DNA of 64,000 nucleotides from Candidatus Giovannonibacteria bacterium RIFCSPHIGHO2_12_FULL_44_22 (GTDB lineage Bacteria; Patescibacteriota; Minisyncoccia; UBA11713; 2-01-FULL-45-33). Position 1 is the first letter of the stretch, and the number at the start of each line of letters is the position of its first letter. The stretch lies in contig MFHU01000003.1 in the NCBI GenBank assembly GCA_001778695.1, positions 75,112-139,111 of the forward strand, given 5' to 3'. Under the pieces are notes generated by a model that did no database searches, was not told where the DNA came from, and was given only the letters and a program-made list of their open reading frames with translations. Shown piece after piece: positions 1 to 64,000 of the stretch. The translations under genes were made by a program, and so were the position numbers.

Positions 1-1068
1 GCGGTTGTGGCGGCGTTCCGCGCCGTGCTTACGGGAAAGCAAACAGCGATTATGGCGCCCACCACGATTTTAGCCGACCAGCATTTTGAAATTTTTAAAA
101 AACGCCTTGAACTTTTTGGGGTAAATGTGGCTAGGCTTACCCGCCTGGAAAGCTCGGAAAAAATAAAAGAAATTTTAAAAAAGATTGAAGACGGCCGGAC
201 GGATATTGTAATCGGGACGCATAAAATTTTAGGAAAAAACATAAAGTTTAAGAATTTAGGCCTATTAATTATTGACGAAGAACAGAAATTTGGCGTTGCC
301 CAGAAGGAAAAATTCAAAAAAGAGAATCCTTCGCTTGATATTCTGACTCTTTTCGCGACGCCGATTCCTAGAACCTTGCAATTAGCGCTTTCCGGAATCC
401 GCGCGATTTCCGAAATCTCAACTCCTCCGGAAGGCAGAATGAAAATTGAGACTTTCGTGCTCCCAAAAAATAAAAGATTAATCAAAGAAGCGATTTTATA
501 TGAATTAAAAAGAAAAGGCCAAATTTATTTTCTAGCCAATAGGATCCATAAAATCCCCGCGCTTTTGGAGGAAATTAAAATTTTAAAAACCGGCGCCAAA
601 ATAGGCGTGCTTCACGGAAGAATGCCGGAAGCTAAAATTATAAAAACCATGCATGATTTTCGCGAAGGGAAATCAGACCTTTTGGTTTCCACCACGATTA
701 TTGAAAATGGGATGGATCTTTCCAACGTAAACACTTTGATTGTGGAAGATGCCACGCGCTTGGGGCTTTCGCAGGCGCACCAATTGCGTGGAAGAATCGG
801 GCGTGGAGATAAAGAGGCGTTTGCTTATTTTTTGTACCTTACTCAGCACCTCAAAGAAAAAGCCGTCTCTAGATTAGGGGCGCTAGAGAGGTATTCATGG
901 CTCGGCGCAGGTTTGGAAATTGCTAAAAGAGATTTGGAAATCCGTGGCGCGGGAAATATTTTGGGCCGCGCCCAGTCGGGCATCGCCTTCCGCATCGGAT
1001 TAAATCTTTATTTTGAACTTTTGGAGGAAGCAATTTCGGAAACCCGTGGATTTGACAAAAATAGCTAG
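1..1068 (+). CDS. mfd: Transcription-repair coupling factor Mfd, C-terminal helicase part; the gene starts upstream of the window
   Basis: SF2 helicase motifs are present (TPIPRTLQLALSG, GLLIIDEEQKFGV, QLRGRIGRG). A TRG-type motif DLEIRGAGNILGRAQSGIAFRIGLNLYFELLEEA matches Mfd more closely than RecG. The ORF is open to position 1. The protein ends about 17 aa after the TRG motif, so a D7-like C-terminal domain seems absent. Confidence 0.6.
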   Translation, partial: AVVAAFRAVLTGKQTAIMAPTTILADQHFEIFKKRLELFGVNVARLTRLESSEKIKEILKKIEDGRTDIVIGTHKILGKNIKFKNLGLLIIDEEQKFGVAQKEKFKKENPSLDILTLFATPIPRTLQLALSGIRAISEISTPPEGRMKIETFVLPKNKRLIKEAILYELKRKGQIYFLANRIHKIPALLEEIKILKTGAKIGVLHGRMPEAKIIKTMHDFREGKSDLLVSTTIIENGMDLSNVNTLIVEDATRLGLSQAHQLRGRIGRGDKEAFAYFLYLTQHLKEKAVSRLGALERYSWLGAGLEIAKRDLEIRGAGNILGRAQSGIAFRIGLNLYFELLEEAISETRGFDKNS

Positions 1069-1117
1069 ATTTACTAAGTTTATCGCAGATAGTAAAACTC
1101 AAAAAGGAGGGTGATTT

Positions 1118-1777
1118 ATGTGGACTAGCGCGCTTTGGATAATTGGAGGCGTCTGGATTTTGTGTGGGATTTTTTTCTGGTTCTTTGTAAAATCTCTGAA
1201 AGAAATCAAACGCTCAAGTTGGCATTACAAGCTCTACGATCTTGTGTGGAGTAATTATCCTCAATATTCTTCTTCTTATGCGCTTTGTTTGACCGTTACG
1301 CCATTCGCATTGATTGTGGCTATATGGTTTGTTCTTTGTTGGTTCGTGATCGGTTGCCCAATTAGGTTTCTCCTTAATTGGGTCATCTGGCCGTTTTTCT
1401 TTGGCAAGAGGCCCGTTGATGGATGGAGTAAGAAATACTGGGGCGATTTGATTGATACAGATACTCTCCCTAGTGATAATAGTACATATATTAATTGTTC
1501 TTTTTGGAAATGGCTTTTGTTGCCAGTCGGCGGAATATCTATGGAAACATTTATGTCGCCGTCCCCATTTGTGATTCTTATTGAAGGATTGACCGTTGTC
1601 TGGCTGTTTTACAAAATGCTTTTTAGGGCATTTTTGCCTCTAGAAAAATATATTTTGGGAGGCACAGTAGTTTTAATGATACTGATTGTTATAACAGCAT
1701 GGCTTAAACCACATCTGAAGAAGATATATATTAAATTGAGAAACAAACTTAGTGTCCATCTGCCCATCGTGGATTAG
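1118..1777 (+). CDS. Hypothetical Trp-rich polytopic membrane protein
   Basis: Strong SD (AAAGGAGGGTG) sits 6 nt upstream of the ATG. Several hydrophobic segments. No recognisable catalytic motif. Confidence 0.5.
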   Translation: MWTSALWIIGGVWILCGIFFWFFVKSLKEIKRSSWHYKLYDLVWSNYPQYSSSYALCLTVTPFALIVAIWFVLCWFVIGCPIRFLLNWVIWPFFFGKRPVDGWSKKYWGDLIDTDTLPSDNSTYINCSFWKWLLLPVGGISMETFMSPSPFVILIEGLTVVWLFYKMLFRAFLPLEKYILGGTVVLMILIVITAWLKPHLKKIYIKLRNKLSVHLPIVD

Positions 1778-1786
1778 CGTTTCCGG

Positions 1787-1818
1787 CTGCTGGTCTTTGA
1801 CCGCAGCTTTTTTATTTA
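1787..1818 (+). terminator. Rho-independent terminator after the membrane protein gene
   Basis: Imperfect hairpin GCTGCTGGTC-TTT-GACCGCAGC followed by TTTTTTATTTAT. Confidence 0.5.
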
Positions 1819-1870
1819 TAATTTGACAAAAAAACCTAGATTTGCTAGGTTATTTTTAGATTTGACAAAA
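1819..1870 (+). promoter_or_regulatory. Possible promoter/operator: direct repeat ATTTGACAAAAAA x2 flanking the palindrome CCTAG-ATTTG-CTAGG
   Basis: Two TTGACA boxes at 1823-1828 and 1862-1867. No convincing -10 box at the ideal spacing. The second box is too close to the start codon to be a -35. Confidence 0.3.
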
Positions 1871-1896
1871 AATTTTTCAGGAGAAAAGGAGACAAA

Positions 1897-2724
1897 ATGG
1901 CGCAATATAAAATAGGTGCGATGGAAATTACGGAAAAAATATATAGACTTTTAAGAAGTCAACAAGGAGAGATACTTCGCTTGTCGCGAACTTCTGTGAT
2001 GCGGGAAAAAGAAGTAAAAGGATTTGTCGGGGAGCTGGATTTATTTTTACAAACGGTTCTTTGCGATTTTTTACCATCGCTTATTGACTGCAAAATTGTG
2101 AGCGAGGAGATAAAAAGCGCGTGGCCGCCAGTATCTAGCGATTTTTGGATTATTGATCCACTAGACGGCACCGATAACTCCGGAATGCTTTCTTTCAACT
2201 TTGGCACAATGGGCGCTTTGATTGAGAGAGGTGGAATCTCTTTGGCGTGGATTTATCTTCCTATTAGAGAACAGGTCTTCGGAGACGGATTTTTCTTCGC
2301 TGTTCGTGGGAACGGAGCTTTTCAAAAAACGCCTATTGGTTTTAAGCCATTGCATGTCTCTGACAAACGAGATTTTGAAAAAGCCAATGTTTTTTTGGAA
2401 GGAGAAAGTAAAAAACTTCCAGAGTCGCCGTTTATCTGTAAAATCAGACAAAATACTCGCAACCGCAATGGTATGTCCTGCGCTCTATCTTTCGCCTTGC
2501 TCGCTTCCGGATTTCACGCACCAATCCCTGTTGATGCTGTGATTTCTTATAAGAATGAGCCCTGGGATAATTTGCCTGGAATATTGTTGACCGAAGAAGC
2601 CGGCGGTAAGGTTACTGATTTCTACGGAAGGCCTTGGTCGCTTGAAAATTGCGGCAGTTTGGTTTTTTCCAACGGGCTTTTGCATGGCCAGATCATTGCT
2701 CTCAACTGCCCAGCTTTTCGCTAG
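1897..2724 (+). CDS. Inositol monophosphatase / CysQ-family phosphatase
   Basis: WIIDPLDGTDN metal-binding motif and WDNLPG...EAGG C-terminal motif of the IMPase fold. SD GGAGAAAAGGAG. Confidence 0.65.
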   Translation: MAQYKIGAMEITEKIYRLLRSQQGEILRLSRTSVMREKEVKGFVGELDLFLQTVLCDFLPSLIDCKIVSEEIKSAWPPVSSDFWIIDPLDGTDNSGMLSFNFGTMGALIERGGISLAWIYLPIREQVFGDGFFFAVRGNGAFQKTPIGFKPLHVSDKRDFEKANVFLEGESKKLPESPFICKIRQNTRNRNGMSCALSFALLASGFHAPIPVDAVISYKNEPWDNLPGILLTEEAGGKVTDFYGRPWSLENCGSLVFSNGLLHGQIIALNCPAFR

Positions 2725-2761
2725 GATACGATATGGCCTTAATCCAAATGGATGGGCCTTT

Positions 2762-3913
2762 TTATTTTTCCTGATTTTCTTGCACTTCCTCTTTCGGAGC
2801 CACAGGCGCTTCGCCTTTTTTCCCGAGAAACGAAAGCGAAAGTTTTTTATCTTCCGGTTTATAGTTCACTATCTGGAAAAAATATGACTCGCCGGCCAAA
2901 ACCATCTCGCGCATTTTTTTCTCCGTGCCGAATTCCGAAATATGGGCGAGTCCGTAGATGCCGGTGTCCAAAGTTATCAGCGCGCCGAATTTATTTAAAC
3001 GCAAAACTTTTCCTTCCACAATATCGCCTTTTTTATATTTTTCTTTGTGCGTTTCCCAGGGGTCCGGCTTTAAGGCTTTCACTGAAAGTGAAATTTTGTC
3101 TCCGTCTATTGAAATTATTTTAGCTTTTATTTGTTCACCGACTTTAAAAAGCGCGTTGGGGTTTTCCACCAAAGCCCAATCCAGCTCCGAGATGTGGGCG
3201 AGCCCCTCCAGCCCTTCCTCTAATTTTATAAATATTCCGAAATCAACCACGCCGGTAACTTCTCCCTCAATAATGTCGCCGACTTTGTATTTTCCCACGA
3301 CTTTTTTCAAATCTTCTGACTCCGCGCCTTTTTCTGAAAAAATAAGTTTGTTTTCTTTGGGGTCAAAATCCAAAATGGTGACGGAGATAGCCTCTCCAAC
3401 CAATTTTCTAAGCTCGTCAAAAATTTTTTCTTTCTCGCCATTCTCAACTCGCGGGTAGTGGGACGCTTTGAGTTGCGACGCCGGCAGAAATCCTTTGATG
3501 CCGCGCCATTCCAAAACCACGCCGCCTTTGTTGGCTTCCAAAACTTTCAAATTCAAAGCTTCCTGCGAACCCTTCAGCTCTTTAGCTTCTTTCCAAATCA
3601 TTTCCGAGCCCGCTTCTTTCAATGAAAGCTCAACGAAGCCGTTTTCATTTTCAAGTTCCACGATTTTTGCCGTTACCTTATCTTCCGGTTTCAGATTTTT
3701 AATAAGCTCCCGCGCGTTTTGATATTCCTGGCCGTAGATGATGCCGGTGCCGAAAATTCCCAAATCCAAAAACACTTTGGCGCCTTCCCGCTCCAGCACA
3801 CAGCCCTCAATTAAATCGCCGATTTTAAGAAAAACCTTCGGCCGCGCTTTAAGCAAAGCGTCCATTATGCCGTTATTCGGCTTAATATCTTTTTCCATAG
3901 CTAAATTCGCCAT
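2762..3913 (-). CDS. rpsA: 30S ribosomal protein S1
   Basis: Four repeated S1 domains (KVGD/IIEG...GLAHISE patterns). Start chosen at MANLAMEK (3913). The ORF track extends to an alternative ATG at 3958. Confidence 0.8.
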   Translation of the reverse strand: MANLAMEKDIKPNNGIMDALLKARPKVFLKIGDLIEGCVLEREGAKVFLDLGIFGTGIIYGQEYQNARELIKNLKPEDKVTAKIVELENENGFVELSLKEAGSEMIWKEAKELKGSQEALNLKVLEANKGGVVLEWRGIKGFLPASQLKASHYPRVENGEKEKIFDELRKLVGEAISVTILDFDPKENKLIFSEKGAESEDLKKVVGKYKVGDIIEGEVTGVVDFGIFIKLEEGLEGLAHISELDWALVENPNALFKVGEQIKAKIISIDGDKISLSVKALKPDPWETHKEKYKKGDIVEGKVLRLNKFGALITLDTGIYGLAHISEFGTEKKMREMVLAGESYFFQIVNYKPEDKKLSLSFLGKKGEAPVAPKEEVQENQEK

Positions 3914-3950
3914 TGATTGGATTATAAGCATTTTGCTACAATTGTCTAGT

Positions 3951-4600
3951 ATGGTCATAACTTACTACGGGCTTTCGTGTTTTAAAATACAAAGCGGGGA
4001 CACGGTGTTGGCTATTGACCCTTTTTCAAAAGAGTCGGGGCTGACGCCACCGAGGTTTGAGGCGCACGCTGTTTTGGTGACGCACGATCACGAAAACCAC
4101 AATAATATTGAAACGCTTTCCGCGAAGGGTGAGGGCGTCGTTTTCAAAATTACTGGTCCCGGCGAATACGAGTTTAAGGGGATTTTGGTGCGTGGTTTTT
4201 GGTCTTTTCACGACTCTAAAAACGGCAAACAAAAAGGGAAAAACACAATTTATATAATTGAATGGGAAGGGATGAAGCTCGCGCATTTGGGCGATTACGG
4301 CGAGGAAACTTTGCGGAGTGAAATTCAGGAGGCATTGGGCACGCCGGATATTTTATTTTTGCCGGTGGGTGGCGGCGATACAATAGACGGCGAGGTGGCA
4401 GCGAAATTGGCGAACCAAATTGAACCGCGCGTCATAATCCCTATGCATTATAAAATTTCGGGGCTCCGAGCGAAATTGGACGGCGTGGAAGTTTTTATGA
4501 AAGAAATGGGAGAGAAGGCGGAGCCGGAAGAGAAATTTACAATTAAGAAAAGCGGACTACCTAACGCCGAGGATTCCAAAATAGTAATTTTAAAAACGCC

Positions 4601-4604
<4 letters not shown>
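3951..4604 (+). CDS. MBL-fold metallo-hydrolase
   Basis: VLVTHDHENH His cluster, GDY/LFLPVGG, PMHY. Start taken at the internal ATG 3951 (MVITYYG), because the upstream part of ORF 3738.. is antisense to rpsA. Confidence 0.6.
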
Positions 4605-6828
<2,224 letters not shown>

Positions 6829-6833
6829 ATAAT

Positions 6834-7460
6834 ATGAAAATCACAAAACACATTCATTCATGTTTGCTGGTGGAGGATGCGGGGAAACGGATTTTGGTTG
6901 ACCCTGGGAATTATACTTTTGAGGAGGGCGCGCTGGATTTGGGGAAAATTGACGGCTTGGATTTGATTTTGATAACCCACGAACATTTGGACCACGCCTA
7001 TCCGCCTTTGATTAAAAAAGTTTTGGAGCGCTTTCCGGATGTTAAAATTCTGGCGAATTTATCCACCAAAAATTTCTTAACGAAAGAAGGCATCGGCTCT
7101 TTTGCGAATAATTTTGATGGCATCACTTTGGCGGACGCTCCACATGAATTTTTGCTAGGCGGACGGACTGCTGAAAATTCGCTTTTAAATATTTTTGGAA
7201 AATTAACCCATCCTGGCGATTCACTAAAATTTAACGCGTCTCTCCCGATTTTGGCTTTGCCCATCCAAGCACCATGGGGAAGCATGGTGGCCTCGGTTGA
7301 AAAAGCCGCGCTCGTAAAACCGAAATTTGTAATTCCAATTCACGATTGGCATTGGAAAGATTCAGCGCGGAAGAAAATGTACGACATGGCAAAAAATTAT
7401 CTGGCCGAAAAGGGCATTGAGTTCCGGAGCTTGGAAACTGGAGAAGAATTTGAAGTTTAG
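6834..7460 (+). CDS. MBL-fold metallo-hydrolase
   Basis: ILITHEHLDH (HxHxDH) motif and PIHDWHW. Confidence 0.6.
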   Translation: MKITKHIHSCLLVEDAGKRILVDPGNYTFEEGALDLGKIDGLDLILITHEHLDHAYPPLIKKVLERFPDVKILANLSTKNFLTKEGIGSFANNFDGITLADAPHEFLLGGRTAENSLLNIFGKLTHPGDSLKFNASLPILALPIQAPWGSMVASVEKAALVKPKFVIPIHDWHWKDSARKKMYDMAKNYLAEKGIEFRSLETGEEFEV

Positions 7461-7483
7461 CTTTAAATTGCTACAATAATCCT

Positions 7484-7765
7484 ATGATTTCTAAAGAAGA
7501 AATAGAACATCTGAAGGATTTGGCAAGAGTAGAATTTGGAGCGAAGGAAACTGAAAAGCTTGCCAAGGATTTGGACGAGATTTTGGAATACATTGACCAA
7601 CTTAAAAAGGCGGACGTTTCAAACGCTCCGGAAATGACGCACGCGCTGGAGGGAGTAAAAAATATTGTTAGGAAAGATGAAAACAATAAATATAATTCAG
7701 AGGATTTAATCGGCGCGTTTCCCGAAAAAGAAAATAGCTATCTTAAGGTAAAAGCAATTTTATGA
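7484..7765 (+). CDS. gatC: Asp/Glu-tRNA amidotransferase subunit C
   Basis: 93 aa. Motif IEHLKDLARVEF...LDEILEYIDQL typical of GatC. Stop overlaps the gatA start. Confidence 0.8.
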   Translation: MISKEEIEHLKDLARVEFGAKETEKLAKDLDEILEYIDQLKKADVSNAPEMTHALEGVKNIVRKDENNKYNSEDLIGAFPEKENSYLKVKAIL

Positions 7766-9159
7766 CGATTTTAGAATTTCACAAAGCCCTTAAAAATAAA
7801 AAAACTTCCGCAAGAGAGACGGCAATTTCCTATTTGGACAAAATAAAAAAGGAAAATAAAAATTTAAACGCCTATCTGGAAATTTTTTCCGCCAGAGGGG
7901 GATCCGCATCTGGCGGAGAGTATGACGCGCTTAAGCAGGCAAAAGAAATTGACGAGAAAATCGCTTCGGGCGAAGAACCCGGCGCGCTTTGGGGCGTGCC
8001 GATTGCCATAAAAGACAATATTTTAATAAGAGGGGAAATTGCCTCCGCTGCCTCAAAAATTTTAGGAAATTACGTGGCTTCCTACGACGCGCATGTGATT
8101 GCAAAATTAAAAAAAGCTGGCGTAATATTTTTGGGGCGCACCAATATGGACGAATTTGCCATGGGTTCATCAACCGAAAACTCCGCCTACGGTCCGACAA
8201 AAAATCCGCGCGACACTTCCAAAGTTCCGGGTGGTTCATCTGGCGGCTCGGCCGCCGCCGTTGCCGGCGGCCTCGCCATGGCTGCCTTGGGTTCAGATAC
8301 CGGGGGCTCCATCCGCCAGCCGGCGGCTTTTTGCGGAGTTGTTGGTTTGAAGCCCACTTACGGCGCGGTTTCCCGAAACGGACTTATCGCCATGGCTTCT
8401 TCTTTGGACCAAATCGGACCAATTACCCAAACAGTGGAAGACGCGGAAATTTTATTTAATACAATTAAAGGAAAAGACGAAATGGATTCAACTTCTGTTT
8501 TACCAAAAGTTTTCAACCGCGCCGCCAAAATTAAAACCATTGGCATTCCCAAAGAATATTTCAGTGAACAAGGTCTTGACCCCCATATTAAATCAGAACT
8601 TGATAAAGTAATTAACAAACTTGAGAAAAATTATGAAATCCACGAAATCAACTTGCCGCATACCAAATACGCTCTGGCTTGCTACTATATAATTGTACCG
8701 GCGGAAGTTTCATCCAATATGGCGCGGTTTGACGGTGTAAGATACGGCGAAAGAAAAGATGCCGGAAATTTGATTGAAACTTACAAAAAAAGCCGCGGCG
8801 AGGGAATCGGGCTTGAAGTCAGAAGAAGAATTTTGCTGGGCACTTACGCGCTTTCGGCGGGCTACTACAACGCGTATTATTCCAAAGCCCAGCGCGTCCG
8901 TTCGTTGGTTGCAGAAGATTTTAAAAAAGCATTCGCCGAAGTTGATCTGATTTTGGCGCCCACCGTTCCTACTCCGCCTTTTAAAATCGGCGAAAAAACA
9001 AATGACCCATTGGCTATGTACCTTTCCGATATTTATACTATTCCGGCAAACTTGGCGGGCGTGCCAGCGCTCACTTTGGCTTCAGGCGCCCAGCTTATTG
9101 CCCCGCATTTTGAAGAAAATAGATTATTTGAAGTCGGTAAATTTATAGAACATGATTGA
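7762..9159 (+). CDS. gatA: Asp/Glu-tRNA amidotransferase subunit A (amidase)
   Basis: Amidase signature GGSSGGSAAAVA plus GSDTGGSIRQPA. 465 aa. Confidence 0.9.
   Translation: MTILEFHKALKNKKTSARETAISYLDKIKKENKNLNAYLEIFSARGGSASGGEYDALKQAKEIDEKIASGEEPGALWGVPIAIKDNILIRGEIASAASKILGNYVASYDAHVIAKLKKAGVIFLGRTNMDEFAMGSSTENSAYGPTKNPRDTSKVPGGSSGGSAAAVAGGLAMAALGSDTGGSIRQPAAFCGVVGLKPTYGAVSRNGLIAMASSLDQIGPITQTVEDAEILFNTIKGKDEMDSTSVLPKVFNRAAKIKTIGIPKEYFSEQGLDPHIKSELDKVINKLEKNYEIHEINLPHTKYALACYYIIVPAEVSSNMARFDGVRYGERKDAGNLIETYKKSRGEGIGLEVRRRILLGTYALSAGYYNAYYSKAQRVRSLVAEDFKKAFAEVDLILAPTVPTPPFKIGEKTNDPLAMYLSDIYTIPANLAGVPALTLASGAQLIAPHFEENRLFEVGKFIEHD
7889..7918 (+). repeat. GC-rich palindromic mini-insert in gatA, TCCGCCAGA-N12-TCTGGCGGA, encoding (S)ARGGSASGG(E)
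   Basis: 9-bp inverted arms. A near-identical element is present in asnB at 32926-32956. Confidence 0.6.
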
Positions 9160-9688
9160 TCTCATAAACTCAATTTTTGATTTGGCTTTTAATATTATAG
9201 ATTTTTTAATTAACTACGATTATTCGCGGCCGGTGCCCTTGCTAAAGGCCTTGGCGGTTTATATTTCCATCCCGCTGGTTTTTGGCATAATTTACAGCAT
9301 TTACAAATCCAACCAGATTTTCAGGGCGATGCACGTTTTTGACGAGCCGAAAGGAACGCCGTTGGAGAAAAATAAAAATCAGGAGGATTGGGATAAAATT
9401 TTGGCTGGCGGAAAATCGGAAAATGAAAACGACAGGAAACAAGCAGTAATTTCCGCGGATTCTTTGATTGAGAAAATTTTGGGGATGGCCGGATATTCTG
9501 GAGAAAATTTAGGGGAGAAATTAAAAAATATCGAGCCAGCGGATCTGGATTCTCTGGACGCGCTTTGGGAAGCGCATAAAATCAGAAACCGCATCGCCCA
9601 CGAAGCCGGCTATCAGCTTCTCAAAGAAGATTCCGAAAAAGCCCTCGCCCTTTTTGAAAAAGCGTTGAAGGAATTGGAATATATTTAA
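9152..9688 (+). CDS. Hypothetical protein with an N-terminal TM segment
   Basis: ATG overlaps the gatA stop. No recognisable motifs. Confidence 0.4.
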   Translation: MIDLINSIFDLAFNIIDFLINYDYSRPVPLLKALAVYISIPLVFGIIYSIYKSNQIFRAMHVFDEPKGTPLEKNKNQEDWDKILAGGKSENENDRKQAVISADSLIEKILGMAGYSGENLGEKLKNIEPADLDSLDALWEAHKIRNRIAHEAGYQLLKEDSEKALALFEKALKELEYI

Positions 9689-9703
9689 TTTTTCTTTTCG
9701 CGG

Positions 9704-9774
9704 TAGCGGGGGCGGGAGTTGAACCCACTTCTGGAGGTTATGAGCCTCCCGAGATACCGTTTCTCTACCCCGCA
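9704..9774 (-). tRNA. tRNA with CAU anticodon (Met or Ile2 type)
   Basis: Hand fold gives D stem GAGA/TCTC, anticodon stem GGAGG/CCTCC, loop CTCATAA and T arm GTGGG-TTCAACT-CCCGC. The acceptor stem pairs 6 of 7 positions, and position 1:72 looks unpaired (T:T). No encoded CCA. Confidence 0.55.
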
Positions 9775-9815
9775 TCGTAATCGCTATTATACTGTCTTTA
9801 TTAAGATTGAGCAAA

Positions 9816-9860
9816 GAAAAACCGCCCTTCGTCCGCCAACTAGCGGACTCGGCGGTTTTT
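9816..9860 (-). terminator. Rho-independent terminator downstream of csp; A/T runs on both sides, so possibly bidirectional
   Basis: AAAAACCGCC..GTCCGC-CAACTA-GCGGAC..GGCGGTTTTT. Confidence 0.6.
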
Positions 9861-9872
9861 CTTCCGCAACGC

Positions 9873-10073
9873 TTATGCGCGCGATACATTGACTGCCGCT
9901 GGGCCTTTTTCGCCCTCAACGACTTCAAAGGTGACTTTGTCGCCAACCTTCAATTCGTCATATGTTACGCCTTTCAACTCCTTGGAGTGAAAGAAGAGAT
10001 CCTTTGTCTCGCCTTCGCGAGCAATGAATCCAAATCCTTTGGGCGTAAGTGTCTTGATTGTTCCTTCCGACAT
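9873..10073 (-). CDS. cspA: Cold-shock protein (CspA family)
   Basis: 66 aa. RNP motifs GFGFI and VFFH-like, in the block KGFGFIAREGETKDLFFH. Confidence 0.85.
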   Translation of the reverse strand: MSEGTIKTLTPKGFGFIAREGETKDLFFHSKELKGVTYDELKVGDKVTFEVVEGEKGPAAVNVSRA

Positions 10074-10170
10074 GCGATTTGTTTTTATAATTAACTATAC
10101 CGAGAAACTCGACTTTGTTTCTGTGCTTTACAACACCAAATTAGTGTAGCATGTAATCGGAATTTATACA

Positions 10171-10201
10171 AATAAAAAAAGGGGAGCCGGCGGGGGCTCC
10201 C
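10171..10201 (-). terminator. Rho-independent terminator of the lytic transglycosylase gene
   Basis: Minus-strand reading GGGAGCC-CCCGCC-GGCTCCCC followed by TTTTTTT. Confidence 0.6.
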
Positions 10202-11047
10202 TTAATGCGCTGATTCGTCCAGAGGCAATTCATGTTTCGTCTCCTGATTTGAGCACGAAAAGTCTTCAGGATTGAAAGTGCCGGCCAGATAAGATTTAAA
10301 TAATCTCCCGGCGCAAGCCACTCGAAATGGGTAAGTAGGAGTCCAATCATGTTTCGCAGAATCAAATTTGGCAATCATCTCCGCCAGTTGCGGGTTTTCC
10401 CCCGAATGGGCTATAAAATACAGCTTGGTTGGAGTCATATCCTCGTTTTCCCATCCCGGTGTTTTCTTCGCGACGGAAATGAATCTATTCACTAAACCTT
10501 CCCCCGCGTGATACGCCCAAATTGCGTTGTTTATATTTCCGAAGCGCTCCGCGAGGCCGGCAAGATGTTTAGCCGAAGCCATTGTCGCCAATTTAGGATT
10601 AAATCTATCATCCCGCACGATAACTTTTTTATAAACGGGAATTCTTGTGATTTTCCCTTTGCGTCGGGCAACGACAGTTTTTTTAATATTGCCGTATTTA
10701 ACTAGCCCCATATTTTTTCCGGTAAGGGGCATAATTTGCCCGATTCCGGAAGCTCCCGAGCGGTTTTTTGCCGTGGGATCACAGCCACTTTCCAGAAGAA
10801 TGATTTCCAAGAGTTTGTCTTCCGGAAATCCGCTCGTTTCTGAGGCCTCGCGAAACATTTCAAGGTAGGTGGTCTTAGCGCATTCGCTAAGGCCTTTAAA
10901 GAATCTTTCTTTCGCAATGAAGACTCGCGCTTGCATCGCGATAAGGGCTTCCTCTTTCTCTTCAAAGATCTTGTTGGCATCTATCTCCTGCCCATACACT
11001 CGCAACGTAACGGCGAGCAATAAAATTGAAAAGATCGCTATTTTCAT
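10202..11047 (-). CDS. Secreted lytic transglycosylase (SLT domain)
   Basis: N-terminal signal peptide. SLT catalytic motif ESGCDP...SGASGIGQIMP. Strong SD GAAGGAGGG. Confidence 0.75.
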   Translation of the reverse strand: MKIAIFSILLLAVTLRVYGQEIDANKIFEEKEEALIAMQARVFIAKERFFKGLSECAKTTYLEMFREASETSGFPEDKLLEIILLESGCDPTAKNRSGASGIGQIMPLTGKNMGLVKYGNIKKTVVARRKGKITRIPVYKKVIVRDDRFNPKLATMASAKHLAGLAERFGNINNAIWAYHAGEGLVNRFISVAKKTPGWENEDMTPTKLYFIAHSGENPQLAEMIAKFDSAKHDWTPTYPFRVACAGRLFKSYLAGTFNPEDFSCSNQETKHELPLDESAH

Positions 11048-11203
11048 AATAAACCCTCCTTCTATAAAATGAATTATGAACTAAGAAATACATAGCACCC
11101 TTCAATTTAAATGTCAACTATTTGTTTATGCGCGTTTGCCGCCAAATTGAATACACCCGTCAGTAAAATGTATTCGGCTCTTGTTTCTGATTCGTTCATA
11201 CAG

Positions 11204-12076
11204 TTATACGCCTATCTTCCATATTTCTTTTTCAAGAAATGCTTCGATAGTTTGGCGCGTCGCTTTATTAATGAGATTTGAATGTGATAATTTATTTTCT
11301 TTTGCGTACTCGGCAAGTGTAATAATTTTCTTACCTTCCAAATACGCCAGCCTTTTGTGGTAACTATTAGTAAGCGACTTAGCTACAATTTCTTCCATAA
11401 TCTCTGTTTTACTTTTTGTGTCGAATTCCTTGAACGCATCATAATATTTTTTCCGGTCAATGAATTTTATGTTGATCGGCGCATATCCCTCACGAATTAA
11501 AAGATAATTATTGATCACTCGCCCAATGCGTCCATTACCATCTACAAACGGGTGCGTGTATTCAAAGGCAAGATGTAGCCCAGCAATTCGTTTAATAATA
11601 TTTTCTTGACTGCTCGCATGATATTCTGCAAGCATTTTTTCAAGTCGCCCCGCCACTTCTTCCGGCTTTGGCGCGATATGGCTTCCCACTCTCACATATT
11701 CTCCCGACGCACGAAACCTTCCGGCAACATCATCACGAATATTTGAGATAAGCATTTTATGGAGAGATAAAATAACATCAAGCGTTAATTCTTGTTCTTT
11801 GGCTCGCTTCTCTATATATGACACCACTCTAGCCAGATTTTTTGCTTCAAAAATTTCTCGCTCACTGATAAACCTGTCTAGGTCAATTTGGAGCAGTATT
11901 TTTTCAGTTTCTTCAAGAGTAAGCGTGCTATTTTCAATAGCGTTGGAGTTATAAACTTGTTCAGCAATTTCCGCTTCGCTCACAAGCTTAATAAGCGCCT
12001 CTTTGCCGGTAGACGCTTTATAGTATCTTTCACGCAGTGAGTGTATTTTATTAAAAACGCTTAATACTTTAGCCAT
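11204..12076 (-). CDS. Fic-family protein (AMPylase type) with an intramolecular inhibitory motif
   Basis: Fic motif HPFVDGNGRIGR. N-terminal SNAIEN matches the (S/T)xxxE(G/N) inhibitory helix. Confidence 0.8.
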   Translation of the reverse strand: MAKVLSVFNKIHSLRERYYKASTGKEALIKLVSEAEIAEQVYNSNAIENSTLTLEETEKILLQIDLDRFISEREIFEAKNLARVVSYIEKRAKEQELTLDVILSLHKMLISNIRDDVAGRFRASGEYVRVGSHIAPKPEEVAGRLEKMLAEYHASSQENIIKRIAGLHLAFEYTHPFVDGNGRIGRVINNYLLIREGYAPINIKFIDRKKYYDAFKEFDTKSKTEIMEEIVAKSLTNSYHKRLAYLEGKKIITLAEYAKENKLSHSNLINKATRQTIEAFLEKEIWKIGV

Positions 12077-12085
12077 ATACCCCCA

Positions 12086-12112
12086 TTATAGTAAAATTCA
12101 CGGTTTTGTCAA
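12086..12112 (-). promoter_or_regulatory. Sigma70-like promoter for fic
   Basis: On the minus strand: TTGACA, a 16-nt spacer, TATAAT, then GGGGG (SD) and ATG. Confidence 0.5.
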
Positions 12113-12156
12113 CATAATCGTGAAAATATAGTATTTTTTTGATGTTTTTCACGGTT

Positions 12157-12333
12157 TTAGCTATAATTTCCCCAAAAACGTCTTATTGAGAACCGTTTTT
12201 TAATCTGCTCTAAATCATCAAGATACTTTAAGAACAAAATCCAAGAAGTTTGCTCAATATAATCAAGCTCTGTGGCGCACCCAGCATCGCGATGCAAAAT
12301 ATCGTCTATATTCCGAAATGCTTGCTCAAACAT
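12157..12333 (-). pseudogene. 58-aa remnant of the N-terminal domain of a type I restriction-modification / N6-adenine methyltransferase (HsdM_N)
   Basis: Manual translation: MFEQAFRNIDDILHRDAGCATELDYIEQTSWILFLKYLDDLEQ..., which fits the HsdM N-terminal pattern (LR...EY...LLFLKYL.D), followed by an early stop. It is below the ORF-track length cutoff. Confidence 0.5.
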
Positions 12334-12420
12334 TTATAGTTTAGTCGCTACAAATAATGAGCTTAGAATAACATAAATTAACGCTTTGCAGAATAAAACT
12401 GTAAGGTTATTAAAATAAAA

Positions 12421-12455
12421 CAGAAGTGGCGGATTTTATCCGCCACTTCTGTTTT
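12421..12455 (-). terminator. Terminator hairpin downstream of the tRNA cluster; A/T runs flank both sides, so possibly bidirectional
   Basis: Perfect 12-bp stem CAGAAGTGGCGG-ATTTTAT-CCGCCACTTCTG, flanked by T and A runs. Confidence 0.6.
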
Positions 12456-12540
12456 ATCATTTTCCAAGCCGATCGGTCTTCCGATAAAAAGTGTTTCGGG
12501 CGCGGGCGATGGGATTTGAACCCACGATCTCCTCTCATGA

Positions 12541-12656
12541 CCCCGCACCAAAAATTTCCAGCGGGCCCGAAGGGATTTGAACCCTCGATCTTCCCCGTGA
12601 CAGGGGGACGTGTTGCCAGGCTACACCACGGGCCCATATTTAATTTTGGTGCGGGG
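12541..12656. repeat. 13-bp perfect inverted repeats (CCCCGCACCAAAA and TTTTGGTGCGGGG) bracketing tRNA-Asp with 8-nt spacers on each side
   Basis: Read directly. The left arm is 12541-12553 and the right arm is 12644-12656. Confidence 0.85.
12562..12635 (-). tRNA. tRNA-Asp (GUC)
   Basis: GGGCCCG-TG-GTGT-AGCCTGGCA-ACAC-G-TCCCC-CTGTCAC-GGGGA-AGATC-GAGGG-TTCAAAT-CCCTT-CGGGCCC-G. Confidence 0.85.
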
Positions 12657-12712
12657 CGGGCAGGGAGGCGTGTTAACCAGGCTACACCACGCCCGCATAA
12701 TTTTTTAGCCAA

Positions 12713-12784
12713 TGGCTGCAGCAGGGATCGAACCTGCGACCTAGGGCTTATGAGTCCCTCGCTCTACCACTGAGCTATGCAGCC
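12713..12784 (-). tRNA. tRNA with CAU anticodon (Met or Ile2 type)
   Basis: GGCTGCA-TA-GCTC-AGTGGTA-GAGC-G-AGGGA-CTCATAA-GCCCT-AGGTC-GCAGG-TTCGATC-CCTGC-TGCAGCC-A. G1-C72 is paired. Confidence 0.8.
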
Positions 12785-12855
12785 GATTATTATACAAATA
12801 TACAACAAATTAAGCAAAAATTGAAGAATAAATCAATATAAAGTATTATTAAAAA

Positions 12856-13329
12856 ATGATTCGCATTAAAAAACTTAAATCGCTCTTGGCAATTGTTGAA
12901 AATTCTGCACTGGGCGATAACTACCTCTTCCGAAATTTATATGCCGATGTTAATGGCGAAGAAAAAGATATTCTTGAAGACGGCGCTTTGTCGTGCGCGG
13001 TTTTCGCGTCGGCGGTTTTACTAAATTTGGAGCTTATTAAAAAGCCGCATGCCACGGTTTCCGGAACCGTTAAAGATATGTTTGAAAGCGGATGGCGCGA
13101 AATTGCTCAATTAGGGCCGGGGGCGGTTATTCTGTGGGAGAAAATAATATTTGAAGACGGGAAAGAACACTCCCATATTGGTTTTTATATCGGCAATGAG
13201 GAGGCGATTAGCAATTCTTTTGCTGACAAATGCCCTCGGCGGCATCATATAACTTATGGCACTAACCAAGACGGCGCGCCGAAACGCAAAATAGAAAAAA
13301 TTTATTGGCATCCGGAGCTGAATGATTAA
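12856..13329 (+). CDS. Hypothetical NlpC/P60-like papain-fold protein
   Basis: A Cys in the block ALSCAVF and a His block HSHIGFYIGN that resembles the NlpC/P60 HVGIYIG motif. Weak evidence. Confidence 0.35.
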   Translation: MIRIKKLKSLLAIVENSALGDNYLFRNLYADVNGEEKDILEDGALSCAVFASAVLLNLELIKKPHATVSGTVKDMFESGWREIAQLGPGAVILWEKIIFEDGKEHSHIGFYIGNEEAISNSFADKCPRRHHITYGTNQDGAPKRKIEKIYWHPELND

Positions 13330-14473
13330 AAACATGTCTAATATAGAAATCAAATCTTCGGAGGAGGTAGAGATAATAAAAACTCTTGAGGCCCGGAGCG
13401 ACCACGAGGCAAAAAGATTATTGCGTTTTTTGAAAATGCCGGATTTATCGCGCGCTAAAGCAAGCCCGCTTTATGAATTAATAGAGCGCCTAGTTAACCT
13501 CCCGGAATTTAAATCATTTGATGTTGTAAAAATTCCGGATATTGTCCCCGCCAAAGAAAGTTTTGATTTGTTTGATTTTCCGCTTGACCATCCCACGCGG
13601 AGCAAGTCGGACACATACTATATTAACGACGAATATATTCTTCGCACTCACACTACGGTCATGTGGTATTATTATTTGCTTTCGGAGGCGATTAAAGAAA
13701 AATTAAAAGGCGAAGCGCCAATCGGGGTTTTTTCCTACGGCAAAGTTTACAGGAAAGATGAAATAGATCGCCACCATATGAATGTTTTTCACCAAGTGGA
13801 CGGATTATACCTTTGCCGAAAAAACGAAAAAATTTTTGAAAGGCGGGATTTAGAAGAAGTCCTTGTGAAAATCGCTAAAGCAATATTCGGGAAAGACATA
13901 AAGTATCGCTTTAATGATGATTTTTTTCCGTTTACTTATTCCAGCATTGAAATGGAGATTGAGAAAAAAGATAAATGGATAGAAGTTCTTGGCGCGGGCA
14001 TCGCACAGCCGTCCGTTTTGGAGAAGCTTGGCGTTGATTCTAAAATTTGGGGCGGCTGGGCTTTCGGTTTCGGTTTGGAACGGCTTGCCATAATCAGTAT
14101 GGATTTGCCGGACATACGGCTTTTATGGTCGGAAGATCCGCGGATTAAAAAACAATTGCGCTTGGGAAATAAATATATTCCGGTGAGCAAATATCCGCCG
14201 ATTACTAGAGATATATCTTTTGTCGTCGCCAACGACTTTATTCCAAATAATTATTTTGATTTGATAAGGGATTTGGGAGGCGATTTGGTTGAAGAAGTTA
14301 AGCTGATTGATAAATATGAAAATCTAGAAAAATTCGGCACGGGAAAAATAAGCTACACATACAGAATAATTTACAGAAGCAACGACAGGACTTTGGTTTC
14401 GGGCGAAATTGATAAAATCCAAAACGAAATTTACAAACAAACCGCCAAGCAATTTAACGCCGAATTAAGATGA
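13322..14473 (+). CDS. pheS: Phenylalanine-tRNA ligase, single-chain (mitochondrial-type) form: PheS catalytic core plus a C-terminal FDX-ACB-like anticodon-binding domain
   Basis: HPTRSKSDTYYI...LRTHTT motif. Class II motif 3 GWAFGFGLERLAIISMDLPDIRLLWSEDPR. C-terminal SKYPPITRDISFVV...DLGGDLVEEVKLIDKYE...ISYTYRIIYRSNDRTL resembles the ACB domain of monomeric PheRS. No pheT lies adjacent. Confidence 0.7.
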   Translation: MIKNMSNIEIKSSEEVEIIKTLEARSDHEAKRLLRFLKMPDLSRAKASPLYELIERLVNLPEFKSFDVVKIPDIVPAKESFDLFDFPLDHPTRSKSDTYYINDEYILRTHTTVMWYYYLLSEAIKEKLKGEAPIGVFSYGKVYRKDEIDRHHMNVFHQVDGLYLCRKNEKIFERRDLEEVLVKIAKAIFGKDIKYRFNDDFFPFTYSSIEMEIEKKDKWIEVLGAGIAQPSVLEKLGVDSKIWGGWAFGFGLERLAIISMDLPDIRLLWSEDPRIKKQLRLGNKYIPVSKYPPITRDISFVVANDFIPNNYFDLIRDLGGDLVEEVKLIDKYENLEKFGTGKISYTYRIIYRSNDRTLVSGEIDKIQNEIYKQTAKQFNAELR

Positions 14474-15198
14474 AATCATTTTTACATTTGTTTTATAAAA
14501 TCCGCGGGAAATTTTTAGAAAATTCAGCTAAAAATAAACTTTCTAAATTAAAAAACAGCGAATATAGATTGCCGTATCAAATTCCTTATGTTTCGCAGTA
14601 CGCTTCTAAAGAATTAGCGGAGAGTTATGTTAAAAACGCCGAACTTTTGGCAAGTGACCCAAGGTGGCGCGATTTTGGCGCGGAAACGCCAGAAGAATAC
14701 GCTTTTTGGTCTAGGAGAATTTGCGGAATGGCCTGTTTTCAAATGATTTTATTATCACTTAGACGTCCGACGTCTAAGTTGATGGAATTAGGGAAAAAAG
14801 CGATGACCGCCGGATGCTATTTATTGGATCCCAAAAATCCAAAACGGCTCGTCGGGCTTTTGCATAAACCGTTTTTGAAATTTATTGATAAGTTTGGGCT
14901 TGCCGGGAAACTAATGTGGTATATCGGACCAGCGGTTATCGCCTATGAGATTTTAAATAAAAATTTTGTGATTGCTTCTGTAAGCCACGAAATACGCTTT
15001 AGAGATGCGCGTCCAGAAGATAAAACCGGGCACTTGGTTTTAGTTCATGGGTTTAAAATGAATGGAGGCATAATCGCTGGATTTTATATTCATAATCCTT
15101 CTGGTTTTTACGGCATCTCGCAAGAAAATCATTTTGTCCCGGCTGATGATTTTTTAAATTGCTTCTCGGGCAGGATTATTGTTTTGAAGTTAAAGTAA
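14470..15198 (+). CDS. Hypothetical papain-like (peptidase C39-like) protein
   Basis: VSQ...ICGMACFQMIL Cys block and HLVLVHGF His block. It contains the palindromic insert at 14757-14784. Confidence 0.35.
   Translation: MKSFLHLFYKIRGKFLENSAKNKLSKLKNSEYRLPYQIPYVSQYASKELAESYVKNAELLASDPRWRDFGAETPEEYAFWSRRICGMACFQMILLSLRRPTSKLMELGKKAMTAGCYLLDPKNPKRLVGLLHKPFLKFIDKFGLAGKLMWYIGPAVIAYEILNKNFVIASVSHEIRFRDARPEDKTGHLVLVHGFKMNGGIIAGFYIHNPSGFYGISQENHFVPADDFLNCFSGRIIVLKLK
14757..14784 (+). repeat. Palindromic element CACTTAGACGTC-C-GACGTCTAAGTTGAT inside a CDS, encoding LRRPTSKL
   Basis: An identical 28-nt copy lies at 28894-28921 in an unrelated GT4 gene. The core palindrome is 21 bp. Confidence 0.8.
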
Positions 15199-15308
15199 AT
15201 TTGCAACTTGCTTGCTATAGCGTGATTATTGCAAATTCTAAAGAGTGCAAATTAACCAGCGATAGCTGATTAACTTGTAGTTTGGAAAGGTGTGAAAAAA
15301 AATAAAAA

Positions 15309-15350
15309 AAGCGTGGGGAGCGTTTGCTCAGCCACGCGCGTTTTGAGGCT
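15309..15350. terminator. Bidirectional terminator between convergent genes
   Basis: AAAAAAAGCGTGGGGAGCG..CAGCCACGCGCGTTTT, with stem GCGTGG/CCACGC. Confidence 0.5.
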
Positions 15351-15357
15351 CGCAAAA

Positions 15358-15693
15358 TCACAAGAATTTCATAAAGGTTAGAAGATGGGAATGCTCATTT
15401 TCGTTTATTTTCAAAATGCGGCAAAGATGACGGCGAAATGGATTTTCTTGGCAATTCATTTTCAAGACTAGTTCCACATTTTGCACCAAACGATTAATTT
15501 CAAAAAAACGCTCAATTTCCGGCGATAGCGACAAAGGATTTAAATAAGCCTCTGTCCATTCTCCCTTTCCATAACAACCACATATCCAGTCAGCAATGAT
15601 TTTAACCTCTTCTGGCGTAACTTTCCATAAATCTGGAGAAATTTCTATGTTTTTCATAATCGCACCCCCATCTTTCTTTATCATATACTTCAT
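15358..15693 (-). CDS. Hypothetical protein
   Basis: ORF only. No recognisable motifs. Confidence 0.3.
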   Translation of the reverse strand: MKYMIKKDGGAIMKNIEISPDLWKVTPEEVKIIADWICGCYGKGEWTEAYLNPLSLSPEIERFFEINRLVQNVELVLKMNCQENPFRRHLCRILKINENEHSHLLTFMKFL

Positions 15694-15767
15694 ATTTTTT
15701 TCATCAATATCTGGTTGTTGATAGGTTATTTTTATGCTATTATTAAGCTATAAATTAGATATTCATT

Positions 15768-17771
15768 ATGCCCAAAAAAACCAAGAAAATAGCGCCCAAA
15801 AATGAGGGGGGGAAAGGGGGGTCGTACACCGCAAAGGATATTTTTGTATTAGAGGGTTTAGAGCCGGTCAGGAAGCGCCCGGGAATGTATATCGGGTCAA
15901 CCGGCGCGGAGGGACTACATCATTTGATTTGGGAAGTAGTGGATAACTCCATAGACGAAGCGATGGCGGGGTACGCCAAAAATATAATTGTGACTCTTTT
16001 GCCGAATCACCGCGTGCGCGTGACGGACGACGGCCGGGGAATTCCGATTGAAGTCCACAAGCAGACAAAAAAATCTGCTTTAGAAACCGTGATGACCATG
16101 CTTCACGCCGGAGCCAAATTCGGCGGAGAGGGTTATAAAGTTTCGGGAGGGCTCCATGGTGTTGGTGTTTCGGTGGTCAACGCTTTATCCAGCTGGATGC
16201 GCGCGGAAGTTTGCCGACCTGCCCGTAATGCTACGCATAGCGTTGCAGGCGGGGAGGGCGAGCACTGGGCGCAGGAATATCAAAGAGGCAAACCAAAAAC
16301 TAAGGTGCAGAAAGTCGGCAAATGCCGAAAGCTGGGGACTTCCATAACATTTGAACCGGATCCGGAAATTTTCGCGGACAGCAAAACCGGAAACATTCCT
16401 GAATTTGATTGGAAAAAAATTCTTGAGAGATTGCGCCAACAGGCGTATTTGACGAAGGGCATAAAAATTTCCATATCCGACGAAAGAGAAAAAAACGAGG
16501 CGGAACAAAATTCTTATTCTTTTTATTTTGAAGGCGGGGTGGCTTCCTACGTGAAATATTTAAACGAGGGGTTTACTCCGAAGCACGACACGATTTTTTA
16601 CACTCAAAAAGAATCCGAGGAAATCTTGGTTGAAATCGCTTTGCAATATGTTGACGATTTGCAGACGAGGGAGTTGGCTTTCGCCAATAATATTTTAAAC
16701 CCCGAAGGCGGTATGCATTCCACGGGTTTTCGGACGGCGCTCACAAGGTCGCTCAATTCTTACGCCAGAAAAAATAGTTATCTAAAAGAATCTGAAGAAA
16801 ATCTAACTGGAGAAGACGCGCGGGAAGGGCTCACTTCAATAATTTCCATAAAACTTAAAAATCCGCAGTTTGAAGGGCAGACCAAGGCCAAACTGGGCAA
16901 CCCCGAGGCACGTACGGCGGTGGACGATGTTTTCGCAAAATCTTTTGACGCTTTTTTGGAAGAGCGCCCGCAGGATGCCCGCGCTATTTTGGAAAAAGTA
17001 ATTTTAGCGTTAAAAGCCAGAAAGGCAGCCAAGGCGGCCAAGGATACTATTTTAAGAAAGGGCGCTTTGGACGGCCTGGCGCTTCCGGGAAAGCTGGCGG
17101 ACTGCCAGAGCAAGAATCCCGCCGAGTCGGAAATTTTTATCGTGGAAGGCGATTCGGCCGGAGGCTCGGCTAAGCAGGCGCGCGACAGGAGATTTCAGGC
17201 GATACTTCCTTTGCGTGGAAAAATTTTGAACGTGGAAAAAGCCCGCTTGGACAGAATGCTGACTTCAGACCAAATAAAAACCTTGGTCATCGCGTTGGGA
17301 GCGGCGATTGCGGAAAGTTTTGACCTTTCAAAATTAAGATACCACCGCATCGTGATTATGACCGATGCCGACGTTGACGGCGCGCACATCCGCACGCTTT
17401 TGCTCACGCTTTTTTACAGATATTATTTGCCATTGATTCAAAAGGGATATATTTATATAGCCCAGCCACCGCTTTATAAAATTCAAAAAGGGAAAGAAAT
17501 CAAATACGTTTATTCAGAAGAAGAAAAAAATAAAACAGTAAAATATTTTGATAATCCCAATATTCAGCGCTACAAAGGCCTGGGAGAAATGAACGCCGAC
17601 GAATTGGGCGAGACAACAATGGACCCGGCCAAGCGCGTTTTGAGGCAGGTGACGATTGACGACGCCAAAGGCGCAGATCATATTTTTGATGTTTTGATGG
17701 GCGACGACGTCGCCCCCCGCAAACTTTTTATCCAAACCCACGCCAAGGCGGTAAAGAATTTGGATATATAA
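15768..17771 (+). CDS. gyrB: DNA gyrase / topoisomerase IV subunit B
   Basis: GHKL ATPase motifs (EVVDNSIDEAMAG, GLHGVGVSVVNALS) and Toprim (EGDSAGGS, PLRGKILNVE). 667 aa. Confidence 0.9.
   Translation: MPKKTKKIAPKNEGGKGGSYTAKDIFVLEGLEPVRKRPGMYIGSTGAEGLHHLIWEVVDNSIDEAMAGYAKNIIVTLLPNHRVRVTDDGRGIPIEVHKQTKKSALETVMTMLHAGAKFGGEGYKVSGGLHGVGVSVVNALSSWMRAEVCRPARNATHSVAGGEGEHWAQEYQRGKPKTKVQKVGKCRKLGTSITFEPDPEIFADSKTGNIPEFDWKKILERLRQQAYLTKGIKISISDEREKNEAEQNSYSFYFEGGVASYVKYLNEGFTPKHDTIFYTQKESEEILVEIALQYVDDLQTRELAFANNILNPEGGMHSTGFRTALTRSLNSYARKNSYLKESEENLTGEDAREGLTSIISIKLKNPQFEGQTKAKLGNPEARTAVDDVFAKSFDAFLEERPQDARAILEKVILALKARKAAKAAKDTILRKGALDGLALPGKLADCQSKNPAESEIFIVEGDSAGGSAKQARDRRFQAILPLRGKILNVEKARLDRMLTSDQIKTLVIALGAAIAESFDLSKLRYHRIVIMTDADVDGAHIRTLLLTLFYRYYLPLIQKGYIYIAQPPLYKIQKGKEIKYVYSEEEKNKTVKYFDNPNIQRYKGLGEMNADELGETTMDPAKRVLRQVTIDDAKGADHIFDVLMGDDVAPRKLFIQTHAKAVKNLDI
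16217..16253 (+). repeat. GC-rich partly palindromic insert in gyrB, CCTGCCCGT...GCAGGCGGGG, encoding an apparent insertion of about 15 aa (CRPARNATHSVAGGEGE)
   Basis: The same end motifs (CCTGCCCGT and GCAGGCGGGG) recur at 31341-31364 in a GT4 gene. Confidence 0.5.
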
Positions 17772-17774
17772 AGC

Positions 17775-17804
17775 TTGATTTTTATTAGCCATACATGTTA
17801 GAAT
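17775..17804 (+). promoter_or_regulatory. Possible promoter with an extended -10 box
   Basis: TTGATT, an 18-nt spacer, then TGtTAGAAT. Confidence 0.3.
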
Positions 17805-17866
17805 GGTCATAGAGACGAGGGCAACCTAATATTGGGGCCAAAATATAGTATGAAAGGAGGTGTTAG

Positions 17867-18085
17867 ATGAATATCAAGGGAATTTCTATTACATACGACC
17901 CAGTTAAGGAACCCATCAAAAGATTCACGGTTAAATGGGACTTGGAAGGCGAACATCCGCCATCTGTTGAGAAGCTTGTTGAATTTGTTTTGGGCGCCAG
18001 AAAGTTTATTGCAAAAGCGATCTGGTGGCTCTTCCTTGTTTTTGTCGGCTTCGGCAGATCGGAGTTTGACCGCAACAAGGTTTAA
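17867..18085 (+). CDS. Small hypothetical protein with a C-terminal TM segment
   Basis: Very strong SD AAAGGAGGTG. Hydrophobic C-terminus AIWWLFLVFVGFG. Confidence 0.4.
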   Translation: MNIKGISITYDPVKEPIKRFTVKWDLEGEHPPSVEKLVEFVLGARKFIAKAIWWLFLVFVGFGRSEFDRNKV

Positions 18086-18105
18086 AGGGGAGGAGTGCAA
18101 CAAGA

Positions 18106-18395
18106 TGAAAAAGAAACAACAAGTTCCGGCACCTGTCGTAACGACATCCGTAACAATGGAGTGCCGTTCAACGATAGCGGTGTTTACTGTCCAGGGTGCT
18201 TCCGATAACGATCTTTACCAAGCCAAGCAGAAGCTGGTAGCTCGGGGCATCCAATGCGACATAGTAAATCTCGGTGATGGAAAGCTGGCGCTCTCTGTTC
18301 CTATAAAGACGGTGAAGGAGCGTGGAGGCGATTTTCTGGAGGAGGTGCAGTCCTTCCTGCGAGGTTTTTCAAGGACGGTGTCGAGTCCCGCTTAA
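18106..18395 (+). CDS. Small hypothetical protein (96 aa)
   Basis: Start chosen at MKKKQQV, preceded by SD AAGGGGAGGAG. The region is visibly more GC-rich than its surroundings. Confidence 0.4.
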
Positions 18396-18422
18396 CCGCG
18401 CGTTAGTCTGATGGGTTTTCAA

Positions 18423-18470
18423 AGGCCAACTTCCAAATAATGGAGGTTGGCCTCTTTACTTTTCTTTTTG
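18423..18470 (+). terminator. Rho-independent terminator
   Basis: AGGCCAAC-loop-GTTGGCCT followed by a T-rich tract. Confidence 0.6.
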
Positions 18471-18542
18471 CGTTTGCTATCCTTAAATCAGGCCCTCAGG
18501 GGCTTTTAAAAAACATTAAAAAATATAAATCAACGAATTATT

Positions 18543-18725
18543 ATGTTTACAAAGTTAGCAAATTATTTTAAAGAAACCAGGTTGGAGATGAGAAAAGTGA
18601 ATTGGCCTACCAGAGCCGAAACTTTGCGCTATACAGTAACTGTAATTTTGGTGTCTTTGGGCGTGGCGGCGGTTTTGGGCTTCTTTGATTTTATTTTTAC
18701 CAGCATCCTTCAGTCTTTTATTTAA
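18543..18725 (+). CDS. secE: Preprotein translocase subunit SecE
   Basis: 60 aa with a single TM. Conserved position just before nusG. Confidence 0.7.
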   Translation: MFTKLANYFKETRLEMRKVNWPTRAETLRYTVTVILVSLGVAAVLGFFDFIFTSILQSFI

Positions 18726-18808
18726 ATAATAAATTTTATATTTGGTCGAATTTTATGATATTTAGTTTACAAAAGCATTATAACTAATCGATTTTTCTAC
18801 TACCTGGT

Positions 18809-19354
18809 ATGGCGAAACAAACATCTGAATTCGGAAAAAATTGGTACGCTGTGCACACTTACTCCGGCTATGAGGACGCGGTGGCCAGAAATTTACGCCA
18901 ACGCATTGAATCTTTAGGAATGGAAAATCAGATTTTTCAAGTTGTGGTGCCAAAGGAAAAAAAGATAAAAATAAAAGGCGGCAAGCGGCGCGTGGTTGAG
19001 GAAGAAATTTATCCGGGTTATGTTTTGGTGGAGATGGTGGTGACGGACGCTTCGTGGTATGTTGTCAGAAACACTCCGCGGGTTACGGGCTTTGTGGGCT
19101 CAGGCACCACGCCTGTGCCTTTAGCCAAGGAAGAAATTGATTCGCTATTTTCGCGAATGGGCAAAGACGAACCGGTCCATAAAATTGATATTTCTGTGGG
19201 CGATCCGGTGCGCATAATTGACGGGCCATTCAAAGATTTTGAAGGCAAGGTGCACGAAATTGACGAAGCCAGGGGTAAAGCGAAAGTTTTTGTTTTAATG
19301 TTCGGCCGGGAAACTCCGGTGGAGCTGGATTTTTTACAAGTTAAAAAGTTATAA
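18809..19354 (+). CDS. nusG: Transcription termination/antitermination factor NusG
   Basis: NGN domain (NWYAVHTYSGYE) and KOW motif (GDPVRIIDGPFKDFEGKV). Confidence 0.9.
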   Translation: MAKQTSEFGKNWYAVHTYSGYEDAVARNLRQRIESLGMENQIFQVVVPKEKKIKIKGGKRRVVEEEIYPGYVLVEMVVTDASWYVVRNTPRVTGFVGSGTTPVPLAKEEIDSLFSRMGKDEPVHKIDISVGDPVRIIDGPFKDFEGKVHEIDEARGKAKVFVLMFGRETPVELDFLQVKKL

Positions 19355-19363
19355 AATATTTAT

Positions 19364-19789
19364 ATGGCCAAGGCTATAAAGACAATATTAAAATTACAGA
19401 TACCGGCGGGAAAAGCCACGCCGGCGCCTCCGATCGGCCCGGCTTTGGGCCAGCACGGAATCAACATCGGAGAATTCGTAAATAAATTCAATGCCGCCAC
19501 CGCCCAGATGGGAGACGATATAATTCCGGCGGAAATTACAATCTACCAGGACCGGACTTTTGATTTTAAATTAAAAACCCCGCCGGCTTCGGATCTTTTG
19601 CGAAAAGCCGCCGGAGTTGAAAAAGGCGCGGCCAATCCTTTGGCCGGAAAAGTTGGCAAAATCTCGCGTGCCAAAATCCACGAAATCGCCGAACGAAAAA
19701 TGGAGGATTTAAACGCCAATGATATTGAAGCGGCCTCAAAAATTATTGAAGGAACCGCCCGCTCAATGGGGATTGAGGTTGCGGATTAA
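19364..19789 (+). CDS. rplK: 50S ribosomal protein L11
   Basis: [26 protein letters not shown]. Confidence 0.9.
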
Positions 19790-19814
19790 ACTTGCGCGGT
19801 TTTGTTCTAAAAAT

Positions 19815-19845
19815 AAAAGGCCAACTCACGGGTTGGCTTTTTTGA
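19815..19845 (+). terminator. Rho-independent terminator after rplK
   Basis: GCCAAC-TCACGG-GTTGGC followed by TTTTTT. Confidence 0.6.
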
Positions 19846-19855
19846 AACATGATTG

Positions 19856-20545
19856 CTATCGCTGGCCGGAATAGCGCGCCCCCTTTTTCATGATGTATGG
19901 GACTTGGGCGGGCGAAGACAATTGCCGGAATGAAGCAGCGGCGAAAGGCAGGCCAGGGTAGATATTAAAGTTTTTTTGAGAAATATTGATTACCTCCAAT
20001 ACTGCGTGACCAACCCAACCGGCATGGAAAATCGGAGAAGAAACATGGGACGTCATGCCATCGCGAGCTAAGCGACTTTTGCCATTCAGTTCCATTTGTA
20101 TGTCGTAAGGGACACATATGATTTCAAGCGTGTGCGCAAGTGCTAACATTCCTGGTTGCAGCTCCACTGTTTCGTCGTGATCAATGGTGAATTTTATCCG
20201 ATGTTCGTCTTCAATGGAGACCTTTCTGGTTTTTTCCAAAAGATTTATATTGTTATTGCGGTAATCTCTTGTCAATCTCCGGATCACCCGTCTTCCATCA
20301 ATTTTCACAACTTCCAGGATGGTATCCGCGATTTCTATCTCGGTACCAAACCGGAGATCAATAGTATCGGCATCAAGGGCGCTCGTAGGGGGTAGAGGAT
20401 CAATGATGATTTTTCCTTTTTTTAAAGCCAGCTCTAATTTTCTAGGAATCTTTCCTCGCGCCACTTCTTCCAAAAAATAAGGCTTGAGCCCTACCCTTTC
20501 CAAGGTGGTAAGTCGTTTTTTAAAATCGCGATCTGACAGAATCAT
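19856..20545 (-). CDS. dcd: dCTP deaminase
   Basis: N-terminus MILSDRDFKKRL resembles E. coli Dcd MRLCDRDIEAWL. dUTPase-fold motifs SRLARDGM and GWVGHAVLEV (catalytic Glu present), plus C-terminal ARYSGQ. Confidence 0.7.
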   Translation of the reverse strand: MILSDRDFKKRLTTLERVGLKPYFLEEVARGKIPRKLELALKKGKIIIDPLPPTSALDADTIDLRFGTEIEIADTILEVVKIDGRRVIRRLTRDYRNNNINLLEKTRKVSIEDEHRIKFTIDHDETVELQPGMLALAHTLEIICVPYDIQMELNGKSRLARDGMTSHVSSPIFHAGWVGHAVLEVINISQKNFNIYPGLPFAAASFRQLSSPAQVPYIMKKGARYSGQR

Positions 20546-20692
20546 AAGCTTGCTCCTTTCGTTTTTTATTCACAAACTTTCTGGGCTGATAATAGCAAGG
20601 CATTTTAATAATGTCAAAAATGTCAAATAGATTTAAAATTTGATTTTTAAAGGCGGATATGCTTTCTTAATATTTAGAAGGGAGATAGAAAT

Positions 20693-21085
20693 ATGGAAGC
20701 ACTTTTACATGACTCAGCATTAGCGTTGGTCAAAATAAACACCTATGACTCCATCTTCGTCAGCGAACTTTTTGGTTTTAATGTGGATGGAGCTCCTGGA
20801 GAGGTTTGTTACTGCGGAATATGCCAAGGTGGCATGAAGCGATTTACTGGTAATGGCACTTCAGTGATTTACTGCAAAAGATGTGGTTTGCGCGTGAATT
20901 TGCCAAGCGACGTTATGTCTCTGGATGATTTGATTGAATATCTTTCTTTTGAGAATTTGGAAGAAGATATAGTGCGGCGCGGCATTTGTCCGAGATGTTT
21001 CGGAACGAAGAAAATCCAAGTGATCGGCGAAAGCCACGGGTTAAAAATTCCAGAAATTTTTAACTGTTCAAAGTGTCAAGAATAA
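20693..21085 (+). CDS. Hypothetical tetra-CxxC zinc-ribbon protein
   Basis: CYCGIC, CKRCG, CPRCFG and CSKCQ motifs. SD GGGAGATAG. Confidence 0.45.
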   Translation: MEALLHDSALALVKINTYDSIFVSELFGFNVDGAPGEVCYCGICQGGMKRFTGNGTSVIYCKRCGLRVNLPSDVMSLDDLIEYLSFENLEEDIVRRGICPRCFGTKKIQVIGESHGLKIPEIFNCSKCQE

Positions 21086-21106
21086 AAAAGAAAGGAGAAT
21101 CGCTAT

Positions 21107-22639
21107 ATGGACTGGCCAGTATACGAAACAAGCCAAATTATTGTAGGCAATTTAGAAAGTCCAGTAGCGATAACCACGCTCTGGACAAATAAGGAACCGA
21201 TTGCTAATCAGATTGGCGACAAGCGCCTGTATTGCGCCGTGGGGACACTCTATAATCGCAAAGTGGGGATTGATTTGTTGGTGCGGAATTTGCTTGCGCG
21301 CCCGACCATCCGCAATTTAATTATCTGCGGACATGATCGCGCGAGAAGTGGCGAGGCGCTTATAAAGTTTTTCCGCCACGGTTTCAAGCGCGGAGTTGAC
21401 GGCAACGGCAACCCGAAATGGATTATTGACCTAAGCGATGGAGATTATGGCGTCATTGATATTGAGGTGGAAGAAGAAATGCTCCATCTCCTAAGAAAAA
21501 ACGTTACTTTCCTTGATTTTCGCGGCACAGAAGACGGAAGCGCTCTCTGTTCGGTGTTGGAAGATTTACACTCTAGCACCAAAGCCGTTTCTTACGCAGA
21601 AGCTAAAATTTTCCCGAAAGTGATACCGGCTGTGTCTTCTTTGCCGGCGCCGGACAGCGGACGCGTGTTTCGGTCTCCTACCGTTGTGGGCGCTTGGTTG
21701 CAGGCGATCCGCGAGATTTCCAAGTTTGGGGTGGTGGGCGATACCCATTACAATCCGGCTGCCGAAGTGCTGAATATTCTAACAGTCATAACCGCGGAAA
21801 ATCCTAATGACTTTTTCGTTCCGGATTGGCTGCCTATCGGACGGAAGGAAATTAAGGCGTATTGTGAGCAGGTGCTGACACCGATACTCTCACCCGGCGC
21901 GCGCTATGGCTATGGCCATCGTATTTTCAAATACTTCGGCTATGACCAGCTTGAAACGTCTGTTAAAAAATTAGTCGAAGACCCCGATTCAAAAAGCGGA
22001 GTCATAAATATTTGGGATCCGGCTAAAGATGTTGGCGATCTGGTAAATCCTAAATCGCCGTGCGTCAACAAAATTTGGCCGAGGTTGCGGCGGGGCAAAC
22101 TTTTTATGACTGTCACAATTCGCTCAAACGACATCGGCGAAGCATATTTAGGGAATGGTTTTGCTTTTAGGCGTTTTCAGGCGGAGTATCTTAGAATACT
22201 AAGAGAGTTGATGGTAGAACAGGAACTTTCGTTGGGCGACCTTACTATTAATTCTGAATCTGCCCATCTCTACGAATCAAGTTGGTCTAATGTTGAGGAA
22301 ACGCTTAATCGGCGTTGGAAGGAAGTTATGAAAGGTCCTGCTGTGCGCCAGGATCCTTATGGCTCTTTCCGAATCGTTGTGGATGTAGAATCCAAAATGA
22401 TTATAGCGACGCATTTTTCGCCGGGCGATGATATTATCGCGGAATATCGCCGCAGGACTGCCTTAGAGCTTACAACCAAGCTTGCAGATGATGGTATTAT
22501 GTCAGAACCATATCACGCTGCTTATCTTGGGCGCGAGCTCCAAAAAGCGGAGTTTGCTTTGCAATTTGGGTTGAACTACATTCAAGACCAGCCTCTTTTT
22601 AAGGTGCACGGTCCCAAGCCGCGTATTCTTCTCGAATAG
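21107..22639 (+). CDS. Thymidylate-synthase (ThyA) fold enzyme with an N-terminal extension of about 180 aa and a C-terminal extension of about 90 aa
   Basis: Residues about 180-420 align with ThyA. GARYGYGHRIF matches ThyA GPVYGKQWR. EDPDSKSGVINIWDP matches NDPDSRRIIVSAWN. Active-site Cys in SPCVNK matches PCH. RSNDIGEAYLGNGF has Asn at the ThyA N177 position. AHLYES matches THLYSN. Strong SD AAAGGAGAA. Confidence 0.6.
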   Translation: MDWPVYETSQIIVGNLESPVAITTLWTNKEPIANQIGDKRLYCAVGTLYNRKVGIDLLVRNLLARPTIRNLIICGHDRARSGEALIKFFRHGFKRGVDGNGNPKWIIDLSDGDYGVIDIEVEEEMLHLLRKNVTFLDFRGTEDGSALCSVLEDLHSSTKAVSYAEAKIFPKVIPAVSSLPAPDSGRVFRSPTVVGAWLQAIREISKFGVVGDTHYNPAAEVLNILTVITAENPNDFFVPDWLPIGRKEIKAYCEQVLTPILSPGARYGYGHRIFKYFGYDQLETSVKKLVEDPDSKSGVINIWDPAKDVGDLVNPKSPCVNKIWPRLRRGKLFMTVTIRSNDIGEAYLGNGFAFRRFQAEYLRILRELMVEQELSLGDLTINSESAHLYESSWSNVEETLNRRWKEVMKGPAVRQDPYGSFRIVVDVESKMIIATHFSPGDDIIAEYRRRTALELTTKLADDGIMSEPYHAAYLGRELQKAEFALQFGLNYIQDQPLFKVHGPKPRILLE

Positions 22640-22643
22640 CCCT

Positions 22644-22685
22644 ACTATCCTGCGCAACGCAAGGTGGTAGGGCAATTTTTTTTAT
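22644..22685 (+). terminator. Rho-independent terminator
   Basis: GCCCTAC..CCTGCGCAACGCAAGG..GTAGGGC followed by AATTTTTTTT. Confidence 0.55.
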
Positions 22686-22702
22686 GATAAAATAATTTCT
22701 AT

Positions 22703-23242
22703 ATGATTCTTGGGTCAACGGAGTTTTTGAGGTTGGTAAAAGAGATTAATTTGGTTGAGAATTTGTCGAAACGCGAACTTACTAATCCGGAAGGCGCCGG
22801 TTTTGATTTGCGCCTGGGAAAACTTTTTAGATTAAAAGGAAAAGGTTTTCTTGGTGTGAATGAACGCGAAACTCCAAAGGTTGAGCTCGCGGCGGAATTC
22901 AACTCCGGGAAAGCGCAGTCTGTGATTATAAAACCGGGCGAATATTTTTTAACCGAAACAATAGAAAAACTTAATATGCCGCTGGATTTGCTGGGCATTG
23001 TAAAACCGCGAACGACTCTGCATCGCTCGGGCATAATTACTAGAGTATCAATCGCCGACCCTGGTTATTCAGGAGTTTTGCATCCGGCTATTTATAACGC
23101 TGGGGGTGTTGAAGTGGAAATAGAAATGGGCGCGCGCTACGTTAATATTATGTTTTTTGAAGTTAAGGGCGACACGGCAAAATACCGCGGCCAGTGGCAG
23201 GGCGGCCGTGCCACTACCCAAGGAAGAGAAACTCAAATATAA
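22703..23242 (+). CDS. Second dUTPase-fold protein (Dcd/Dut-like) lacking the Dcd catalytic Glu
   Basis: RTTLHRSGI, DPGYSGVLHPAIYN (no Glu where Dcd has ..LE..) and C-terminal KYRGQWQGG. Confidence 0.55.
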   Translation: MILGSTEFLRLVKEINLVENLSKRELTNPEGAGFDLRLGKLFRLKGKGFLGVNERETPKVELAAEFNSGKAQSVIIKPGEYFLTETIEKLNMPLDLLGIVKPRTTLHRSGIITRVSIADPGYSGVLHPAIYNAGGVEVEIEMGARYVNIMFFEVKGDTAKYRGQWQGGRATTQGRETQI

Positions 23243-23260
23243 TAATGAATAAATAAAATT

Positions 23261-24577
23261 ATGAAAGTTCGCGCGTGGGCATTAATTATTTTAATCATCG
23301 GAGTTTTGGCCGGTTTTTATGATTCGGCGCAATTTTTAATCCGCCAGCCTGCGGACGGCAATTCTCACTGGCTGAAACCTTTTCAATTGGGGCTGGATTT
23401 GCAGGGCGGGACGCATTTAGTTTATCAAGCCGATACCGCTTCCATCGCCTCTTCGGATGTCGCGGAAGCCATAGCCGGCGTTAGGGATATTATTGAACGC
23501 CGCGTGAATCTTTTCGGCGTGGCGGAGCCGGTTGTGCAGACGGAAAATGTTGGAAGCGAGCGGAGGCTGATTGTGGAATTGGCCGGAGTTTTTGATATAA
23601 AAGAAGCGATTAAAACAATCGGCGAGACGCCCTTTTTGGAATTTAAGGAATTAAAGCGCGATAAATCCGGCGGGGTAGCTTCATCCACTGGAGCCGTAAC
23701 CGATTTCGTGGCCACGAATCTTACCGGCAGATATCTTAAAAAAGCTTCTTTGAATTTCGCGCAAAATCTTGGGGAGCCCGAAATTTCTCTGGAATTCAAC
23801 GACGACGGCGCCAAAATTTTTGAAGAAATTACCGCCAGAAACGTGGGGGAGCCGGTCGCCATATTTTTGGACGGCGCTCCGATAAGCATTCCGGTGGTGC
23901 GCGAAAAAATCACCGGCGGCAAAGCGCAGATTACCGGCAAATTTTCCGTGGATGAAGCCAGGCAATTGGTGCGCAGGTTCAACGCCGGCGCATTGCCTGT
24001 GCCCATTGTTTTAATTTCCCAGCAGAGCATCGGTTCTTCTTTGGGCAAAGACGCGCTTTTTAAAAGTCTCCGCGCCGCGCTTTACGGAACAATCGCTGTA
24101 ATGCTTTTTATGATTTTTTGGTATCGCTTGCCCGGACTTATCGCGGTACTGGCCTTGGGGGTTTACTCGGCTTTGACTTTGCTTTTATTTAAATTGGTTC
24201 CGGTGACGCTTTCCTCGGCTGGTATCGCTGGATTTATTTTGTCGGTGGGTATGGCAGTGGACGCGAATATTTTAATTTTTGAAAGGATGAAGGAAGAAAT
24301 CCGTTCCGGAAAATTTTTGGATACGGCCATGGCCGAAGGTTTCCGCAGGGCGTGGACTTCTATAAGAGATTCTAATGTTTCCAGTTTAATTACTTCCGTA
24401 ATTCTTTATTGGTTCGGCACGTCAATTGTCCGCGGATTCGCGCTAACCTTAGGCCTCGGAATTTTAGTGAGCATGTTTTCGGCAATCACCGCCTCGCGAT
24501 ATTTTCTTTTCTCTTTGCCGCACAAGGATGCCGGCCGCATCACTCGCTTCCTCTTTGGCGCTGGACTTTCTCGGTAG
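23261..24577 (+). CDS. secD: Protein-export membrane protein SecD
   Basis: LGLDLQGG motif, a periplasmic domain and six C-terminal TM segments. No secF lies adjacent. Confidence 0.75.
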   Translation: MKVRAWALIILIIGVLAGFYDSAQFLIRQPADGNSHWLKPFQLGLDLQGGTHLVYQADTASIASSDVAEAIAGVRDIIERRVNLFGVAEPVVQTENVGSERRLIVELAGVFDIKEAIKTIGETPFLEFKELKRDKSGGVASSTGAVTDFVATNLTGRYLKKASLNFAQNLGEPEISLEFNDDGAKIFEEITARNVGEPVAIFLDGAPISIPVVREKITGGKAQITGKFSVDEARQLVRRFNAGALPVPIVLISQQSIGSSLGKDALFKSLRAALYGTIAVMLFMIFWYRLPGLIAVLALGVYSALTLLLFKLVPVTLSSAGIAGFILSVGMAVDANILIFERMKEEIRSGKFLDTAMAEGFRRAWTSIRDSNVSSLITSVILYWFGTSIVRGFALTLGLGILVSMFSAITASRYFLFSLPHKDAGRITRFLFGAGLSR

Positions 24578-24614
24578 GCCCTGCTAATGTCTATTTTAGA
24601 GGAGGGTCGCAATA

Positions 24615-24965
24615 ATGCTTAAAATTTTGGAAACAGATTCAGAGAATAATCCGACATTGGTTGAATATTACGGTCAGAAAATTAAAGAAGGAGACGTAAT
24701 AAATTTCAAAGCAAGTAGATCTGAAAGAAAGCCGCCTAAGTATTTCCTTGTGGATTCCATTATCGAAAAGATACGCAATGGCGATTGTATTGCTGTAACT
24801 TTATTGCAATGCCGACCTACAGTGACTGTGCGGCTTGATCAAAATGATCCAGATGACGAATTCTCTTTTCGAATTCTTACGCCCTGGCAGGCAGTCGGGA
24901 TACTCAATGACTTCGGTGAATCAGTGCTGAAAATTATAAAAGATCTACGCAGAGCTATTGAATAA
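24615..24965 (+). CDS. Hypothetical protein
   Basis: Strong SD GAGGAGGG. No recognisable motifs. Confidence 0.4.
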   Translation: MLKILETDSENNPTLVEYYGQKIKEGDVINFKASRSERKPPKYFLVDSIIEKIRNGDCIAVTLLQCRPTVTVRLDQNDPDDEFSFRILTPWQAVGILNDFGESVLKIIKDLRRAIE

Positions 24966-24974
24966 TTAACTTTC

Positions 24975-25015
24975 CTACGCTACGCTTTCGGCAATGTTTC
25001 GGAAGCGTTTTTTTA
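24975..25015 (+). terminator. Rho-independent terminator
   Basis: CGCTTTCGGCAATGTTTCGGAAGCG followed by TTTTTTT. Confidence 0.45.
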
Positions 25016-25041
25016 TCTCTAATTTTTATGTGATTTATTGA

Positions 25042-25079
25042 TATACTCATTCTTATACGATCGTAGCAAATTGAGTATA
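25042..25079. promoter_or_regulatory. 38-bp palindromic operator, copy 1: TATACTCA-N22-TGAGTATA with central ACGATCGT
   Basis: Read directly. It overlaps -10-like TATACT hexamers upstream of the regulator gene. Confidence 0.6.
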
Positions 25080-25106
25080 CTATATTTATATGCTAAATTA
25101 TAAGAT

Positions 25107-25649
25107 ATGCGGCGGAGAATTATTTACGAGCCAACTTTAAGCGATGCGGCGTTGCTTATTCTTGACGCGGCAGGCAAAATTTTTATTAAATCTTTTTGGC
25201 CGCATCCTTATTATCATACGTTCTGCAATCACAAACCCAAGCAGTCTTTTAGAAACGCCCTTAGTCGTTTGGAAAATAAAGGTTTGATAGTTGGCGAACG
25301 CAGAAACGGCAAAGTTATTTTTAACCTTTCCGATAATGGAGAGAAGCTCGCTAAACGCTTGAAATTGAAACTGGAACTTGCCAAGAAATGGCGCTGGGAC
25401 GGAAAGTGGAGAATTTTAATTTTTGACGTGCCGGAGAAAATCCGAGGGAAGCGCGATTTTTTAAGGCGCGAACTTATTGATTTCGGATTTTATCCTCTTC
25501 AAAAAAGCGTCTGGGTTTATCCTTACAATCTACCGGAAGACTTTTTTGATATTTTTAACGAACTTGATTTTGGAGAACAATTAGTTTTGGTTGAATCCGC
25601 GAATATCAAACAAGACGATTCTATCCGAGCGTTTTTCGGCTTATCTTAA
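25107..25649 (+). CDS. PaaX-like transcriptional regulator (wHTH N-terminus plus a Cas2/VapD-like C-terminal fold)
   Basis: ALSRLENKGLIV...NGKVIFNLSDNGEKL wHTH-like pattern. C-terminal WRILIFDVPEKIRGKRDFLRRELIDFGF...QKSVW resembles the PaaX_C/Cas2-like strand-helix pattern. Confidence 0.45.
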   Translation: MRRRIIYEPTLSDAALLILDAAGKIFIKSFWPHPYYHTFCNHKPKQSFRNALSRLENKGLIVGERRNGKVIFNLSDNGEKLAKRLKLKLELAKKWRWDGKWRILIFDVPEKIRGKRDFLRRELIDFGFYPLQKSVWVYPYNLPEDFFDIFNELDFGEQLVLVESANIKQDDSIRAFFGLS

Positions 25650-25651
25650 AC

Positions 25652-25689
25652 TATACTCATTTTTGTACGATCGTGAATAATTGAGTATA
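25652..25689. promoter_or_regulatory. 38-bp palindromic operator, copy 2; 31 of 38 positions identical to copy 1
   Basis: TATACTCATTTTTGTACGATCGTGAATAATTGAGTATA. It lies directly after the regulator stop and upstream of the surface-protein gene. Confidence 0.6.
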
Positions 25690-25719
25690 GTGGGTTTTTG
25701 TTGATTGTAAAATTTTGCC

Positions 25720-27294
25720 ATGTTAAGCTCATCGGTAATGGATTGGTTCAACAAGTTCACAACAAGCCGGTGGCATTTTTTGTTGGTTATAATTTTGTTG
25801 GGCGCAGCAAATTTTGCTTACGCGTCCGTTGGCGATGTCGCGATTTCCGAAGTTTTATTTGACCCGGCCGGAGGCACGGACACAGGATTAGAATACGTTG
25901 TAATAAAAAATTTTGGTTCCTCCGCGGTGGATGTATCAGGTTGGGATTTATATCCATCGGGCGCCGGATATTTTACTTTGCCCAGCTTTAGTTTAGGTGG
26001 CGGAAAAGAACTTAAAATACATTTGCGGGCAAGCGGTAATAATGATGATGGCAATCTTTACCATACAAATGCTTCTGCCAATATGGGCAACTCATCTGGT
26101 TCTTTGGCGCTTTTTTCTAGCACGACACATAGTAAAGACACGATTATTTCTTATATTAGATATCACAAACCGGGAAGCGGAGAGAGCAAAACATGGGAAA
26201 CGGCCGCCGCGGGCACCGAATTGTGGACTGCCGGAACATTTTTTGATATTTCATCGGGCACTGAAGGAAAAATTTTAAAACTTATTGATTATAATCAAAA
26301 AACGAGCGTGTCCGGCTGGTCTTTGGCTGAAGCTTCTGCTCAAAGCGATGTTGGTGTTGGACCGGCGTCCGTTACAGAAAATGATGTTGCCGCTACATTT
26401 TCCGGAAGCGTTGCTCCGCTGCCGGTGAACCAGATAAAAGCTTATGCCGGGCCGGATCGCGCGGGCATCGCCGGAGGAGAAATATTTTTTGAAGGCTTCG
26501 CCGAAGGTTTGCAAGGCGACCCGTTGGACGGCGCGAGATTTTCTTGGAATTTCGGCGACGGCGCCGCATTAGTAGACGGCAAAAAAATCGGGCACACTTT
26601 TCTTTTTCCAGGCGTTTATACGGTTTCTTTAAACGTGTCCGCGGGAGAATATTCTGCGCTGGATACAGCCAATTTGGTTGTTACCGAGAGCCCACTTTTG
26701 ATTTCTGAGATAAAAACTGGCGCTGATGGCTGGGTTGAGATAAAAAATAATTCAGCTCGGAAAATTGAAATTTCGCGGTTTGGATTTGGAGAAAGTAATT
26801 TCAAGCCATTTTTCTTTCCAGAAAATACTTATTTGGCGCCCTGGGCTTTGGTGGTTTTGGGCACGTCAACTCTGGGATTTATTTTGCCGGAAAGCGGCGA
26901 GATAAAATTGCTTTATCCCAACGGTAAAATTATTTTTTCATCAAATTATCCGAATTTAAATTTAGGGAGCGATGAAAGTTTAAGTCTTGAAAATGGCGGA
27001 CCTGCCTCGCCTGGCGCGAATCAAGGCGGGTGGCTTAAAACAAAAATCACTCCGGGCTTGAAAAACGAGATAACAAAATCTATTGCGCTTTCGGCAAAAA
27101 GTGCCGCGGAACCGAAAGCCAAACCGCCCACGGCCATTGTGGAAAATCTAGGAAACGCCCAAACCGCCTCGGTTATCAGTATTGAAAAACCGTCTTCATT
27201 TTTAAACGACTATTTTTGGCTTTTTGTTGGTCTCGGCGCCGGAATTTTTGCTGGCCTCATTTTTGTGATAATCCGTCACAGTTTTACGTTATAA
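25720..27294 (+). CDS. Cell-surface protein: signal/TM, lamin-tail domain, PKD domain, second lamin-tail domain, C-terminal TM anchor
   Basis: LTD patterns ISEVLFDPAGG..EYVVIKN..VDVSGWDL and LISEIKTGADGWVEIKNNS. PKD-like FSWNFGDGA...GVYTVSLNV. C-terminal hydrophobic anchor. Confidence 0.55.
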   Translation: MLSSSVMDWFNKFTTSRWHFLLVIILLGAANFAYASVGDVAISEVLFDPAGGTDTGLEYVVIKNFGSSAVDVSGWDLYPSGAGYFTLPSFSLGGGKELKIHLRASGNNDDGNLYHTNASANMGNSSGSLALFSSTTHSKDTIISYIRYHKPGSGESKTWETAAAGTELWTAGTFFDISSGTEGKILKLIDYNQKTSVSGWSLAEASAQSDVGVGPASVTENDVAATFSGSVAPLPVNQIKAYAGPDRAGIAGGEIFFEGFAEGLQGDPLDGARFSWNFGDGAALVDGKKIGHTFLFPGVYTVSLNVSAGEYSALDTANLVVTESPLLISEIKTGADGWVEIKNNSARKIEISRFGFGESNFKPFFFPENTYLAPWALVVLGTSTLGFILPESGEIKLLYPNGKIIFSSNYPNLNLGSDESLSLENGGPASPGANQGGWLKTKITPGLKNEITKSIALSAKSAAEPKAKPPTAIVENLGNAQTASVISIEKPSSFLNDYFWLFVGLGAGIFAGLIFVIIRHSFTL

Positions 27295-27302
27295 TTAGAT
27301 AA

Positions 27303-29438
27303 ATGAGCGAAAAACCTGCGGTTTTAGTTTTTACTACCGCTTATTTCCCGTTTGTGGGAGGAGCGGAAGTGGCGATACAGGAAGTGGCAAGAAGGCTCAA
27401 AAATGAGTACGATTTTTTTATTTTTACTTCAAGAATGGACGGCAAACTCCCAGCGCGCGAAAAAAGGCTAGAAGGATTGGTAATCAGAATTGGTTTTGGA
27501 AATAAATTTGATAAATTCTGGCTTTTAATTTTTGGATGGTTTGTAGCTTGGCGGGAATTGAGAAAGTGGCATAGAAAAATTATTTTTTGGGTTATGGATT
27601 TTTCGTTCGGGGCCGCGGTAGCTGGATTTTTGAAAATTTTTTATCCGAAAATTCCGTTGGTTTTTACAATTCAATATGGCTACGGCGACGAAAGAGTTAA
27701 AAAAGGCAGAGGTGGCCTTATGAATTTGGCATTTCGGCTGATACTTTCGCAGGCGGATTATGTTACGGCAATTTCAAATTATTTATTGAATTTATGCAAG
27801 CAGTACGGCTATATTGGCGAGGAAGCGGTAATACACAACGGGGTTGATTTAAAAAAGTTTACAAATCAAGAATCACGAATAGGAAATCATGTGATAATTT
27901 CAACCTCGCGGCGAGTTTACAAAAATGGTCTGGATATTCTGGAAAAGGCCTTCGAGATCATAAAAAAGAAATTTCCAGATGCCGAGTTGAAAATTGTTAG
28001 CGACGTTCCGTATGATGAATTGCCTAAATATTTATGGAAAGCTAGTATCTTCGTCAGACCCTCGCGCTCTGAGGGGATGGGCAATGCGTTTATTGAAGCT
28101 TTAGCGGCCGGATTACCGATAATTGGCACGCCTGTCGGAGGGATTTTAGATATTATTGAGGATGGGCAGACGGGTCTTTTCGCGAAAGTTGACGACCCAC
28201 AAGATTTAGCAGAGAAAATTAAAATTTTACTCGAAGATAAAAAATTGGTGTCGCAAATTATAGAAAATGGTAGAAAAATAGTTGAAGAAAGATTTTCTTG
28301 GGATAAAATCGCGGCGCAATACGCCGAGGTTTTTAATTCGCAATTAAATACAAAAAAAAGAATACTGATAGTCACAGGAATTTTCCCGCCCGATGTCGGT
28401 GGACCGGCGACATACAGCAAAATTTTACTAGACGAGTTGCCTAAAGAAAATTTTTGCGCAAAAGTATTAAGTTTCGGAAGCGTTAAATATTTGCCCAAAG
28501 GCATTAGCCATATTGCTTATTTCCTTAAAGCCATGCGGTTAGGCGCGCGCGCCGATATTATTTTCGCGCAGGATCCGGTGAGTGTGGGGTTGCCCGCGAT
28601 GCTAGCGGCAAAAATTTTGCGCAAAAAATTTATTTTAAAAATCGTGGGCGATTATGCTTGGGAACAAGGCGTTCAGCGGTTCGAGGTGAAAGAGATTTTA
28701 GATGATTTTTTAAATAAGAAATACGGTATTAATGTGGAGGTTTTGAGAAAAATAGAAAAATTTGTCGCAAATCACACAGAAAAAATTATCGTGCCGAGCG
28801 AGTATTTGAAAAAAGTTGTTTCGGCGTGGGGCGTAAATCCGAATAAAATTAAAGTAATTTATAATGCGTTTGATTTTAAAGACTTCGAACACACACTTAG
28901 ACGTCCGACGTCTAAGTTGATTGTTTCGGCGGGTCGTCTTGTTCCGTGGAAAGGATTCGGCACTTTAATTGAGATTATGCCAAAGATTTTAAGAGAAGTG
29001 CCGGACGCGAAGTTGATTATTATTGGAGATGGACCGGAAAGACACAAATTAAAATTACAAGTAGCCACTTGGCGGCTCGGCCGCCAAGTGGAACTTATAG
29101 GAAATCTGCCGCATAAAAAAGTTTTGGAATATCTCGCTTCCGCCGATGCTTTTATTTTAAACACTGCCTACGAAGGATTTTCGCACCAAATTTTGGAGGC
29201 GATGGCAATTGGGGCGCCTGTTATCACGACAAACGTTTGCGGAAATCCGGAGTTGGTGGAAAACAATGTCTCCGGAATTTTGGTCGAATTTAACGATAAG
29301 GAAGCGATTAAAAATTCTATTTTAAAATTATTGAAAGACGAAAAACTTACTCAAAAATTAACCTCCGCCGCTTTCCAAAAATCCAAACAATTTTCAAAAG
29401 AGAGGATGATTAATGAAACGATAAAAATATTATTATGA
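27303..29438 (+). CDS. Tandem two-domain glycosyltransferase (GT4 + GT4)
   Basis: Two EX7E-type motifs: SEGMGNAFIEALAAGLPIIGT and FSHQILEAMAIGAPVITT. Confidence 0.7.
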   Translation: MSEKPAVLVFTTAYFPFVGGAEVAIQEVARRLKNEYDFFIFTSRMDGKLPAREKRLEGLVIRIGFGNKFDKFWLLIFGWFVAWRELRKWHRKIIFWVMDFSFGAAVAGFLKIFYPKIPLVFTIQYGYGDERVKKGRGGLMNLAFRLILSQADYVTAISNYLLNLCKQYGYIGEEAVIHNGVDLKKFTNQESRIGNHVIISTSRRVYKNGLDILEKAFEIIKKKFPDAELKIVSDVPYDELPKYLWKASIFVRPSRSEGMGNAFIEALAAGLPIIGTPVGGILDIIEDGQTGLFAKVDDPQDLAEKIKILLEDKKLVSQIIENGRKIVEERFSWDKIAAQYAEVFNSQLNTKKRILIVTGIFPPDVGGPATYSKILLDELPKENFCAKVLSFGSVKYLPKGISHIAYFLKAMRLGARADIIFAQDPVSVGLPAMLAAKILRKKFILKIVGDYAWEQGVQRFEVKEILDDFLNKKYGINVEVLRKIEKFVANHTEKIIVPSEYLKKVVSAWGVNPNKIKVIYNAFDFKDFEHTLRRPTSKLIVSAGRLVPWKGFGTLIEIMPKILREVPDAKLIIIGDGPERHKLKLQVATWRLGRQVELIGNLPHKKVLEYLASADAFILNTAYEGFSHQILEAMAIGAPVITTNVCGNPELVENNVSGILVEFNDKEAIKNSILKLLKDEKLTQKLTSAAFQKSKQFSKERMINETIKILL
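28894..28921 (+). repeat. Second copy of the CACTTAGACGTCCGACGTCTAAGTTGAT palindromic element
   Basis: Identical 28 nt to 14757-14784. It encodes LRRPTSKL in-frame. Confidence 0.8.
29065..29091 (+). repeat. Hairpin element CCACTTGGCGGC-TCG-GCCGCCAAGTGG (12-bp stem) inside a GT CDS, encoding TWRLGRQV
   Basis: Read directly. A second copy lies at 29835-29873. Confidence 0.8.
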
Positions 29439-30484
29439 AAGTCTTAATGATAAGCGGGGATCCGGGGGTTTTGAATCCGAATAGCGACGCGGGAAAGCGG
29501 ATGGAAGAATATCGCCAAACTCTTGGAACATTAGATATTTTAGTCTGCCGAGGAAATATTTTTAGTTTTATTACAGGATTTTTTCGCGGCGTAAAAATCA
29601 TTCGCAAAAATAAACCCGAAGTTATTACAGCTCAAGATATGGAACATTCTCTATTTGCTTGGATTTTTTCAAGATTATTTAAAGTTCCGTGGCAGATGCA
29701 GATTCATACGGATATTTTTAGTCCGTATTTTTGGCAGGAATCTTTTAAAAATAAAATACGCGTTGTGCTGGCAAAATTCTTGTTGCCTCGAGCAAGTTGT
29801 ATTCGGGTTATGAGCGAAAGAATTAAAGAATCAATAACTTGGCGGCTCGGCCGCCAAGTGGCGGCCGAGTTATTCGTTACAGTTTTGCCAATTTTTGTGG
29901 ATACGGAAAAAATTAAAAATACGCCGATTAAAACCAATCTTCACAAAAAATATCCCGGGCGGTTTATAATTTTGATGGCATCGCGGATAACAAGAGAAAA
30001 AAATATCGTCATGGCCTTAGAGGCCATGCGCGGACTAACGCAGAATGACACGCGGACTAACGCAGAAAAGGTTTTATTGCTGATTATCGGTGATGGGCCG
30101 GAGAAAGAACACTTACGGCGTATGGCGTATAGCTTAAAGCTGGATGAGAGCGTTGTTTTTGAGTCAGCTACTTCCGACCTCGCTTCTTATTATAAAACCT
30201 GCGATTTGTTTTTGCTCACCTCCGATTACGAAGGGTACGGAAGAACTTTGATTGAGGCGGCGGCCATTAAAGCCAAAATAATCTCCTCCGATGTCGGAAT
30301 AGTTCCGGAAATTTTAGAGTTGGATTGTATTTTTAAAATTGGTGATAAGGATGGTTTGGCTGAAAAAATCAACGCCGCTTTGGCAGGCCAACTCAAGCCG
30401 CCAAAACCTGTGATTTTTCAAACAAAAGAGGAATATCTAAGATTATATAAGAATAACTTGGAACAATGCCAAAAAATATTTTAA
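29435..30484 (+). CDS. Glycosyltransferase family 4
   Basis: C-terminal YEGYGRTLIEAAAIKAKIISSDVG. Confidence 0.6.
   Translation: MKVLMISGDPGVLNPNSDAGKRMEEYRQTLGTLDILVCRGNIFSFITGFFRGVKIIRKNKPEVITAQDMEHSLFAWIFSRLFKVPWQMQIHTDIFSPYFWQESFKNKIRVVLAKFLLPRASCIRVMSERIKESITWRLGRQVAAELFVTVLPIFVDTEKIKNTPIKTNLHKKYPGRFIILMASRITREKNIVMALEAMRGLTQNDTRTNAEKVLLLIIGDGPEKEHLRRMAYSLKLDESVVFESATSDLASYYKTCDLFLLTSDYEGYGRTLIEAAAIKAKIISSDVGIVPEILELDCIFKIGDKDGLAEKINAALAGQLKPPKPVIFQTKEEYLRLYKNNLEQCQKIF
29835..29873 (+). repeat. Second copy of the TTGGCGGCTCGGCCGCCAAGTGG hairpin element, extended by CGGCCGAGTTATT
   Basis: ACTTGGCGGCTCGGCCGCCAAGTGG is identical to 29067-29091. It encodes TWRLGRQV. Confidence 0.8.
30011..30072 (+). 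repeat. Hairpin ATGGCCT-TAG-AGGCCAT followed by a tandem 22-bp duplication (CGCGGACTAACGCAG x2) inside a GT4 CDS
   Basis: Read directly. It encodes MALEAMRGLTQNDTRTNAEK. Confidence 0.7.
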
Positions 30485-31509
30485 TTCTTACTCAAAAAGT
30501 TGACAAGAATGATGATAATCTAGGTTTTTTTCATCGCTGGTTGGAGAAATTTGCCGAGAAAACGGGCAAGATTTTTGTCATCGCGAATTTTATCGGCGAG
30601 TATAATTTGCCGGCCAATGTTCAGGTTTTTTCTTTGGGTAAAGAAAAAAGATTGGGCAGAGTTAGGCGCTATATAAACTTTTATAAATATCTTTTTAAAA
30701 CTTTGCCCAAATCGGATGCCGTATTTGTGCATATGATTCCGGCTTGGGTGGTTTTAGTTTGGCCAGTGGCCGCGATTTATAGAAAAAAAATATATTTGTG
30801 GTATACGCACAAATCACTAACTTTTTCGCTTCGGCTTGCCGAAAAATTGGTTGCTAAAATTTTCACGGCTTCTCTTGAAAGCTGCCGTTTAAATTCTAAA
30901 AAAATCGCGGTTGTTGGCCATGGGATTGATACGGAACATTTTAAGCCCAAAGATTTTCCGCATGACCAGGGCGCGTTTAGACTTCTTAGTGTTGGCCGGG
31001 TAACTCCTTCCAAAGATTATGAATTTTTGTTGGAAGCCATGGAGGCTTTAAAAATCCGCGGCTATAGCGCGGTTTTAGATGTTGTGGGTGCTCCGATAAC
31101 CTCCGCAGATTTTAGCTATAAAAATAAGCTTGATGATTTAATTAAAAAGAGAGGATTGCAAAACATTGTCAATTTTATTGGACCAAAAATTTACGCAGAA
31201 ATTCCAGATGTTTATAACGGCCACGATTTATTGCTTCACGCAAGCGAAACCGGAAGCCTTGATAAAGCTGTTTTAGAAGCAATGGCTTGCGGTTTGCCGC
31301 CAGTAACAACCAACGAAGCTTTTAAGAATATTCTGGCGGCCCTGCCCGTCCGGCAGGCGGGGCGGTATGTGTCGCGCAAGAATAGCAGTGAAATGACAGG
31401 AAAAATTATCCAACTAAAAAACACTGGGAAAAATTTATCTTTGCGCGAAATAATAATACAAAACCATAACTTAAATAATTTGATTAAGAAAATTATGGAA
31501 AATTTATGA
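30466..31509 (+). CDS. Glycosyltransferase family 4
   Basis: HASETGSLDKAVLEAMACGLPPVTT. Confidence 0.6.
   Translation: MPKNILILTQKVDKNDDNLGFFHRWLEKFAEKTGKIFVIANFIGEYNLPANVQVFSLGKEKRLGRVRRYINFYKYLFKTLPKSDAVFVHMIPAWVVLVWPVAAIYRKKIYLWYTHKSLTFSLRLAEKLVAKIFTASLESCRLNSKKIAVVGHGIDTEHFKPKDFPHDQGAFRLLSVGRVTPSKDYEFLLEAMEALKIRGYSAVLDVVGAPITSADFSYKNKLDDLIKKRGLQNIVNFIGPKIYAEIPDVYNGHDLLLHASETGSLDKAVLEAMACGLPPVTTNEAFKNILAALPVRQAGRYVSRKNSSEMTGKIIQLKNTGKNLSLREIIIQNHNLNNLIKKIMENL
31341..31364 (+). repeat. Short hairpin CCTGCC-CGTCC-GGCAGG followed by CGGGG; a family member of the gyrB insert
   Basis: Shares CCTGCCCGT and GCAGGCGGGG with 16217-16253. Confidence 0.5.
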
Positions 31510-32339
31510 GAGAAAAAATTCCATGCTCTATTGGTGTTCTCACTTTAAACTCGGGCGGCACTTTGAGGCGCTGTTTGGATTCGCTTAAAGATTTTACAGA
31601 AATCATAATTTGCGACGGCAATAGCACTGACAACACTTTGGAAATCGCCAGGGAGTATGGCGCCAAAATCGTAAAACAGTACGATTCCGATGAGCCGAAT
31701 TTGCGTTGTGAAAAAGACAAGGCCAATGTCCGGATGCGCAATATGCGAGCGGCTTCTTACGACTGGTATTTTTTTATGGATTCGGACGATATACTCCCCG
31801 ATGGAATTACGGAAGAGATTAGAAGCATAGTAACGAATCCTGGTCCGCAATTTTTAGTTTATCGTATGCCCGGGCGTATTTTTATTGATGGACGAGAGAT
31901 AAAACACGAAGCTAGTTACCCTTCGTATCAGACTAGATTGATAAACCGAAAAATCAATCCTTATTTCAAAGGCCGCGTGCATGACCGTCTGGAATTTGAC
32001 CGCAAAAAATATAAAGTAGGGGAATTAAAAAATTATTATGACTTTCATTGGTCAAAAGACCGGGTCCAAAATTATTGGAAGTATCTTAAAATGTATTCCG
32101 GTTGGGAGGCGGAAGTCGCTAACGGCGGGCCGTGGCTGGCATTTTTTTACTGGTGTGTTTATAAACGACTCCGCATCATCGCCGGATATCTCTATAGAAT
32201 TCCTTTAATGTATTTGCGGTACGGATTCCGGGATTCCATGCCTTTAAAACTTCAGCTTTTAACCTTGTGGTATCATTTTTATCTTTTATATTTATTTACC
32301 AAGAAGCAAATTTTTTATGTGCGCAATAAATGGGTTTAA
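31506..32339 (+). CDS. Glycosyltransferase family 2
   Basis: GT-A fold: IGVLTLNSGGTL...ICDGNSTDNT and the DxD motif FMDSDD. Confidence 0.6.
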   Translation: MREKIPCSIGVLTLNSGGTLRRCLDSLKDFTEIIICDGNSTDNTLEIAREYGAKIVKQYDSDEPNLRCEKDKANVRMRNMRAASYDWYFFMDSDDILPDGITEEIRSIVTNPGPQFLVYRMPGRIFIDGREIKHEASYPSYQTRLINRKINPYFKGRVHDRLEFDRKKYKVGELKNYYDFHWSKDRVQNYWKYLKMYSGWEAEVANGGPWLAFFYWCVYKRLRIIAGYLYRIPLMYLRYGFRDSMPLKLQLLTLWYHFYLLYLFTKKQIFYVRNKWV

Positions 32340-34137
32340 CTTCAAAGACGAGGGGCTGATCTTGAAAATGAATCAGGCAACGCGCCACAGGGGCCCAGAC
32401 GGCACAGGAATTTTTTTGGGCGAAAAAATTTCTTTAGGGCATAATCGCTTAAGCATAATTGACTTGAGCGATGCCGCAAATCAGCCTATGTTTTCCTCCG
32501 ACGGCAATTTAGTGATTAGTTTTAACGGAGAAATTTATAATTTCCGCGAGATTAAAAGAGAATTTGAAGATTTTTATAAATTTAAAACCAATAGCGACAC
32601 GGAAGTTATTTTAGCCGCTTATCAAAAATGGGGCGCCGAATTCGTTAAAAAATTAAACGGGATTTTTGCTTTTGTAATTTGGGACAAAACTAAAGAAGAA
32701 TTATTTTTAGCGAGAGACCACATAGGCTTGAAGCCTTTATATTATTTTTTGGATGGCGATAGATTTATTTTTTCTTCTGAAATTAAAGCTATTTTGGAGC
32801 ATGATGTGCCTCGGAAGCTCAACCGCGAAGCATTTAATATTTATTTAAGAACGCTTTACGCGCCGGCGCCGCTCACTATGTTTGAAGGAATTTATAAATT
32901 CCCGCAGGCGCATTATGGCGTTTTCTCCGCCAAAGGCGGATCTGCCTCGGGCGGAAAAAATGGCGAATTTAAACTCACAAAATATTGGGAAATTCCAGTA
33001 ATAAAATATTTTGATACTCCTTTTAAAATTTTGGCGAAAAATTTGCGCGGTGAAATTTTAAAAAGCGTGGAGCGGCAATTAATTTCCGACCGGCCGATCG
33101 GGCTTTACCTTTCCGGCGGGATTGATTCCAGCGCGGTGCTAGATGCTATGCATGAATTTAGAAACAATATTGATACTTTTTCAGTGGGCTTTGAATTGCC
33201 TAATAAAGATGACGAAAATAAATTCAACCAGGATTTTTATTTGGCCAAGCGCACGGCGGCGCTCTATGGGACCAGGCACCATGAAATTTTATTGGAAGAA
33301 AAAGAAGTGCTGAATCTTTGGGAAAAAGTTTTTTTACAGCTTGACGAGCCGATTGCCAACTCCACTGCCATCCCGATGATGAAATTAGCCGAATTCACCA
33401 AGGGCCATGGGGTAGATGTGGTTTTGGGAGGCGACGGCGGGGACGAACTTTTCGGAGGGTACGAAAGATACAGATTGAGCAGAATTATTGGCTATTTCCC
33501 AAAAATATTGTCATTTTTGCCAAAGGGAGTGGACATATTTTCCCGTTTTATGTTTCAAAAAGATCCTGTTTTAAATGAAGTTTTGCAAAAAAAGTTTTTT
33601 GACAGAGAAGTTTCAAGATCGTTTTTTGAAGAACGCTATTTTAAAGAAAATCCGTTCAAAACTTTTGAGGAACTTTTTATGGACGTGGACAGGCGGACGT
33701 GGCTTGTTGATGAGTCGCTAATGCGGACGGATAAAATGTCTATGTTCTCGGCGGTTGAGGCGAGGGCGCCTCTTTTGGACAAAAATCTTATTGAATTCGC
33801 GGCGAAAATTCCCAGAAAATACAAAGTCAGCGCATTCAACACAAAAATTATTTTAAAAGAGGCGTTTATGGGACGGATTCCGGATTTTTTATTATCCCAG
33901 CCGAAACGTGGCTGGTTTTCTCCGGCGGCCAAATGGTTGAGGAACCCCCAAATTCATGCTACCGCTAAAAATATTCTCTCCAAAAATTATTACGCCGAAA
34001 CCGCGCCTATATTTAATTGGGAAAATGTTGATAAAATTCTAAAAGACCATATTGAAGGCAGAAGATACAACCTCACAATTTTGTGGGCGTTGATTAATTT
34101 TCAAGTTTGGGCGAAACTCTATAAAGTTAAATTATGA
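32317..34137 (+). CDS. asnB: Asparagine synthetase (glutamine-hydrolysing)
   Basis: N-terminal MCAING with catalytic Cys2. PP-loop SGGIDSS. 606 aa. Confidence 0.85.
   Translation: MCAINGFNFKDEGLILKMNQATRHRGPDGTGIFLGEKISLGHNRLSIIDLSDAANQPMFSSDGNLVISFNGEIYNFREIKREFEDFYKFKTNSDTEVILAAYQKWGAEFVKKLNGIFAFVIWDKTKEELFLARDHIGLKPLYYFLDGDRFIFSSEIKAILEHDVPRKLNREAFNIYLRTLYAPAPLTMFEGIYKFPQAHYGVFSAKGGSASGGKNGEFKLTKYWEIPVIKYFDTPFKILAKNLRGEILKSVERQLISDRPIGLYLSGGIDSSAVLDAMHEFRNNIDTFSVGFELPNKDDENKFNQDFYLAKRTAALYGTRHHEILLEEKEVLNLWEKVFLQLDEPIANSTAIPMMKLAEFTKGHGVDVVLGGDGGDELFGGYERYRLSRIIGYFPKILSFLPKGVDIFSRFMFQKDPVLNEVLQKKFFDREVSRSFFEERYFKENPFKTFEELFMDVDRRTWLVDESLMRTDKMSMFSAVEARAPLLDKNLIEFAAKIPRKYKVSAFNTKIILKEAFMGRIPDFLLSQPKRGWFSPAAKWLRNPQIHATAKNILSKNYYAETAPIFNWENVDKILKDHIEGRRYNLTILWALINFQVWAKLYKVKL
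32926..32956 (+). repeat. GC-rich palindromic mini-insert in asnB encoding (S)AKGGSASGG(K)
   Basis: TCCGCC...GGCGGA arms. Paralogous to the gatA element at 7889-7918. Confidence 0.6.
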
Positions 34138-35246
34138 AAAAGCTTGTTTATATTGCCAACGCCCGCATTCCCACTGAAAAAGCGCACGGGATCCAGATTA
34201 TGAAAATGTGCGAGGCATTCTCTGCTCAAGTGGTTGATGTTGAGTTGGTATTGCCTAGGCGCTTAAATCGCATTAAAGAAAATCCGTTTGATTATTACGG
34301 CGTTAAAAAGAATTTTAAAATCACCAAACTGCCCACTATAGATTTTATTACTTTAGGCCTAGGACAGATAGGATTTTTTCTCGAGACTTTTATATTTCTA
34401 ATTGCGTCTAGAATCTATTTATTTTTTAGAAGCTACGATATTTTATATACGCGCGAAGAGTGGGCTGGACTGTTTTTTAGAGATTTTGGCGTAGAAATTC
34501 ATTCTTTGCCGGCTAGACCGAGTTTTTTACATAAAAAAACCTGGCGGAAAGCCAAAGCAATTTTTACGCTTACCAGCTTTTTAAAAAATGAGCTTATAAA
34601 ATTCGGCGTTTCGGAAAATAAAATTCTAATCTTGCCGGATGCGGTGGATTTAGCTAAATTTGACATAAAAATTTCCAAAGAGGAGGCAAGAGAAAAACTA
34701 AACTTACCGCAGGACAAAAAAATTATTTTATACATCGGAAGTTTTTATCTTTACGATTGGAAGGGAACCGATGTATTATTGGAAGCTGCAAAGAATTTTG
34801 GAGAAGATTTTTTGTTTTTGCTTGTCGGAGGTTCAGAAAAGGAAATCTCAAATCTCAAATCGCAAGTCACAAATCTCAAAAATATTAAGTTTATTGGCCA
34901 TAAGCCATATGCCGAAATTCCAAATTATTTAAAATCCGCCGATATTTTAGTCTTGCCGAATAAAGCTGGGCACAAAATGTCGGAGAAACATACTTCGCCA
35001 CTCAAACTTTTTGAATACATGGCTTCAGGGCGGCCTATTGTGGCATCGGATTTGCTGTCTCTTCGTGAAATTCTCACGGAACAGGAGGCAATATTTTTCA
35101 AACCGGACGACCCATTAGATTTAGCGCTCAAGATTAAAGAAATTTTAGTCAACCAAAGTTTGGCCGAGCAAATATCTCAAAACGCCCGTGAAAAAGTTCA
35201 AAACTACACCTGGCAAAACCGCGCCCATCGCGCATTGATTTTTTGA
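34134..35246 (+). CDS. Glycosyltransferase family 4
   Basis: EKHTSPLKLFEYMASGRPIVASD. Confidence 0.6.
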   Translation: MKKLVYIANARIPTEKAHGIQIMKMCEAFSAQVVDVELVLPRRLNRIKENPFDYYGVKKNFKITKLPTIDFITLGLGQIGFFLETFIFLIASRIYLFFRSYDILYTREEWAGLFFRDFGVEIHSLPARPSFLHKKTWRKAKAIFTLTSFLKNELIKFGVSENKILILPDAVDLAKFDIKISKEEAREKLNLPQDKKIILYIGSFYLYDWKGTDVLLEAAKNFGEDFLFLLVGGSEKEISNLKSQVTNLKNIKFIGHKPYAEIPNYLKSADILVLPNKAGHKMSEKHTSPLKLFEYMASGRPIVASDLLSLREILTEQEAIFFKPDDPLDLALKIKEILVNQSLAEQISQNAREKVQNYTWQNRAHRALIF

Positions 35247-35368
35247 GTGAACTCACTCCCGGCTATTTATTTTTTCTAAATTTTAGTGCCAAAACCACGT
35301 AAAGAGAATCAAAAATATCGCGCATAGAAACTTGCTTTGAGCAAATTTTGTTATATTATTGTACCAAT

Positions 35369-36082
35369 ATGTCTAAAGTCGATACCGCTGTTATTTTAGC
35401 CGGAGGCAAGGGGCTTCGTTTAAGGCCTGAGACTATAGACAAGCCTAAGGCCATGGTGAGGGTTGCCGGTAAACCCATAATTGAATGGGTTATTCTTTGG
35501 CTTAAAAAAAATGGCATCAAAAATATTGTTTTGAGCGTGGATTACAAAAAGGAAACCCTAGCGAGTCATTTAGGAGACGGCCGTGGCTTCGGAGTTAAAA
35601 TAATTTATAATCACCACAAGGGGGCAAAAGATACCGGGGACGCTTTTCGGAGTGTTTTTAAAAATATAAATCTTCCGGAAACTTTTATCGCGATGAACGG
35701 AGACCAAATAACCAACCTTTCTATTAAAAAATTAGTCGCGCATCATGAAAAGTACCGACCGATTGCCACTGTGGCAGTTTGTCCTATGAAAAGCCCTTTC
35801 GGCATTGTGCATCTAGATGAGAATCATACTATTAGAGCTTTCCATGAAAAGCCGATTTTATATGATAAGCTTATGAATACAGGTATTTACATTTTTGAAC
35901 GCGGGATTCATCATTATTTGCCAAAACATGGAGCAATTGAAAAGACCACTTTTAAGAAATTAGTTAGGGAGAAGCAACTCAATGCTTATGCCCATCGCGG
36001 TTTTTTTAGCACAGTAAACGACCACAAAGACTTGGCATCCACAGAAGAAATTTTAAAAAGAGCAAAGCTTAATTTCATATGA
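35369..36082 (+). CDS. Sugar-phosphate nucleotidyltransferase
   Basis: AVILAGGKGLRLRP...DKPKAMV. Start chosen at MSKVD. Confidence 0.6.
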   Translation: MSKVDTAVILAGGKGLRLRPETIDKPKAMVRVAGKPIIEWVILWLKKNGIKNIVLSVDYKKETLASHLGDGRGFGVKIIYNHHKGAKDTGDAFRSVFKNINLPETFIAMNGDQITNLSIKKLVAHHEKYRPIATVAVCPMKSPFGIVHLDENHTIRAFHEKPILYDKLMNTGIYIFERGIHHYLPKHGAIEKTTFKKLVREKQLNAYAHRGFFSTVNDHKDLASTEEILKRAKLNFI

Positions 36083-37029
36083 GAATTCTTATTACCGGCG
36101 TTACTGGTTTTATCGGAAGCGAGCTCGCGCGGGAGCTCTTAAAAACAGGGGAGTATGAACTTGCCGGGCTGGTTCGCGCCACCTCTGACAGGGGTCATCT
36201 GGACAATATAGCCGATTTGGCGTCAAAACTTCAGCTTTTTTACGCCAACTTCACGGATTGGCACGCTATCCAGCAAGTTGTGCGCTCTTTTCGGCCGAGC
36301 GTAATTTTTCATCTCGGCGCCCAAACTGCAGTCAGGCAGTCTTTTGAACTTTCGCACGAATTCAACGAGACAAATTTTTTGGGGACGATAAATCTCGCGC
36401 ACGCGGCTTTGGAGGTCTCGAATTTCAAGAAATTCATTTTCGCGTCTACAATGGAGGTCTATGGCTGGCAGAAAATCAGGAAAGCATTCAAGGAAGAAAC
36501 AATTTTGTGTCCTGCAAGCCCCTACGCCGTTTCCAAGGCCGCTTCGGAATATTATCTAGAAATGGCGGCAAAAGCCTACGGCTTGCCTTATTTGATTTCT
36601 CGGGCTTGCAATACCTACGGTCGGAAACATAATACGGGATTCATCGTGGAATATCTGATAACAACAATGCTCGCCGGCAAAGATGTTTATATCGGCACTC
36701 CAAAAGCCGTACGGGATATGATGTACGCGAAAGACCATGTAAGTGCCTATTTGAAACTTTTAAAAACTCCTTTAATAAATCAGACTTTCAATTTCGGCAC
36801 CAGTTCCAAAACTAAAATGCTGGATCTCGCCATAAAAATTAAACAGAAGCTTAATTTTAAGGGCAAAATTATTTCCCACTTTCCCGCGAATTATCCGTAT
36901 CGTCCGGTGGCGGAAGAATTTCTTTCAATTGACGCGTCCAAAGCCAAACGCCTTTTGAAATGGAAACCTAAATATTCTTTGGATAAAGGTTTGGACAAAA
37001 CCATCGCTTATTGGAAAAAACAAATTTAA
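36079..37029 (+). CDS. NAD-dependent epimerase/dehydratase
   Basis: ILITGVTGFIGSEL Rossmann motif and YAVSKAASE (YxxxK). Confidence 0.7.
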   Translation: MRILITGVTGFIGSELARELLKTGEYELAGLVRATSDRGHLDNIADLASKLQLFYANFTDWHAIQQVVRSFRPSVIFHLGAQTAVRQSFELSHEFNETNFLGTINLAHAALEVSNFKKFIFASTMEVYGWQKIRKAFKEETILCPASPYAVSKAASEYYLEMAAKAYGLPYLISRACNTYGRKHNTGFIVEYLITTMLAGKDVYIGTPKAVRDMMYAKDHVSAYLKLLKTPLINQTFNFGTSSKTKMLDLAIKIKQKLNFKGKIISHFPANYPYRPVAEEFLSIDASKAKRLLKWKPKYSLDKGLDKTIAYWKKQI

Positions 37030-37030
37030 A

Positions 37031-37771
37031 CTAAAACACGCTAAAAATATGTTTTATACGCTGGAGAAATCCCCAAAAGACAGGGTTCATATAAGAAAAA
37101 AATTGTTTATGGTAGCGGAGAGTGGATTCTTTCGGACTTTTTTCGTAGTGTATAGGTATTTCTAAAAAAGTGGCTCCACGGAAATAAGCTTTGATAGGAA
37201 GCTCCACATGGAACCCAAAGCCGTTGTTTTCAATTTTAATATCTGTAACTTTCTTTAGGCGGTAGAGCTTGAAGCCCGTAGTTAAATCATTTACTGGGAG
37301 GCCAGTTAGAACCCTTGCAAATACGTTATAAAAACGGCTCAAAAAACGCCGTTGCGAACTTAAAGTAGCGCTTCCGCCTTTCACGAATCTGGAGCCAATG
37401 ATAATATCAGCTTTCTCGCGAGAGTCAAAGAGTTGCCTGATATCCTCAGGATTATGGGAAAGATCGCAGTCCATGATTAGAAAAAAATTTCCAGCAGCAT
37501 TTTTAATGCCTTCTTTTAGAGAACTCCCAAGGTCTTTGGAAGAGCGGTTGTAGCGCTGGATTACTTTAAGGCGCGGTTCGGTTTTGGCAAGTGCCGCGGC
37601 GATATCTCCAGTACGGTCAGCGCTGTGATTATTCAAAAAAATCAATTCACCGTCTATGTCATATTTTTTAAAAATCTCCAGCACTTGCCTTAGAATGGCC
37701 TCAACGCGAGCTTCCTCGTTTAAAGCAGAGATGATCACGGAAAGAACAGGATGATGGTTAAATGAGTTCAT
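37031..37771 (-). CDS. GT2 polyprenyl-phosphate glycosyltransferase (DPM1-like)
   Basis: LSVIISALNEE, NNHSADRTG and DCDLSHNPED. Soluble, 246 aa. Confidence 0.6.
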   Translation of the reverse strand: MNSFNHHPVLSVIISALNEEARVEAILRQVLEIFKKYDIDGELIFLNNHSADRTGDIAAALAKTEPRLKVIQRYNRSSKDLGSSLKEGIKNAAGNFFLIMDCDLSHNPEDIRQLFDSREKADIIIGSRFVKGGSATLSSQRRFLSRFYNVFARVLTGLPVNDLTTGFKLYRLKKVTDIKIENNGFGFHVELPIKAYFRGATFLEIPIHYEKSPKESTLRYHKQFFSYMNPVFWGFLQRIKHIFSVF

Positions 37772-39436
37772 TTATGGAGTAGAGTTTAGTTGGTATATTT
37801 CTATTCTAGGCCCTAAACTCTCTAATTTAAATAGACCCAAGGGATTACCAAAATTTCCGTCTCTTAGGTCATATTCTTTCTGCATGTCGCCGAAAGATTT
37901 TACTAAAACAGAATTTTTTGTAAGCACTTTAAGTTGATTGGTCCTTGCATTGTCGCCCGGCGGGTAAGTCGAATCCAAAAAAAGGTATTTGTAGTTATTA
38001 ATTCGCGCGTAATTCATAATATTTTTATAAAAATCATCATTGTTTACCGAGTAGAGATTTAAGACATGAAAATTTGTATAGCCGTGCGGGCTTTCTGCAA
38101 AATTCATTTCAGCATAATCTATTTGTCTCAAGGAAGCGGGGTCAAGAGCTTGCTGTTCTGCGATTGCTTTTTTGGTTGAAGCGAATCTTGTCATGTCGGC
38201 ATAAACCATGATTTTAGTATTTGTTTGCAAATTGGATTCCGCCCATTTTCTAGCTTGTATGCGCGAGTCATTTTTTAGCGCTAGCCAATCAAGCCGTAGA
38301 GAGACCGCGAGCTGCGTCATTAATAAAAGCAAAATAAAACCCGCGACAAAAGTTTTGCGCTGGATGAGCTGTGTTGCTGAATAAAGCCCGTAACCAGCCA
38401 AGATCGCTACTATTGGGAAAAGATAAATTGTAAAGCGCTGTTCATAATGAAATACGAGATAAAATACGCTGACGTAGGAAAAGATGTAAATTAATGCCGT
38501 CCAGAAAAAATTTCTAGCTTTGATGTAACCAAAAATAAATCCCACGGCAGCAAATATCGTTAAAATGGGTTCTGAATATAACTGCGGCTTAAAGAATTGG
38601 CTTGCGTTAACTAAAAATCCATAAATGGATTTGCCTTCTTTTATGGAATTGCCGCTGGCTAAGTGGAAGCCATAAGGATAGACGACGATAGATATAGCGG
38701 CAAGAACAAGGAAAGTGAGGAGGCATATATAAAGAATTTTTTCTTTAAACGCATCAAAGATAGAATATTTTTCGTGGCAAAGATACCAATAGAGCATAAA
38801 AAGCATTGAGAATGCGGCAATCGGGCTTATGCCAAACGCAACTCCGGATATCACTGTGCCGAATAGGTATCTTTTTTTAAAAGACATGTCTGGTTGAGTT
38901 ATAAAAAACATCACCAAGGCAAAAAGAAAAACAGCCGGCAACCAATCCCTAGCAACAAAAGAAAGGTAAATGTGCAGGGCGCTGAAAGCCAGAAGGGTTG
39001 CAGAGAGTAAGGCGAGAAGTTCTGTTTTAAAGATATTTTTAGAGATTTTATAAACAAGCCATACAGTGAGAGTTCCCAGTATTACATTTATAATCCTGGC
39101 TATAATAAAAAAATACGAGAGATCGCTTACTATGTAATTTTTAAATTCCAAGAGGGAGCCGCTAAAAAATAAATATTTTAGGCTAAGCAATAAGCTAAAA
39201 GGAATTAAATAAATATACGACAAGTATGGCGGGAAATATAATGTAGGTTGAAATTCGTTTTGGTGTAAAACCGGCAGCACCGTTTTAAGCTCCAACATCT
39301 TTAGGGCAGCAGCGACAAATGGCGGCTCATCGCCGATTAGCCAGAGAGGAAGGCCGTAACTTACGCCCGCGATTCTTATCAGAAATGCCAAAGCCAGAAT
39401 AAAAATCAGCCATTTTTGGGGCGAAATTTTAAACAT
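37772..39436 (-). CDS. Polytopic membrane glycosyltransferase, GT-C fold (PMT/ArnT-like)
   Basis: First-loop DE motif (LIGDEPPF), more than 10 TM segments and a soluble C-terminal domain. Confidence 0.5.
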   Translation of the reverse strand: MFKISPQKWLIFILALAFLIRIAGVSYGLPLWLIGDEPPFVAAALKMLELKTVLPVLHQNEFQPTLYFPPYLSYIYLIPFSLLLSLKYLFFSGSLLEFKNYIVSDLSYFFIIARIINVILGTLTVWLVYKISKNIFKTELLALLSATLLAFSALHIYLSFVARDWLPAVFLFALVMFFITQPDMSFKKRYLFGTVISGVAFGISPIAAFSMLFMLYWYLCHEKYSIFDAFKEKILYICLLTFLVLAAISIVVYPYGFHLASGNSIKEGKSIYGFLVNASQFFKPQLYSEPILTIFAAVGFIFGYIKARNFFWTALIYIFSYVSVFYLVFHYEQRFTIYLFPIVAILAGYGLYSATQLIQRKTFVAGFILLLLMTQLAVSLRLDWLALKNDSRIQARKWAESNLQTNTKIMVYADMTRFASTKKAIAEQQALDPASLRQIDYAEMNFAESPHGYTNFHVLNLYSVNNDDFYKNIMNYARINNYKYLFLDSTYPPGDNARTNQLKVLTKNSVLVKSFGDMQKEYDLRDGNFGNPLGLFKLESLGPRIEIYQLNSTP

Positions 39437-39479
39437 AGTTAAATTTACTATATATAAAATTTAGTTTATAATCCATAGC

Positions 39480-40184
39480 ATGCCTAAACTGTCTATTATC
39501 ATTCCAGCTTACAACGAAAAGAATACTGTTGCTGAAATAATAAGAAGAGTGAAAAAGGTTGATCTTGGTGATGTAGAAAAAGAAATTATTATAGTTGATG
39601 ACGGTTCTACGGATGGAACCAGAGAAATTTTGGAGAATTTAGGAAAAACCGGAAAATACAAAATTATTTATCAAGAAAAAAATCAAGGCAAAGGCGCTGC
39701 AATTCGGCGCGGCTTTAAAGAAGTCACCGGAGATTTTGTGATTATCCAGGACGCCGACCTGGAGTACGATCCTAATGAATATAAAATCTTGCTTCAGCCG
39801 CTTTTGGACAAAAACGCCGATGTTGTCTACGGCTCCAGATTTATGGGGGCTTCGGCTCACCGCGTTTTGTTTTTTTGGCATTACGTTGGCAACAAAATTC
39901 TTACTGCGCTTTCCAATATTTTGACAGACCTCAATTTAACCGACATGGAGACCGGGTATAAGGCTTTCCGCCGTGAAGCGCTTTTTAAAATTTTGCCTAA
40001 GCTCAAAAGCGACCGTTTCGGGATTGAGCCGGAGCTCACCGCCAGAGTCGCGCGCGCGGGATTCCGTGTTTACGAAGTCGGGATTTCTTACAATGGCCGC
40101 ACTTACGCAGAAGGCAAAAAAATCAGCTGGCGTGACGGTCTCTCCGCCATCTGGGCGATTATCAGATTTAATTTATTTGATTGA
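39480..40184 (+). CDS. GT2 polyprenyl-phosphate glycosyltransferase (DPM1-like)
   Basis: [23 protein letters not shown] and QDADLEYDP. Confidence 0.65.
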
Positions 40185-41425
40185 TTTTGGACTGGCTTAA
40201 AACTCATAAAACCGAGATTTGGATTTTTCTTCTGGCGTTCGGGGTGCGTTTTTTATATGCGATTTTTGTGCAAATCAAATTCGGGTCGCAAGGGTTTTTG
40301 GCTTACTCGGACGCATTTTCTTTTTATTTGCCTTTGGCAAAAAATTTGGTTGAGAACCATATTTTCAGCATGAGCTCCGTTCCGCCGTATGTATCGGACG
40401 CCTACCGCACGCCGCTTTACCCGCTTTTTTGGGCCGTTTTTTTGTGGTTTAAGCTGCCATTTTTTGTAGTTATTTTTGCGCAGAATATTTTGGCTGGATT
40501 TATGTCCGTTTTGATTTACAGAATCGGTCTGATGATGTTTAACTCAAAAAATATTAGTTTATTCGCGGCCGTTTTAATGAGTGTTGAGCCGATGTCTATT
40601 TACTGGAATAATCTTTTAATGTCTGATTATTTATTCGCCTTTTTATTTATTTTTGCTTTTTATATATTTGTTTCTGGGCATTATTATTTGTTCGCTTTAT
40701 TTTTCGGCTTAGCAACGCTTACCCGCTCAATCGGCATGTATATTTTCCCGCTGTTTTTAGTTACGATGTTGTGGAGAAAAATAGGTTGGAGGAAGATTAT
40801 TCTAACCGCTTTGATATTTTTAGCCATGCTTTTCCCATGGATGCTAAGAAATAAAATTGTTTTTGATACATGGCAATTATCCTCCGCTTCCTGGTATAAT
40901 CTTTACGGCGTTGTTACGCAGATATTCGCGGATAAAGAAGGGTTTATATTGCCGCGCCCGCAATCTTTGCCCTACGATCTAGCAAGCGTGCCATTTTATA
41001 AACAACATTTTTTTGAAATTTTCAAAGAAAAGCCACTGTCCTATGTTAAATTTTACATATCAGTTGTTTCGCGCTCTTTCTTTAAAAATCCTTACATGTA
41101 TCTTTCAGAATATGTTATAAAACCCAAATTTCCCCAATTTTTTTACGGATTTACGCTGCTACTTATCAATTTCGCGGTCGTTGTCGGCGGATTATTTTTA
41201 GTAGCAATTTATACTTTTGCTTTTTTGGGTTGGTTATCCAAAGATGCGAGACTGTGGTTTTCTTTAATATTTTTTATTATCTTCTTCAATGCTTTTTCTT
41301 TGGGCGCCCTTGGTTTAGGCGCAGATATGAGCCGCTATATGTTGCCTTTAACGCCGTTTACGTTCCTTTTCGCTGGCGCCGGATTTAATTTAATAGTTAA
41401 TAAGTATTCGTCATGGCCGATATAG
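40181..41425 (+). CDS. Polytopic membrane protein, possible GT-C glycosyltransferase
   Basis: Many TM segments. Start overlaps the upstream GT2 stop. Confidence 0.4.
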
Positions 41426-42147
41426 AATTATCAATTGTTTTACCTGTTTTTAACGGGGCCGATATTTTAGAATGGTCTTTGAAATGGTTACAAAGTTGGA
41501 TTATAGAAAAACCTTATAAAGTTGAGCTTATAGTCGTAAACGACGGCAGTACAGACGCAACAAAAAACATCTCGGAAAATTTTCTAGGAACGCTTGACTA
41601 TTATCAATTTATCAATTTTCCCGAAAATAGAGGCAAGGGATTTGCCACAAAAGCTGGGATGCGAGCCGCCAGTGGAAAGTTTGTTGTTTTTACCGATGCC
41701 GACCTTTCTTACGGCGTGGATATTTTTGATGCCATGCATCAATGTATGAGAACAGATAAAAATATCCAATTATTGTACGGCTCTCGCAGACATCCACAAT
41801 CCAAGGGTTATGCGGGATATACCAAATTAAGGAGGTTCTCCAGTTTGCTTTTTTCCAATTTAGTGTGCTTTATAGTTCTGCCGGGAGTAAAGGACACTCA
41901 ATGCGGCGTAAAAATGTTCCGAAAAGAATTTGCCGCGCTGGCGGCTCAAAAACTAACTATTAATCATTTCGCCTTTGATATTGAATTGTTTGTAATTGCA
42001 AAAGCTCATAATTTAATGTTCCAAGATTTTCCGGTCGCGCTTAGTCACAGGGAAGAAAGTAGCGTCAGGCTTATAACAGACGCTTTGTTTATGATAAAAG
42101 ATATTTGTTTAATGAAAATAAATATTTGGTTAGGGCGTTATAAATAA
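41413..42147 (+). CDS. GT2 polyprenyl-phosphate glycosyltransferase (DPM1-like)
   Basis: LSIVLPVFNGAD, VVNDGSTDAT and TDADLSY. Confidence 0.65.
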   Translation: MADIELSIVLPVFNGADILEWSLKWLQSWIIEKPYKVELIVVNDGSTDATKNISENFLGTLDYYQFINFPENRGKGFATKAGMRAASGKFVVFTDADLSYGVDIFDAMHQCMRTDKNIQLLYGSRRHPQSKGYAGYTKLRRFSSLLFSNLVCFIVLPGVKDTQCGVKMFRKEFAALAAQKLTINHFAFDIELFVIAKAHNLMFQDFPVALSHREESSVRLITDALFMIKDICLMKINIWLGRYK

Positions 42148-42148
42148 T

Positions 42149-43543
42149 ATGGGAAATAGTTATAAATTTATTCTCTTCGGTCTTACAATAATTTTCATCA
42201 GTTTGATATTTTATGGTTTTCCGGACAGCCCTGCGCCCTGGTTTGATGAAGGCATTAATTTGGGCATAGTAAAATCTTGGCTCAAGCACGGTGTTTACAG
42301 TTTGGAAATCGGCCCCAGCGAATTTATCAAAGAACGATCTTTATTGATTACGACGAATTATCCTCTACTTTTGTGGATCGCGCTTTCTTTTAAATTTTTT
42401 GGCATCGGTTTGTGGCAGGCCAAAATTGTAATGTTTGGGTTTTTATTTATTTTTGCATGCCTATTTTACCTTCTGGCCAAAAAATATTACGGTGCGAATA
42501 GCGCCCTTATGACACTGGCGCTTTTGATTACCTTTTTACCACTTTACGGGAATGGCAAAAGCGCTTTGGGAGAAATCCCGGGGCTTACGTATTTTCTGGG
42601 CGGGCTTTTATTTTGGGAAAGCGAGAAGAAATGGCGAATTTTCACAGCCGGATTACTTTTTGGTTTGGCGGCAGCTACCAAGCCTCTTTATTTGCTTTTA
42701 ATTGTGAGCGTTGCGATAGGCGAGCTTTGGATTTTCGCCGGAGATAGAAAATCCAATTATAAACGCTGGGTGCTACTTGCAAGCGGTTTTGCCCCGCCTT
42801 TGATTTTATGGCTTTACACTCTTTTGCCGGGTCAGCTTTCTTTTGATTATTTAATTAAAACCTGGCAACTCTACAGCAATCCGTACAATATTGAAAATAC
42901 CGCTTTTGTTAATTTCTTGAGATTTTTTAAAGAATCAACTCCGGTTCATTTCGGTTTACTTTTTGGCGCTTTTCTTTTTTCAAAAATTTTCGTAAAACAT
43001 TATTCGCTTAAAAAATTTGAAGTTATTTTGCTTGCATTTATTGTTTTAAATTTACTCTTTTATTTAAAAACCGCGGGATGGTACCGCTATTTTTTCCCTG
43101 CGCACATTTTGCTTTTTATGCTGTTTCCACAGGCGCTTGCCGGCATTATGGAGAAATTTGGTGTTTTGAATTGGATTAAAACTCGCGGCAGCATAATTTT
43201 AATCGCGATTTTGGCTGTGGTTCAAGCAATCGTTCTCGTTGTAAATATTCAAACCAGTTTATACTTAGACAGGACTCCGCGCCAATTTGCCGAAGCTGTC
43301 AACAAAATCGTTCCGCAAGGCCAAGGCATTTTAGTTATTGATTTTCCTGAAATTGTTTTTTTATTAAATCGCGATGATGTTTGGCATTATTTACGCGCTA
43401 ATCCTCATATTACTTTCGGGCGCGATTTGTTTGCGGCGAATCAATATCCTGCTTATGTCATCAGCGATGTTTTGCCGCCCGGCAATAAATATGATATAAA
43501 AATTGATGGCGGTAAATACGTTTTATATGAAAGAAAGAAATAA
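42149..43543 (+). CDS. Polytopic membrane glycosyltransferase, GT-C fold (ArnT/PMT-like)
   Basis: First-loop WFDEG motif and many TM segments. Confidence 0.5.
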   Translation: MGNSYKFILFGLTIIFISLIFYGFPDSPAPWFDEGINLGIVKSWLKHGVYSLEIGPSEFIKERSLLITTNYPLLLWIALSFKFFGIGLWQAKIVMFGFLFIFACLFYLLAKKYYGANSALMTLALLITFLPLYGNGKSALGEIPGLTYFLGGLLFWESEKKWRIFTAGLLFGLAAATKPLYLLLIVSVAIGELWIFAGDRKSNYKRWVLLASGFAPPLILWLYTLLPGQLSFDYLIKTWQLYSNPYNIENTAFVNFLRFFKESTPVHFGLLFGAFLFSKIFVKHYSLKKFEVILLAFIVLNLLFYLKTAGWYRYFFPAHILLFMLFPQALAGIMEKFGVLNWIKTRGSIILIAILAVVQAIVLVVNIQTSLYLDRTPRQFAEAVNKIVPQGQGILVIDFPEIVFLLNRDDVWHYLRANPHITFGRDLFAANQYPAYVISDVLPPGNKYDIKIDGGKYVLYERKK

Positions 43544-43544
43544 A

Positions 43545-44174
43545 ATGCAAAAATTTAAGGATTTTATCACCCTGCCTTTGCGCGCGGTTGCTCTTTTTGA
43601 GACAGGCAAGTGGGGCCTTTCTTCCACGCAGGCGGAGAGATTTGAGTATGCCGCCAAAGAGGTTTTGGGCTGTTGCTTGGATATAGGCTGTGGCAAATAT
43701 AATCTATTTATCAATAAATATTTGAACGGCAATGGCAAAGGCGTAGACATTTTCCCTTACGAAGGCCTGGTAGAAAAAGATATTATGCCTAATTTGGAAA
43801 CCTTTCCTTTTCCGGACCAATCTTTTGACTCCGCTACTTTTATTGCGAGCCTCAACCATATTCCTGAAGAGCTTCGGGATAAAGAACTTGCCGAGTCTTA
43901 CCGCTGTTTGAAAGTCAACAGCAATGTTATTGTTACTATGCCTTGCGCTTTTGCGGGAATATTAATTCATATAATCGTTGCTGTCTACGACAGTATTTTC
44001 GGCACGAATTATGACGTGGATTCTGTAAGAGGCATGCATCAAAATGAAGATTATTATCTGCCTGATAAGGAAATTATAGAAAGGCTTCAGCGCGCCGGAT
44101 TTAAAAATATATCTAAAAAATATTTTTGGACCCAATGGGGGATGAATCACGCGTTTATTGGTTGGAAAAAATAA
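43545..44174 (+). CDS. Class I SAM-dependent methyltransferase
   Basis: Motif I LDIGCGKYN. Start chosen at MQKFKDF, directly after the upstream stop. Confidence 0.55.
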   Translation: MQKFKDFITLPLRAVALFETGKWGLSSTQAERFEYAAKEVLGCCLDIGCGKYNLFINKYLNGNGKGVDIFPYEGLVEKDIMPNLETFPFPDQSFDSATFIASLNHIPEELRDKELAESYRCLKVNSNVIVTMPCAFAGILIHIIVAVYDSIFGTNYDVDSVRGMHQNEDYYLPDKEIIERLQRAGFKNISKKYFWTQWGMNHAFIGWKK

Positions 44175-44177
44175 AAA

Positions 44178-45611
44178 ATGTTAGATGCTGCAAAATTGGC
44201 TATAGCTATCAAATCCACTATTTTTTTGTCTTTTTTTGTCTTACTTTTCATTTATTTTTACTATCGTTATTTTTGGGATAATCCAGGGGCCAGGGATCTT
44301 TTTAAAATATTTATACCCTCTTTTGGCTTTATAGTTTTAGTAAAATTTTTAATCGGCCTTTTCTACAAGGACTATATTCAAGAACTTTTCTTTTTTTACG
44401 CTATCCCGTCACCAAAGGCCATGAGCTTGATTTGGCCGCTAATTGCCTTATTAACTTTTTTTGGTTTTTTATATTATAGAAGAAAAATTGAAGCACTCTC
44501 TAAGAATAAATTTTTACTTATTCTATTTTTAATATTTTTTGCCCTTGCTTTAGGCGTTGCTGGCATTCGCGAGGGCGCAAAGAGCATTGCCGACCCCTTT
44601 ACGCGGACTTTTTGGGAATACAGCGGCAATATGGGATTGGTGCGCACTGTTAAAGATTTTTTACATAATTATATTTCACTTATTCCGCGCTTAGCCGAAC
44701 ACAGCACGACTCACCCGCCGGGATACACTTTGGTTTTATATTTTGTTTATAAATATTTTAAAGCCGGATTTTTTGGCATGTCTTTATGGGTTGTCTTTAT
44801 CGCTGGTCTGACTTTGTGGCCTCTATATTTCTTATGGAGGTATTTTTTAGAAGAGATAGAAGTCAAGCGCGCGTTGGAAATTTTTATATTTGTGCCGAGC
44901 GTCGTGATGATGACCGCGACTTCCATGGAAGGAGTTTTTATGTTTTTGGTTTGGTGCGCAATCGCTTTGGTTTTTATAGGCTGGCAAAAAAATATTTGGC
45001 TGGCAGGATTGGGAGGGCTCGCGGCCGCTATGGCGCTACTTACAAATTTCCTATTTTTGCTTCTTGCCCCGTTTTTTCTTTTTTTGGCTTGGCATGTTAC
45101 ACAAAAAGCAGTCGCAGTTGGCCGTTCCAAGGCATTATTAAGAGTATTTATCTCGTTGGCGTTGTTTTTTCTATTTTTCTTTAGCTTATGGCAATGGTCG
45201 GGATATTCGATTGTAGACAATTTTTTTGCGGCTCTGGCTGCTAATCAAGGCGCTGTTAGGAGTAATTTTGAGTCGATACCCGTGTATTTTCTTTACATCT
45301 TTATGAATATAGTAAACTTTTTAATTTATTTGGGCTTGCCTTTGTTTTTTGTTTTTTTAAAAGGATTGCCGGCGACATTTAAAAACGGCAATCTGCTTTT
45401 TAAAAGCGGATTGTGGATTCTTTTGTTTTTTCTGGCAGTCGGCGTTTTTCAGGCCAATGTGGAGAGATTGTGGTTGTTTATTGTACCGTTTTTTATGGTG
45501 TTTAAAAATAAATTATTTAATGAAGAATGCCGGCCGCTATTTCATCCATTTTTATCTTTGATGCTGTTTCAAATAGTAGTTACGCAGATTTTATTTTATA
45601 CCTTTTTTTGA
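44178..45611 (+). CDS. Polytopic membrane protein (glycan polymerase/GT-C-like?)
   Basis: More than 10 hydrophobic segments. Confidence 0.4.
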   Translation: MLDAAKLAIAIKSTIFLSFFVLLFIYFYYRYFWDNPGARDLFKIFIPSFGFIVLVKFLIGLFYKDYIQELFFFYAIPSPKAMSLIWPLIALLTFFGFLYYRRKIEALSKNKFLLILFLIFFALALGVAGIREGAKSIADPFTRTFWEYSGNMGLVRTVKDFLHNYISLIPRLAEHSTTHPPGYTLVLYFVYKYFKAGFFGMSLWVVFIAGLTLWPLYFLWRYFLEEIEVKRALEIFIFVPSVVMMTATSMEGVFMFLVWCAIALVFIGWQKNIWLAGLGGLAAAMALLTNFLFLLLAPFFLFLAWHVTQKAVAVGRSKALLRVFISLALFFLFFFSLWQWSGYSIVDNFFAALAANQGAVRSNFESIPVYFLYIFMNIVNFLIYLGLPLFFVFLKGLPATFKNGNLLFKSGLWILLFFLAVGVFQANVERLWLFIVPFFMVFKNKLFNEECRPLFHPFLSLMLFQIVVTQILFYTFF

Positions 45612-45612
45612 T

Positions 45613-46332
45613 ATGGATTTCAATCAATATCAGTACGAGGATATGGCGGTCAGGCCGGACGATCCCTATGCCAACGCGAAATACCAGATTATTATTGATT
45701 ATCTAAAAAACGAGAAGCGTCTTAAAATTTTAAACGCCGGCTGCGGATCCGGAGAACTTTCTTTTTTGCTTGCTCGGGCCGGGCATGAGGTTTTGGGCGT
45801 TGATCCGGCGCCCGAATATATAGAGCTGGCTAAACGTCAAGCCGCTGCTAGCGGCGCGCTTTGTAAATTCCAAGTGAGCTCAATTGAGGATTTTTCGGAT
45901 AGCGAAAGCTTTGATTGCGTAATCGCAACCGATGTTTTAGAACATATAAAAGACGGCCAGGCGGCTGCCAATAAATTAGCGAGGTTTGCTCGCTCGGGAG
46001 GACGTTTGATTTTAACCGTGCCGGCGATGCAATCGCTTTTCGGATTTCATGACGAGGAATTGGGCCATTTCAGGCGCTATTCGCGCTCGCAACTTAAAAA
46101 ACTAATTTTGAAAACGCGCTTGATCAAAATAGAAAAAATTCGCTACTTCGGATTTACCTTAATACCAGTTTGTATTTTATTCAGCAAAATTTTGCGGCGC
46201 TCTTACCCTGTGGCCGCGTTTGGGGAAGCGAGAACCGCGCGCGCGGCAGTTCTTAAAATTCTTTTAGCTCTAGACAAAAACTTACCTATGCCGTTTGGCA
46301 CCAGCTTGATTTTATTTGGAAGAAGGGGATAA
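45613..46332 (+). CDS. Class I SAM-dependent methyltransferase
   Basis: ILNAGCGSGELS and DCVIATDVLEH. Confidence 0.65.
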   Translation: MDFNQYQYEDMAVRPDDPYANAKYQIIIDYLKNEKRLKILNAGCGSGELSFLLARAGHEVLGVDPAPEYIELAKRQAAASGALCKFQVSSIEDFSDSESFDCVIATDVLEHIKDGQAAANKLARFARSGGRLILTVPAMQSLFGFHDEELGHFRRYSRSQLKKLILKTRLIKIEKIRYFGFTLIPVCILFSKILRRSYPVAAFGEARTARAAVLKILLALDKNLPMPFGTSLILFGRRG

Positions 46333-46349
46333 TAAAAACAATTATTTAT

Positions 46350-47660
46350 ATGAAAAAATATAAAATTGGCGTTGTAGGTTTATGGCATTTGGGCGAGATT
46401 TATAGCGCTGGCCTTTCCGATTTAGGCCACGACATTATTGGTTTTGATGAGAATAGTGAAATCGTTTCTAATTTAAATAAAGGTATTCCGCCATTGGCCG
46501 AACCAAAACTTGCTAAAATTATAAAGAAAAATATAAAAAACGGGCGACTATTTTTTAACAATGCGTTTGAGCAACTAAAAACCCGCGATATCATATGGCT
46601 CACTTTTGATACTCCAGTTGATGATAAAGATAACGTCAACCTCAAGCCCGTTTGGAATTTTTTAAAATCCAATGCTAAGTTTTTTAAAAATAACATATTA
46701 ATTATTATCTCAAGCCAAATGCCGGTAGGGACTTGCTCGGAAATTGAAAAACTTTTAGCTAGACTGCGCCCAAAACTTAATTTTAATTTGGCTTACGCGC
46801 CGGAAAACTTGCAGCTAGGCCGAGCTCTCAAAAGTTTTTTTGAGCCGGACAGAATTGTTATTGGGGCGTCAAGCCGCGAGGTTATTCAAAAAATAGAAAG
46901 CGTTTTTTCTGGAATTAAGACCAATTTTATACCCATGAGCGTCGCTTCGGCCGAGATGAGTAAGCACGCCCTAAACGCTTTTTTAGCCACTTCCATTGGT
47001 TTTATTGATGATATTTCTGATTTATCTAGAGCTTACGGCGCAGATGCGGTGGATGTTGCCAAATCGCTCCGCTCCGACAAAAGGATCGGCTCGTACGCGC
47101 GTCTTGATGCAGGTATTGGTTTTTCCGGAGGCACGCTGGCGAGAGATTTGAAAATTCTTATTAAAAAAGGCAGTGAGGTGGGAATAAAAGTCCCGCTCAT
47201 TTCAACTGTTTTTAAAAGGAATAATCTGAGGCGCAATTTGGTAGTTGAATATTTGAAAAAATATTTCGCCGCTTTGCGGCTACGCGGCAAAAAAATCGCG
47301 GTGCTGGGTCTTACTTATAAACCAGGGACTCCCACTTTGCGAAGAGCGATGTCTTTGGAGATTATTAAAAAGCTTAAAAAAGCAGGGGCAGTGGTATCCA
47401 CATGCGACCCGTTGGCGGATGAGAAAGAAGCCGAACACCTGACTGGCGCTAAATTTTATAAAAACCCGTATCTCGCTTTGAAAGGCGCTAACGCCGCGGT
47501 TTTTATTAATAACTCGCCGGAATTTAAAAAAATAAATTTTAAAAAAATGAAGGCGCTGATGAAAAAACCATTCATCTTTTTTGACACAGGAAATTATTTT
47601 TATGAACGCGAAAAAGAAATTAAAAAGCGAGGTTTTTTATACACAGGAATAGGCAGATAA
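46350..47660 (+). CDS. Nucleotide-sugar 6-dehydrogenase (UDP-glucose/GDP-mannose dehydrogenase family)
   Basis: N-terminal KIGVVGLWHLG Rossmann motif. 436 aa, typical domain order. Confidence 0.65.
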   Translation: MKKYKIGVVGLWHLGEIYSAGLSDLGHDIIGFDENSEIVSNLNKGIPPLAEPKLAKIIKKNIKNGRLFFNNAFEQLKTRDIIWLTFDTPVDDKDNVNLKPVWNFLKSNAKFFKNNILIIISSQMPVGTCSEIEKLLARLRPKLNFNLAYAPENLQLGRALKSFFEPDRIVIGASSREVIQKIESVFSGIKTNFIPMSVASAEMSKHALNAFLATSIGFIDDISDLSRAYGADAVDVAKSLRSDKRIGSYARLDAGIGFSGGTLARDLKILIKKGSEVGIKVPLISTVFKRNNLRRNLVVEYLKKYFAALRLRGKKIAVLGLTYKPGTPTLRRAMSLEIIKKLKKAGAVVSTCDPLADEKEAEHLTGAKFYKNPYLALKGANAAVFINNSPEFKKINFKKMKALMKKPFIFFDTGNYFYEREKEIKKRGFLYTGIGR

Positions 47661-47722
47661 AAAAATAAGCCGAGCTGGCAATCCTATTGATTTTATTTGG
47701 TAAAAGGCGATAATAAAACATT

Positions 47723-48652
47723 ATGATTTCCGTTGTGATTCCGGTCTATAATGAAGAAAAAAACGTTGCTATTTTGCATGGCAAAATAGCCAAGGCGATG
47801 CGGAAACTTAACGAGCCCTATGAGGTTATCTTTATAGAAGACGGATCTACCGACGATACGCTGAAAAACTTAAAATCCTTAAAAGGAGTAAAAATAATTA
47901 TTTTGGCGATGCCGCTCGGCCAAACTGCGGCGCTGGACGCAGGCATACACGAAACCCAGGGCGATATAATTATCACGATGGATGGCGATTTGCAAAACGA
48001 CCCCGCGGATATTCCGAAGCTGGTTGGAAAGATTCGCGAAGGATATGATGTTGTTTCCGGCTGGCGGCAGGATAGGCACGATTCAGTTGGACGCAGGGCT
48101 TTGTCAAGATTGGCTAATTGGCTTACTGCTAAGATGACCGGCCTTTATCTTCACGATTCCGCCTGCGCGCTTAAGGCTTACAGACGTGAGGTTTTGGTGC
48201 CTATTCATTTGTATGGAGAGATGCATGTGTTTTTGCCGGCGTATCTTTTTATGCGCGGAGCGAAGGTCGCGGAAATTCCGGTTTTGCATCATGCCAGAGA
48301 ATTTGGAACTTCCAAACACTATTTTATGAAGGCCGTAAAAGATATTTTTGATTTGCTTACGATTAAATTCATGTCCAGTTTAACCGGCCGGCCTCTGATA
48401 TTTTTTGGCGGCGCCGGAATCATATCGATTTTATTGGGCATTGCTGTCGGCGCGGTTGCCGCTTATCTTAAATTGGCGGAGCTTCGTAATTTTGGGCAAA
48501 CCCCTTTGCCAATCCTCGCAATTTTTTTTATTCTTTCCGGAATTTTATTTTTTATGGTTGGCTTTTTGGCCGAGCTATTGCTGCGGGTTTATTTTGAGAC
48601 TAATAGAAAAACGCCTTACATTATTAAGGAGCGGATTGAAACTCCCAAATAA
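47723..48652 (+). CDS. GtrB-like GT2 polyprenyl-phosphate glycosyltransferase with two C-terminal TM helices
   Basis: ISVVIPVYNEEKN, IFIEDGSTDDT and DGDLQNDP. C-terminal TM segments. Confidence 0.7.
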   Translation: MISVVIPVYNEEKNVAILHGKIAKAMRKLNEPYEVIFIEDGSTDDTLKNLKSLKGVKIIILAMPLGQTAALDAGIHETQGDIIITMDGDLQNDPADIPKLVGKIREGYDVVSGWRQDRHDSVGRRALSRLANWLTAKMTGLYLHDSACALKAYRREVLVPIHLYGEMHVFLPAYLFMRGAKVAEIPVLHHAREFGTSKHYFMKAVKDIFDLLTIKFMSSLTGRPLIFFGGAGIISILLGIAVGAVAAYLKLAELRNFGQTPLPILAIFFILSGILFFMVGFLAELLLRVYFETNRKTPYIIKERIETPK

Positions 48653-48658
48653 TTAATT

Positions 48659-49666
48659 ATGATTTTAACTAGGACTCCATTTCGCCTGCCGTTGGGCGGA
48701 GGCTCAACGGATTTGCCGGCTTATTATGAAAAGCACGGCGGTTTTATTTTCGCAGCGGCGGTCAACTTATATATGTATGTGGCCGTAAATCGCCCGCCAT
48801 CCGACGACATGATTCGTTTAAAATATCGCCAAAGCGAGGAAGTCAAAAATCTCGACGACATCAAGCATCCCCTTATCCGGGCGGCGCTTAAGCGCTCGGG
48901 TATAAATAAAATGATTGAAATTTCCTCAATGTCGGACATATCCGACGGTACGGGCTTGGGGAGCTCGGCCAGTTATTTGATAGGGCTTTTAAACGCGCTC
49001 CATTCTTTAAAAGGAGAAAATGTCTCGCGTAGGCATTTGGCGGAAGAGGCCTTTGAAATTGCGACCAGGGACTTGGGCCTTCCGGACGGTAAGCAGGATT
49101 TTTATCTGGCGTCTTTCGGGAATTTTTGCGTATTAGATATTGCGCCCTCGGGAGCGGTTACTGTTTCCAACGCCAATATTTCCAAATCCGTGCAAGATAC
49201 TTTTGAGCAGAGGACGCTTTTATTTTATACAGGCGTGCGAAGGAGCAGCGAAGATATTTTAAGAGAACAACAAACTGATATTCAGGCAAATAAAGAAAGC
49301 GCTTTAGAGCTTAAACATCAAACCAAAAGAATCGGTCAGAATGTTTTTAACGCCTTTGAGGCCGGCAGATTGGATGAATTCGGCAGTTTAATGGACGAAC
49401 ACTGGCATATCAAAAGAAAAATATCCGTGAAGATGAGCAATGATATGTTTGATGAAATTTATGAAAAAGCCAAGCAGGCCGGGGCGCTTGGCGGCAAGAT
49501 CGTCGGCGCTGGCGGGGGAGGATTTTTTTTGATTTACTGCCGGGAAGGCTCGCAGGATGCCGTCCGCAAAATATTTTCCCAATATGGATTGCGTGAAGTG
49601 CCCTTTTCTATGGATTCCGCCGGAACGCAGGTTTTAATGAATAAGCCAAGAACGTTTACTATATGA
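48659..49666 (+). CDS. GHMP-family sugar kinase (heptose-7-phosphate kinase HddA-like)
   Basis: GHMP motif DGTGLGSSASYLIGLLNAL and GGKIVGAGGGGF. Confidence 0.65.
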   Translation: MILTRTPFRLPLGGGSTDLPAYYEKHGGFIFAAAVNLYMYVAVNRPPSDDMIRLKYRQSEEVKNLDDIKHPLIRAALKRSGINKMIEISSMSDISDGTGLGSSASYLIGLLNALHSLKGENVSRRHLAEEAFEIATRDLGLPDGKQDFYLASFGNFCVLDIAPSGAVTVSNANISKSVQDTFEQRTLLFYTGVRRSSEDILREQQTDIQANKESALELKHQTKRIGQNVFNAFEAGRLDEFGSLMDEHWHIKRKISVKMSNDMFDEIYEKAKQAGALGGKIVGAGGGGFFLIYCREGSQDAVRKIFSQYGLREVPFSMDSAGTQVLMNKPRTFTI

Positions 49667-49800
49667 CCAGGTAGTAGAAAATTTGATTAATAATTTTGCT
49701 TTAACAAATAATTTGTAAAAACAATGTATCAGTTGTATAACAATCATTACTGCGACAAAACGGCTATTATTAAAAAGCAATCAAGTTTTTCACTACCTGG

Positions 49801-50601
49801 ATGATTTTGAAAAACAAAAAAGCGCTAATTACGGGAGGTAACGGCGTTATTGGAAGAACTATTGCCGAGTTTTTTGAACGGGAAGGATGCGATGTTATAA
49901 CAGCCAGTAGGTCCGGCAGTTATCCTGTTGATGTTGCTAATCCAGAGAGCGTTAAGAGCCTTATGAATTTAGTTGAGAAAAAATTCGGCGGGCTTGATAT
50001 TTTAGTGACCGCCGCAGGCACTTATGGCGAAATCGGCTCTTTGGAGAAATGCGACGAAGACAAGTGGTTTGACGCAGTAAAAACGAATTTATGGGGTACA
50101 TTTCTTTCAATAAAGCACGCCTTGCCTTTGCTCAAAAAAAATAGTGGCGGGAAAATAATTGCTTTCGCCGGTGGCGGGGACGGCCCTCTGCCAAATTTTA
50201 CTTCTTACGCAAGTTCCAAAGGCGGGGTTTTACGTTTGGTAGAATCATTGGCGCAGGAGTTTTTGCCTTACAGCATAGATATCAATGCCATCTCGCCTGG
50301 CCTGGTTAATTCCGACTTTCAGCAAGAGTTAATCAAAGCTGGCCCGGAAAGGGCGGGAGGCGAGAAGTATAAAGTCGCCTTGAAAGAAGCATCCGGCGAG
50401 GCCGAAACCGTTTCTCCGGAACGCGCCGCGGGATTGGCTGTTTTTCTGGCTTCCGAAAAATCCAACGGCATTACCGGCAAAAATATCAGCGCTGTTTGGG
50501 ACAAGTGGGAGGAATTTCCAAATCATCTTGAGCATATTAAAAAGTCGGATATTTATAATTTAAGACGCGTAAGACCAAAAGAACGCGGCTATGATTGGTA
50601 A
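49801..50601 (+). CDS. SDR-family oxidoreductase
   Basis: ALITGGNGVIGRTIA and the YASSK catalytic pair. Confidence 0.65.
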   Translation: MILKNKKALITGGNGVIGRTIAEFFEREGCDVITASRSGSYPVDVANPESVKSLMNLVEKKFGGLDILVTAAGTYGEIGSLEKCDEDKWFDAVKTNLWGTFLSIKHALPLLKKNSGGKIIAFAGGGDGPLPNFTSYASSKGGVLRLVESLAQEFLPYSIDINAISPGLVNSDFQQELIKAGPERAGGEKYKVALKEASGEAETVSPERAAGLAVFLASEKSNGITGKNISAVWDKWEEFPNHLEHIKKSDIYNLRRVRPKERGYDW

Positions 50602-51598
50602 AAAATACAATTTTGGGATAATCGGAGCCGGCCGCATGGGCGCGCGCTGGGCCAGTGTATTAAAAATGTACGGGCAGGCGTCTTTACGGGCTGTCGCTGA
50701 TCAAAATTTGCCTGGCGCTAAAGAATTAGCCGATCAGTTTAAAAATTGTCGAGTTTTTTCTGACCCGCGGCAGCTCTTAAAAATTAAAGATATTGACGCG
50801 GTGGTTATCGCTGTCCCGCATAAATTTTTAGCGCCGCTCTCAATAGAAGTATTGAAAGCGGGAAAACATGTTCTTTCTGAAAAGCCCGCCGGCGTAAGCT
50901 CTAGAGAGCTGGCCGAAGCCGTAAAAACAGCCAAAAAGCGGCGTTTGTCTTATATGGTGGGCTTTAATCATCGTTTTCATCCAGGCTACCTTTTGGCAAA
51001 AAAAATTATTAAAACAAAAAAAATCGGCGATATTTTATTTATAAGAGCCAGGTACGGTTTCGGCGGGCGTCTGGGTTATGAAAAAGAGTGGCGGATGAAT
51101 AAAAATTTTAGCGGCGGAGGAGAACTTTTGGACCAGGGCGTCCACATGATAGATCTGTGCCGAATGTTTTTGGGAAATTTCCATAAAGTTTGCGGGCTTG
51201 CCGAAAATCTTTACTGGAATTCTTCTGTGGACGACAACGCTTTTTTGATTCTTAAAAACAAACAGAATCAAATTGCCTCCATTCACGTAAGCTGGACAAA
51301 TTGGGACCCAATACACAACTTTGAGATTTACGGAACACTGGGTTATATTCGGATTGAGGGGCTTGGCAACGCACCACATAGCTATGGAAAAGAAAAACTA
51401 ACTCTTGGCTTAAGGAGCAAGAATTATTTTGATGCGCCGAAAGAAAAAGAATTTCTTTGCGGCGCGGATAGAAACCAATCTTTGCTGAAAGAACTGCAAG
51501 AATTTATATCATCAATCCGCGAGAAGAGAGTGCCGCGGCCTTCGGGAGAAGATGGATACCAAGCTTTAAAAATAGTGGAAAAGATTTATAAAAAATAA
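50591..51598 (+). CDS. Gfo/Idh/MocA-family sugar oxidoreductase
   Basis: NFGIIGAGRMGARW and the EKP motif (LSEKPAG). Confidence 0.65.
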   Translation: MIGKKYNFGIIGAGRMGARWASVLKMYGQASLRAVADQNLPGAKELADQFKNCRVFSDPRQLLKIKDIDAVVIAVPHKFLAPLSIEVLKAGKHVLSEKPAGVSSRELAEAVKTAKKRRLSYMVGFNHRFHPGYLLAKKIIKTKKIGDILFIRARYGFGGRLGYEKEWRMNKNFSGGGELLDQGVHMIDLCRMFLGNFHKVCGLAENLYWNSSVDDNAFLILKNKQNQIASIHVSWTNWDPIHNFEIYGTLGYIRIEGLGNAPHSYGKEKLTLGLRSKNYFDAPKEKEFLCGADRNQSLLKELQEFISSIREKRVPRPSGEDGYQALKIVEKIYKK

Positions 51599-51601
51599 TT
51601 T

Positions 51602-52537
51602 ATGAATAAGAAAAAAATTTTGGTTACGGGTATCGCCGGTTTTATTGGAAGCAATCTTGCTGATAGGCTTTTAGTAGCAGGGCACGAGGTATTAGGAATA
51701 GATAATTTATCTTATGGTTTAAAAGAACAAATCGCGCCGGAAGTAATTTTTCACAAGCTGGATATCCGGTCAAAAGATATTTATCCTCTGTTTGAGGGAA
51801 TAGACATGGTTTTTCATATGGCGGCAAAAAACTGCCTTTCTGACTGCCAAAAAGATCCGGTGGAAACGGCGGATATCAATGTCGTCGGCACGGTGAACGT
51901 TTTGGAGGCGGCCAGCCGAGCCAAGGTAAGAAAGGTCATTTACGCGGAAAGTTCGGACATGTATGGCGGCTTAAAAACCTTCCCGACCAATGAAGAAAAA
52001 ATACAGCCCGAAACTTTTTACGCGAATTCCAAAGCCGCAAGTCATTTTTTTGCCCAAAGCTACGTAAAATATCATCAGATGAATATTACTGGTCTCCGCT
52101 ATTTTAACGTTTATGGTCCGCGGCAAGACTGGCAAAGAACCGACCGGCCGATCGTGAGCGAATTTATTATCCAGCTTTTGCGCGGCGAGAGGCCGATTTT
52201 ATACGGCGAGGGTAGGCGCAGCAAGGATTATATTTATGTGGATGACATTAACGATTTTCATCTCTTGGCAATGGAAAACGACGCTACTAATGGCGAGGTA
52301 TATAATTTAGGCAGCGGCACAGCTACTAGTTTTAAGGAACTTTTGGACACCGTACAAAAGTTGTTGGGTAAGAAAGTGGAGCCTGAACTCCGCCCATCTT
52401 TGAGTTTTGGCGTGGAAAGGACAGAAGCCGATATTTCCAAAGCAAGAGCTTTAGGCTGGGAGCCGAAAACTTCTTTGGAAGAAGGATTAAGGCTAAGCAT
52501 AGATTATATTAAAAAACACGTTATCCCCAAATTATGA
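51602..52537 (+). CDS. NAD-dependent nucleotide-sugar epimerase/dehydratase
   Basis: KILVTGIAGFIGSNL and YANSKAASH. Confidence 0.7.
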   Translation: MNKKKILVTGIAGFIGSNLADRLLVAGHEVLGIDNLSYGLKEQIAPEVIFHKLDIRSKDIYPLFEGIDMVFHMAAKNCLSDCQKDPVETADINVVGTVNVLEAASRAKVRKVIYAESSDMYGGLKTFPTNEEKIQPETFYANSKAASHFFAQSYVKYHQMNITGLRYFNVYGPRQDWQRTDRPIVSEFIIQLLRGERPILYGEGRRSKDYIYVDDINDFHLLAMENDATNGEVYNLGSGTATSFKELLDTVQKLLGKKVEPELRPSLSFGVERTEADISKARALGWEPKTSLEEGLRLSIDYIKKHVIPKL

Positions 52538-53259
52538 AAGCCGTCATTATAGCCGGCGGTTTGAGCATTCGTTTACGGCCTTTAACCAACGACACTCCAA
52601 AGCCGATGATAGAAGTCGCAGGTCAAAATATTTTAGAGCGCGCGCTGGAACAGCTAAAAAAAGCCGGGGTGGTGGATATTATTTTAAATACTCATTACTT
52701 GGCCGATAAAATTTCTGATTATTTTGGCGATGGTTCTAAATTCGGCCTTAAGATTAAATATTTTTATGAGAAAGATTTGGTCGGCACCGCGGGGGCCATA
52801 AAGAGATTGGAAGAAAAGTTAAAAGAGCCGTTTTTAGTGATCTACGGCGACAATGTTTTTAATATGGATTTCGGAAAAATTTTAAGCATTCCGTTTGATG
52901 CCGGAAGCTTGGCGTTGATTGCGCTTTTTGATAGAAATATTAACGCCAACAGCGGAGCGGTTGGGCACGTTGTGGAAATTGACGACATGGGTTTCGTGAA
53001 AGGTTTTTGGGAAGGCACGGCGCGGCCTGACATTAATTTTATTAACGTCGGAGTTTATATTTTAAAACCGGAAATTTTTAAATATATTCCTGCCGGCGTT
53101 TTTTGCGATTTCGGCAAACATGTTTTTCCGGATTTGCTAAAAAAAGGTGTTCCAATTCAAACCTATATTATTCCTCACGGTGAGGCTGTATTTGGAGCTG
53201 ACACTTTTGAATATTTGGAAAAGACCAGAGAATACTTTGTGTCGCTTAGAGAGTTATAA
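52534..53259 (+). CDS. Sugar-1-phosphate nucleotidyltransferase (HddC-like)
   Basis: KAVIIAGGLSIRLRPLT...KPMIEV. Confidence 0.6.
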   Translation: MKAVIIAGGLSIRLRPLTNDTPKPMIEVAGQNILERALEQLKKAGVVDIILNTHYLADKISDYFGDGSKFGLKIKYFYEKDLVGTAGAIKRLEEKLKEPFLVIYGDNVFNMDFGKILSIPFDAGSLALIALFDRNINANSGAVGHVVEIDDMGFVKGFWEGTARPDINFINVGVYILKPEIFKYIPAGVFCDFGKHVFPDLLKKGVPIQTYIIPHGEAVFGADTFEYLEKTREYFVSLREL

Positions 53260-53265
53260 AAATAT

Positions 53266-53883
53266 ATGCCAAAAGATCACATAGCCACATATTTGGACGA
53301 AGTCGCTGAAATCGCGAAAAAAATAGACCAAGGATCAATACATAAAACTGTTAAGATTCTGCTGGATTTAAGAGATAAAAAAGGTCGACTTTTTATTCTT
53401 GGCGTCGGCGGCTCGGCGGCCAACGCCTCGCACGCCGTTAATGATTTCCGCAAGATTGCCCATATTCAATCTTATTCGCCGACAGATAATGTCGCGGAGC
53501 TTACCGCTAGAGTAAACGATGACGGTTGGGACTCTGTTTTCGCGCGCTGGCTTCTGCGTAACCATGTAACGCCCAACGACGCAGTGATGGTGCTTTCCGT
53601 AGGCGGAGGAAACGCCGAAAAAAACGTTAGCGCGAATATTGTGCACGCGTTAAATCATGCAAAAGCCGAAGGCGCAAAGATTATCGGCATCGTGAGCCGT
53701 GATGGCGGGCATACCGCTAAAATGGCCGATGCCTGTGTTCTTGTCCCCGTCGTCAACCAGGAAAATATAACGGCGCACGCAGAATCGTGGCAGGCCGTTA
53801 TCTGGCATGCGATTGTTTTTCATCCCAAATTAAAAATGATTGAAGGAAAATGGGAATCAATTCAAAAACCGATACTGTCTTGA
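53266..53883 (+). CDS. gmhA: Phosphoheptose isomerase (SIS domain)
   Basis: LFILGVGGSAANASHAVNDF SIS motif. About 200 aa. Confidence 0.7.
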   Translation: MPKDHIATYLDEVAEIAKKIDQGSIHKTVKILLDLRDKKGRLFILGVGGSAANASHAVNDFRKIAHIQSYSPTDNVAELTARVNDDGWDSVFARWLLRNHVTPNDAVMVLSVGGGNAEKNVSANIVHALNHAKAEGAKIIGIVSRDGGHTAKMADACVLVPVVNQENITAHAESWQAVIWHAIVFHPKLKMIEGKWESIQKPILS

Positions 53884-54422
53884 GGCGGGCGGTTTTTCTT
53901 GACCGCGATGGAGTGATAAACGACACCGTGGACCGCGGCGAAAATTTTTTCGTGAAAGGCAAGCAGGTACGATGGACTGCGCCGTACAGCTACGGCGAGT
54001 TCAAATTCAAAAGCGGCGTCGCTGAATCTTTGAAAAAATTCGGCGAACTCGGCTTTCTGCGCATTATAGTCACAAATCAGCCGGATGTGAAATACGGATT
54101 TATATCGAAAAAGGAGTATGATCTTATCATGTCTGATCTTCAAAGTTTGCCGCTGGACGATATTTTTGTGTGTTTGCATGCGAGAGATGACGGATGTGAA
54201 TGCAGAAAACCGAAACCAGGCATGATAGTTGAAGCTGCGAAAAAGTGGGGAATAGATTTAGGGAAATCGCTTATGATCGGAGACGCAGAAATTGACATGG
54301 ACGCCGGGAAGGCTGTTGGGCTCCGGACTATCTTGATGGACTATGAACACAACAAAGACGTGGCGGCGGATGTGCGTGTTAAAAATTTATCAGAAGCTGT
54401 AAAATACATAAAAACAATATGA
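53850..54422 (+). CDS. gmhB: HAD-family D,D-heptose 1,7-bisphosphate phosphatase
   Basis: AVFLDRDGVIN plus MIGDAEIDMDAGKAVG. The true start may be the TTG at 53880, which overlaps the gmhA stop. Confidence 0.65.
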   Translation: MGINSKTDTVLRRAVFLDRDGVINDTVDRGENFFVKGKQVRWTAPYSYGEFKFKSGVAESLKKFGELGFLRIIVTNQPDVKYGFISKKEYDLIMSDLQSLPLDDIFVCLHARDDGCECRKPKPGMIVEAAKKWGIDLGKSLMIGDAEIDMDAGKAVGLRTILMDYEHNKDVAADVRVKNLSEAVKYIKTI

Positions 54423-55153
54423 AAATTTTTATTGATAGCGCCAATTTAACGGATATTGAGGAGGGTTTAAAACGCGGCTTCGCGCAAGGAATTACGACTA
54501 ATCCCTCGCTTCTCGCCAAAGAGCCCAAGTCTTCTTTTGAGGCACATATCGGAAAAATTATTGAACTGATTAAAAAATACCAGCCGGGAATTCATTTAAG
54601 CGTTGAGGTTTTTTCGCGCGACCAGAAAACAATTTTAGAGCAAGCCCAGAAATTTATAAAACAATTTGCTTATCCGCAGATGAGCGTTAAGGTTCAGGTG
54701 GGATGGGATGAGTTGGAGACAATTAAAAAATTGAGCGCCGCTGGAATTTCCGTAAATTGCACAGCTTGCATGAGCGTGACGCAAGCGGTTATGGCCGCCC
54801 GTGCGGGCGCGAAATACGTCAGTTTATTTTGGGGGCGTATTCGCGATGGCGGATTGGATTTTGATATGCCGCGGGCGCGCGATGCGGCTTTTGCGAAGAA
54901 GGCCTTGGACAAAAATGATTTTGATCCTTTCTGGGTTGTTAAATCAACGCGCCAGATTTTGGACCAGGACAAAATTCCTTCCGAAATCATCGCGGGAAGC
55001 ATGAGGGGCGCGGTTGATGTCCGAGACGCTAGACTTGCCGGAGCGCATATCGTAACCGTCCCTCCCAAATTTTTCCCAGACATGATTTCTCACTTCAAAA
55101 CCGACCAAGTCGTCAACCAATTTTTGACTGATTTTGAGAAGTGGCTAAGTTAA
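54419..55153 (+). CDS. Transaldolase-family protein (fructose-6-phosphate aldolase/transaldolase)
   Basis: MKIFIDSANL...GITTNPSL. Confidence 0.65.
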   Translation: MKIFIDSANLTDIEEGLKRGFAQGITTNPSLLAKEPKSSFEAHIGKIIELIKKYQPGIHLSVEVFSRDQKTILEQAQKFIKQFAYPQMSVKVQVGWDELETIKKLSAAGISVNCTACMSVTQAVMAARAGAKYVSLFWGRIRDGGLDFDMPRARDAAFAKKALDKNDFDPFWVVKSTRQILDQDKIPSEIIAGSMRGAVDVRDARLAGAHIVTVPPKFFPDMISHFKTDQVVNQFLTDFEKWLS

Positions 55154-56886
55154 TTTATCAAGAACATTTTTGGGGGATTCTTGCGGCTTTTATAGTTGGT
55201 ATCATTTGCATTGCTCCGCAAATTGTTTTTATTATTTCCTTGGGAGATCAATACCGCGGCATTCCGATGATGCAGACGCCCAACGAAGAGGCATATCTGG
55301 CGATAATCAGGGAGGTCAACGAGGGCCATATCTTAGCCGCGTCTTTCCCGTTTTTTGAATATAAAAATTCCCTGCCACTTCTTCCGCCGACCATACCTAT
55401 TTTCTACGCGTTTTTTGCCTGGCTGTTTAATCTGAATTTGGTTAATCTCTTAATCGCCAGCAAATTTATTTTACCAGCTGTCTTATTTTTTCTGGTTTAT
55501 CTCCTGATTTACAAACTGGAGGGCGAGCCAGCCGAATGGCAAGGAAAGTTAAACGCGATTGCCGGAGGACTCGCGGTTGTTCTGGGGTTTGATTTAGTTG
55601 ATTACCGAACAGCGCTTTCTTTTTTATTCGGAGCGGATTCTCCGCAAAATTTTTTGATATGGACTCGTCCGGTTAATCCAATATCTGGAGCCGTGCTTCT
55701 TTTTATTTTTTTGATAGGGCTTTTAGAGTTGGTTGAAAAAAACAAGAAATTTTGGATTTGGATTTCCGGACTCGCTTTAGCGCTTATGACGGCGAGCTAT
55801 GTTTTTAGCTGGACTTTGGCGCTTGCCGTCACAGGACTTTTGGGTTTGTTTTATCTCGTTGAAAAACGATTTGACGCGATAAGAAACTTGTTAAAAGTCG
55901 TCGTTTTGGTGATTATCTTTTCCCTGCCTTACTGGATTATGGTCTGGTCTTCTTCGCTGGCGCCTGGGTTTGTGGACGCGGCGGGCCGGATTGGGACGAT
56001 TTACACTCATCAGCCGGTACTGAATAAATTTTTATTTTTTGTTTTAATAATTTTTGCGACCGCGTCATTTTTCTTTAAAAAAGAGCTCAAGGGCAATAAG
56101 CCGCTCTGGTGGTTATTTTCCGCGGCTTTTATTTTAGGCGGGTTTATTGTTTATAATCATCAGATTTTAACCGGAATTGATGTTTGGCACTATCACTATG
56201 TTTTTTACACTATCCCCTTGGGTTTAGTAGTTTTATCGCTTACCCTTTGGCATTATTTGCGTCCGAAATTACCTTCGGTTTGGTTAGCGATCGTTTATGT
56301 TATTATATTTTCTTCTTCGGCATTTGGCATTTACACGCAAATGGCGGTTTTTGGAAATAATTTTCAAAGCTATAAGGATTTTCAGCGCCACGCTGCTTTA
56401 ACAGATTTTTTAAACAGCAGCGGGAAAAATGGCTGTGTTGTGCTGTCAAATAAACATGACGGGCTATGGCCCAATTTTATTCCGGCGTTTACTTCTTGCG
56501 ACATGTACACATCCGGCGAGATAGAAAATATGGTGCCGCGGGAGCGCCTATATCATAATTATCTTGTTTTATTGCGGCTTAAAGGCGTGGCGGCTTCAGA
56601 AATAGATTCCTATCTTAAAAACAACAGGAATGAGGCATACGGTTTTTTGCGCTCGCAAATTTTTGATGCCGATGTTTATCCGGACGCAAAGTTCCGTGAA
56701 GCATTTGGGCGCCTGCCGGCAAATTATCGGGAGTTTTTGAAGAAAGATTTTCGCGACGAACTTTTTAAATACCGCTTGGATTATATTTTGTCCGATGGCG
56801 CGCTCAGAGAAACAGTTGTTAAGTCTTTGTCTTTAGAAAAGATTTTTAACGTGGACAATATGTTTCTTTATTCTTTCATTAAATAA
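55141..56886 (+). CDS. Large polytopic membrane protein (GT-C-like?)
   Basis: More than 10 TM segments plus a soluble C-terminal domain. Confidence 0.4.
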   Translation: MAKLIYQEHFWGILAAFIVGIICIAPQIVFIISLGDQYRGIPMMQTPNEEAYLAIIREVNEGHILAASFPFFEYKNSLPLLPPTIPIFYAFFAWLFNLNLVNLLIASKFILPAVLFFLVYLLIYKLEGEPAEWQGKLNAIAGGLAVVLGFDLVDYRTALSFLFGADSPQNFLIWTRPVNPISGAVLLFIFLIGLLELVEKNKKFWIWISGLALALMTASYVFSWTLALAVTGLLGLFYLVEKRFDAIRNLLKVVVLVIIFSLPYWIMVWSSSLAPGFVDAAGRIGTIYTHQPVLNKFLFFVLIIFATASFFFKKELKGNKPLWWLFSAAFILGGFIVYNHQILTGIDVWHYHYVFYTIPLGLVVLSLTLWHYLRPKLPSVWLAIVYVIIFSSSAFGIYTQMAVFGNNFQSYKDFQRHAALTDFLNSSGKNGCVVLSNKHDGLWPNFIPAFTSCDMYTSGEIENMVPRERLYHNYLVLLRLKGVAASEIDSYLKNNRNEAYGFLRSQIFDADVYPDAKFREAFGRLPANYREFLKKDFRDELFKYRLDYILSDGALRETVVKSLSLEKIFNVDNMFLYSFIK

Positions 56887-56906
56887 AAAAAGGGCGGTTA
56901 GGACGC
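56881..56906 (-). terminator. Terminator hairpin for the radical SAM gene
   Basis: Minus-strand reading AGGGCG-TCCTAAC-CGCCCT followed by TTTTTTT. Confidence 0.5.
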
Positions 56907-58415
56907 CCTGTCGGCGCGGGATTTGAGCCGCGCGGCAACGTATTCTGGAGTGTTTACCTCCCGCCATGCGCTTTCTCTTATTTCAATAAGCTTGTCGGGC
57001 GGGATGATGGTATTTTTCATCATCACATTCATCCAGTTCATTTTATCTGGATCAAAATTTTGATCAAGATGGTTTTGCGCGAGAGCTATTTCATAAAGCC
57101 TGCTTCCCGGAAATGGGATGGGGATAAAAAATGCGCAGTACGGAGCGCCAGCTTCCACAAGTCGCTTTCCAAGTTCTATGGTTTGGCGAATCTCGTTTTT
57201 GGTTTCGTCAGGAAAGCCGATCATCATATTGATTGGACATTTAATGCCTAGGCGGGAAGCAATGCGTACCAATTCGACAACATCCAGTCTATCCAGGTTT
57301 AACTTTGCTGTTGCGTATTTATCTAAGATCCGCTGCGATCCAGATTCCACCGGGAAGGAAATCTCGTCAAATCCGGCGTTCTTTAAAAGTTCAAGGTATT
57401 CCACATCAATTTTCAATCTACCGCTATGCTTGTGCTGAAAATGAATAAGGTTGACTCCGTTGATGGCAGCGATTTCCAGTCCCATACCAAGCACACTTTC
57501 AAAGATAGTTTTTACTCGACTTTTTTTGGCAAGAAGACTGTCATCCTCAAAAAAGAGTTTTTTAACACCGAGATTTCGCAAGCGTTCCACTTCTTCCAAA
57601 ACGCGCTCCACTGATTTTAAGCGCAAAGAACCAATGCCTCCACTGCCAGCCGAATCCACTTTTTCCATAGAGATATGACAGTAGAGACACTCAAAAGGGC
57701 AACCGCGGGATGTCATAATGGGCGCGTAGCGCGCTTTTTGTGGCGAATCGGCGCCGCTTCGAGACGAGGTAATCGCGTCATAATGCTTGAAGAGAAGTTT
57801 ATCCCAAGCGGGAATCGGTAGGTCATCCAGATTAGCGTATGCGTCTCCCGGCATAACGGCGTTTTTTAGATGTTGTTCGCCTGTTTTATATAACACGCCA
57901 GACACTTTTTCAAATCCGCGGCCTCGCGCTAATTCTTCCGCTGTCCTGACAATAATTTTTTCTGCTTCCGTCAGGCAAACGGCGTCCACATGGTCGCTAT
58001 CCAAAAAACATTTTGCCAGATTTCTGGCGTTCACTCCACCGACAATAACTTTGATGTCAGCGCTACCGCTCTTCGCAATTGCGGCGACTTCCAACGCCAT
58101 GCGGGTTTGGGCGGTGAAATTTGAATTGATGCCTACGCACGCGTACCCGCCCTTCGCAATAAATTCCCGCAACCGCTCTTGCGACATTCCTATGCGAATC
58201 AGTCCGTTTGGCTGCCTTACGGCGCGGTAGAAAGTTTCTGTTAATTCGTCGTCTGCGTTGCCGACAGAAACGTCTAAAACGTCTGTTTCAAAGCCGGCGC
58301 GCTGAAGCGCGCTGGCAAGATACAGGAGGCCTAACGAACCGTCCGGCCTCGGAACCTCTATATCCATCAGCTGGTTTGGCGGATATACCAATAGAATTTT
58401 TGGATTCCTAATCAT
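56898..58415 (-). CDS. B12-binding radical SAM enzyme (class B radical SAM methyltransferase-like)
   Basis: N-terminal cobalamin-binding-like domain. Radical SAM cluster motif TSRGCPFECLYCH (CxxxCxxC). Confidence 0.7.
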   Translation of the reverse strand: MIRNPKILLVYPPNQLMDIEVPRPDGSLGLLYLASALQRAGFETDVLDVSVGNADDELTETFYRAVRQPNGLIRIGMSQERLREFIAKGGYACVGINSNFTAQTRMALEVAAIAKSGSADIKVIVGGVNARNLAKCFLDSDHVDAVCLTEAEKIIVRTAEELARGRGFEKVSGVLYKTGEQHLKNAVMPGDAYANLDDLPIPAWDKLLFKHYDAITSSRSGADSPQKARYAPIMTSRGCPFECLYCHISMEKVDSAGSGGIGSLRLKSVERVLEEVERLRNLGVKKLFFEDDSLLAKKSRVKTIFESVLGMGLEIAAINGVNLIHFQHKHSGRLKIDVEYLELLKNAGFDEISFPVESGSQRILDKYATAKLNLDRLDVVELVRIASRLGIKCPINMMIGFPDETKNEIRQTIELGKRLVEAGAPYCAFFIPIPFPGSRLYEIALAQNHLDQNFDPDKMNWMNVMMKNTIIPPDKLIEIRESAWREVNTPEYVAARLKSRADRAS

Positions 58416-58506
58416 TGTTTCCTCCTAAATTTACAAAGATACCTTTTTCATTCTACAGAGTTTTATAGTTAAAGTCAATTATGCTATTATTCAACAACTC
58501 ATTATT

Positions 58507-59193
58507 ATGAAAGCAGTCATTTTAGCGGCAGGAGAAAGCAAGCGGATGCTGCCTCTTACATTATCGGTCCCCAAGCCGTTACTGCGCATCGGCGGCAAGG
58601 TTGTTTTGGATTATATTTTTGACGCGTTGCCGGAAGAGGTTGATCAGGTTATAATTGTAGTCGGGTATCTTAAGAAAAAAATTCAACAGCATTTCGGAGT
58701 AAAATATCAAGGTAAGTCCATACGTTACGTTGTGCAAAATACTTTAAATGGTTCGGGCCCCGCATTGCTTTGTTGTAAAGATTTATTTTCTCCAGGCGAG
58801 AGATTTTTAGTTATGTACGCTGATGATATGCCCAATCGTAAAGAAATCGCTGAATGTCTAAAGCATGAGTACAGCTGGCTTTGTGTCACAACCAACAACT
58901 CCAAGCAGAACGGAGAAGCTGTTGTTTCTGATGACGGTTATATTTTGGAAGTTGTTGAAAAACCGGAGCACCCAGTATCAAATATTGTGGCTGTCGGCAC
59001 GATGGTTGTAAATAGCGATATTTTTTCTTATGCTCCGATTCAGCATCCTAATGGAGAATATTATCTCACACCATTAATGAGCCAATTCGCGGCATCTCAC
59101 AAAATCAAAGCGGTTTACGGTAGGCAAAGGCCTGGTTTTCTTTCACCGGATGAAATAGAAAAAATTAATCTTAACATTTCCGATTGGGTATGA
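58507..59193 (+). CDS. Sugar-phosphate nucleotidyltransferase
   Basis: KAVILAAGESKRMLPLT...PKPLL. Confidence 0.6.
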   Translation: MKAVILAAGESKRMLPLTLSVPKPLLRIGGKVVLDYIFDALPEEVDQVIIVVGYLKKKIQQHFGVKYQGKSIRYVVQNTLNGSGPALLCCKDLFSPGERFLVMYADDMPNRKEIAECLKHEYSWLCVTTNNSKQNGEAVVSDDGYILEVVEKPEHPVSNIVAVGTMVVNSDIFSYAPIQHPNGEYYLTPLMSQFAASHKIKAVYGRQRPGFLSPDEIEKINLNISDWV

Positions 59194-60119
59194 TTTCTAT
59201 TATTGTTCCAGCTTTTAATATCGCGAATAATTTAGATAAGCTGCATCGCCGGCTGGTCTTGGTGTCGGAATCTTTAAATGAACCTTATGAAATAATTATA
59301 ATTGACAGCGGTTCTACCGACGGGACGCGCCAAAAACTTATAAAACTTTCTCCTATAACCGCGGTTTTGCTTTCCCGAAATTTCGGCCGGAACGCGGCAT
59401 ATGATGCCGGATTTAAAATGGCCGTCGGCGACTTTGTTGTGACATTTAGCGGGGATATGGAAAATAATCCCGAAGACATAAAAAAAATCGTGGATAAATT
59501 GCGCGAAGGATACGGCGTTGTGTCTGGCTGGCGCCAAAATCGCCAAGATGTTTTTTACCGCAAATTATTTTCTCGTTTCGCGAACTGGTTAGTAAGTAAA
59601 ATAAGCGGAGTTAAACTGCGCGACTTTCATTCGTCTCTGAAAGGATATCGCAGGGAATTTATTGATGGCGTTCAGATTCTGGGAGAAACTTTTATTTTTA
59701 TGCCCATCTTTGCCCATGACCGCGGGGCGCGCGTTGCCGAAATAGAAATAAGTTCAGCTAATGGAGAGGCCCAAAAATCACGGAGGAAGATCTCCGAAAT
59801 GGCCGAACTCTTTTTTGATTTAATCAGCGTGAAGTTTTTGCTTAATTATTTTTCCCAACCCTTGAGATTTTTCGGCAAATGGTCGCTATTTTCTTTGTTT
59901 CTGGCGGCCTCGACTTTCATCTGGGCTATTATCATGAAGATATTGGGCATCAACGATTTTAGCACAACCCCATTGCCTGTGATAAGCACTATGTTCGTTG
60001 TTCTTTCGGTTACGCTTTTTATGATGGGATTTATCACGGAAATTTTACTGCGCATTTACTACGACCGCAAAGACAACGCCCCTTATATGATTTACGAGGT
60101 TGTGAAGAATAAAAAGTAA
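59184..60119 (+). CDS. GtrB-like GT2 polyprenyl-phosphate glycosyltransferase with C-terminal TM segments
   Basis: ISIIVPAFN, IIIDSGSTDGT and SGDMENNPED. C-terminal TM segments. Confidence 0.65.
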   Translation: MGMISIIVPAFNIANNLDKLHRRLVLVSESLNEPYEIIIIDSGSTDGTRQKLIKLSPITAVLLSRNFGRNAAYDAGFKMAVGDFVVTFSGDMENNPEDIKKIVDKLREGYGVVSGWRQNRQDVFYRKLFSRFANWLVSKISGVKLRDFHSSLKGYRREFIDGVQILGETFIFMPIFAHDRGARVAEIEISSANGEAQKSRRKISEMAELFFDLISVKFLLNYFSQPLRFFGKWSLFSLFLAASTFIWAIIMKILGINDFSTTPLPVISTMFVVLSVTLFMMGFITEILLRIYYDRKDNAPYMIYEVVKNKK

Positions 60120-60541
60120 TGCGTCGGCTAATTATCAGTTTCGGCAAATATGGCGCTATCGGAGTCCTCAATGTGTTTTTAAGCTTAGGGATTTTTAATT
60201 TTTTGGTTTGGACAACCGGCATAGCGACGGGGTGGTGGGCAGATGTTTTTATAGTGGCGGCTTTTGTCATCACAGTTACCCACAGTTTTTTTTGGAATAA
60301 GTTTTGGGTTTTTGAATTCGACAATACCGAGAAGGCAAAAAGAGAATATGCAAAATTCTTTTTGGTGACTGGTATGACTTCCGGGTTGAACACTGTTTTA
60401 TTTCATATAATTATTAATGTGATAGGAGCGCCTGCGAATATAAACCAAACGCTTTGGGCCAACATCGCTTTGGTTTCGCTGATTCCCGTTTCCGTTTTGG
60501 GCAACTTCGCCGGTTATAAGCTGATTGTTTTTAAGAAATAA
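60119..60541 (+). CDS. GtrA-family membrane protein
   Basis: 140 aa, four TM segments, GtrA-like N-terminus (GAIGVLNVFLSLGIFNFLV). Confidence 0.6.
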   Translation: MRRLIISFGKYGAIGVLNVFLSLGIFNFLVWTTGIATGWWADVFIVAAFVITVTHSFFWNKFWVFEFDNTEKAKREYAKFFLVTGMTSGLNTVLFHIIINVIGAPANINQTLWANIALVSLIPVSVLGNFAGYKLIVFKK

Positions 60542-60551
60542 ATTTTGAATT

Positions 60552-61658
60552 ATGAAAATAGAATTCATAGATTTGAAAAAACAATATCAGTCGCTTAAAA
60601 ACGAATTGGATGGCGCTATAGCGCGAGTTCTGGATAAGGGGATTTTTGTTTTAGGAGAGGAAGTGGAAAATTTCAGCCGGGAATTCGCGCGGTTTTGCGG
60701 CGCCAAACACTGTATTGCCGTAGCTTCCGGGACGGACGCTCTTTATCTGTCGCTAAAAGCTCTGGGAGTCGGCAAGGGAGATGAGGTAATTACGGCGCCT
60801 AATTCTTTCGTAGCGACAGCAATGGCAATTTCGTTAACCGAGGCAAAACCGGTTTTTATTGATATTAATCCGTTAACTTACAATATTGACGCGGCTAAAA
60901 TTGAAGAAAAAATAACTCCCAAAACAAAAGCCATTATTCCCGTTCATTTATATGGCCAGCCGGCGGATATGGATGAAGTTTTTGAAATTGCCAGCAAATA
61001 TAATCTTAAAATTTTAGAAGACGCATGCCAAGCCCATGGCGCTGAATATAAAAATAAAAAGACAGGAACTTTAGGAGACATCGCGGCTTTTAGTTTCGGC
61101 CCGCCTAAGCCGCTGGGCGCTTACGGCGACGGGGGGGCAGTGGTTACCAATGACGATGCGTTAGCCGAGAAGGTTTCAATTTATAAAAATTACGGCGCGC
61201 CCAAAAGAGATAATTATTTATTGGTTGGCATTAATTCCAGATTGGATGCTTTGCAGGCGGCGATATTGAAGGTTAAATTGAAATATCTTGATAAGTGGAA
61301 CGAGATGCGCAGAAATAACGCTAAACTATACGATAGATACTTGGAGGGTGTAGCGGAGATTACAAGGCCTATGATTTTAAGCCATAATAGATCGGCTTTC
61401 CACTTGTATGTGGTTAGGGCCAGAAATCGGGACAGCTTGGCGGAATATCTCAAAACAAAACAGATTCCCGCGCTTATACATTATCCTCGGCCGATTCATC
61501 TTCAATCTGGCTACGCGGCGCTTGGCTATAAAAAGAGCGATTTTCCTGTCACTGAAAGGGCGGCGGAGGAAATTTTATCGCTGCCAATATTTCCGGAATT
61601 GCTGGAAAACGAAATCGGCTATATCGCCGAGAATATTAAGAGGTTTTACGGGCTATGA
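60552..61658 (+). CDS. DegT/DnrJ/EryC1/StrS-family sugar aminotransferase
   Basis: N-terminal FIDL..QY pattern and an AHLY-type fold. 368 aa with an LPIFPEL-like C-terminus. Confidence 0.65.
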   Translation: MKIEFIDLKKQYQSLKNELDGAIARVLDKGIFVLGEEVENFSREFARFCGAKHCIAVASGTDALYLSLKALGVGKGDEVITAPNSFVATAMAISLTEAKPVFIDINPLTYNIDAAKIEEKITPKTKAIIPVHLYGQPADMDEVFEIASKYNLKILEDACQAHGAEYKNKKTGTLGDIAAFSFGPPKPLGAYGDGGAVVTNDDALAEKVSIYKNYGAPKRDNYLLVGINSRLDALQAAILKVKLKYLDKWNEMRRNNAKLYDRYLEGVAEITRPMILSHNRSAFHLYVVRARNRDSLAEYLKTKQIPALIHYPRPIHLQSGYAALGYKKSDFPVTERAAEEILSLPIFPELLENEIGYIAENIKRFYGL

Positions 61659-62377
61659 TTTCCGTTATAGTGCCGGTTTACAATGAAGAAAAGACGATTG
61701 AAGAACTTCATCGCAAAATAGTTGAAACGCTGGGTCGGCAAAATGACGCCTACGAAATTATTTTTGTAAATGACGGATCTACTGATAAAACCTGTGAATT
61801 AGCCGCTAAATTGCGCCCACTAAAATTAATATCATTTGAAAAAAATTACGGCGAAACCATTGCTTTGGATGCCGGCATCTATGAAGCAAGCGGCGAGATA
61901 ATTGTTTTAATGGATGCGGATCTGCAGAATGACCCCGGAGATACGCGGTTTTTATTGCAAAAAATAAAAGAGGGATGCGATGTGGTTGTTGGCTGGCGTC
62001 TGACGAGAAATGATCCACTGTCTAGAATTTTATTCTCAAAATTCGCTAACGGTCTTGCGCGATTGGTTTTGGGATTAAATATTCACGATTTTGGTTGCGG
62101 CTTAAAAGCGTACAAAAGCGATTACATAAAAGATTTCCGCCTTTGGGGCAGGATGCAGGTTTTTTTGCCGGCCATAGCTAAGGCGAGGGGAGCGAAAATT
62201 TGCGAAGCAGTTGTTTCTCACAGTCCAAGAAAAATCGGTTTTTCAAAAATCAAAATGTCTGACATGATCAAGGGGGGTATAGGTTTATTGGGAATTTTGC
62301 CTTATAGATATTTTTTAAAACCTTACCGGATAGTGAGGCCAAGCTATGTCATCAAAGAAATTAAAGAAAATAAGTAA
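61655..62377 (+). CDS. GT2 polyprenyl-phosphate glycosyltransferase
   Basis: ISVIVPVYNEEKT, FVNDGSTDKT and DADLQNDP. Confidence 0.65.
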   Translation: MISVIVPVYNEEKTIEELHRKIVETLGRQNDAYEIIFVNDGSTDKTCELAAKLRPLKLISFEKNYGETIALDAGIYEASGEIIVLMDADLQNDPGDTRFLLQKIKEGCDVVVGWRLTRNDPLSRILFSKFANGLARLVLGLNIHDFGCGLKAYKSDYIKDFRLWGRMQVFLPAIAKARGAKICEAVVSHSPRKIGFSKIKMSDMIKGGIGLLGILPYRYFLKPYRIVRPSYVIKEIKENK

Positions 62378-63479
62378 AAAAAATCCTGAATTAGCCATTA
62401 TCGGCGGCGGGATTTTTGGAACAACCTGCGCTATCATTTTAGGCAGATATTTCTCGGTTACTTTGTTTGAGAAAAATTCAGATATTTTTGGAGAGGCTAC
62501 TTGGGCCAACCAATACCGGCATCACTACGGATTTCATTATCCGAGAAGTGTTGCTACGATCAATGAGATTAAGAGAACCAGAAAAGATTTTGAGAAATTT
62601 TACAAAAGTATAATTGTAAGCGTCCCAAGTTATTATTGCGTTTCAAAAACTGGTTCAAATGTTTCGCCGGGAAAATATTTGGGAATTTTCAAGAGATTAA
62701 GGATTCCATACAAATTGGAATATCCACCGCGCGAGTTTTTAAATAGAAGCGCGGTCAGCGTTTGTATCCGCGCGCCGGAGGCCGTGTATGACTATAAAAA
62801 ACTGAAAAACTTTGTCAAAAAAAAGATAGGCACGAATGAAAACATACGGCTCGCGCTCGGTTGTGAGATAATCAGGGCAAAGTTGGACGATGACGGAGCG
62901 AAAATACTCAAAATTAAAAACAAAAATCGGATTTACGATAAAAGATTTGATTATGTTATAAACGCTACTTATGCGCGGCACAATAATTTTTGCAGTTGGC
63001 TTGGTTTCCCGGGAAAGCGCCTACGTTTCAGGCTCAAAGAATTGCCTTTGCTAAAGCTGAACACAAAACAAAGATGCGCTGTTACTATAATGGACGGGCC
63101 TTTTGCCACAATTCTGCCGGTCGGCGAGTCAAAAAATCTTTATACTTTGGGCGATGTGCCGCTCTCCGTGCACCGTAGTGTCACAGGCGTTAAAAGTTCT
63201 TCGGTAGACGATGCTCGCTGGGGTAATTACCGGTCTCGTTGGCGGGAGATGAAAAAGAGGTGCGCCCAATGGTTTCCCGCCATAAAAAACGCCCGCTACG
63301 CTGGGTCTATGTTTGTTATTCTTCCCACCGAAGCCGGCGCGGACGCGACAGACGCCAGGAATACTGACGTTGTGCGGCATGGCCACGGTTGCTGGTCTAT
63401 TTTCAGCGGGAAGATTCTGACTGCGGTTGCGGCGGCAAATAAAATACTCGCAGATATTAAAAAAGACTTGAATAAATAA
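62346..63479 (+). CDS. FAD/NAD(P)-binding oxidoreductase
   Basis: LAIIGGGIFGTTCA dinucleotide-binding motif. Confidence 0.5.
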   Translation: MSSKKLKKISKKNPELAIIGGGIFGTTCAIILGRYFSVTLFEKNSDIFGEATWANQYRHHYGFHYPRSVATINEIKRTRKDFEKFYKSIIVSVPSYYCVSKTGSNVSPGKYLGIFKRLRIPYKLEYPPREFLNRSAVSVCIRAPEAVYDYKKLKNFVKKKIGTNENIRLALGCEIIRAKLDDDGAKILKIKNKNRIYDKRFDYVINATYARHNNFCSWLGFPGKRLRFRLKELPLLKLNTKQRCAVTIMDGPFATILPVGESKNLYTLGDVPLSVHRSVTGVKSSSVDDARWGNYRSRWREMKKRCAQWFPAIKNARYAGSMFVILPTEAGADATDARNTDVVRHGHGCWSIFSGKILTAVAAANKILADIKKDLNK

Positions 63480-64000
63480 TGGATCACATCAATTACTGCA
63501 AACAATTTTTGAAAGCGGGCGGCAGGATTTTGGATATCGGCGCCGGACGGGGTAAATTTTTGGCTGGGATGGCTGAGCTCGGTTTTGAAGTTTACGGTGT
63601 TGAAACCAACCCCGAGTATATTGGAGGGTATGTGCTCGGAACGCGGGCGGAAGAATTGCCTTTTGAAGACGCGAGTTTTGATTTTGTAAATTGCGCCGAA
63701 GTCAGCGAACATGTGGATGACCCGATAAAAATGCTTAAAGAAATTTTCCGCGTTTTGAAGCCCGGAGGCAGGTGCTACATAAGTTTTCACAACCGCTGGG
63801 GTGTTTACGACTATCATTACCATTTGTATTTTATCAATTGGCTGCCTCGGCGATTGGCAGAGTTTTTTCTAAAATTATTGGGCAAGCAAAAAAAAGACGG
63901 CGGTGCGGGGCGGCAGAAACTTGAAACTATGCACTATTTCACGTTCTGCAAAATTAAAAACATGCTTAAGTCTTTTGGATTTATCTATAAAGACATCAGA
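63480..64000 (+). CDS. Class I SAM-dependent methyltransferase (3' end beyond the window)
   Basis: The frame is open from ATG 63480 to the window end. Motif I ILDIGAGRG, then FDFV and LKPGG. Confidence 0.6.

Follow-up and report, generated by a model that had tools for sequence, protein, structure and literature searches.

Extracytoplasmic glycosylation by three or four dedicated components is an established paradigm (PMC11127046, PMC10821137). In the Gtr system, the Und-P-Glc synthase GtrB, the flippase GtrA and a GT-C enzyme (GtrC/Gtr*) decorate their acceptor outside the cytoplasm after its assembly (PMC11127046). The GacI/GacJ/GacK/GacL and WpsA/WpsB/WpsG/WpsJ systems of streptococci and lactococci employ a short GT2 devoid of transmembrane (TM) helices to make a sugar-P-C55, which GT-Cs use outside the membrane (PMC10821137). 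Gram-positive equivalents of Gtr are CsbB/GtcA/YfhO and CsdC/CsdD/CflA. Eukaryotic DPM1 (Dol-P-Man synthase) is likewise associated with the protein O-mannosyltransferase PMT, actinobacterial Ppm1 with Pmt (GT39), and ArnC, the Und-P-L-Ara4FN synthase, with ArnT (GT83), the lipid A Ara4N transferase. In mycobacteria, the small GT2 PpgS (Rv3631) makes polyprenyl-P-GalNAc for the GT-C Rv3779, whose role is to decorate a polymer of the wall.

The locus described here is a multi-module extracytoplasmic glycosylation locus of the Gtr/ArnC-ArnT/Ppm1-Pmt type, and its mechanism is of a well-known kind. It lies in a window of 64,000 nucleotides, the whole stretch of DNA analysed, and probably represents three cognate two-gene modules for lipid-carrier-dependent glycosylation within a conserved surface-glycan cluster of about 38 kb in a Parcubacteria (CPR) genome. 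The paired genes are as follows.

37031..37771, minus strand: A_GT2, 246-residue GT2 without TM helix, DPM1/DPMS-like, predicted polyprenyl-phosphate sugar synthase
37772..39436, minus strand: A_mem, 554-residue GT-C glycosyltransferase, PMT_2 superfamily, with some 10 TM helices
39480..40184, plus strand: B_GT2, 234-residue GT2 without TM helix, DPMS/AglJ/ArnC-like
40181..41425, plus strand: B_mem, 414-residue minimal GT-C enzyme without a large soluble domain
41413..42147, plus strand: C_GT2, 244-residue GT2 without a true TM helix, GtrB/DPMS-like
42149..43543, plus strand: C_mem, 464-residue GT-C enzyme with an ArnT-like fold and a small C-terminal alpha/beta domain

All six open reading frames are real, conserved genes with exactly the coordinates and strands of the first-pass annotation. 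Their packing, read directly from the DNA, is tight: the stop of A_mem directly adjoins the start of A_GT2, B_mem shares 4 bp with B_GT2 on one side and 13 bp with C_GT2 on the other, and a single base pair separates C_GT2 from C_mem.

The paired GT2 proteins

The three GT2s match Pfam Glycos_transf_2 (PF00535; A_GT2 3.7e-23, B_GT2 5.9e-38, C_GT2 2e-18) and carry DxD motifs (D101-C-D103, D91-A-D93 and D95-A-D97, respectively), to which C_GT2 adds the conserved motifs DTQCG-K and FAFDIEL. The top PDB match of A_GT2 is the Pyrococcus furiosus Dol-P-Man synthase (5mlz, 5e-20), aligned over residues 9-232; seven of its eight PDB matches are DPMS, GtrB or ArnC, and its leading NCBIfam matches are AglJ, Dol-P-hexose transferase and PgfS. 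For B_GT2, NCBIfam returns AglJ (2.5e-38) and ArnC (9e-21), and the PDB ranking is headed by DPMS 5mlz (3e-20) and then ArnC, with some 170 residues aligned versus about 100 for ordinary GT2s. The best single-domain and longest PDB matches of the C_GT2 family profile are GtrB 5ekp (100.7 bits, residues 3-180), DPMS (94.5 bits) and ArnC (78 bits), whereas alignments to ordinary GT2s stop near residue 130 and so cover the nucleotide-binding half only. The NCBIfam PpgS model also aligns over nearly the full length of B_GT2 (1.8e-16) and C_GT2 (8e-8), at scores far under its 370-bit equivalog cut-off; these proteins are not PpgS orthologues.

Such rankings bear on the reading that the GT2s are ordinary cytoplasmic inverting enzymes, the membrane proteins unrelated transporters or polymerases, and their adjacency a product of crowding in a glycan cluster. 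The single-sequence NCBIfam matches of C_GT2 are unspecific (e.g. PRK10073, PgaC) and accord with it, but in both the PDB and NCBIfam the ranking points to the Pren-P class, and the alignments extend into the acceptor half. Classed with DPMS, GtrB, ArnC and AglJ rather than with GT2s that use NDP-sugars directly, the three proteins retain the putative role of polyprenyl-phosphate-sugar synthases first proposed for them.

The paired enzymes differ in one respect from canonical bacterial GtrB and ArnC, which have TM helices (two at the C terminus of GtrB): hydropathy finds zero TM segments in A_GT2 and B_GT2 and one weak internal hydrophobic stretch in C_GT2, a point against the three-module reading. 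The modules are old paralogues: identity among the three GT2s is 26-31%, and their GT-C partners are mutually related at profile level only. They therefore probably differ in the sugar added or in its site.

The paired membrane proteins

Hydropathy predicts 9-10 TM segments in each large protein, and A_mem ends in an extracytoplasmic domain of about 170 residues. The first-loop DE motif initially ascribed to every pair holds for two of them: D36 and E37 are invariant in A_mem (34 aligned sequences), and in C_mem (30 sequences) D33 is invariant and E34 kept in at least 90%. In the B_mem family alignment, D44 alone is invariant, in the context S-D-A without a 'DE'. In Pfam, the window's membrane proteins fall under the 26.1-bit PMT_2 gathering threshold (A_mem at 22.5 bits, another at 21.8 bits) and B_mem gave no match, which counts against the three-module reading. 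Homologues of A_mem mostly carry PF13231 and in some cases PF02366; those of C_mem mostly carry PF13231 and the name 'glycosyltransferase family 39', and C_mem itself is 100% identical to one Ca. Nealsonbacteria database protein. In the PDB, the family profile of A_mem has a single significant match, yeast Pmt1 (6p25, E 4.7e-5), and hhalign relates the A_mem and C_mem families at 98.1%. In a Foldseek search with the AF2 model of C_mem (pLDDT 88.5, pTM 0.90), ArnT was the best match (5ezm/5f15; E 4e-7, TM 0.66), and the top 28 were all GT-C. Fold and profile matches together establish the membrane proteins as GT-C enzymes, as the first-pass annotation held, and rule out an identity as flippases or Wzy polymerases.

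The ArnT-like fold invites comparison with ArnC and ArnT. The cluster also holds UDP-sugar dehydrogenase and DegT aminotransferase genes, and two further GT2s (47723 and 59184) match ArnC over their full length, but for ArnA and ArnD no counterpart was found. A published Parcubacterium genome has no lipid A/LPS synthesis genes (PMC5220378), and lipid A is thus an unlikely acceptor here.

Resemblance to DPM1 and PMT is closest in module A, where a DPM1-type synthase accompanies a PMT_2-type GT-C with a loop-1 Asp-Glu. This raises the question of whether one or more of the modules, A being the likeliest, is dedicated to protein O-glycosylation in the manner of actinobacterial Ppm1/Pmt or streptococcal GtrB/PgfM. 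The targets would be Ser/Thr residues of proteins that are secreted or lie at the surface, such as pilins, S-layer proteins or the LTD-PKD protein at 25720. The Pmt1 match, the invariant PMT-like DE, the PF02366 domain in several A_mem homologues and the most DPMS-like of the three GT2s all favour this proposal, as does the membrane-anchored LTD+PKD surface protein that heads the cluster; protein glycosylation by bacterial GtrB with a GT-C is known (PMC12041528). However, PMT_2-type GT-Cs include ArnT and many glycan modifiers, and fold or profile matches do not discriminate between acceptors. The window proteins also differ from PMTs in having, by Pfam, neither a MIR domain nor a PF02366 match, and their adjacent or fused genes depart from the eukaryotic arrangement. 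The LTD-PKD protein, for its part, has no marked Ser/Thr-rich region and is tied to the modules by position only. A protein acceptor, a sub-hypothesis compatible with three lipid-carrier-dependent modules, is accordingly conceivable but rather doubtful.

Coupling of the modules and their cluster

Conserved adjacency and gene fusion were observed directly among relatives. The comparison covered 80 retained loci with C-type GT-C homologues, by title overwhelmingly from CPR/Patescibacteria MAGs (some TPA records bear other, apparently placeholder, names). Of the genes right beside C_mem homologues in these loci, 43 of 151 (28%) are GT2s, versus 11% of all genes, a binomial p of 5e-9 without correction for phylogeny. 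In 41 of these loci no more than 150 bp separate a GT2 gene from the C-type GT-C, and in five the two form a single protein; database proteins of about 710 residues (P0028, P0033-P0045 and others) likewise join an N-terminal GT2 to a C-terminal C-type GT-C, four more GT2+GT-C fusions are of other subtypes, and orthologues of C_GT2 itself occur joined to a C_mem-type GT-C. Six orthologous loci show a 4-bp overlap between the A genes, and in a seventh the two abut. Pairing thus exceeds chance, and adjacency and fusion support the one-to-one functional coupling of GT2 and GT-C originally suggested for each pair. Although GT2s are common in these loci, multiple independent fusions and a neighbour frequency well over local background, together with the unambiguous GT-C assignment, largely refute ordinary GT2s beside unrelated transporters, a reading that now has very little probability.

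Beyond the three pairs, the cluster contains the following genes, and every additional gene named in the first-pass annotation is present in the window.

43503..44174, plus strand: SAM-dependent methyltransferase-like gene (Pfam Methyltransf_11/23), conserved directly 3' of C_mem
44178..45611, plus strand: fourth GT-C-like protein, PMT_2 superfamily by relatives' Pfam matches and hhalign, with an N-terminal extension
47723..48652, plus strand: ArnC/GtrB-type polyprenyl-phosphate GT2 with two C-terminal TM helices (NCBIfam ArnC 6e-58, full length)
55141..56886, plus strand: fifth GT-C-like polytopic protein, 581 residues (hhalign 90-93% versus the A, B and C membrane families)
59184..60119, plus strand: ArnC/GtrB-type GT2 with two C-terminal TM helices (NCBIfam ArnC 1.1e-50, full length)
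60119..60541, plus strand: GtrA-family protein with four TM helices, candidate lipid-sugar flippase (Pfam GtrA_DPMS_TM 5.6e-16)
61655..62377, plus strand: GT2 without TM helices (Pfam PF00535 4e-31), paralogue of the 47723 GT2 (blastp 4e-64, 47% identity)

The fourth GT-C-like protein has no Pfam match of its own, but 29 of 40 diverse relatives, from 387 found, match PMT_2 (best 6e-17); hhalign places its family at 90% against A_mem and 76% against C_mem, and H175 and P181-G182 are invariant within an HxxxHPPG motif. A Pfam search with the fifth likewise gave no match, and its homologues directly adjoin fused GT2-C_mem genes in L007, L008, L018 and L029. In total the cluster has five PMT_2-type GT-Cs, six Pren-P-type GT2s and one GtrA, with the five GT-Cs and six synthases within 27 kb.

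The likeness to Gtr lies in the pairing of a Pren-P-sugar synthase with a GT-C, in the GtrA gene and in the proposed logic of decorating an already assembled acceptor outside the cytoplasm; the GT-Cs here are of the PMT_2 superfamily. In contrast to Gtr, the modules are reiterated, in relatives sometimes fused to one polypeptide, and have no GtrA beside them. Genes of the GtrA type adjoin C-type GT-Cs in L045, L064, L072 and L080, but the only one in this window lies 16 kb from the three pairs, which does not account for flipping in these modules and counts against the three-module reading.

The cluster further includes cytoplasmic GT4/GT2 enzymes (27303-35246), namely one double GT4 fusion, three more GT4 genes and one GT2, and no initiating phosphoglycosyltransferase, Wzx/MOP flippase, Wzy or ABC exporter is recognisable within the window. 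This leaves room for the whole cluster to be one integrated, Und-P-primed pathway like lactococcal PSP (WpsA/B-WpsJ) or GacI, in which at least one TM-less GT2 would make a sugar-P-Und primer, the GT4/GT2 enzymes would elongate it to an oligosaccharide, and the GT-Cs would be polymerases or ligases moving oligosaccharides rather than single sugars. Lactococcal short TM-less GT2s do make a GlcNAc-P-C55 primer alongside a GT-C polymerase and ligase (PMC10821137). In L001, L012, L013 and L022 the GT-C modules and the GT4/AsnB block are inherited together, and in L005 and L016 AsnB-GT4c immediately precedes C_mem. This tempers the first-pass preference for several parallel systems over a single O-antigen-style pathway. 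Yet such a pathway fits poorly with the missing Wzx/MOP flippase and ABC exporter in the window, or with the tightly packed pairs, beside which no small activator gene like GacJ/WpsB was found. Six Pren-P-type GT2s and one-to-one fusions also better fit dedicated monosaccharide donor-transferase pairs than one initiator, and the integrated pathway is consequently improbable.

Proposed route and distribution

For the favoured three cognate modules, what is said of reactions, sugars and acceptors is inferred from homology throughout, whereas gene structure, family and fold, motifs, adjacency and fusions were observed. Each small GT2 would be held at the cytoplasmic membrane face by C-terminal amphipathic helices, and probably also by its GT-C, which, as the fusions suggest, may itself serve as the membrane partner. 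There it would load undecaprenyl (polyprenyl) monophosphate with one sugar, taken from a nucleotide sugar. Fusion proteins run from GT2 through a basic linker and TM1 to a WFDEG loop, an order that puts the GT2 inside and the DE loop outside. Once flipped by GtrA (60119) or some other route, the lipid-P-sugar would be used outside the membrane by the partner GT-C, with the conserved loop-1 Asp (or Asp-Glu) as a putative catalytic or donor-binding acid. The recipient could be a glycopolymer associated with the wall and built by the co-inherited GT4/AsnB genes, or else Ser/Thr residues of proteins at the surface.

Such an assemblage was at first thought unusual for a small genome, a view that its distribution contradicts. 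Glycosyltransferase abundance in Parcubacteria has been noted before (PMC5220378), and C-type GT-C relatives number at least 181 among species-representative genomes. The whole A/B/C block occurs in at least six other Parcubacteria; with the methyltransferase-like and 44178 genes it is syntenic in L001, L002, L012, L013, L021 and L022. The methyltransferase-like gene is also syntenic, at 60-80% identity, in L001, L002, L003 and L005, and orthologues of the 47723 GT2 (75-90% identical) lie downstream of the block in L001, L002, L005 and L016. The gene block is thus typical of, and common in, this group of small genomes, where its modules, co-inherited with the GT4/AsnB block, may decorate, or even assemble, one glycan.

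Gene layout of the three pairs

All six open reading frames of the three pairs were recovered by ORF scan, and every coordinate and strand given for them in the first-pass annotation was reproduced.

Genes of pairs A, B and C (ORF scan)
37031-37771, minus strand: A_GT2, soluble GT2 of pair A
37772-39436, minus strand: A_mem, membrane protein of pair A
39480-40184, plus strand: B_GT2, soluble GT2 of pair B
40181-41425, plus strand: B_mem, membrane protein of pair B
41413-42147, plus strand: C_GT2, soluble GT2 of pair C
42149-43543, plus strand: C_mem, membrane protein of pair C

The packing of these genes resembles that of translationally coupled operons, with A_GT2 directly abutted by A_mem, a 4-bp overlap between B_GT2 and B_mem, a 13-bp overlap between B_mem and C_GT2, and a gap of 1 bp between C_GT2 and C_mem. 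A_mem and B_GT2 point away from each other, with an AT-rich spacer of only 43 bp between them (39437-39479), and this divergent arrangement, with a spacer of 20-45 bp, is kept in six related loci (L001, L002, L012, L013, L021 and L022). With so little room between them, the two genes would have transcripts that are very short or even leaderless, or else divergent promoters that overlap. A TATAAT hexamer is situated 6-7 nt upstream of the B_GT2 ATG. Recent tandem duplication of the pairs is ruled out, as the GT2s are only 26-31% identical and the membrane proteins match each other pairwise only at E values of 0.005-0.03. A protein of Candidatus Nealsonbacteria bacterium RIFCSPLOWO2_02_39_8 shares 100% identity with C_mem, which puts the window in a Parcubacteria/CPR genome.

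Families and folds of the paired proteins

Each of the three GT2 proteins matches Pfam Glycos_transf_2 (PF00535) and carries a DxD motif, namely D101-C-D103 in A_GT2, D91-A-D93 in B_GT2 and D95-A-D97 in C_GT2, with D97 invariant across the C_GT2 family. Among solved structures, A_GT2 comes closest to the Pyrococcus Dol-P-Man synthase (5mlz; 5e-20, residues 9-232), in an alignment that covers all of the soluble domain and continues past the catalytic core, and seven of its eight PDB matches are DPMS, GtrB or ArnC. B_GT2 likewise matches DPMS (3e-20) and then ArnC over ~170 residues, compared with ~100 for ordinary GT2s, which align to its first residues only; its top NCBIfam matches are AglJ (2.5e-38), ArnC, Dol-P-hexose transferase and PgfS. 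The NCBIfam matches of C_GT2 as a single sequence are less specific, and a family profile was therefore built from 20 sequences of related loci. The longest and best single-domain PDB matches of this profile are GtrB (5ekp; 100.7 bits, residues 3-180), DPMS (94.5 bits, 3-177) and ArnC (4-186), while other GT2s align over at most 130 residues; chondroitin synthase tops the table by summing two half-length N-terminal matches. The similarity of all three proteins reaches the acceptor (lipid-phosphate) half, and their closest relatives belong to the DPMS/GtrB/ArnC/AglJ class. Given these rankings, the reach of the alignments and the DxD motifs, they do not class with ordinary NDP-sugar GT2s, and their description as polyprenyl-phosphate-sugar synthase-like holds. 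That they would move a sugar from an NDP donor onto polyprenyl monophosphate has indirect support in their fusion and adjacency to GT-C enzymes.

By simple hydropathy, no TM helices are found in A_GT2 or B_GT2, and C_GT2 has only a weak hydrophobic stretch inside the catalytic domain, such that none of the three carries the C-terminal TM anchor of the Pren-P GT2 class. Two such helices are present in GtrB and ArnC, and four in P. furiosus DPMS. The anchor is not universal, being absent from human-type eukaryotic DPM1 and from GacI.

The membrane proteins are less readily placed by sequence. A_mem and C_mem score below the Pfam PMT_2 cut-off (22.5 and 21.8 bits, respectively, vs 26.1) and B_mem has no match; homologues are mostly precomputed as PF13231 (PMT_2) and some as PF02366 (PMT). 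The PMT_2 family also takes in ArnT-like and other GT-Cs. Many homologues are already labelled ‘glycosyltransferase family 39’ in databases. A Pfam MIR domain is absent from all membrane proteins scanned; among GT39 enzymes, which mannosylate Ser/Thr of proteins, the lumenal MIR domain is a feature of eukaryotic PMTs only. Against PDB sequences, the single sequences of A_mem, B_mem and C_mem gave no meaningful match, and the family profiles of C_mem and of the downstream gene at 44178 gave none, and their placement therefore had to come from comparing folds and from aligning profiles with profiles. Family alignments were made from collected homologues of C_mem (A1), B_mem (A2) and A_mem (A3). 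The A_mem profile matches yeast Pmt1 (4.7e-5) and the B_mem profile matches GPI mannosyltransferase I (1.6e-4), and the three families are mutually homologous at 96-98% probability in profile-profile comparison. Module A is the most PMT/DPMS-like of the three.

Confident AlphaFold models were obtained for C_mem (pLDDT 88.5, pTM 0.90) and B_mem (pLDDT 93.5, pTM 0.92). In Foldseek, the top 28 matches of C_mem are GT-C enzymes without exception, led by the GT83 member ArnT as the best structural match (E 4e-7, TM 0.66) and followed by ALG12, STT3, ALG9, AglB, AftA, PglB, DPY19 and Pmt4. The proteins are polytopic, with modelled structures superposable on solved GT-C enzymes, and Foldseek and the family profiles together place them in GT-C, a fold class of ~8-13 TM helices, as the first-pass annotation had proposed, and not among flippases or polymerases unrelated to it. 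A flippase, Wzy or transporter identity is ruled out, with MFS, MATE, ABC and Wzx structures at a Foldseek probability of at most 0.13 and a TM of ~0.1. A first-loop DE motif had also been ascribed to all three proteins. This is so for A_mem, where D36 and E37 are invariant (A3), and for C_mem, where D33 is invariant and E34 is conserved in at least 90% (A1); in B_mem the motif is replaced by a lone Asp, D44, invariant in an S-D-A context (A2). All three accordingly retain conserved acidic residues, or one such residue, in the first loop. Family assignment and the GT2 partner suggest that these GT-Cs would use a lipid-phosphate-sugar donor at the extracytoplasmic face.

Pairing, fusions and the wider glycan cluster

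Run against species-representative genomes, the C_mem profile found at least 181 relatives, from which 80 loci were kept, their ORFs being called and classed by HMMs and by BLAST against the window proteins. Going by record title, these loci come overwhelmingly from CPR/Patescibacteria MAGs, including Giovannoni-, Magasanik-, Zambryski-, Kaiser-, Taylor-, Uhr- and Falkow-bacteria, among others. Many TPA MAG records named ‘uncultured Gammaproteobacteria bacterium’ or ‘Candidatus Saccharibacteria’ hold Parcubacteria-type loci (L004, L006-L008, L010, L018, L020 and others), and these names look like placeholders or mislabels.

In five of the 80 loci, the C-type GT-C is fused to an N-terminal GT2 domain in one polypeptide, and in a further 41 a GT2 gene is found within 150 bp of it, on the same strand in 35. 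Directly next to C_mem homologues, 28% of genes are GT2s, against 11% of genes overall at these loci, a background that is already glycan-rich (p 5e-9, uncorrected for phylogeny). Fusions of ~710 aa (PF00535 + PF13231) also occur in the protein database, and GT2 domains are fused to other GT-C subtypes in L011, L016, L071, L073 and the database protein P0203. [quoted passage not shown] In other homologues a SAM methyltransferase (P0154) or a HAD phosphatase-like domain (P0274) is joined to the GT-C in one protein, and, with the GT2 fusions, these hint at a physical coupling of cytoplasmic tailoring enzymes to the GT-C.

The pairs themselves are conserved as a block. The two genes of pair A overlap by 4 bp at six loci, and at a seventh they directly adjoin. 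The order A_GT2-A_mem / B_GT2-B_mem-C_GT2-C_mem, followed by a SAM-dependent methyltransferase-like gene (43503-44174, plus strand) and 44178, is the same in L001 and L002, and the same block is found in L012, L013, L021 and L022 with C_GT2 shifted just downstream. The arrangement, first regarded as unusual for a small genome, is characteristic of this clade.

The glycan cluster extends from ~25.1 kb to the window end and totals five GT-Cs, six Pren-P-type GT2s and one GtrA. The polytopic proteins annotated at 44178 and 55141 are present and both are GT-C-like; neither has a Pfam or NCBIfam match of its own, and they are placed through relatives only. Of 40 diverse relatives of 44178, 29 match PMT_2 (best 6e-17), and its family profile aligns with the A_mem family at 90% probability. 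By these sequence comparisons the protein, which is extended at its N-terminus and in which the motif HxxxHPPG is invariant, is a predicted fourth GT-C. The protein at 55141 aligns with all three GT-C families at 90-93% (profile-profile), and its homologues adjoin fused GT2-C_mem genes in other loci. Pfam, NCBIfam and hydropathy likewise returned the further GT2s and GtrA as listed: those at 47723 and 59184 are full-length and ArnC/GtrB-type with two TM helices each, that at 61655 is a TM-less paralogue, and GtrA at 60119 adjoins the 59184 GT2, apart from pairs A-C. Among the 80 loci, a GtrA-like gene adjoins the C-type GT-C in four.

The head of the cluster (25107-27294) carries a PaaX-like regulator and, after it, a secreted protein of 524 aa with Lamin-tail (LTD) and PKD domains and a C-terminal TM anchor, a possible surface glycoprotein or acceptor by virtue of its position. 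An odd 510-aa fusion, MtrA-like, thymidylate-synthase-like and PterinBD/DUF4346, is encoded before the cluster, at 21107-22639, with a dCTP deaminase-like gene adjoining. The cluster itself also contains nucleotidyltransferases, dehydratases, epimerases, two methyltransferases, a DegT aminotransferase and a nucleotide-sugar dehydrogenase whose best NCBIfam matches are UDP-glucose 6-dehydrogenases; neither ArnA nor ArnD was identified there, which together with ArnB and ArnC form the pathway beside which ArnT modifies lipid A from Und-P-Ara4N. On the opposite strand inside the cluster (56898-58415, minus strand) lies the gene of a B12-binding radical SAM enzyme, which may C-methylate sugars or modify them in another way.

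An NDP-heptose-like run is bracketed by the ArnC-type GT2 (47723-48652) and the GT-C-like protein (55141-56886), and because of this bracketing it suggests a putative heptose-type lipid-linked donor module; all scores of its members fall under equivalog cut-offs.

Members of the NDP-heptose-like run (48659-55153)
HddA-like kinase (2.4e-42)
SDR
GFO/IDH/MocA-family oxidoreductase
heptose-epimerase-like protein
HddC/ManC-like nucleotidyltransferase
GmhA-like isomerase
GmhB-like phosphatase
transaldolase/FSA-like protein

A 711-aa protein with two complete tandem GT4 modules (Glyco_transf_4 + Glycos_transf_1) is encoded at 27303-29438, and after it come two more GT4 genes, a GT2 gene and one for an AsnB-like amidotransferase. 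L012 and L022 show synteny of this stretch with the GT-C block, and in other genomes the GT4/AsnB genes are inherited together with the block. Such co-inheritance of GT4 genes would suit the main rival explanation, a lactococcal-type scheme (PMC10821137), drawn by analogy, in which a short GT2 would make a sugar-P-Und primer, cytoplasmic GTs would extend it, and the GT-Cs would act as polymerase and ligase. Among the window ORFs scanned there is no initiating phosphoglycosyltransferase, which agrees with that scheme, but also no Wzx, Wzy or ABC exporter, and the lack of Wzx or an ABC exporter, together with six synthases and one-to-one GT2+GT-C fusions, argues against it.

A proposed lipid-carrier relay and its meaning

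The families, folds, motifs, adjacency and fusions described here make the established lipid-carrier relay the best-supported account of the pairs. As to the chemistry of each step, the sugars, the way of flipping and the acceptors, we infer that the TM-less GT2 would load one sugar onto polyprenyl phosphate at the cytoplasmic face, that the lipid-sugar would then be flipped across the membrane, and that the cognate GT-C would pass the sugar to an extracytoplasmic acceptor. The same logic underlies GtrA/B/C, ArnC/ArnT, Ppm1/Pmt and GacI/L (PMC11127046; PMC10821137). In the textbook three-component Gtr system, a dedicated small flippase of the GtrA or SMR family is encoded with the synthase and the GT-C. 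Unlike that system, the synthases here resemble DPM1 and GacI in having no TM helices, the pairs are without an accompanying flippase gene, the modules are reiterated and block-conserved, and natural synthase-transferase fusions exist among relatives. It is conceivable, though we consider it improbable, that in Parcubacteria the TM-less synthase and GT-C form an obligate unit, as a complex or fusion, in which the GT-C replaces the DPM3/GacJ/WpsB anchor or activator and possibly mediates or bypasses donor flipping, five such units giving a lineage-specific, combinatorially decorated coat for an episymbiotic lifestyle.

The first-pass observation is confirmed and its interpretation is right in its core. 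The GT2s and GT-Cs belong to superfamilies that are already known, Pren-P GT2 and PMT_2-type GT-C, and the proposed mechanism follows the well-established Gtr/Arn/Ppm-Pmt paradigm and will not surprise a specialist. Literature searches on CPR/Patescibacteria with GT-C, S-layer glycosylation or mannosyltransferase returned no relevant paper and none describing this arrangement, and those on GT2/GT-C fusions only an engineered WpsB-WpsA fusion. The natural fusions are potentially useful for structures of donor passage from synthase to transferase. Abundant glycosyltransferases have already been noted in Parcubacteria, lipid A has been reported absent from a Parcubacterium, and the paper on its genome describes how the CPR cell envelope is structured and formed as still unclear (PMC5220378). 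Here, a bacterium of a small-genome group devotes ~38 kb to surface-glycan genes, including five GT-Cs and six lipid-sugar synthases, with a core block conserved across many Parcubacteria. The locus yields concrete candidate enzymes for CPR surface decoration, and with them an entry point to CPR surface biology.
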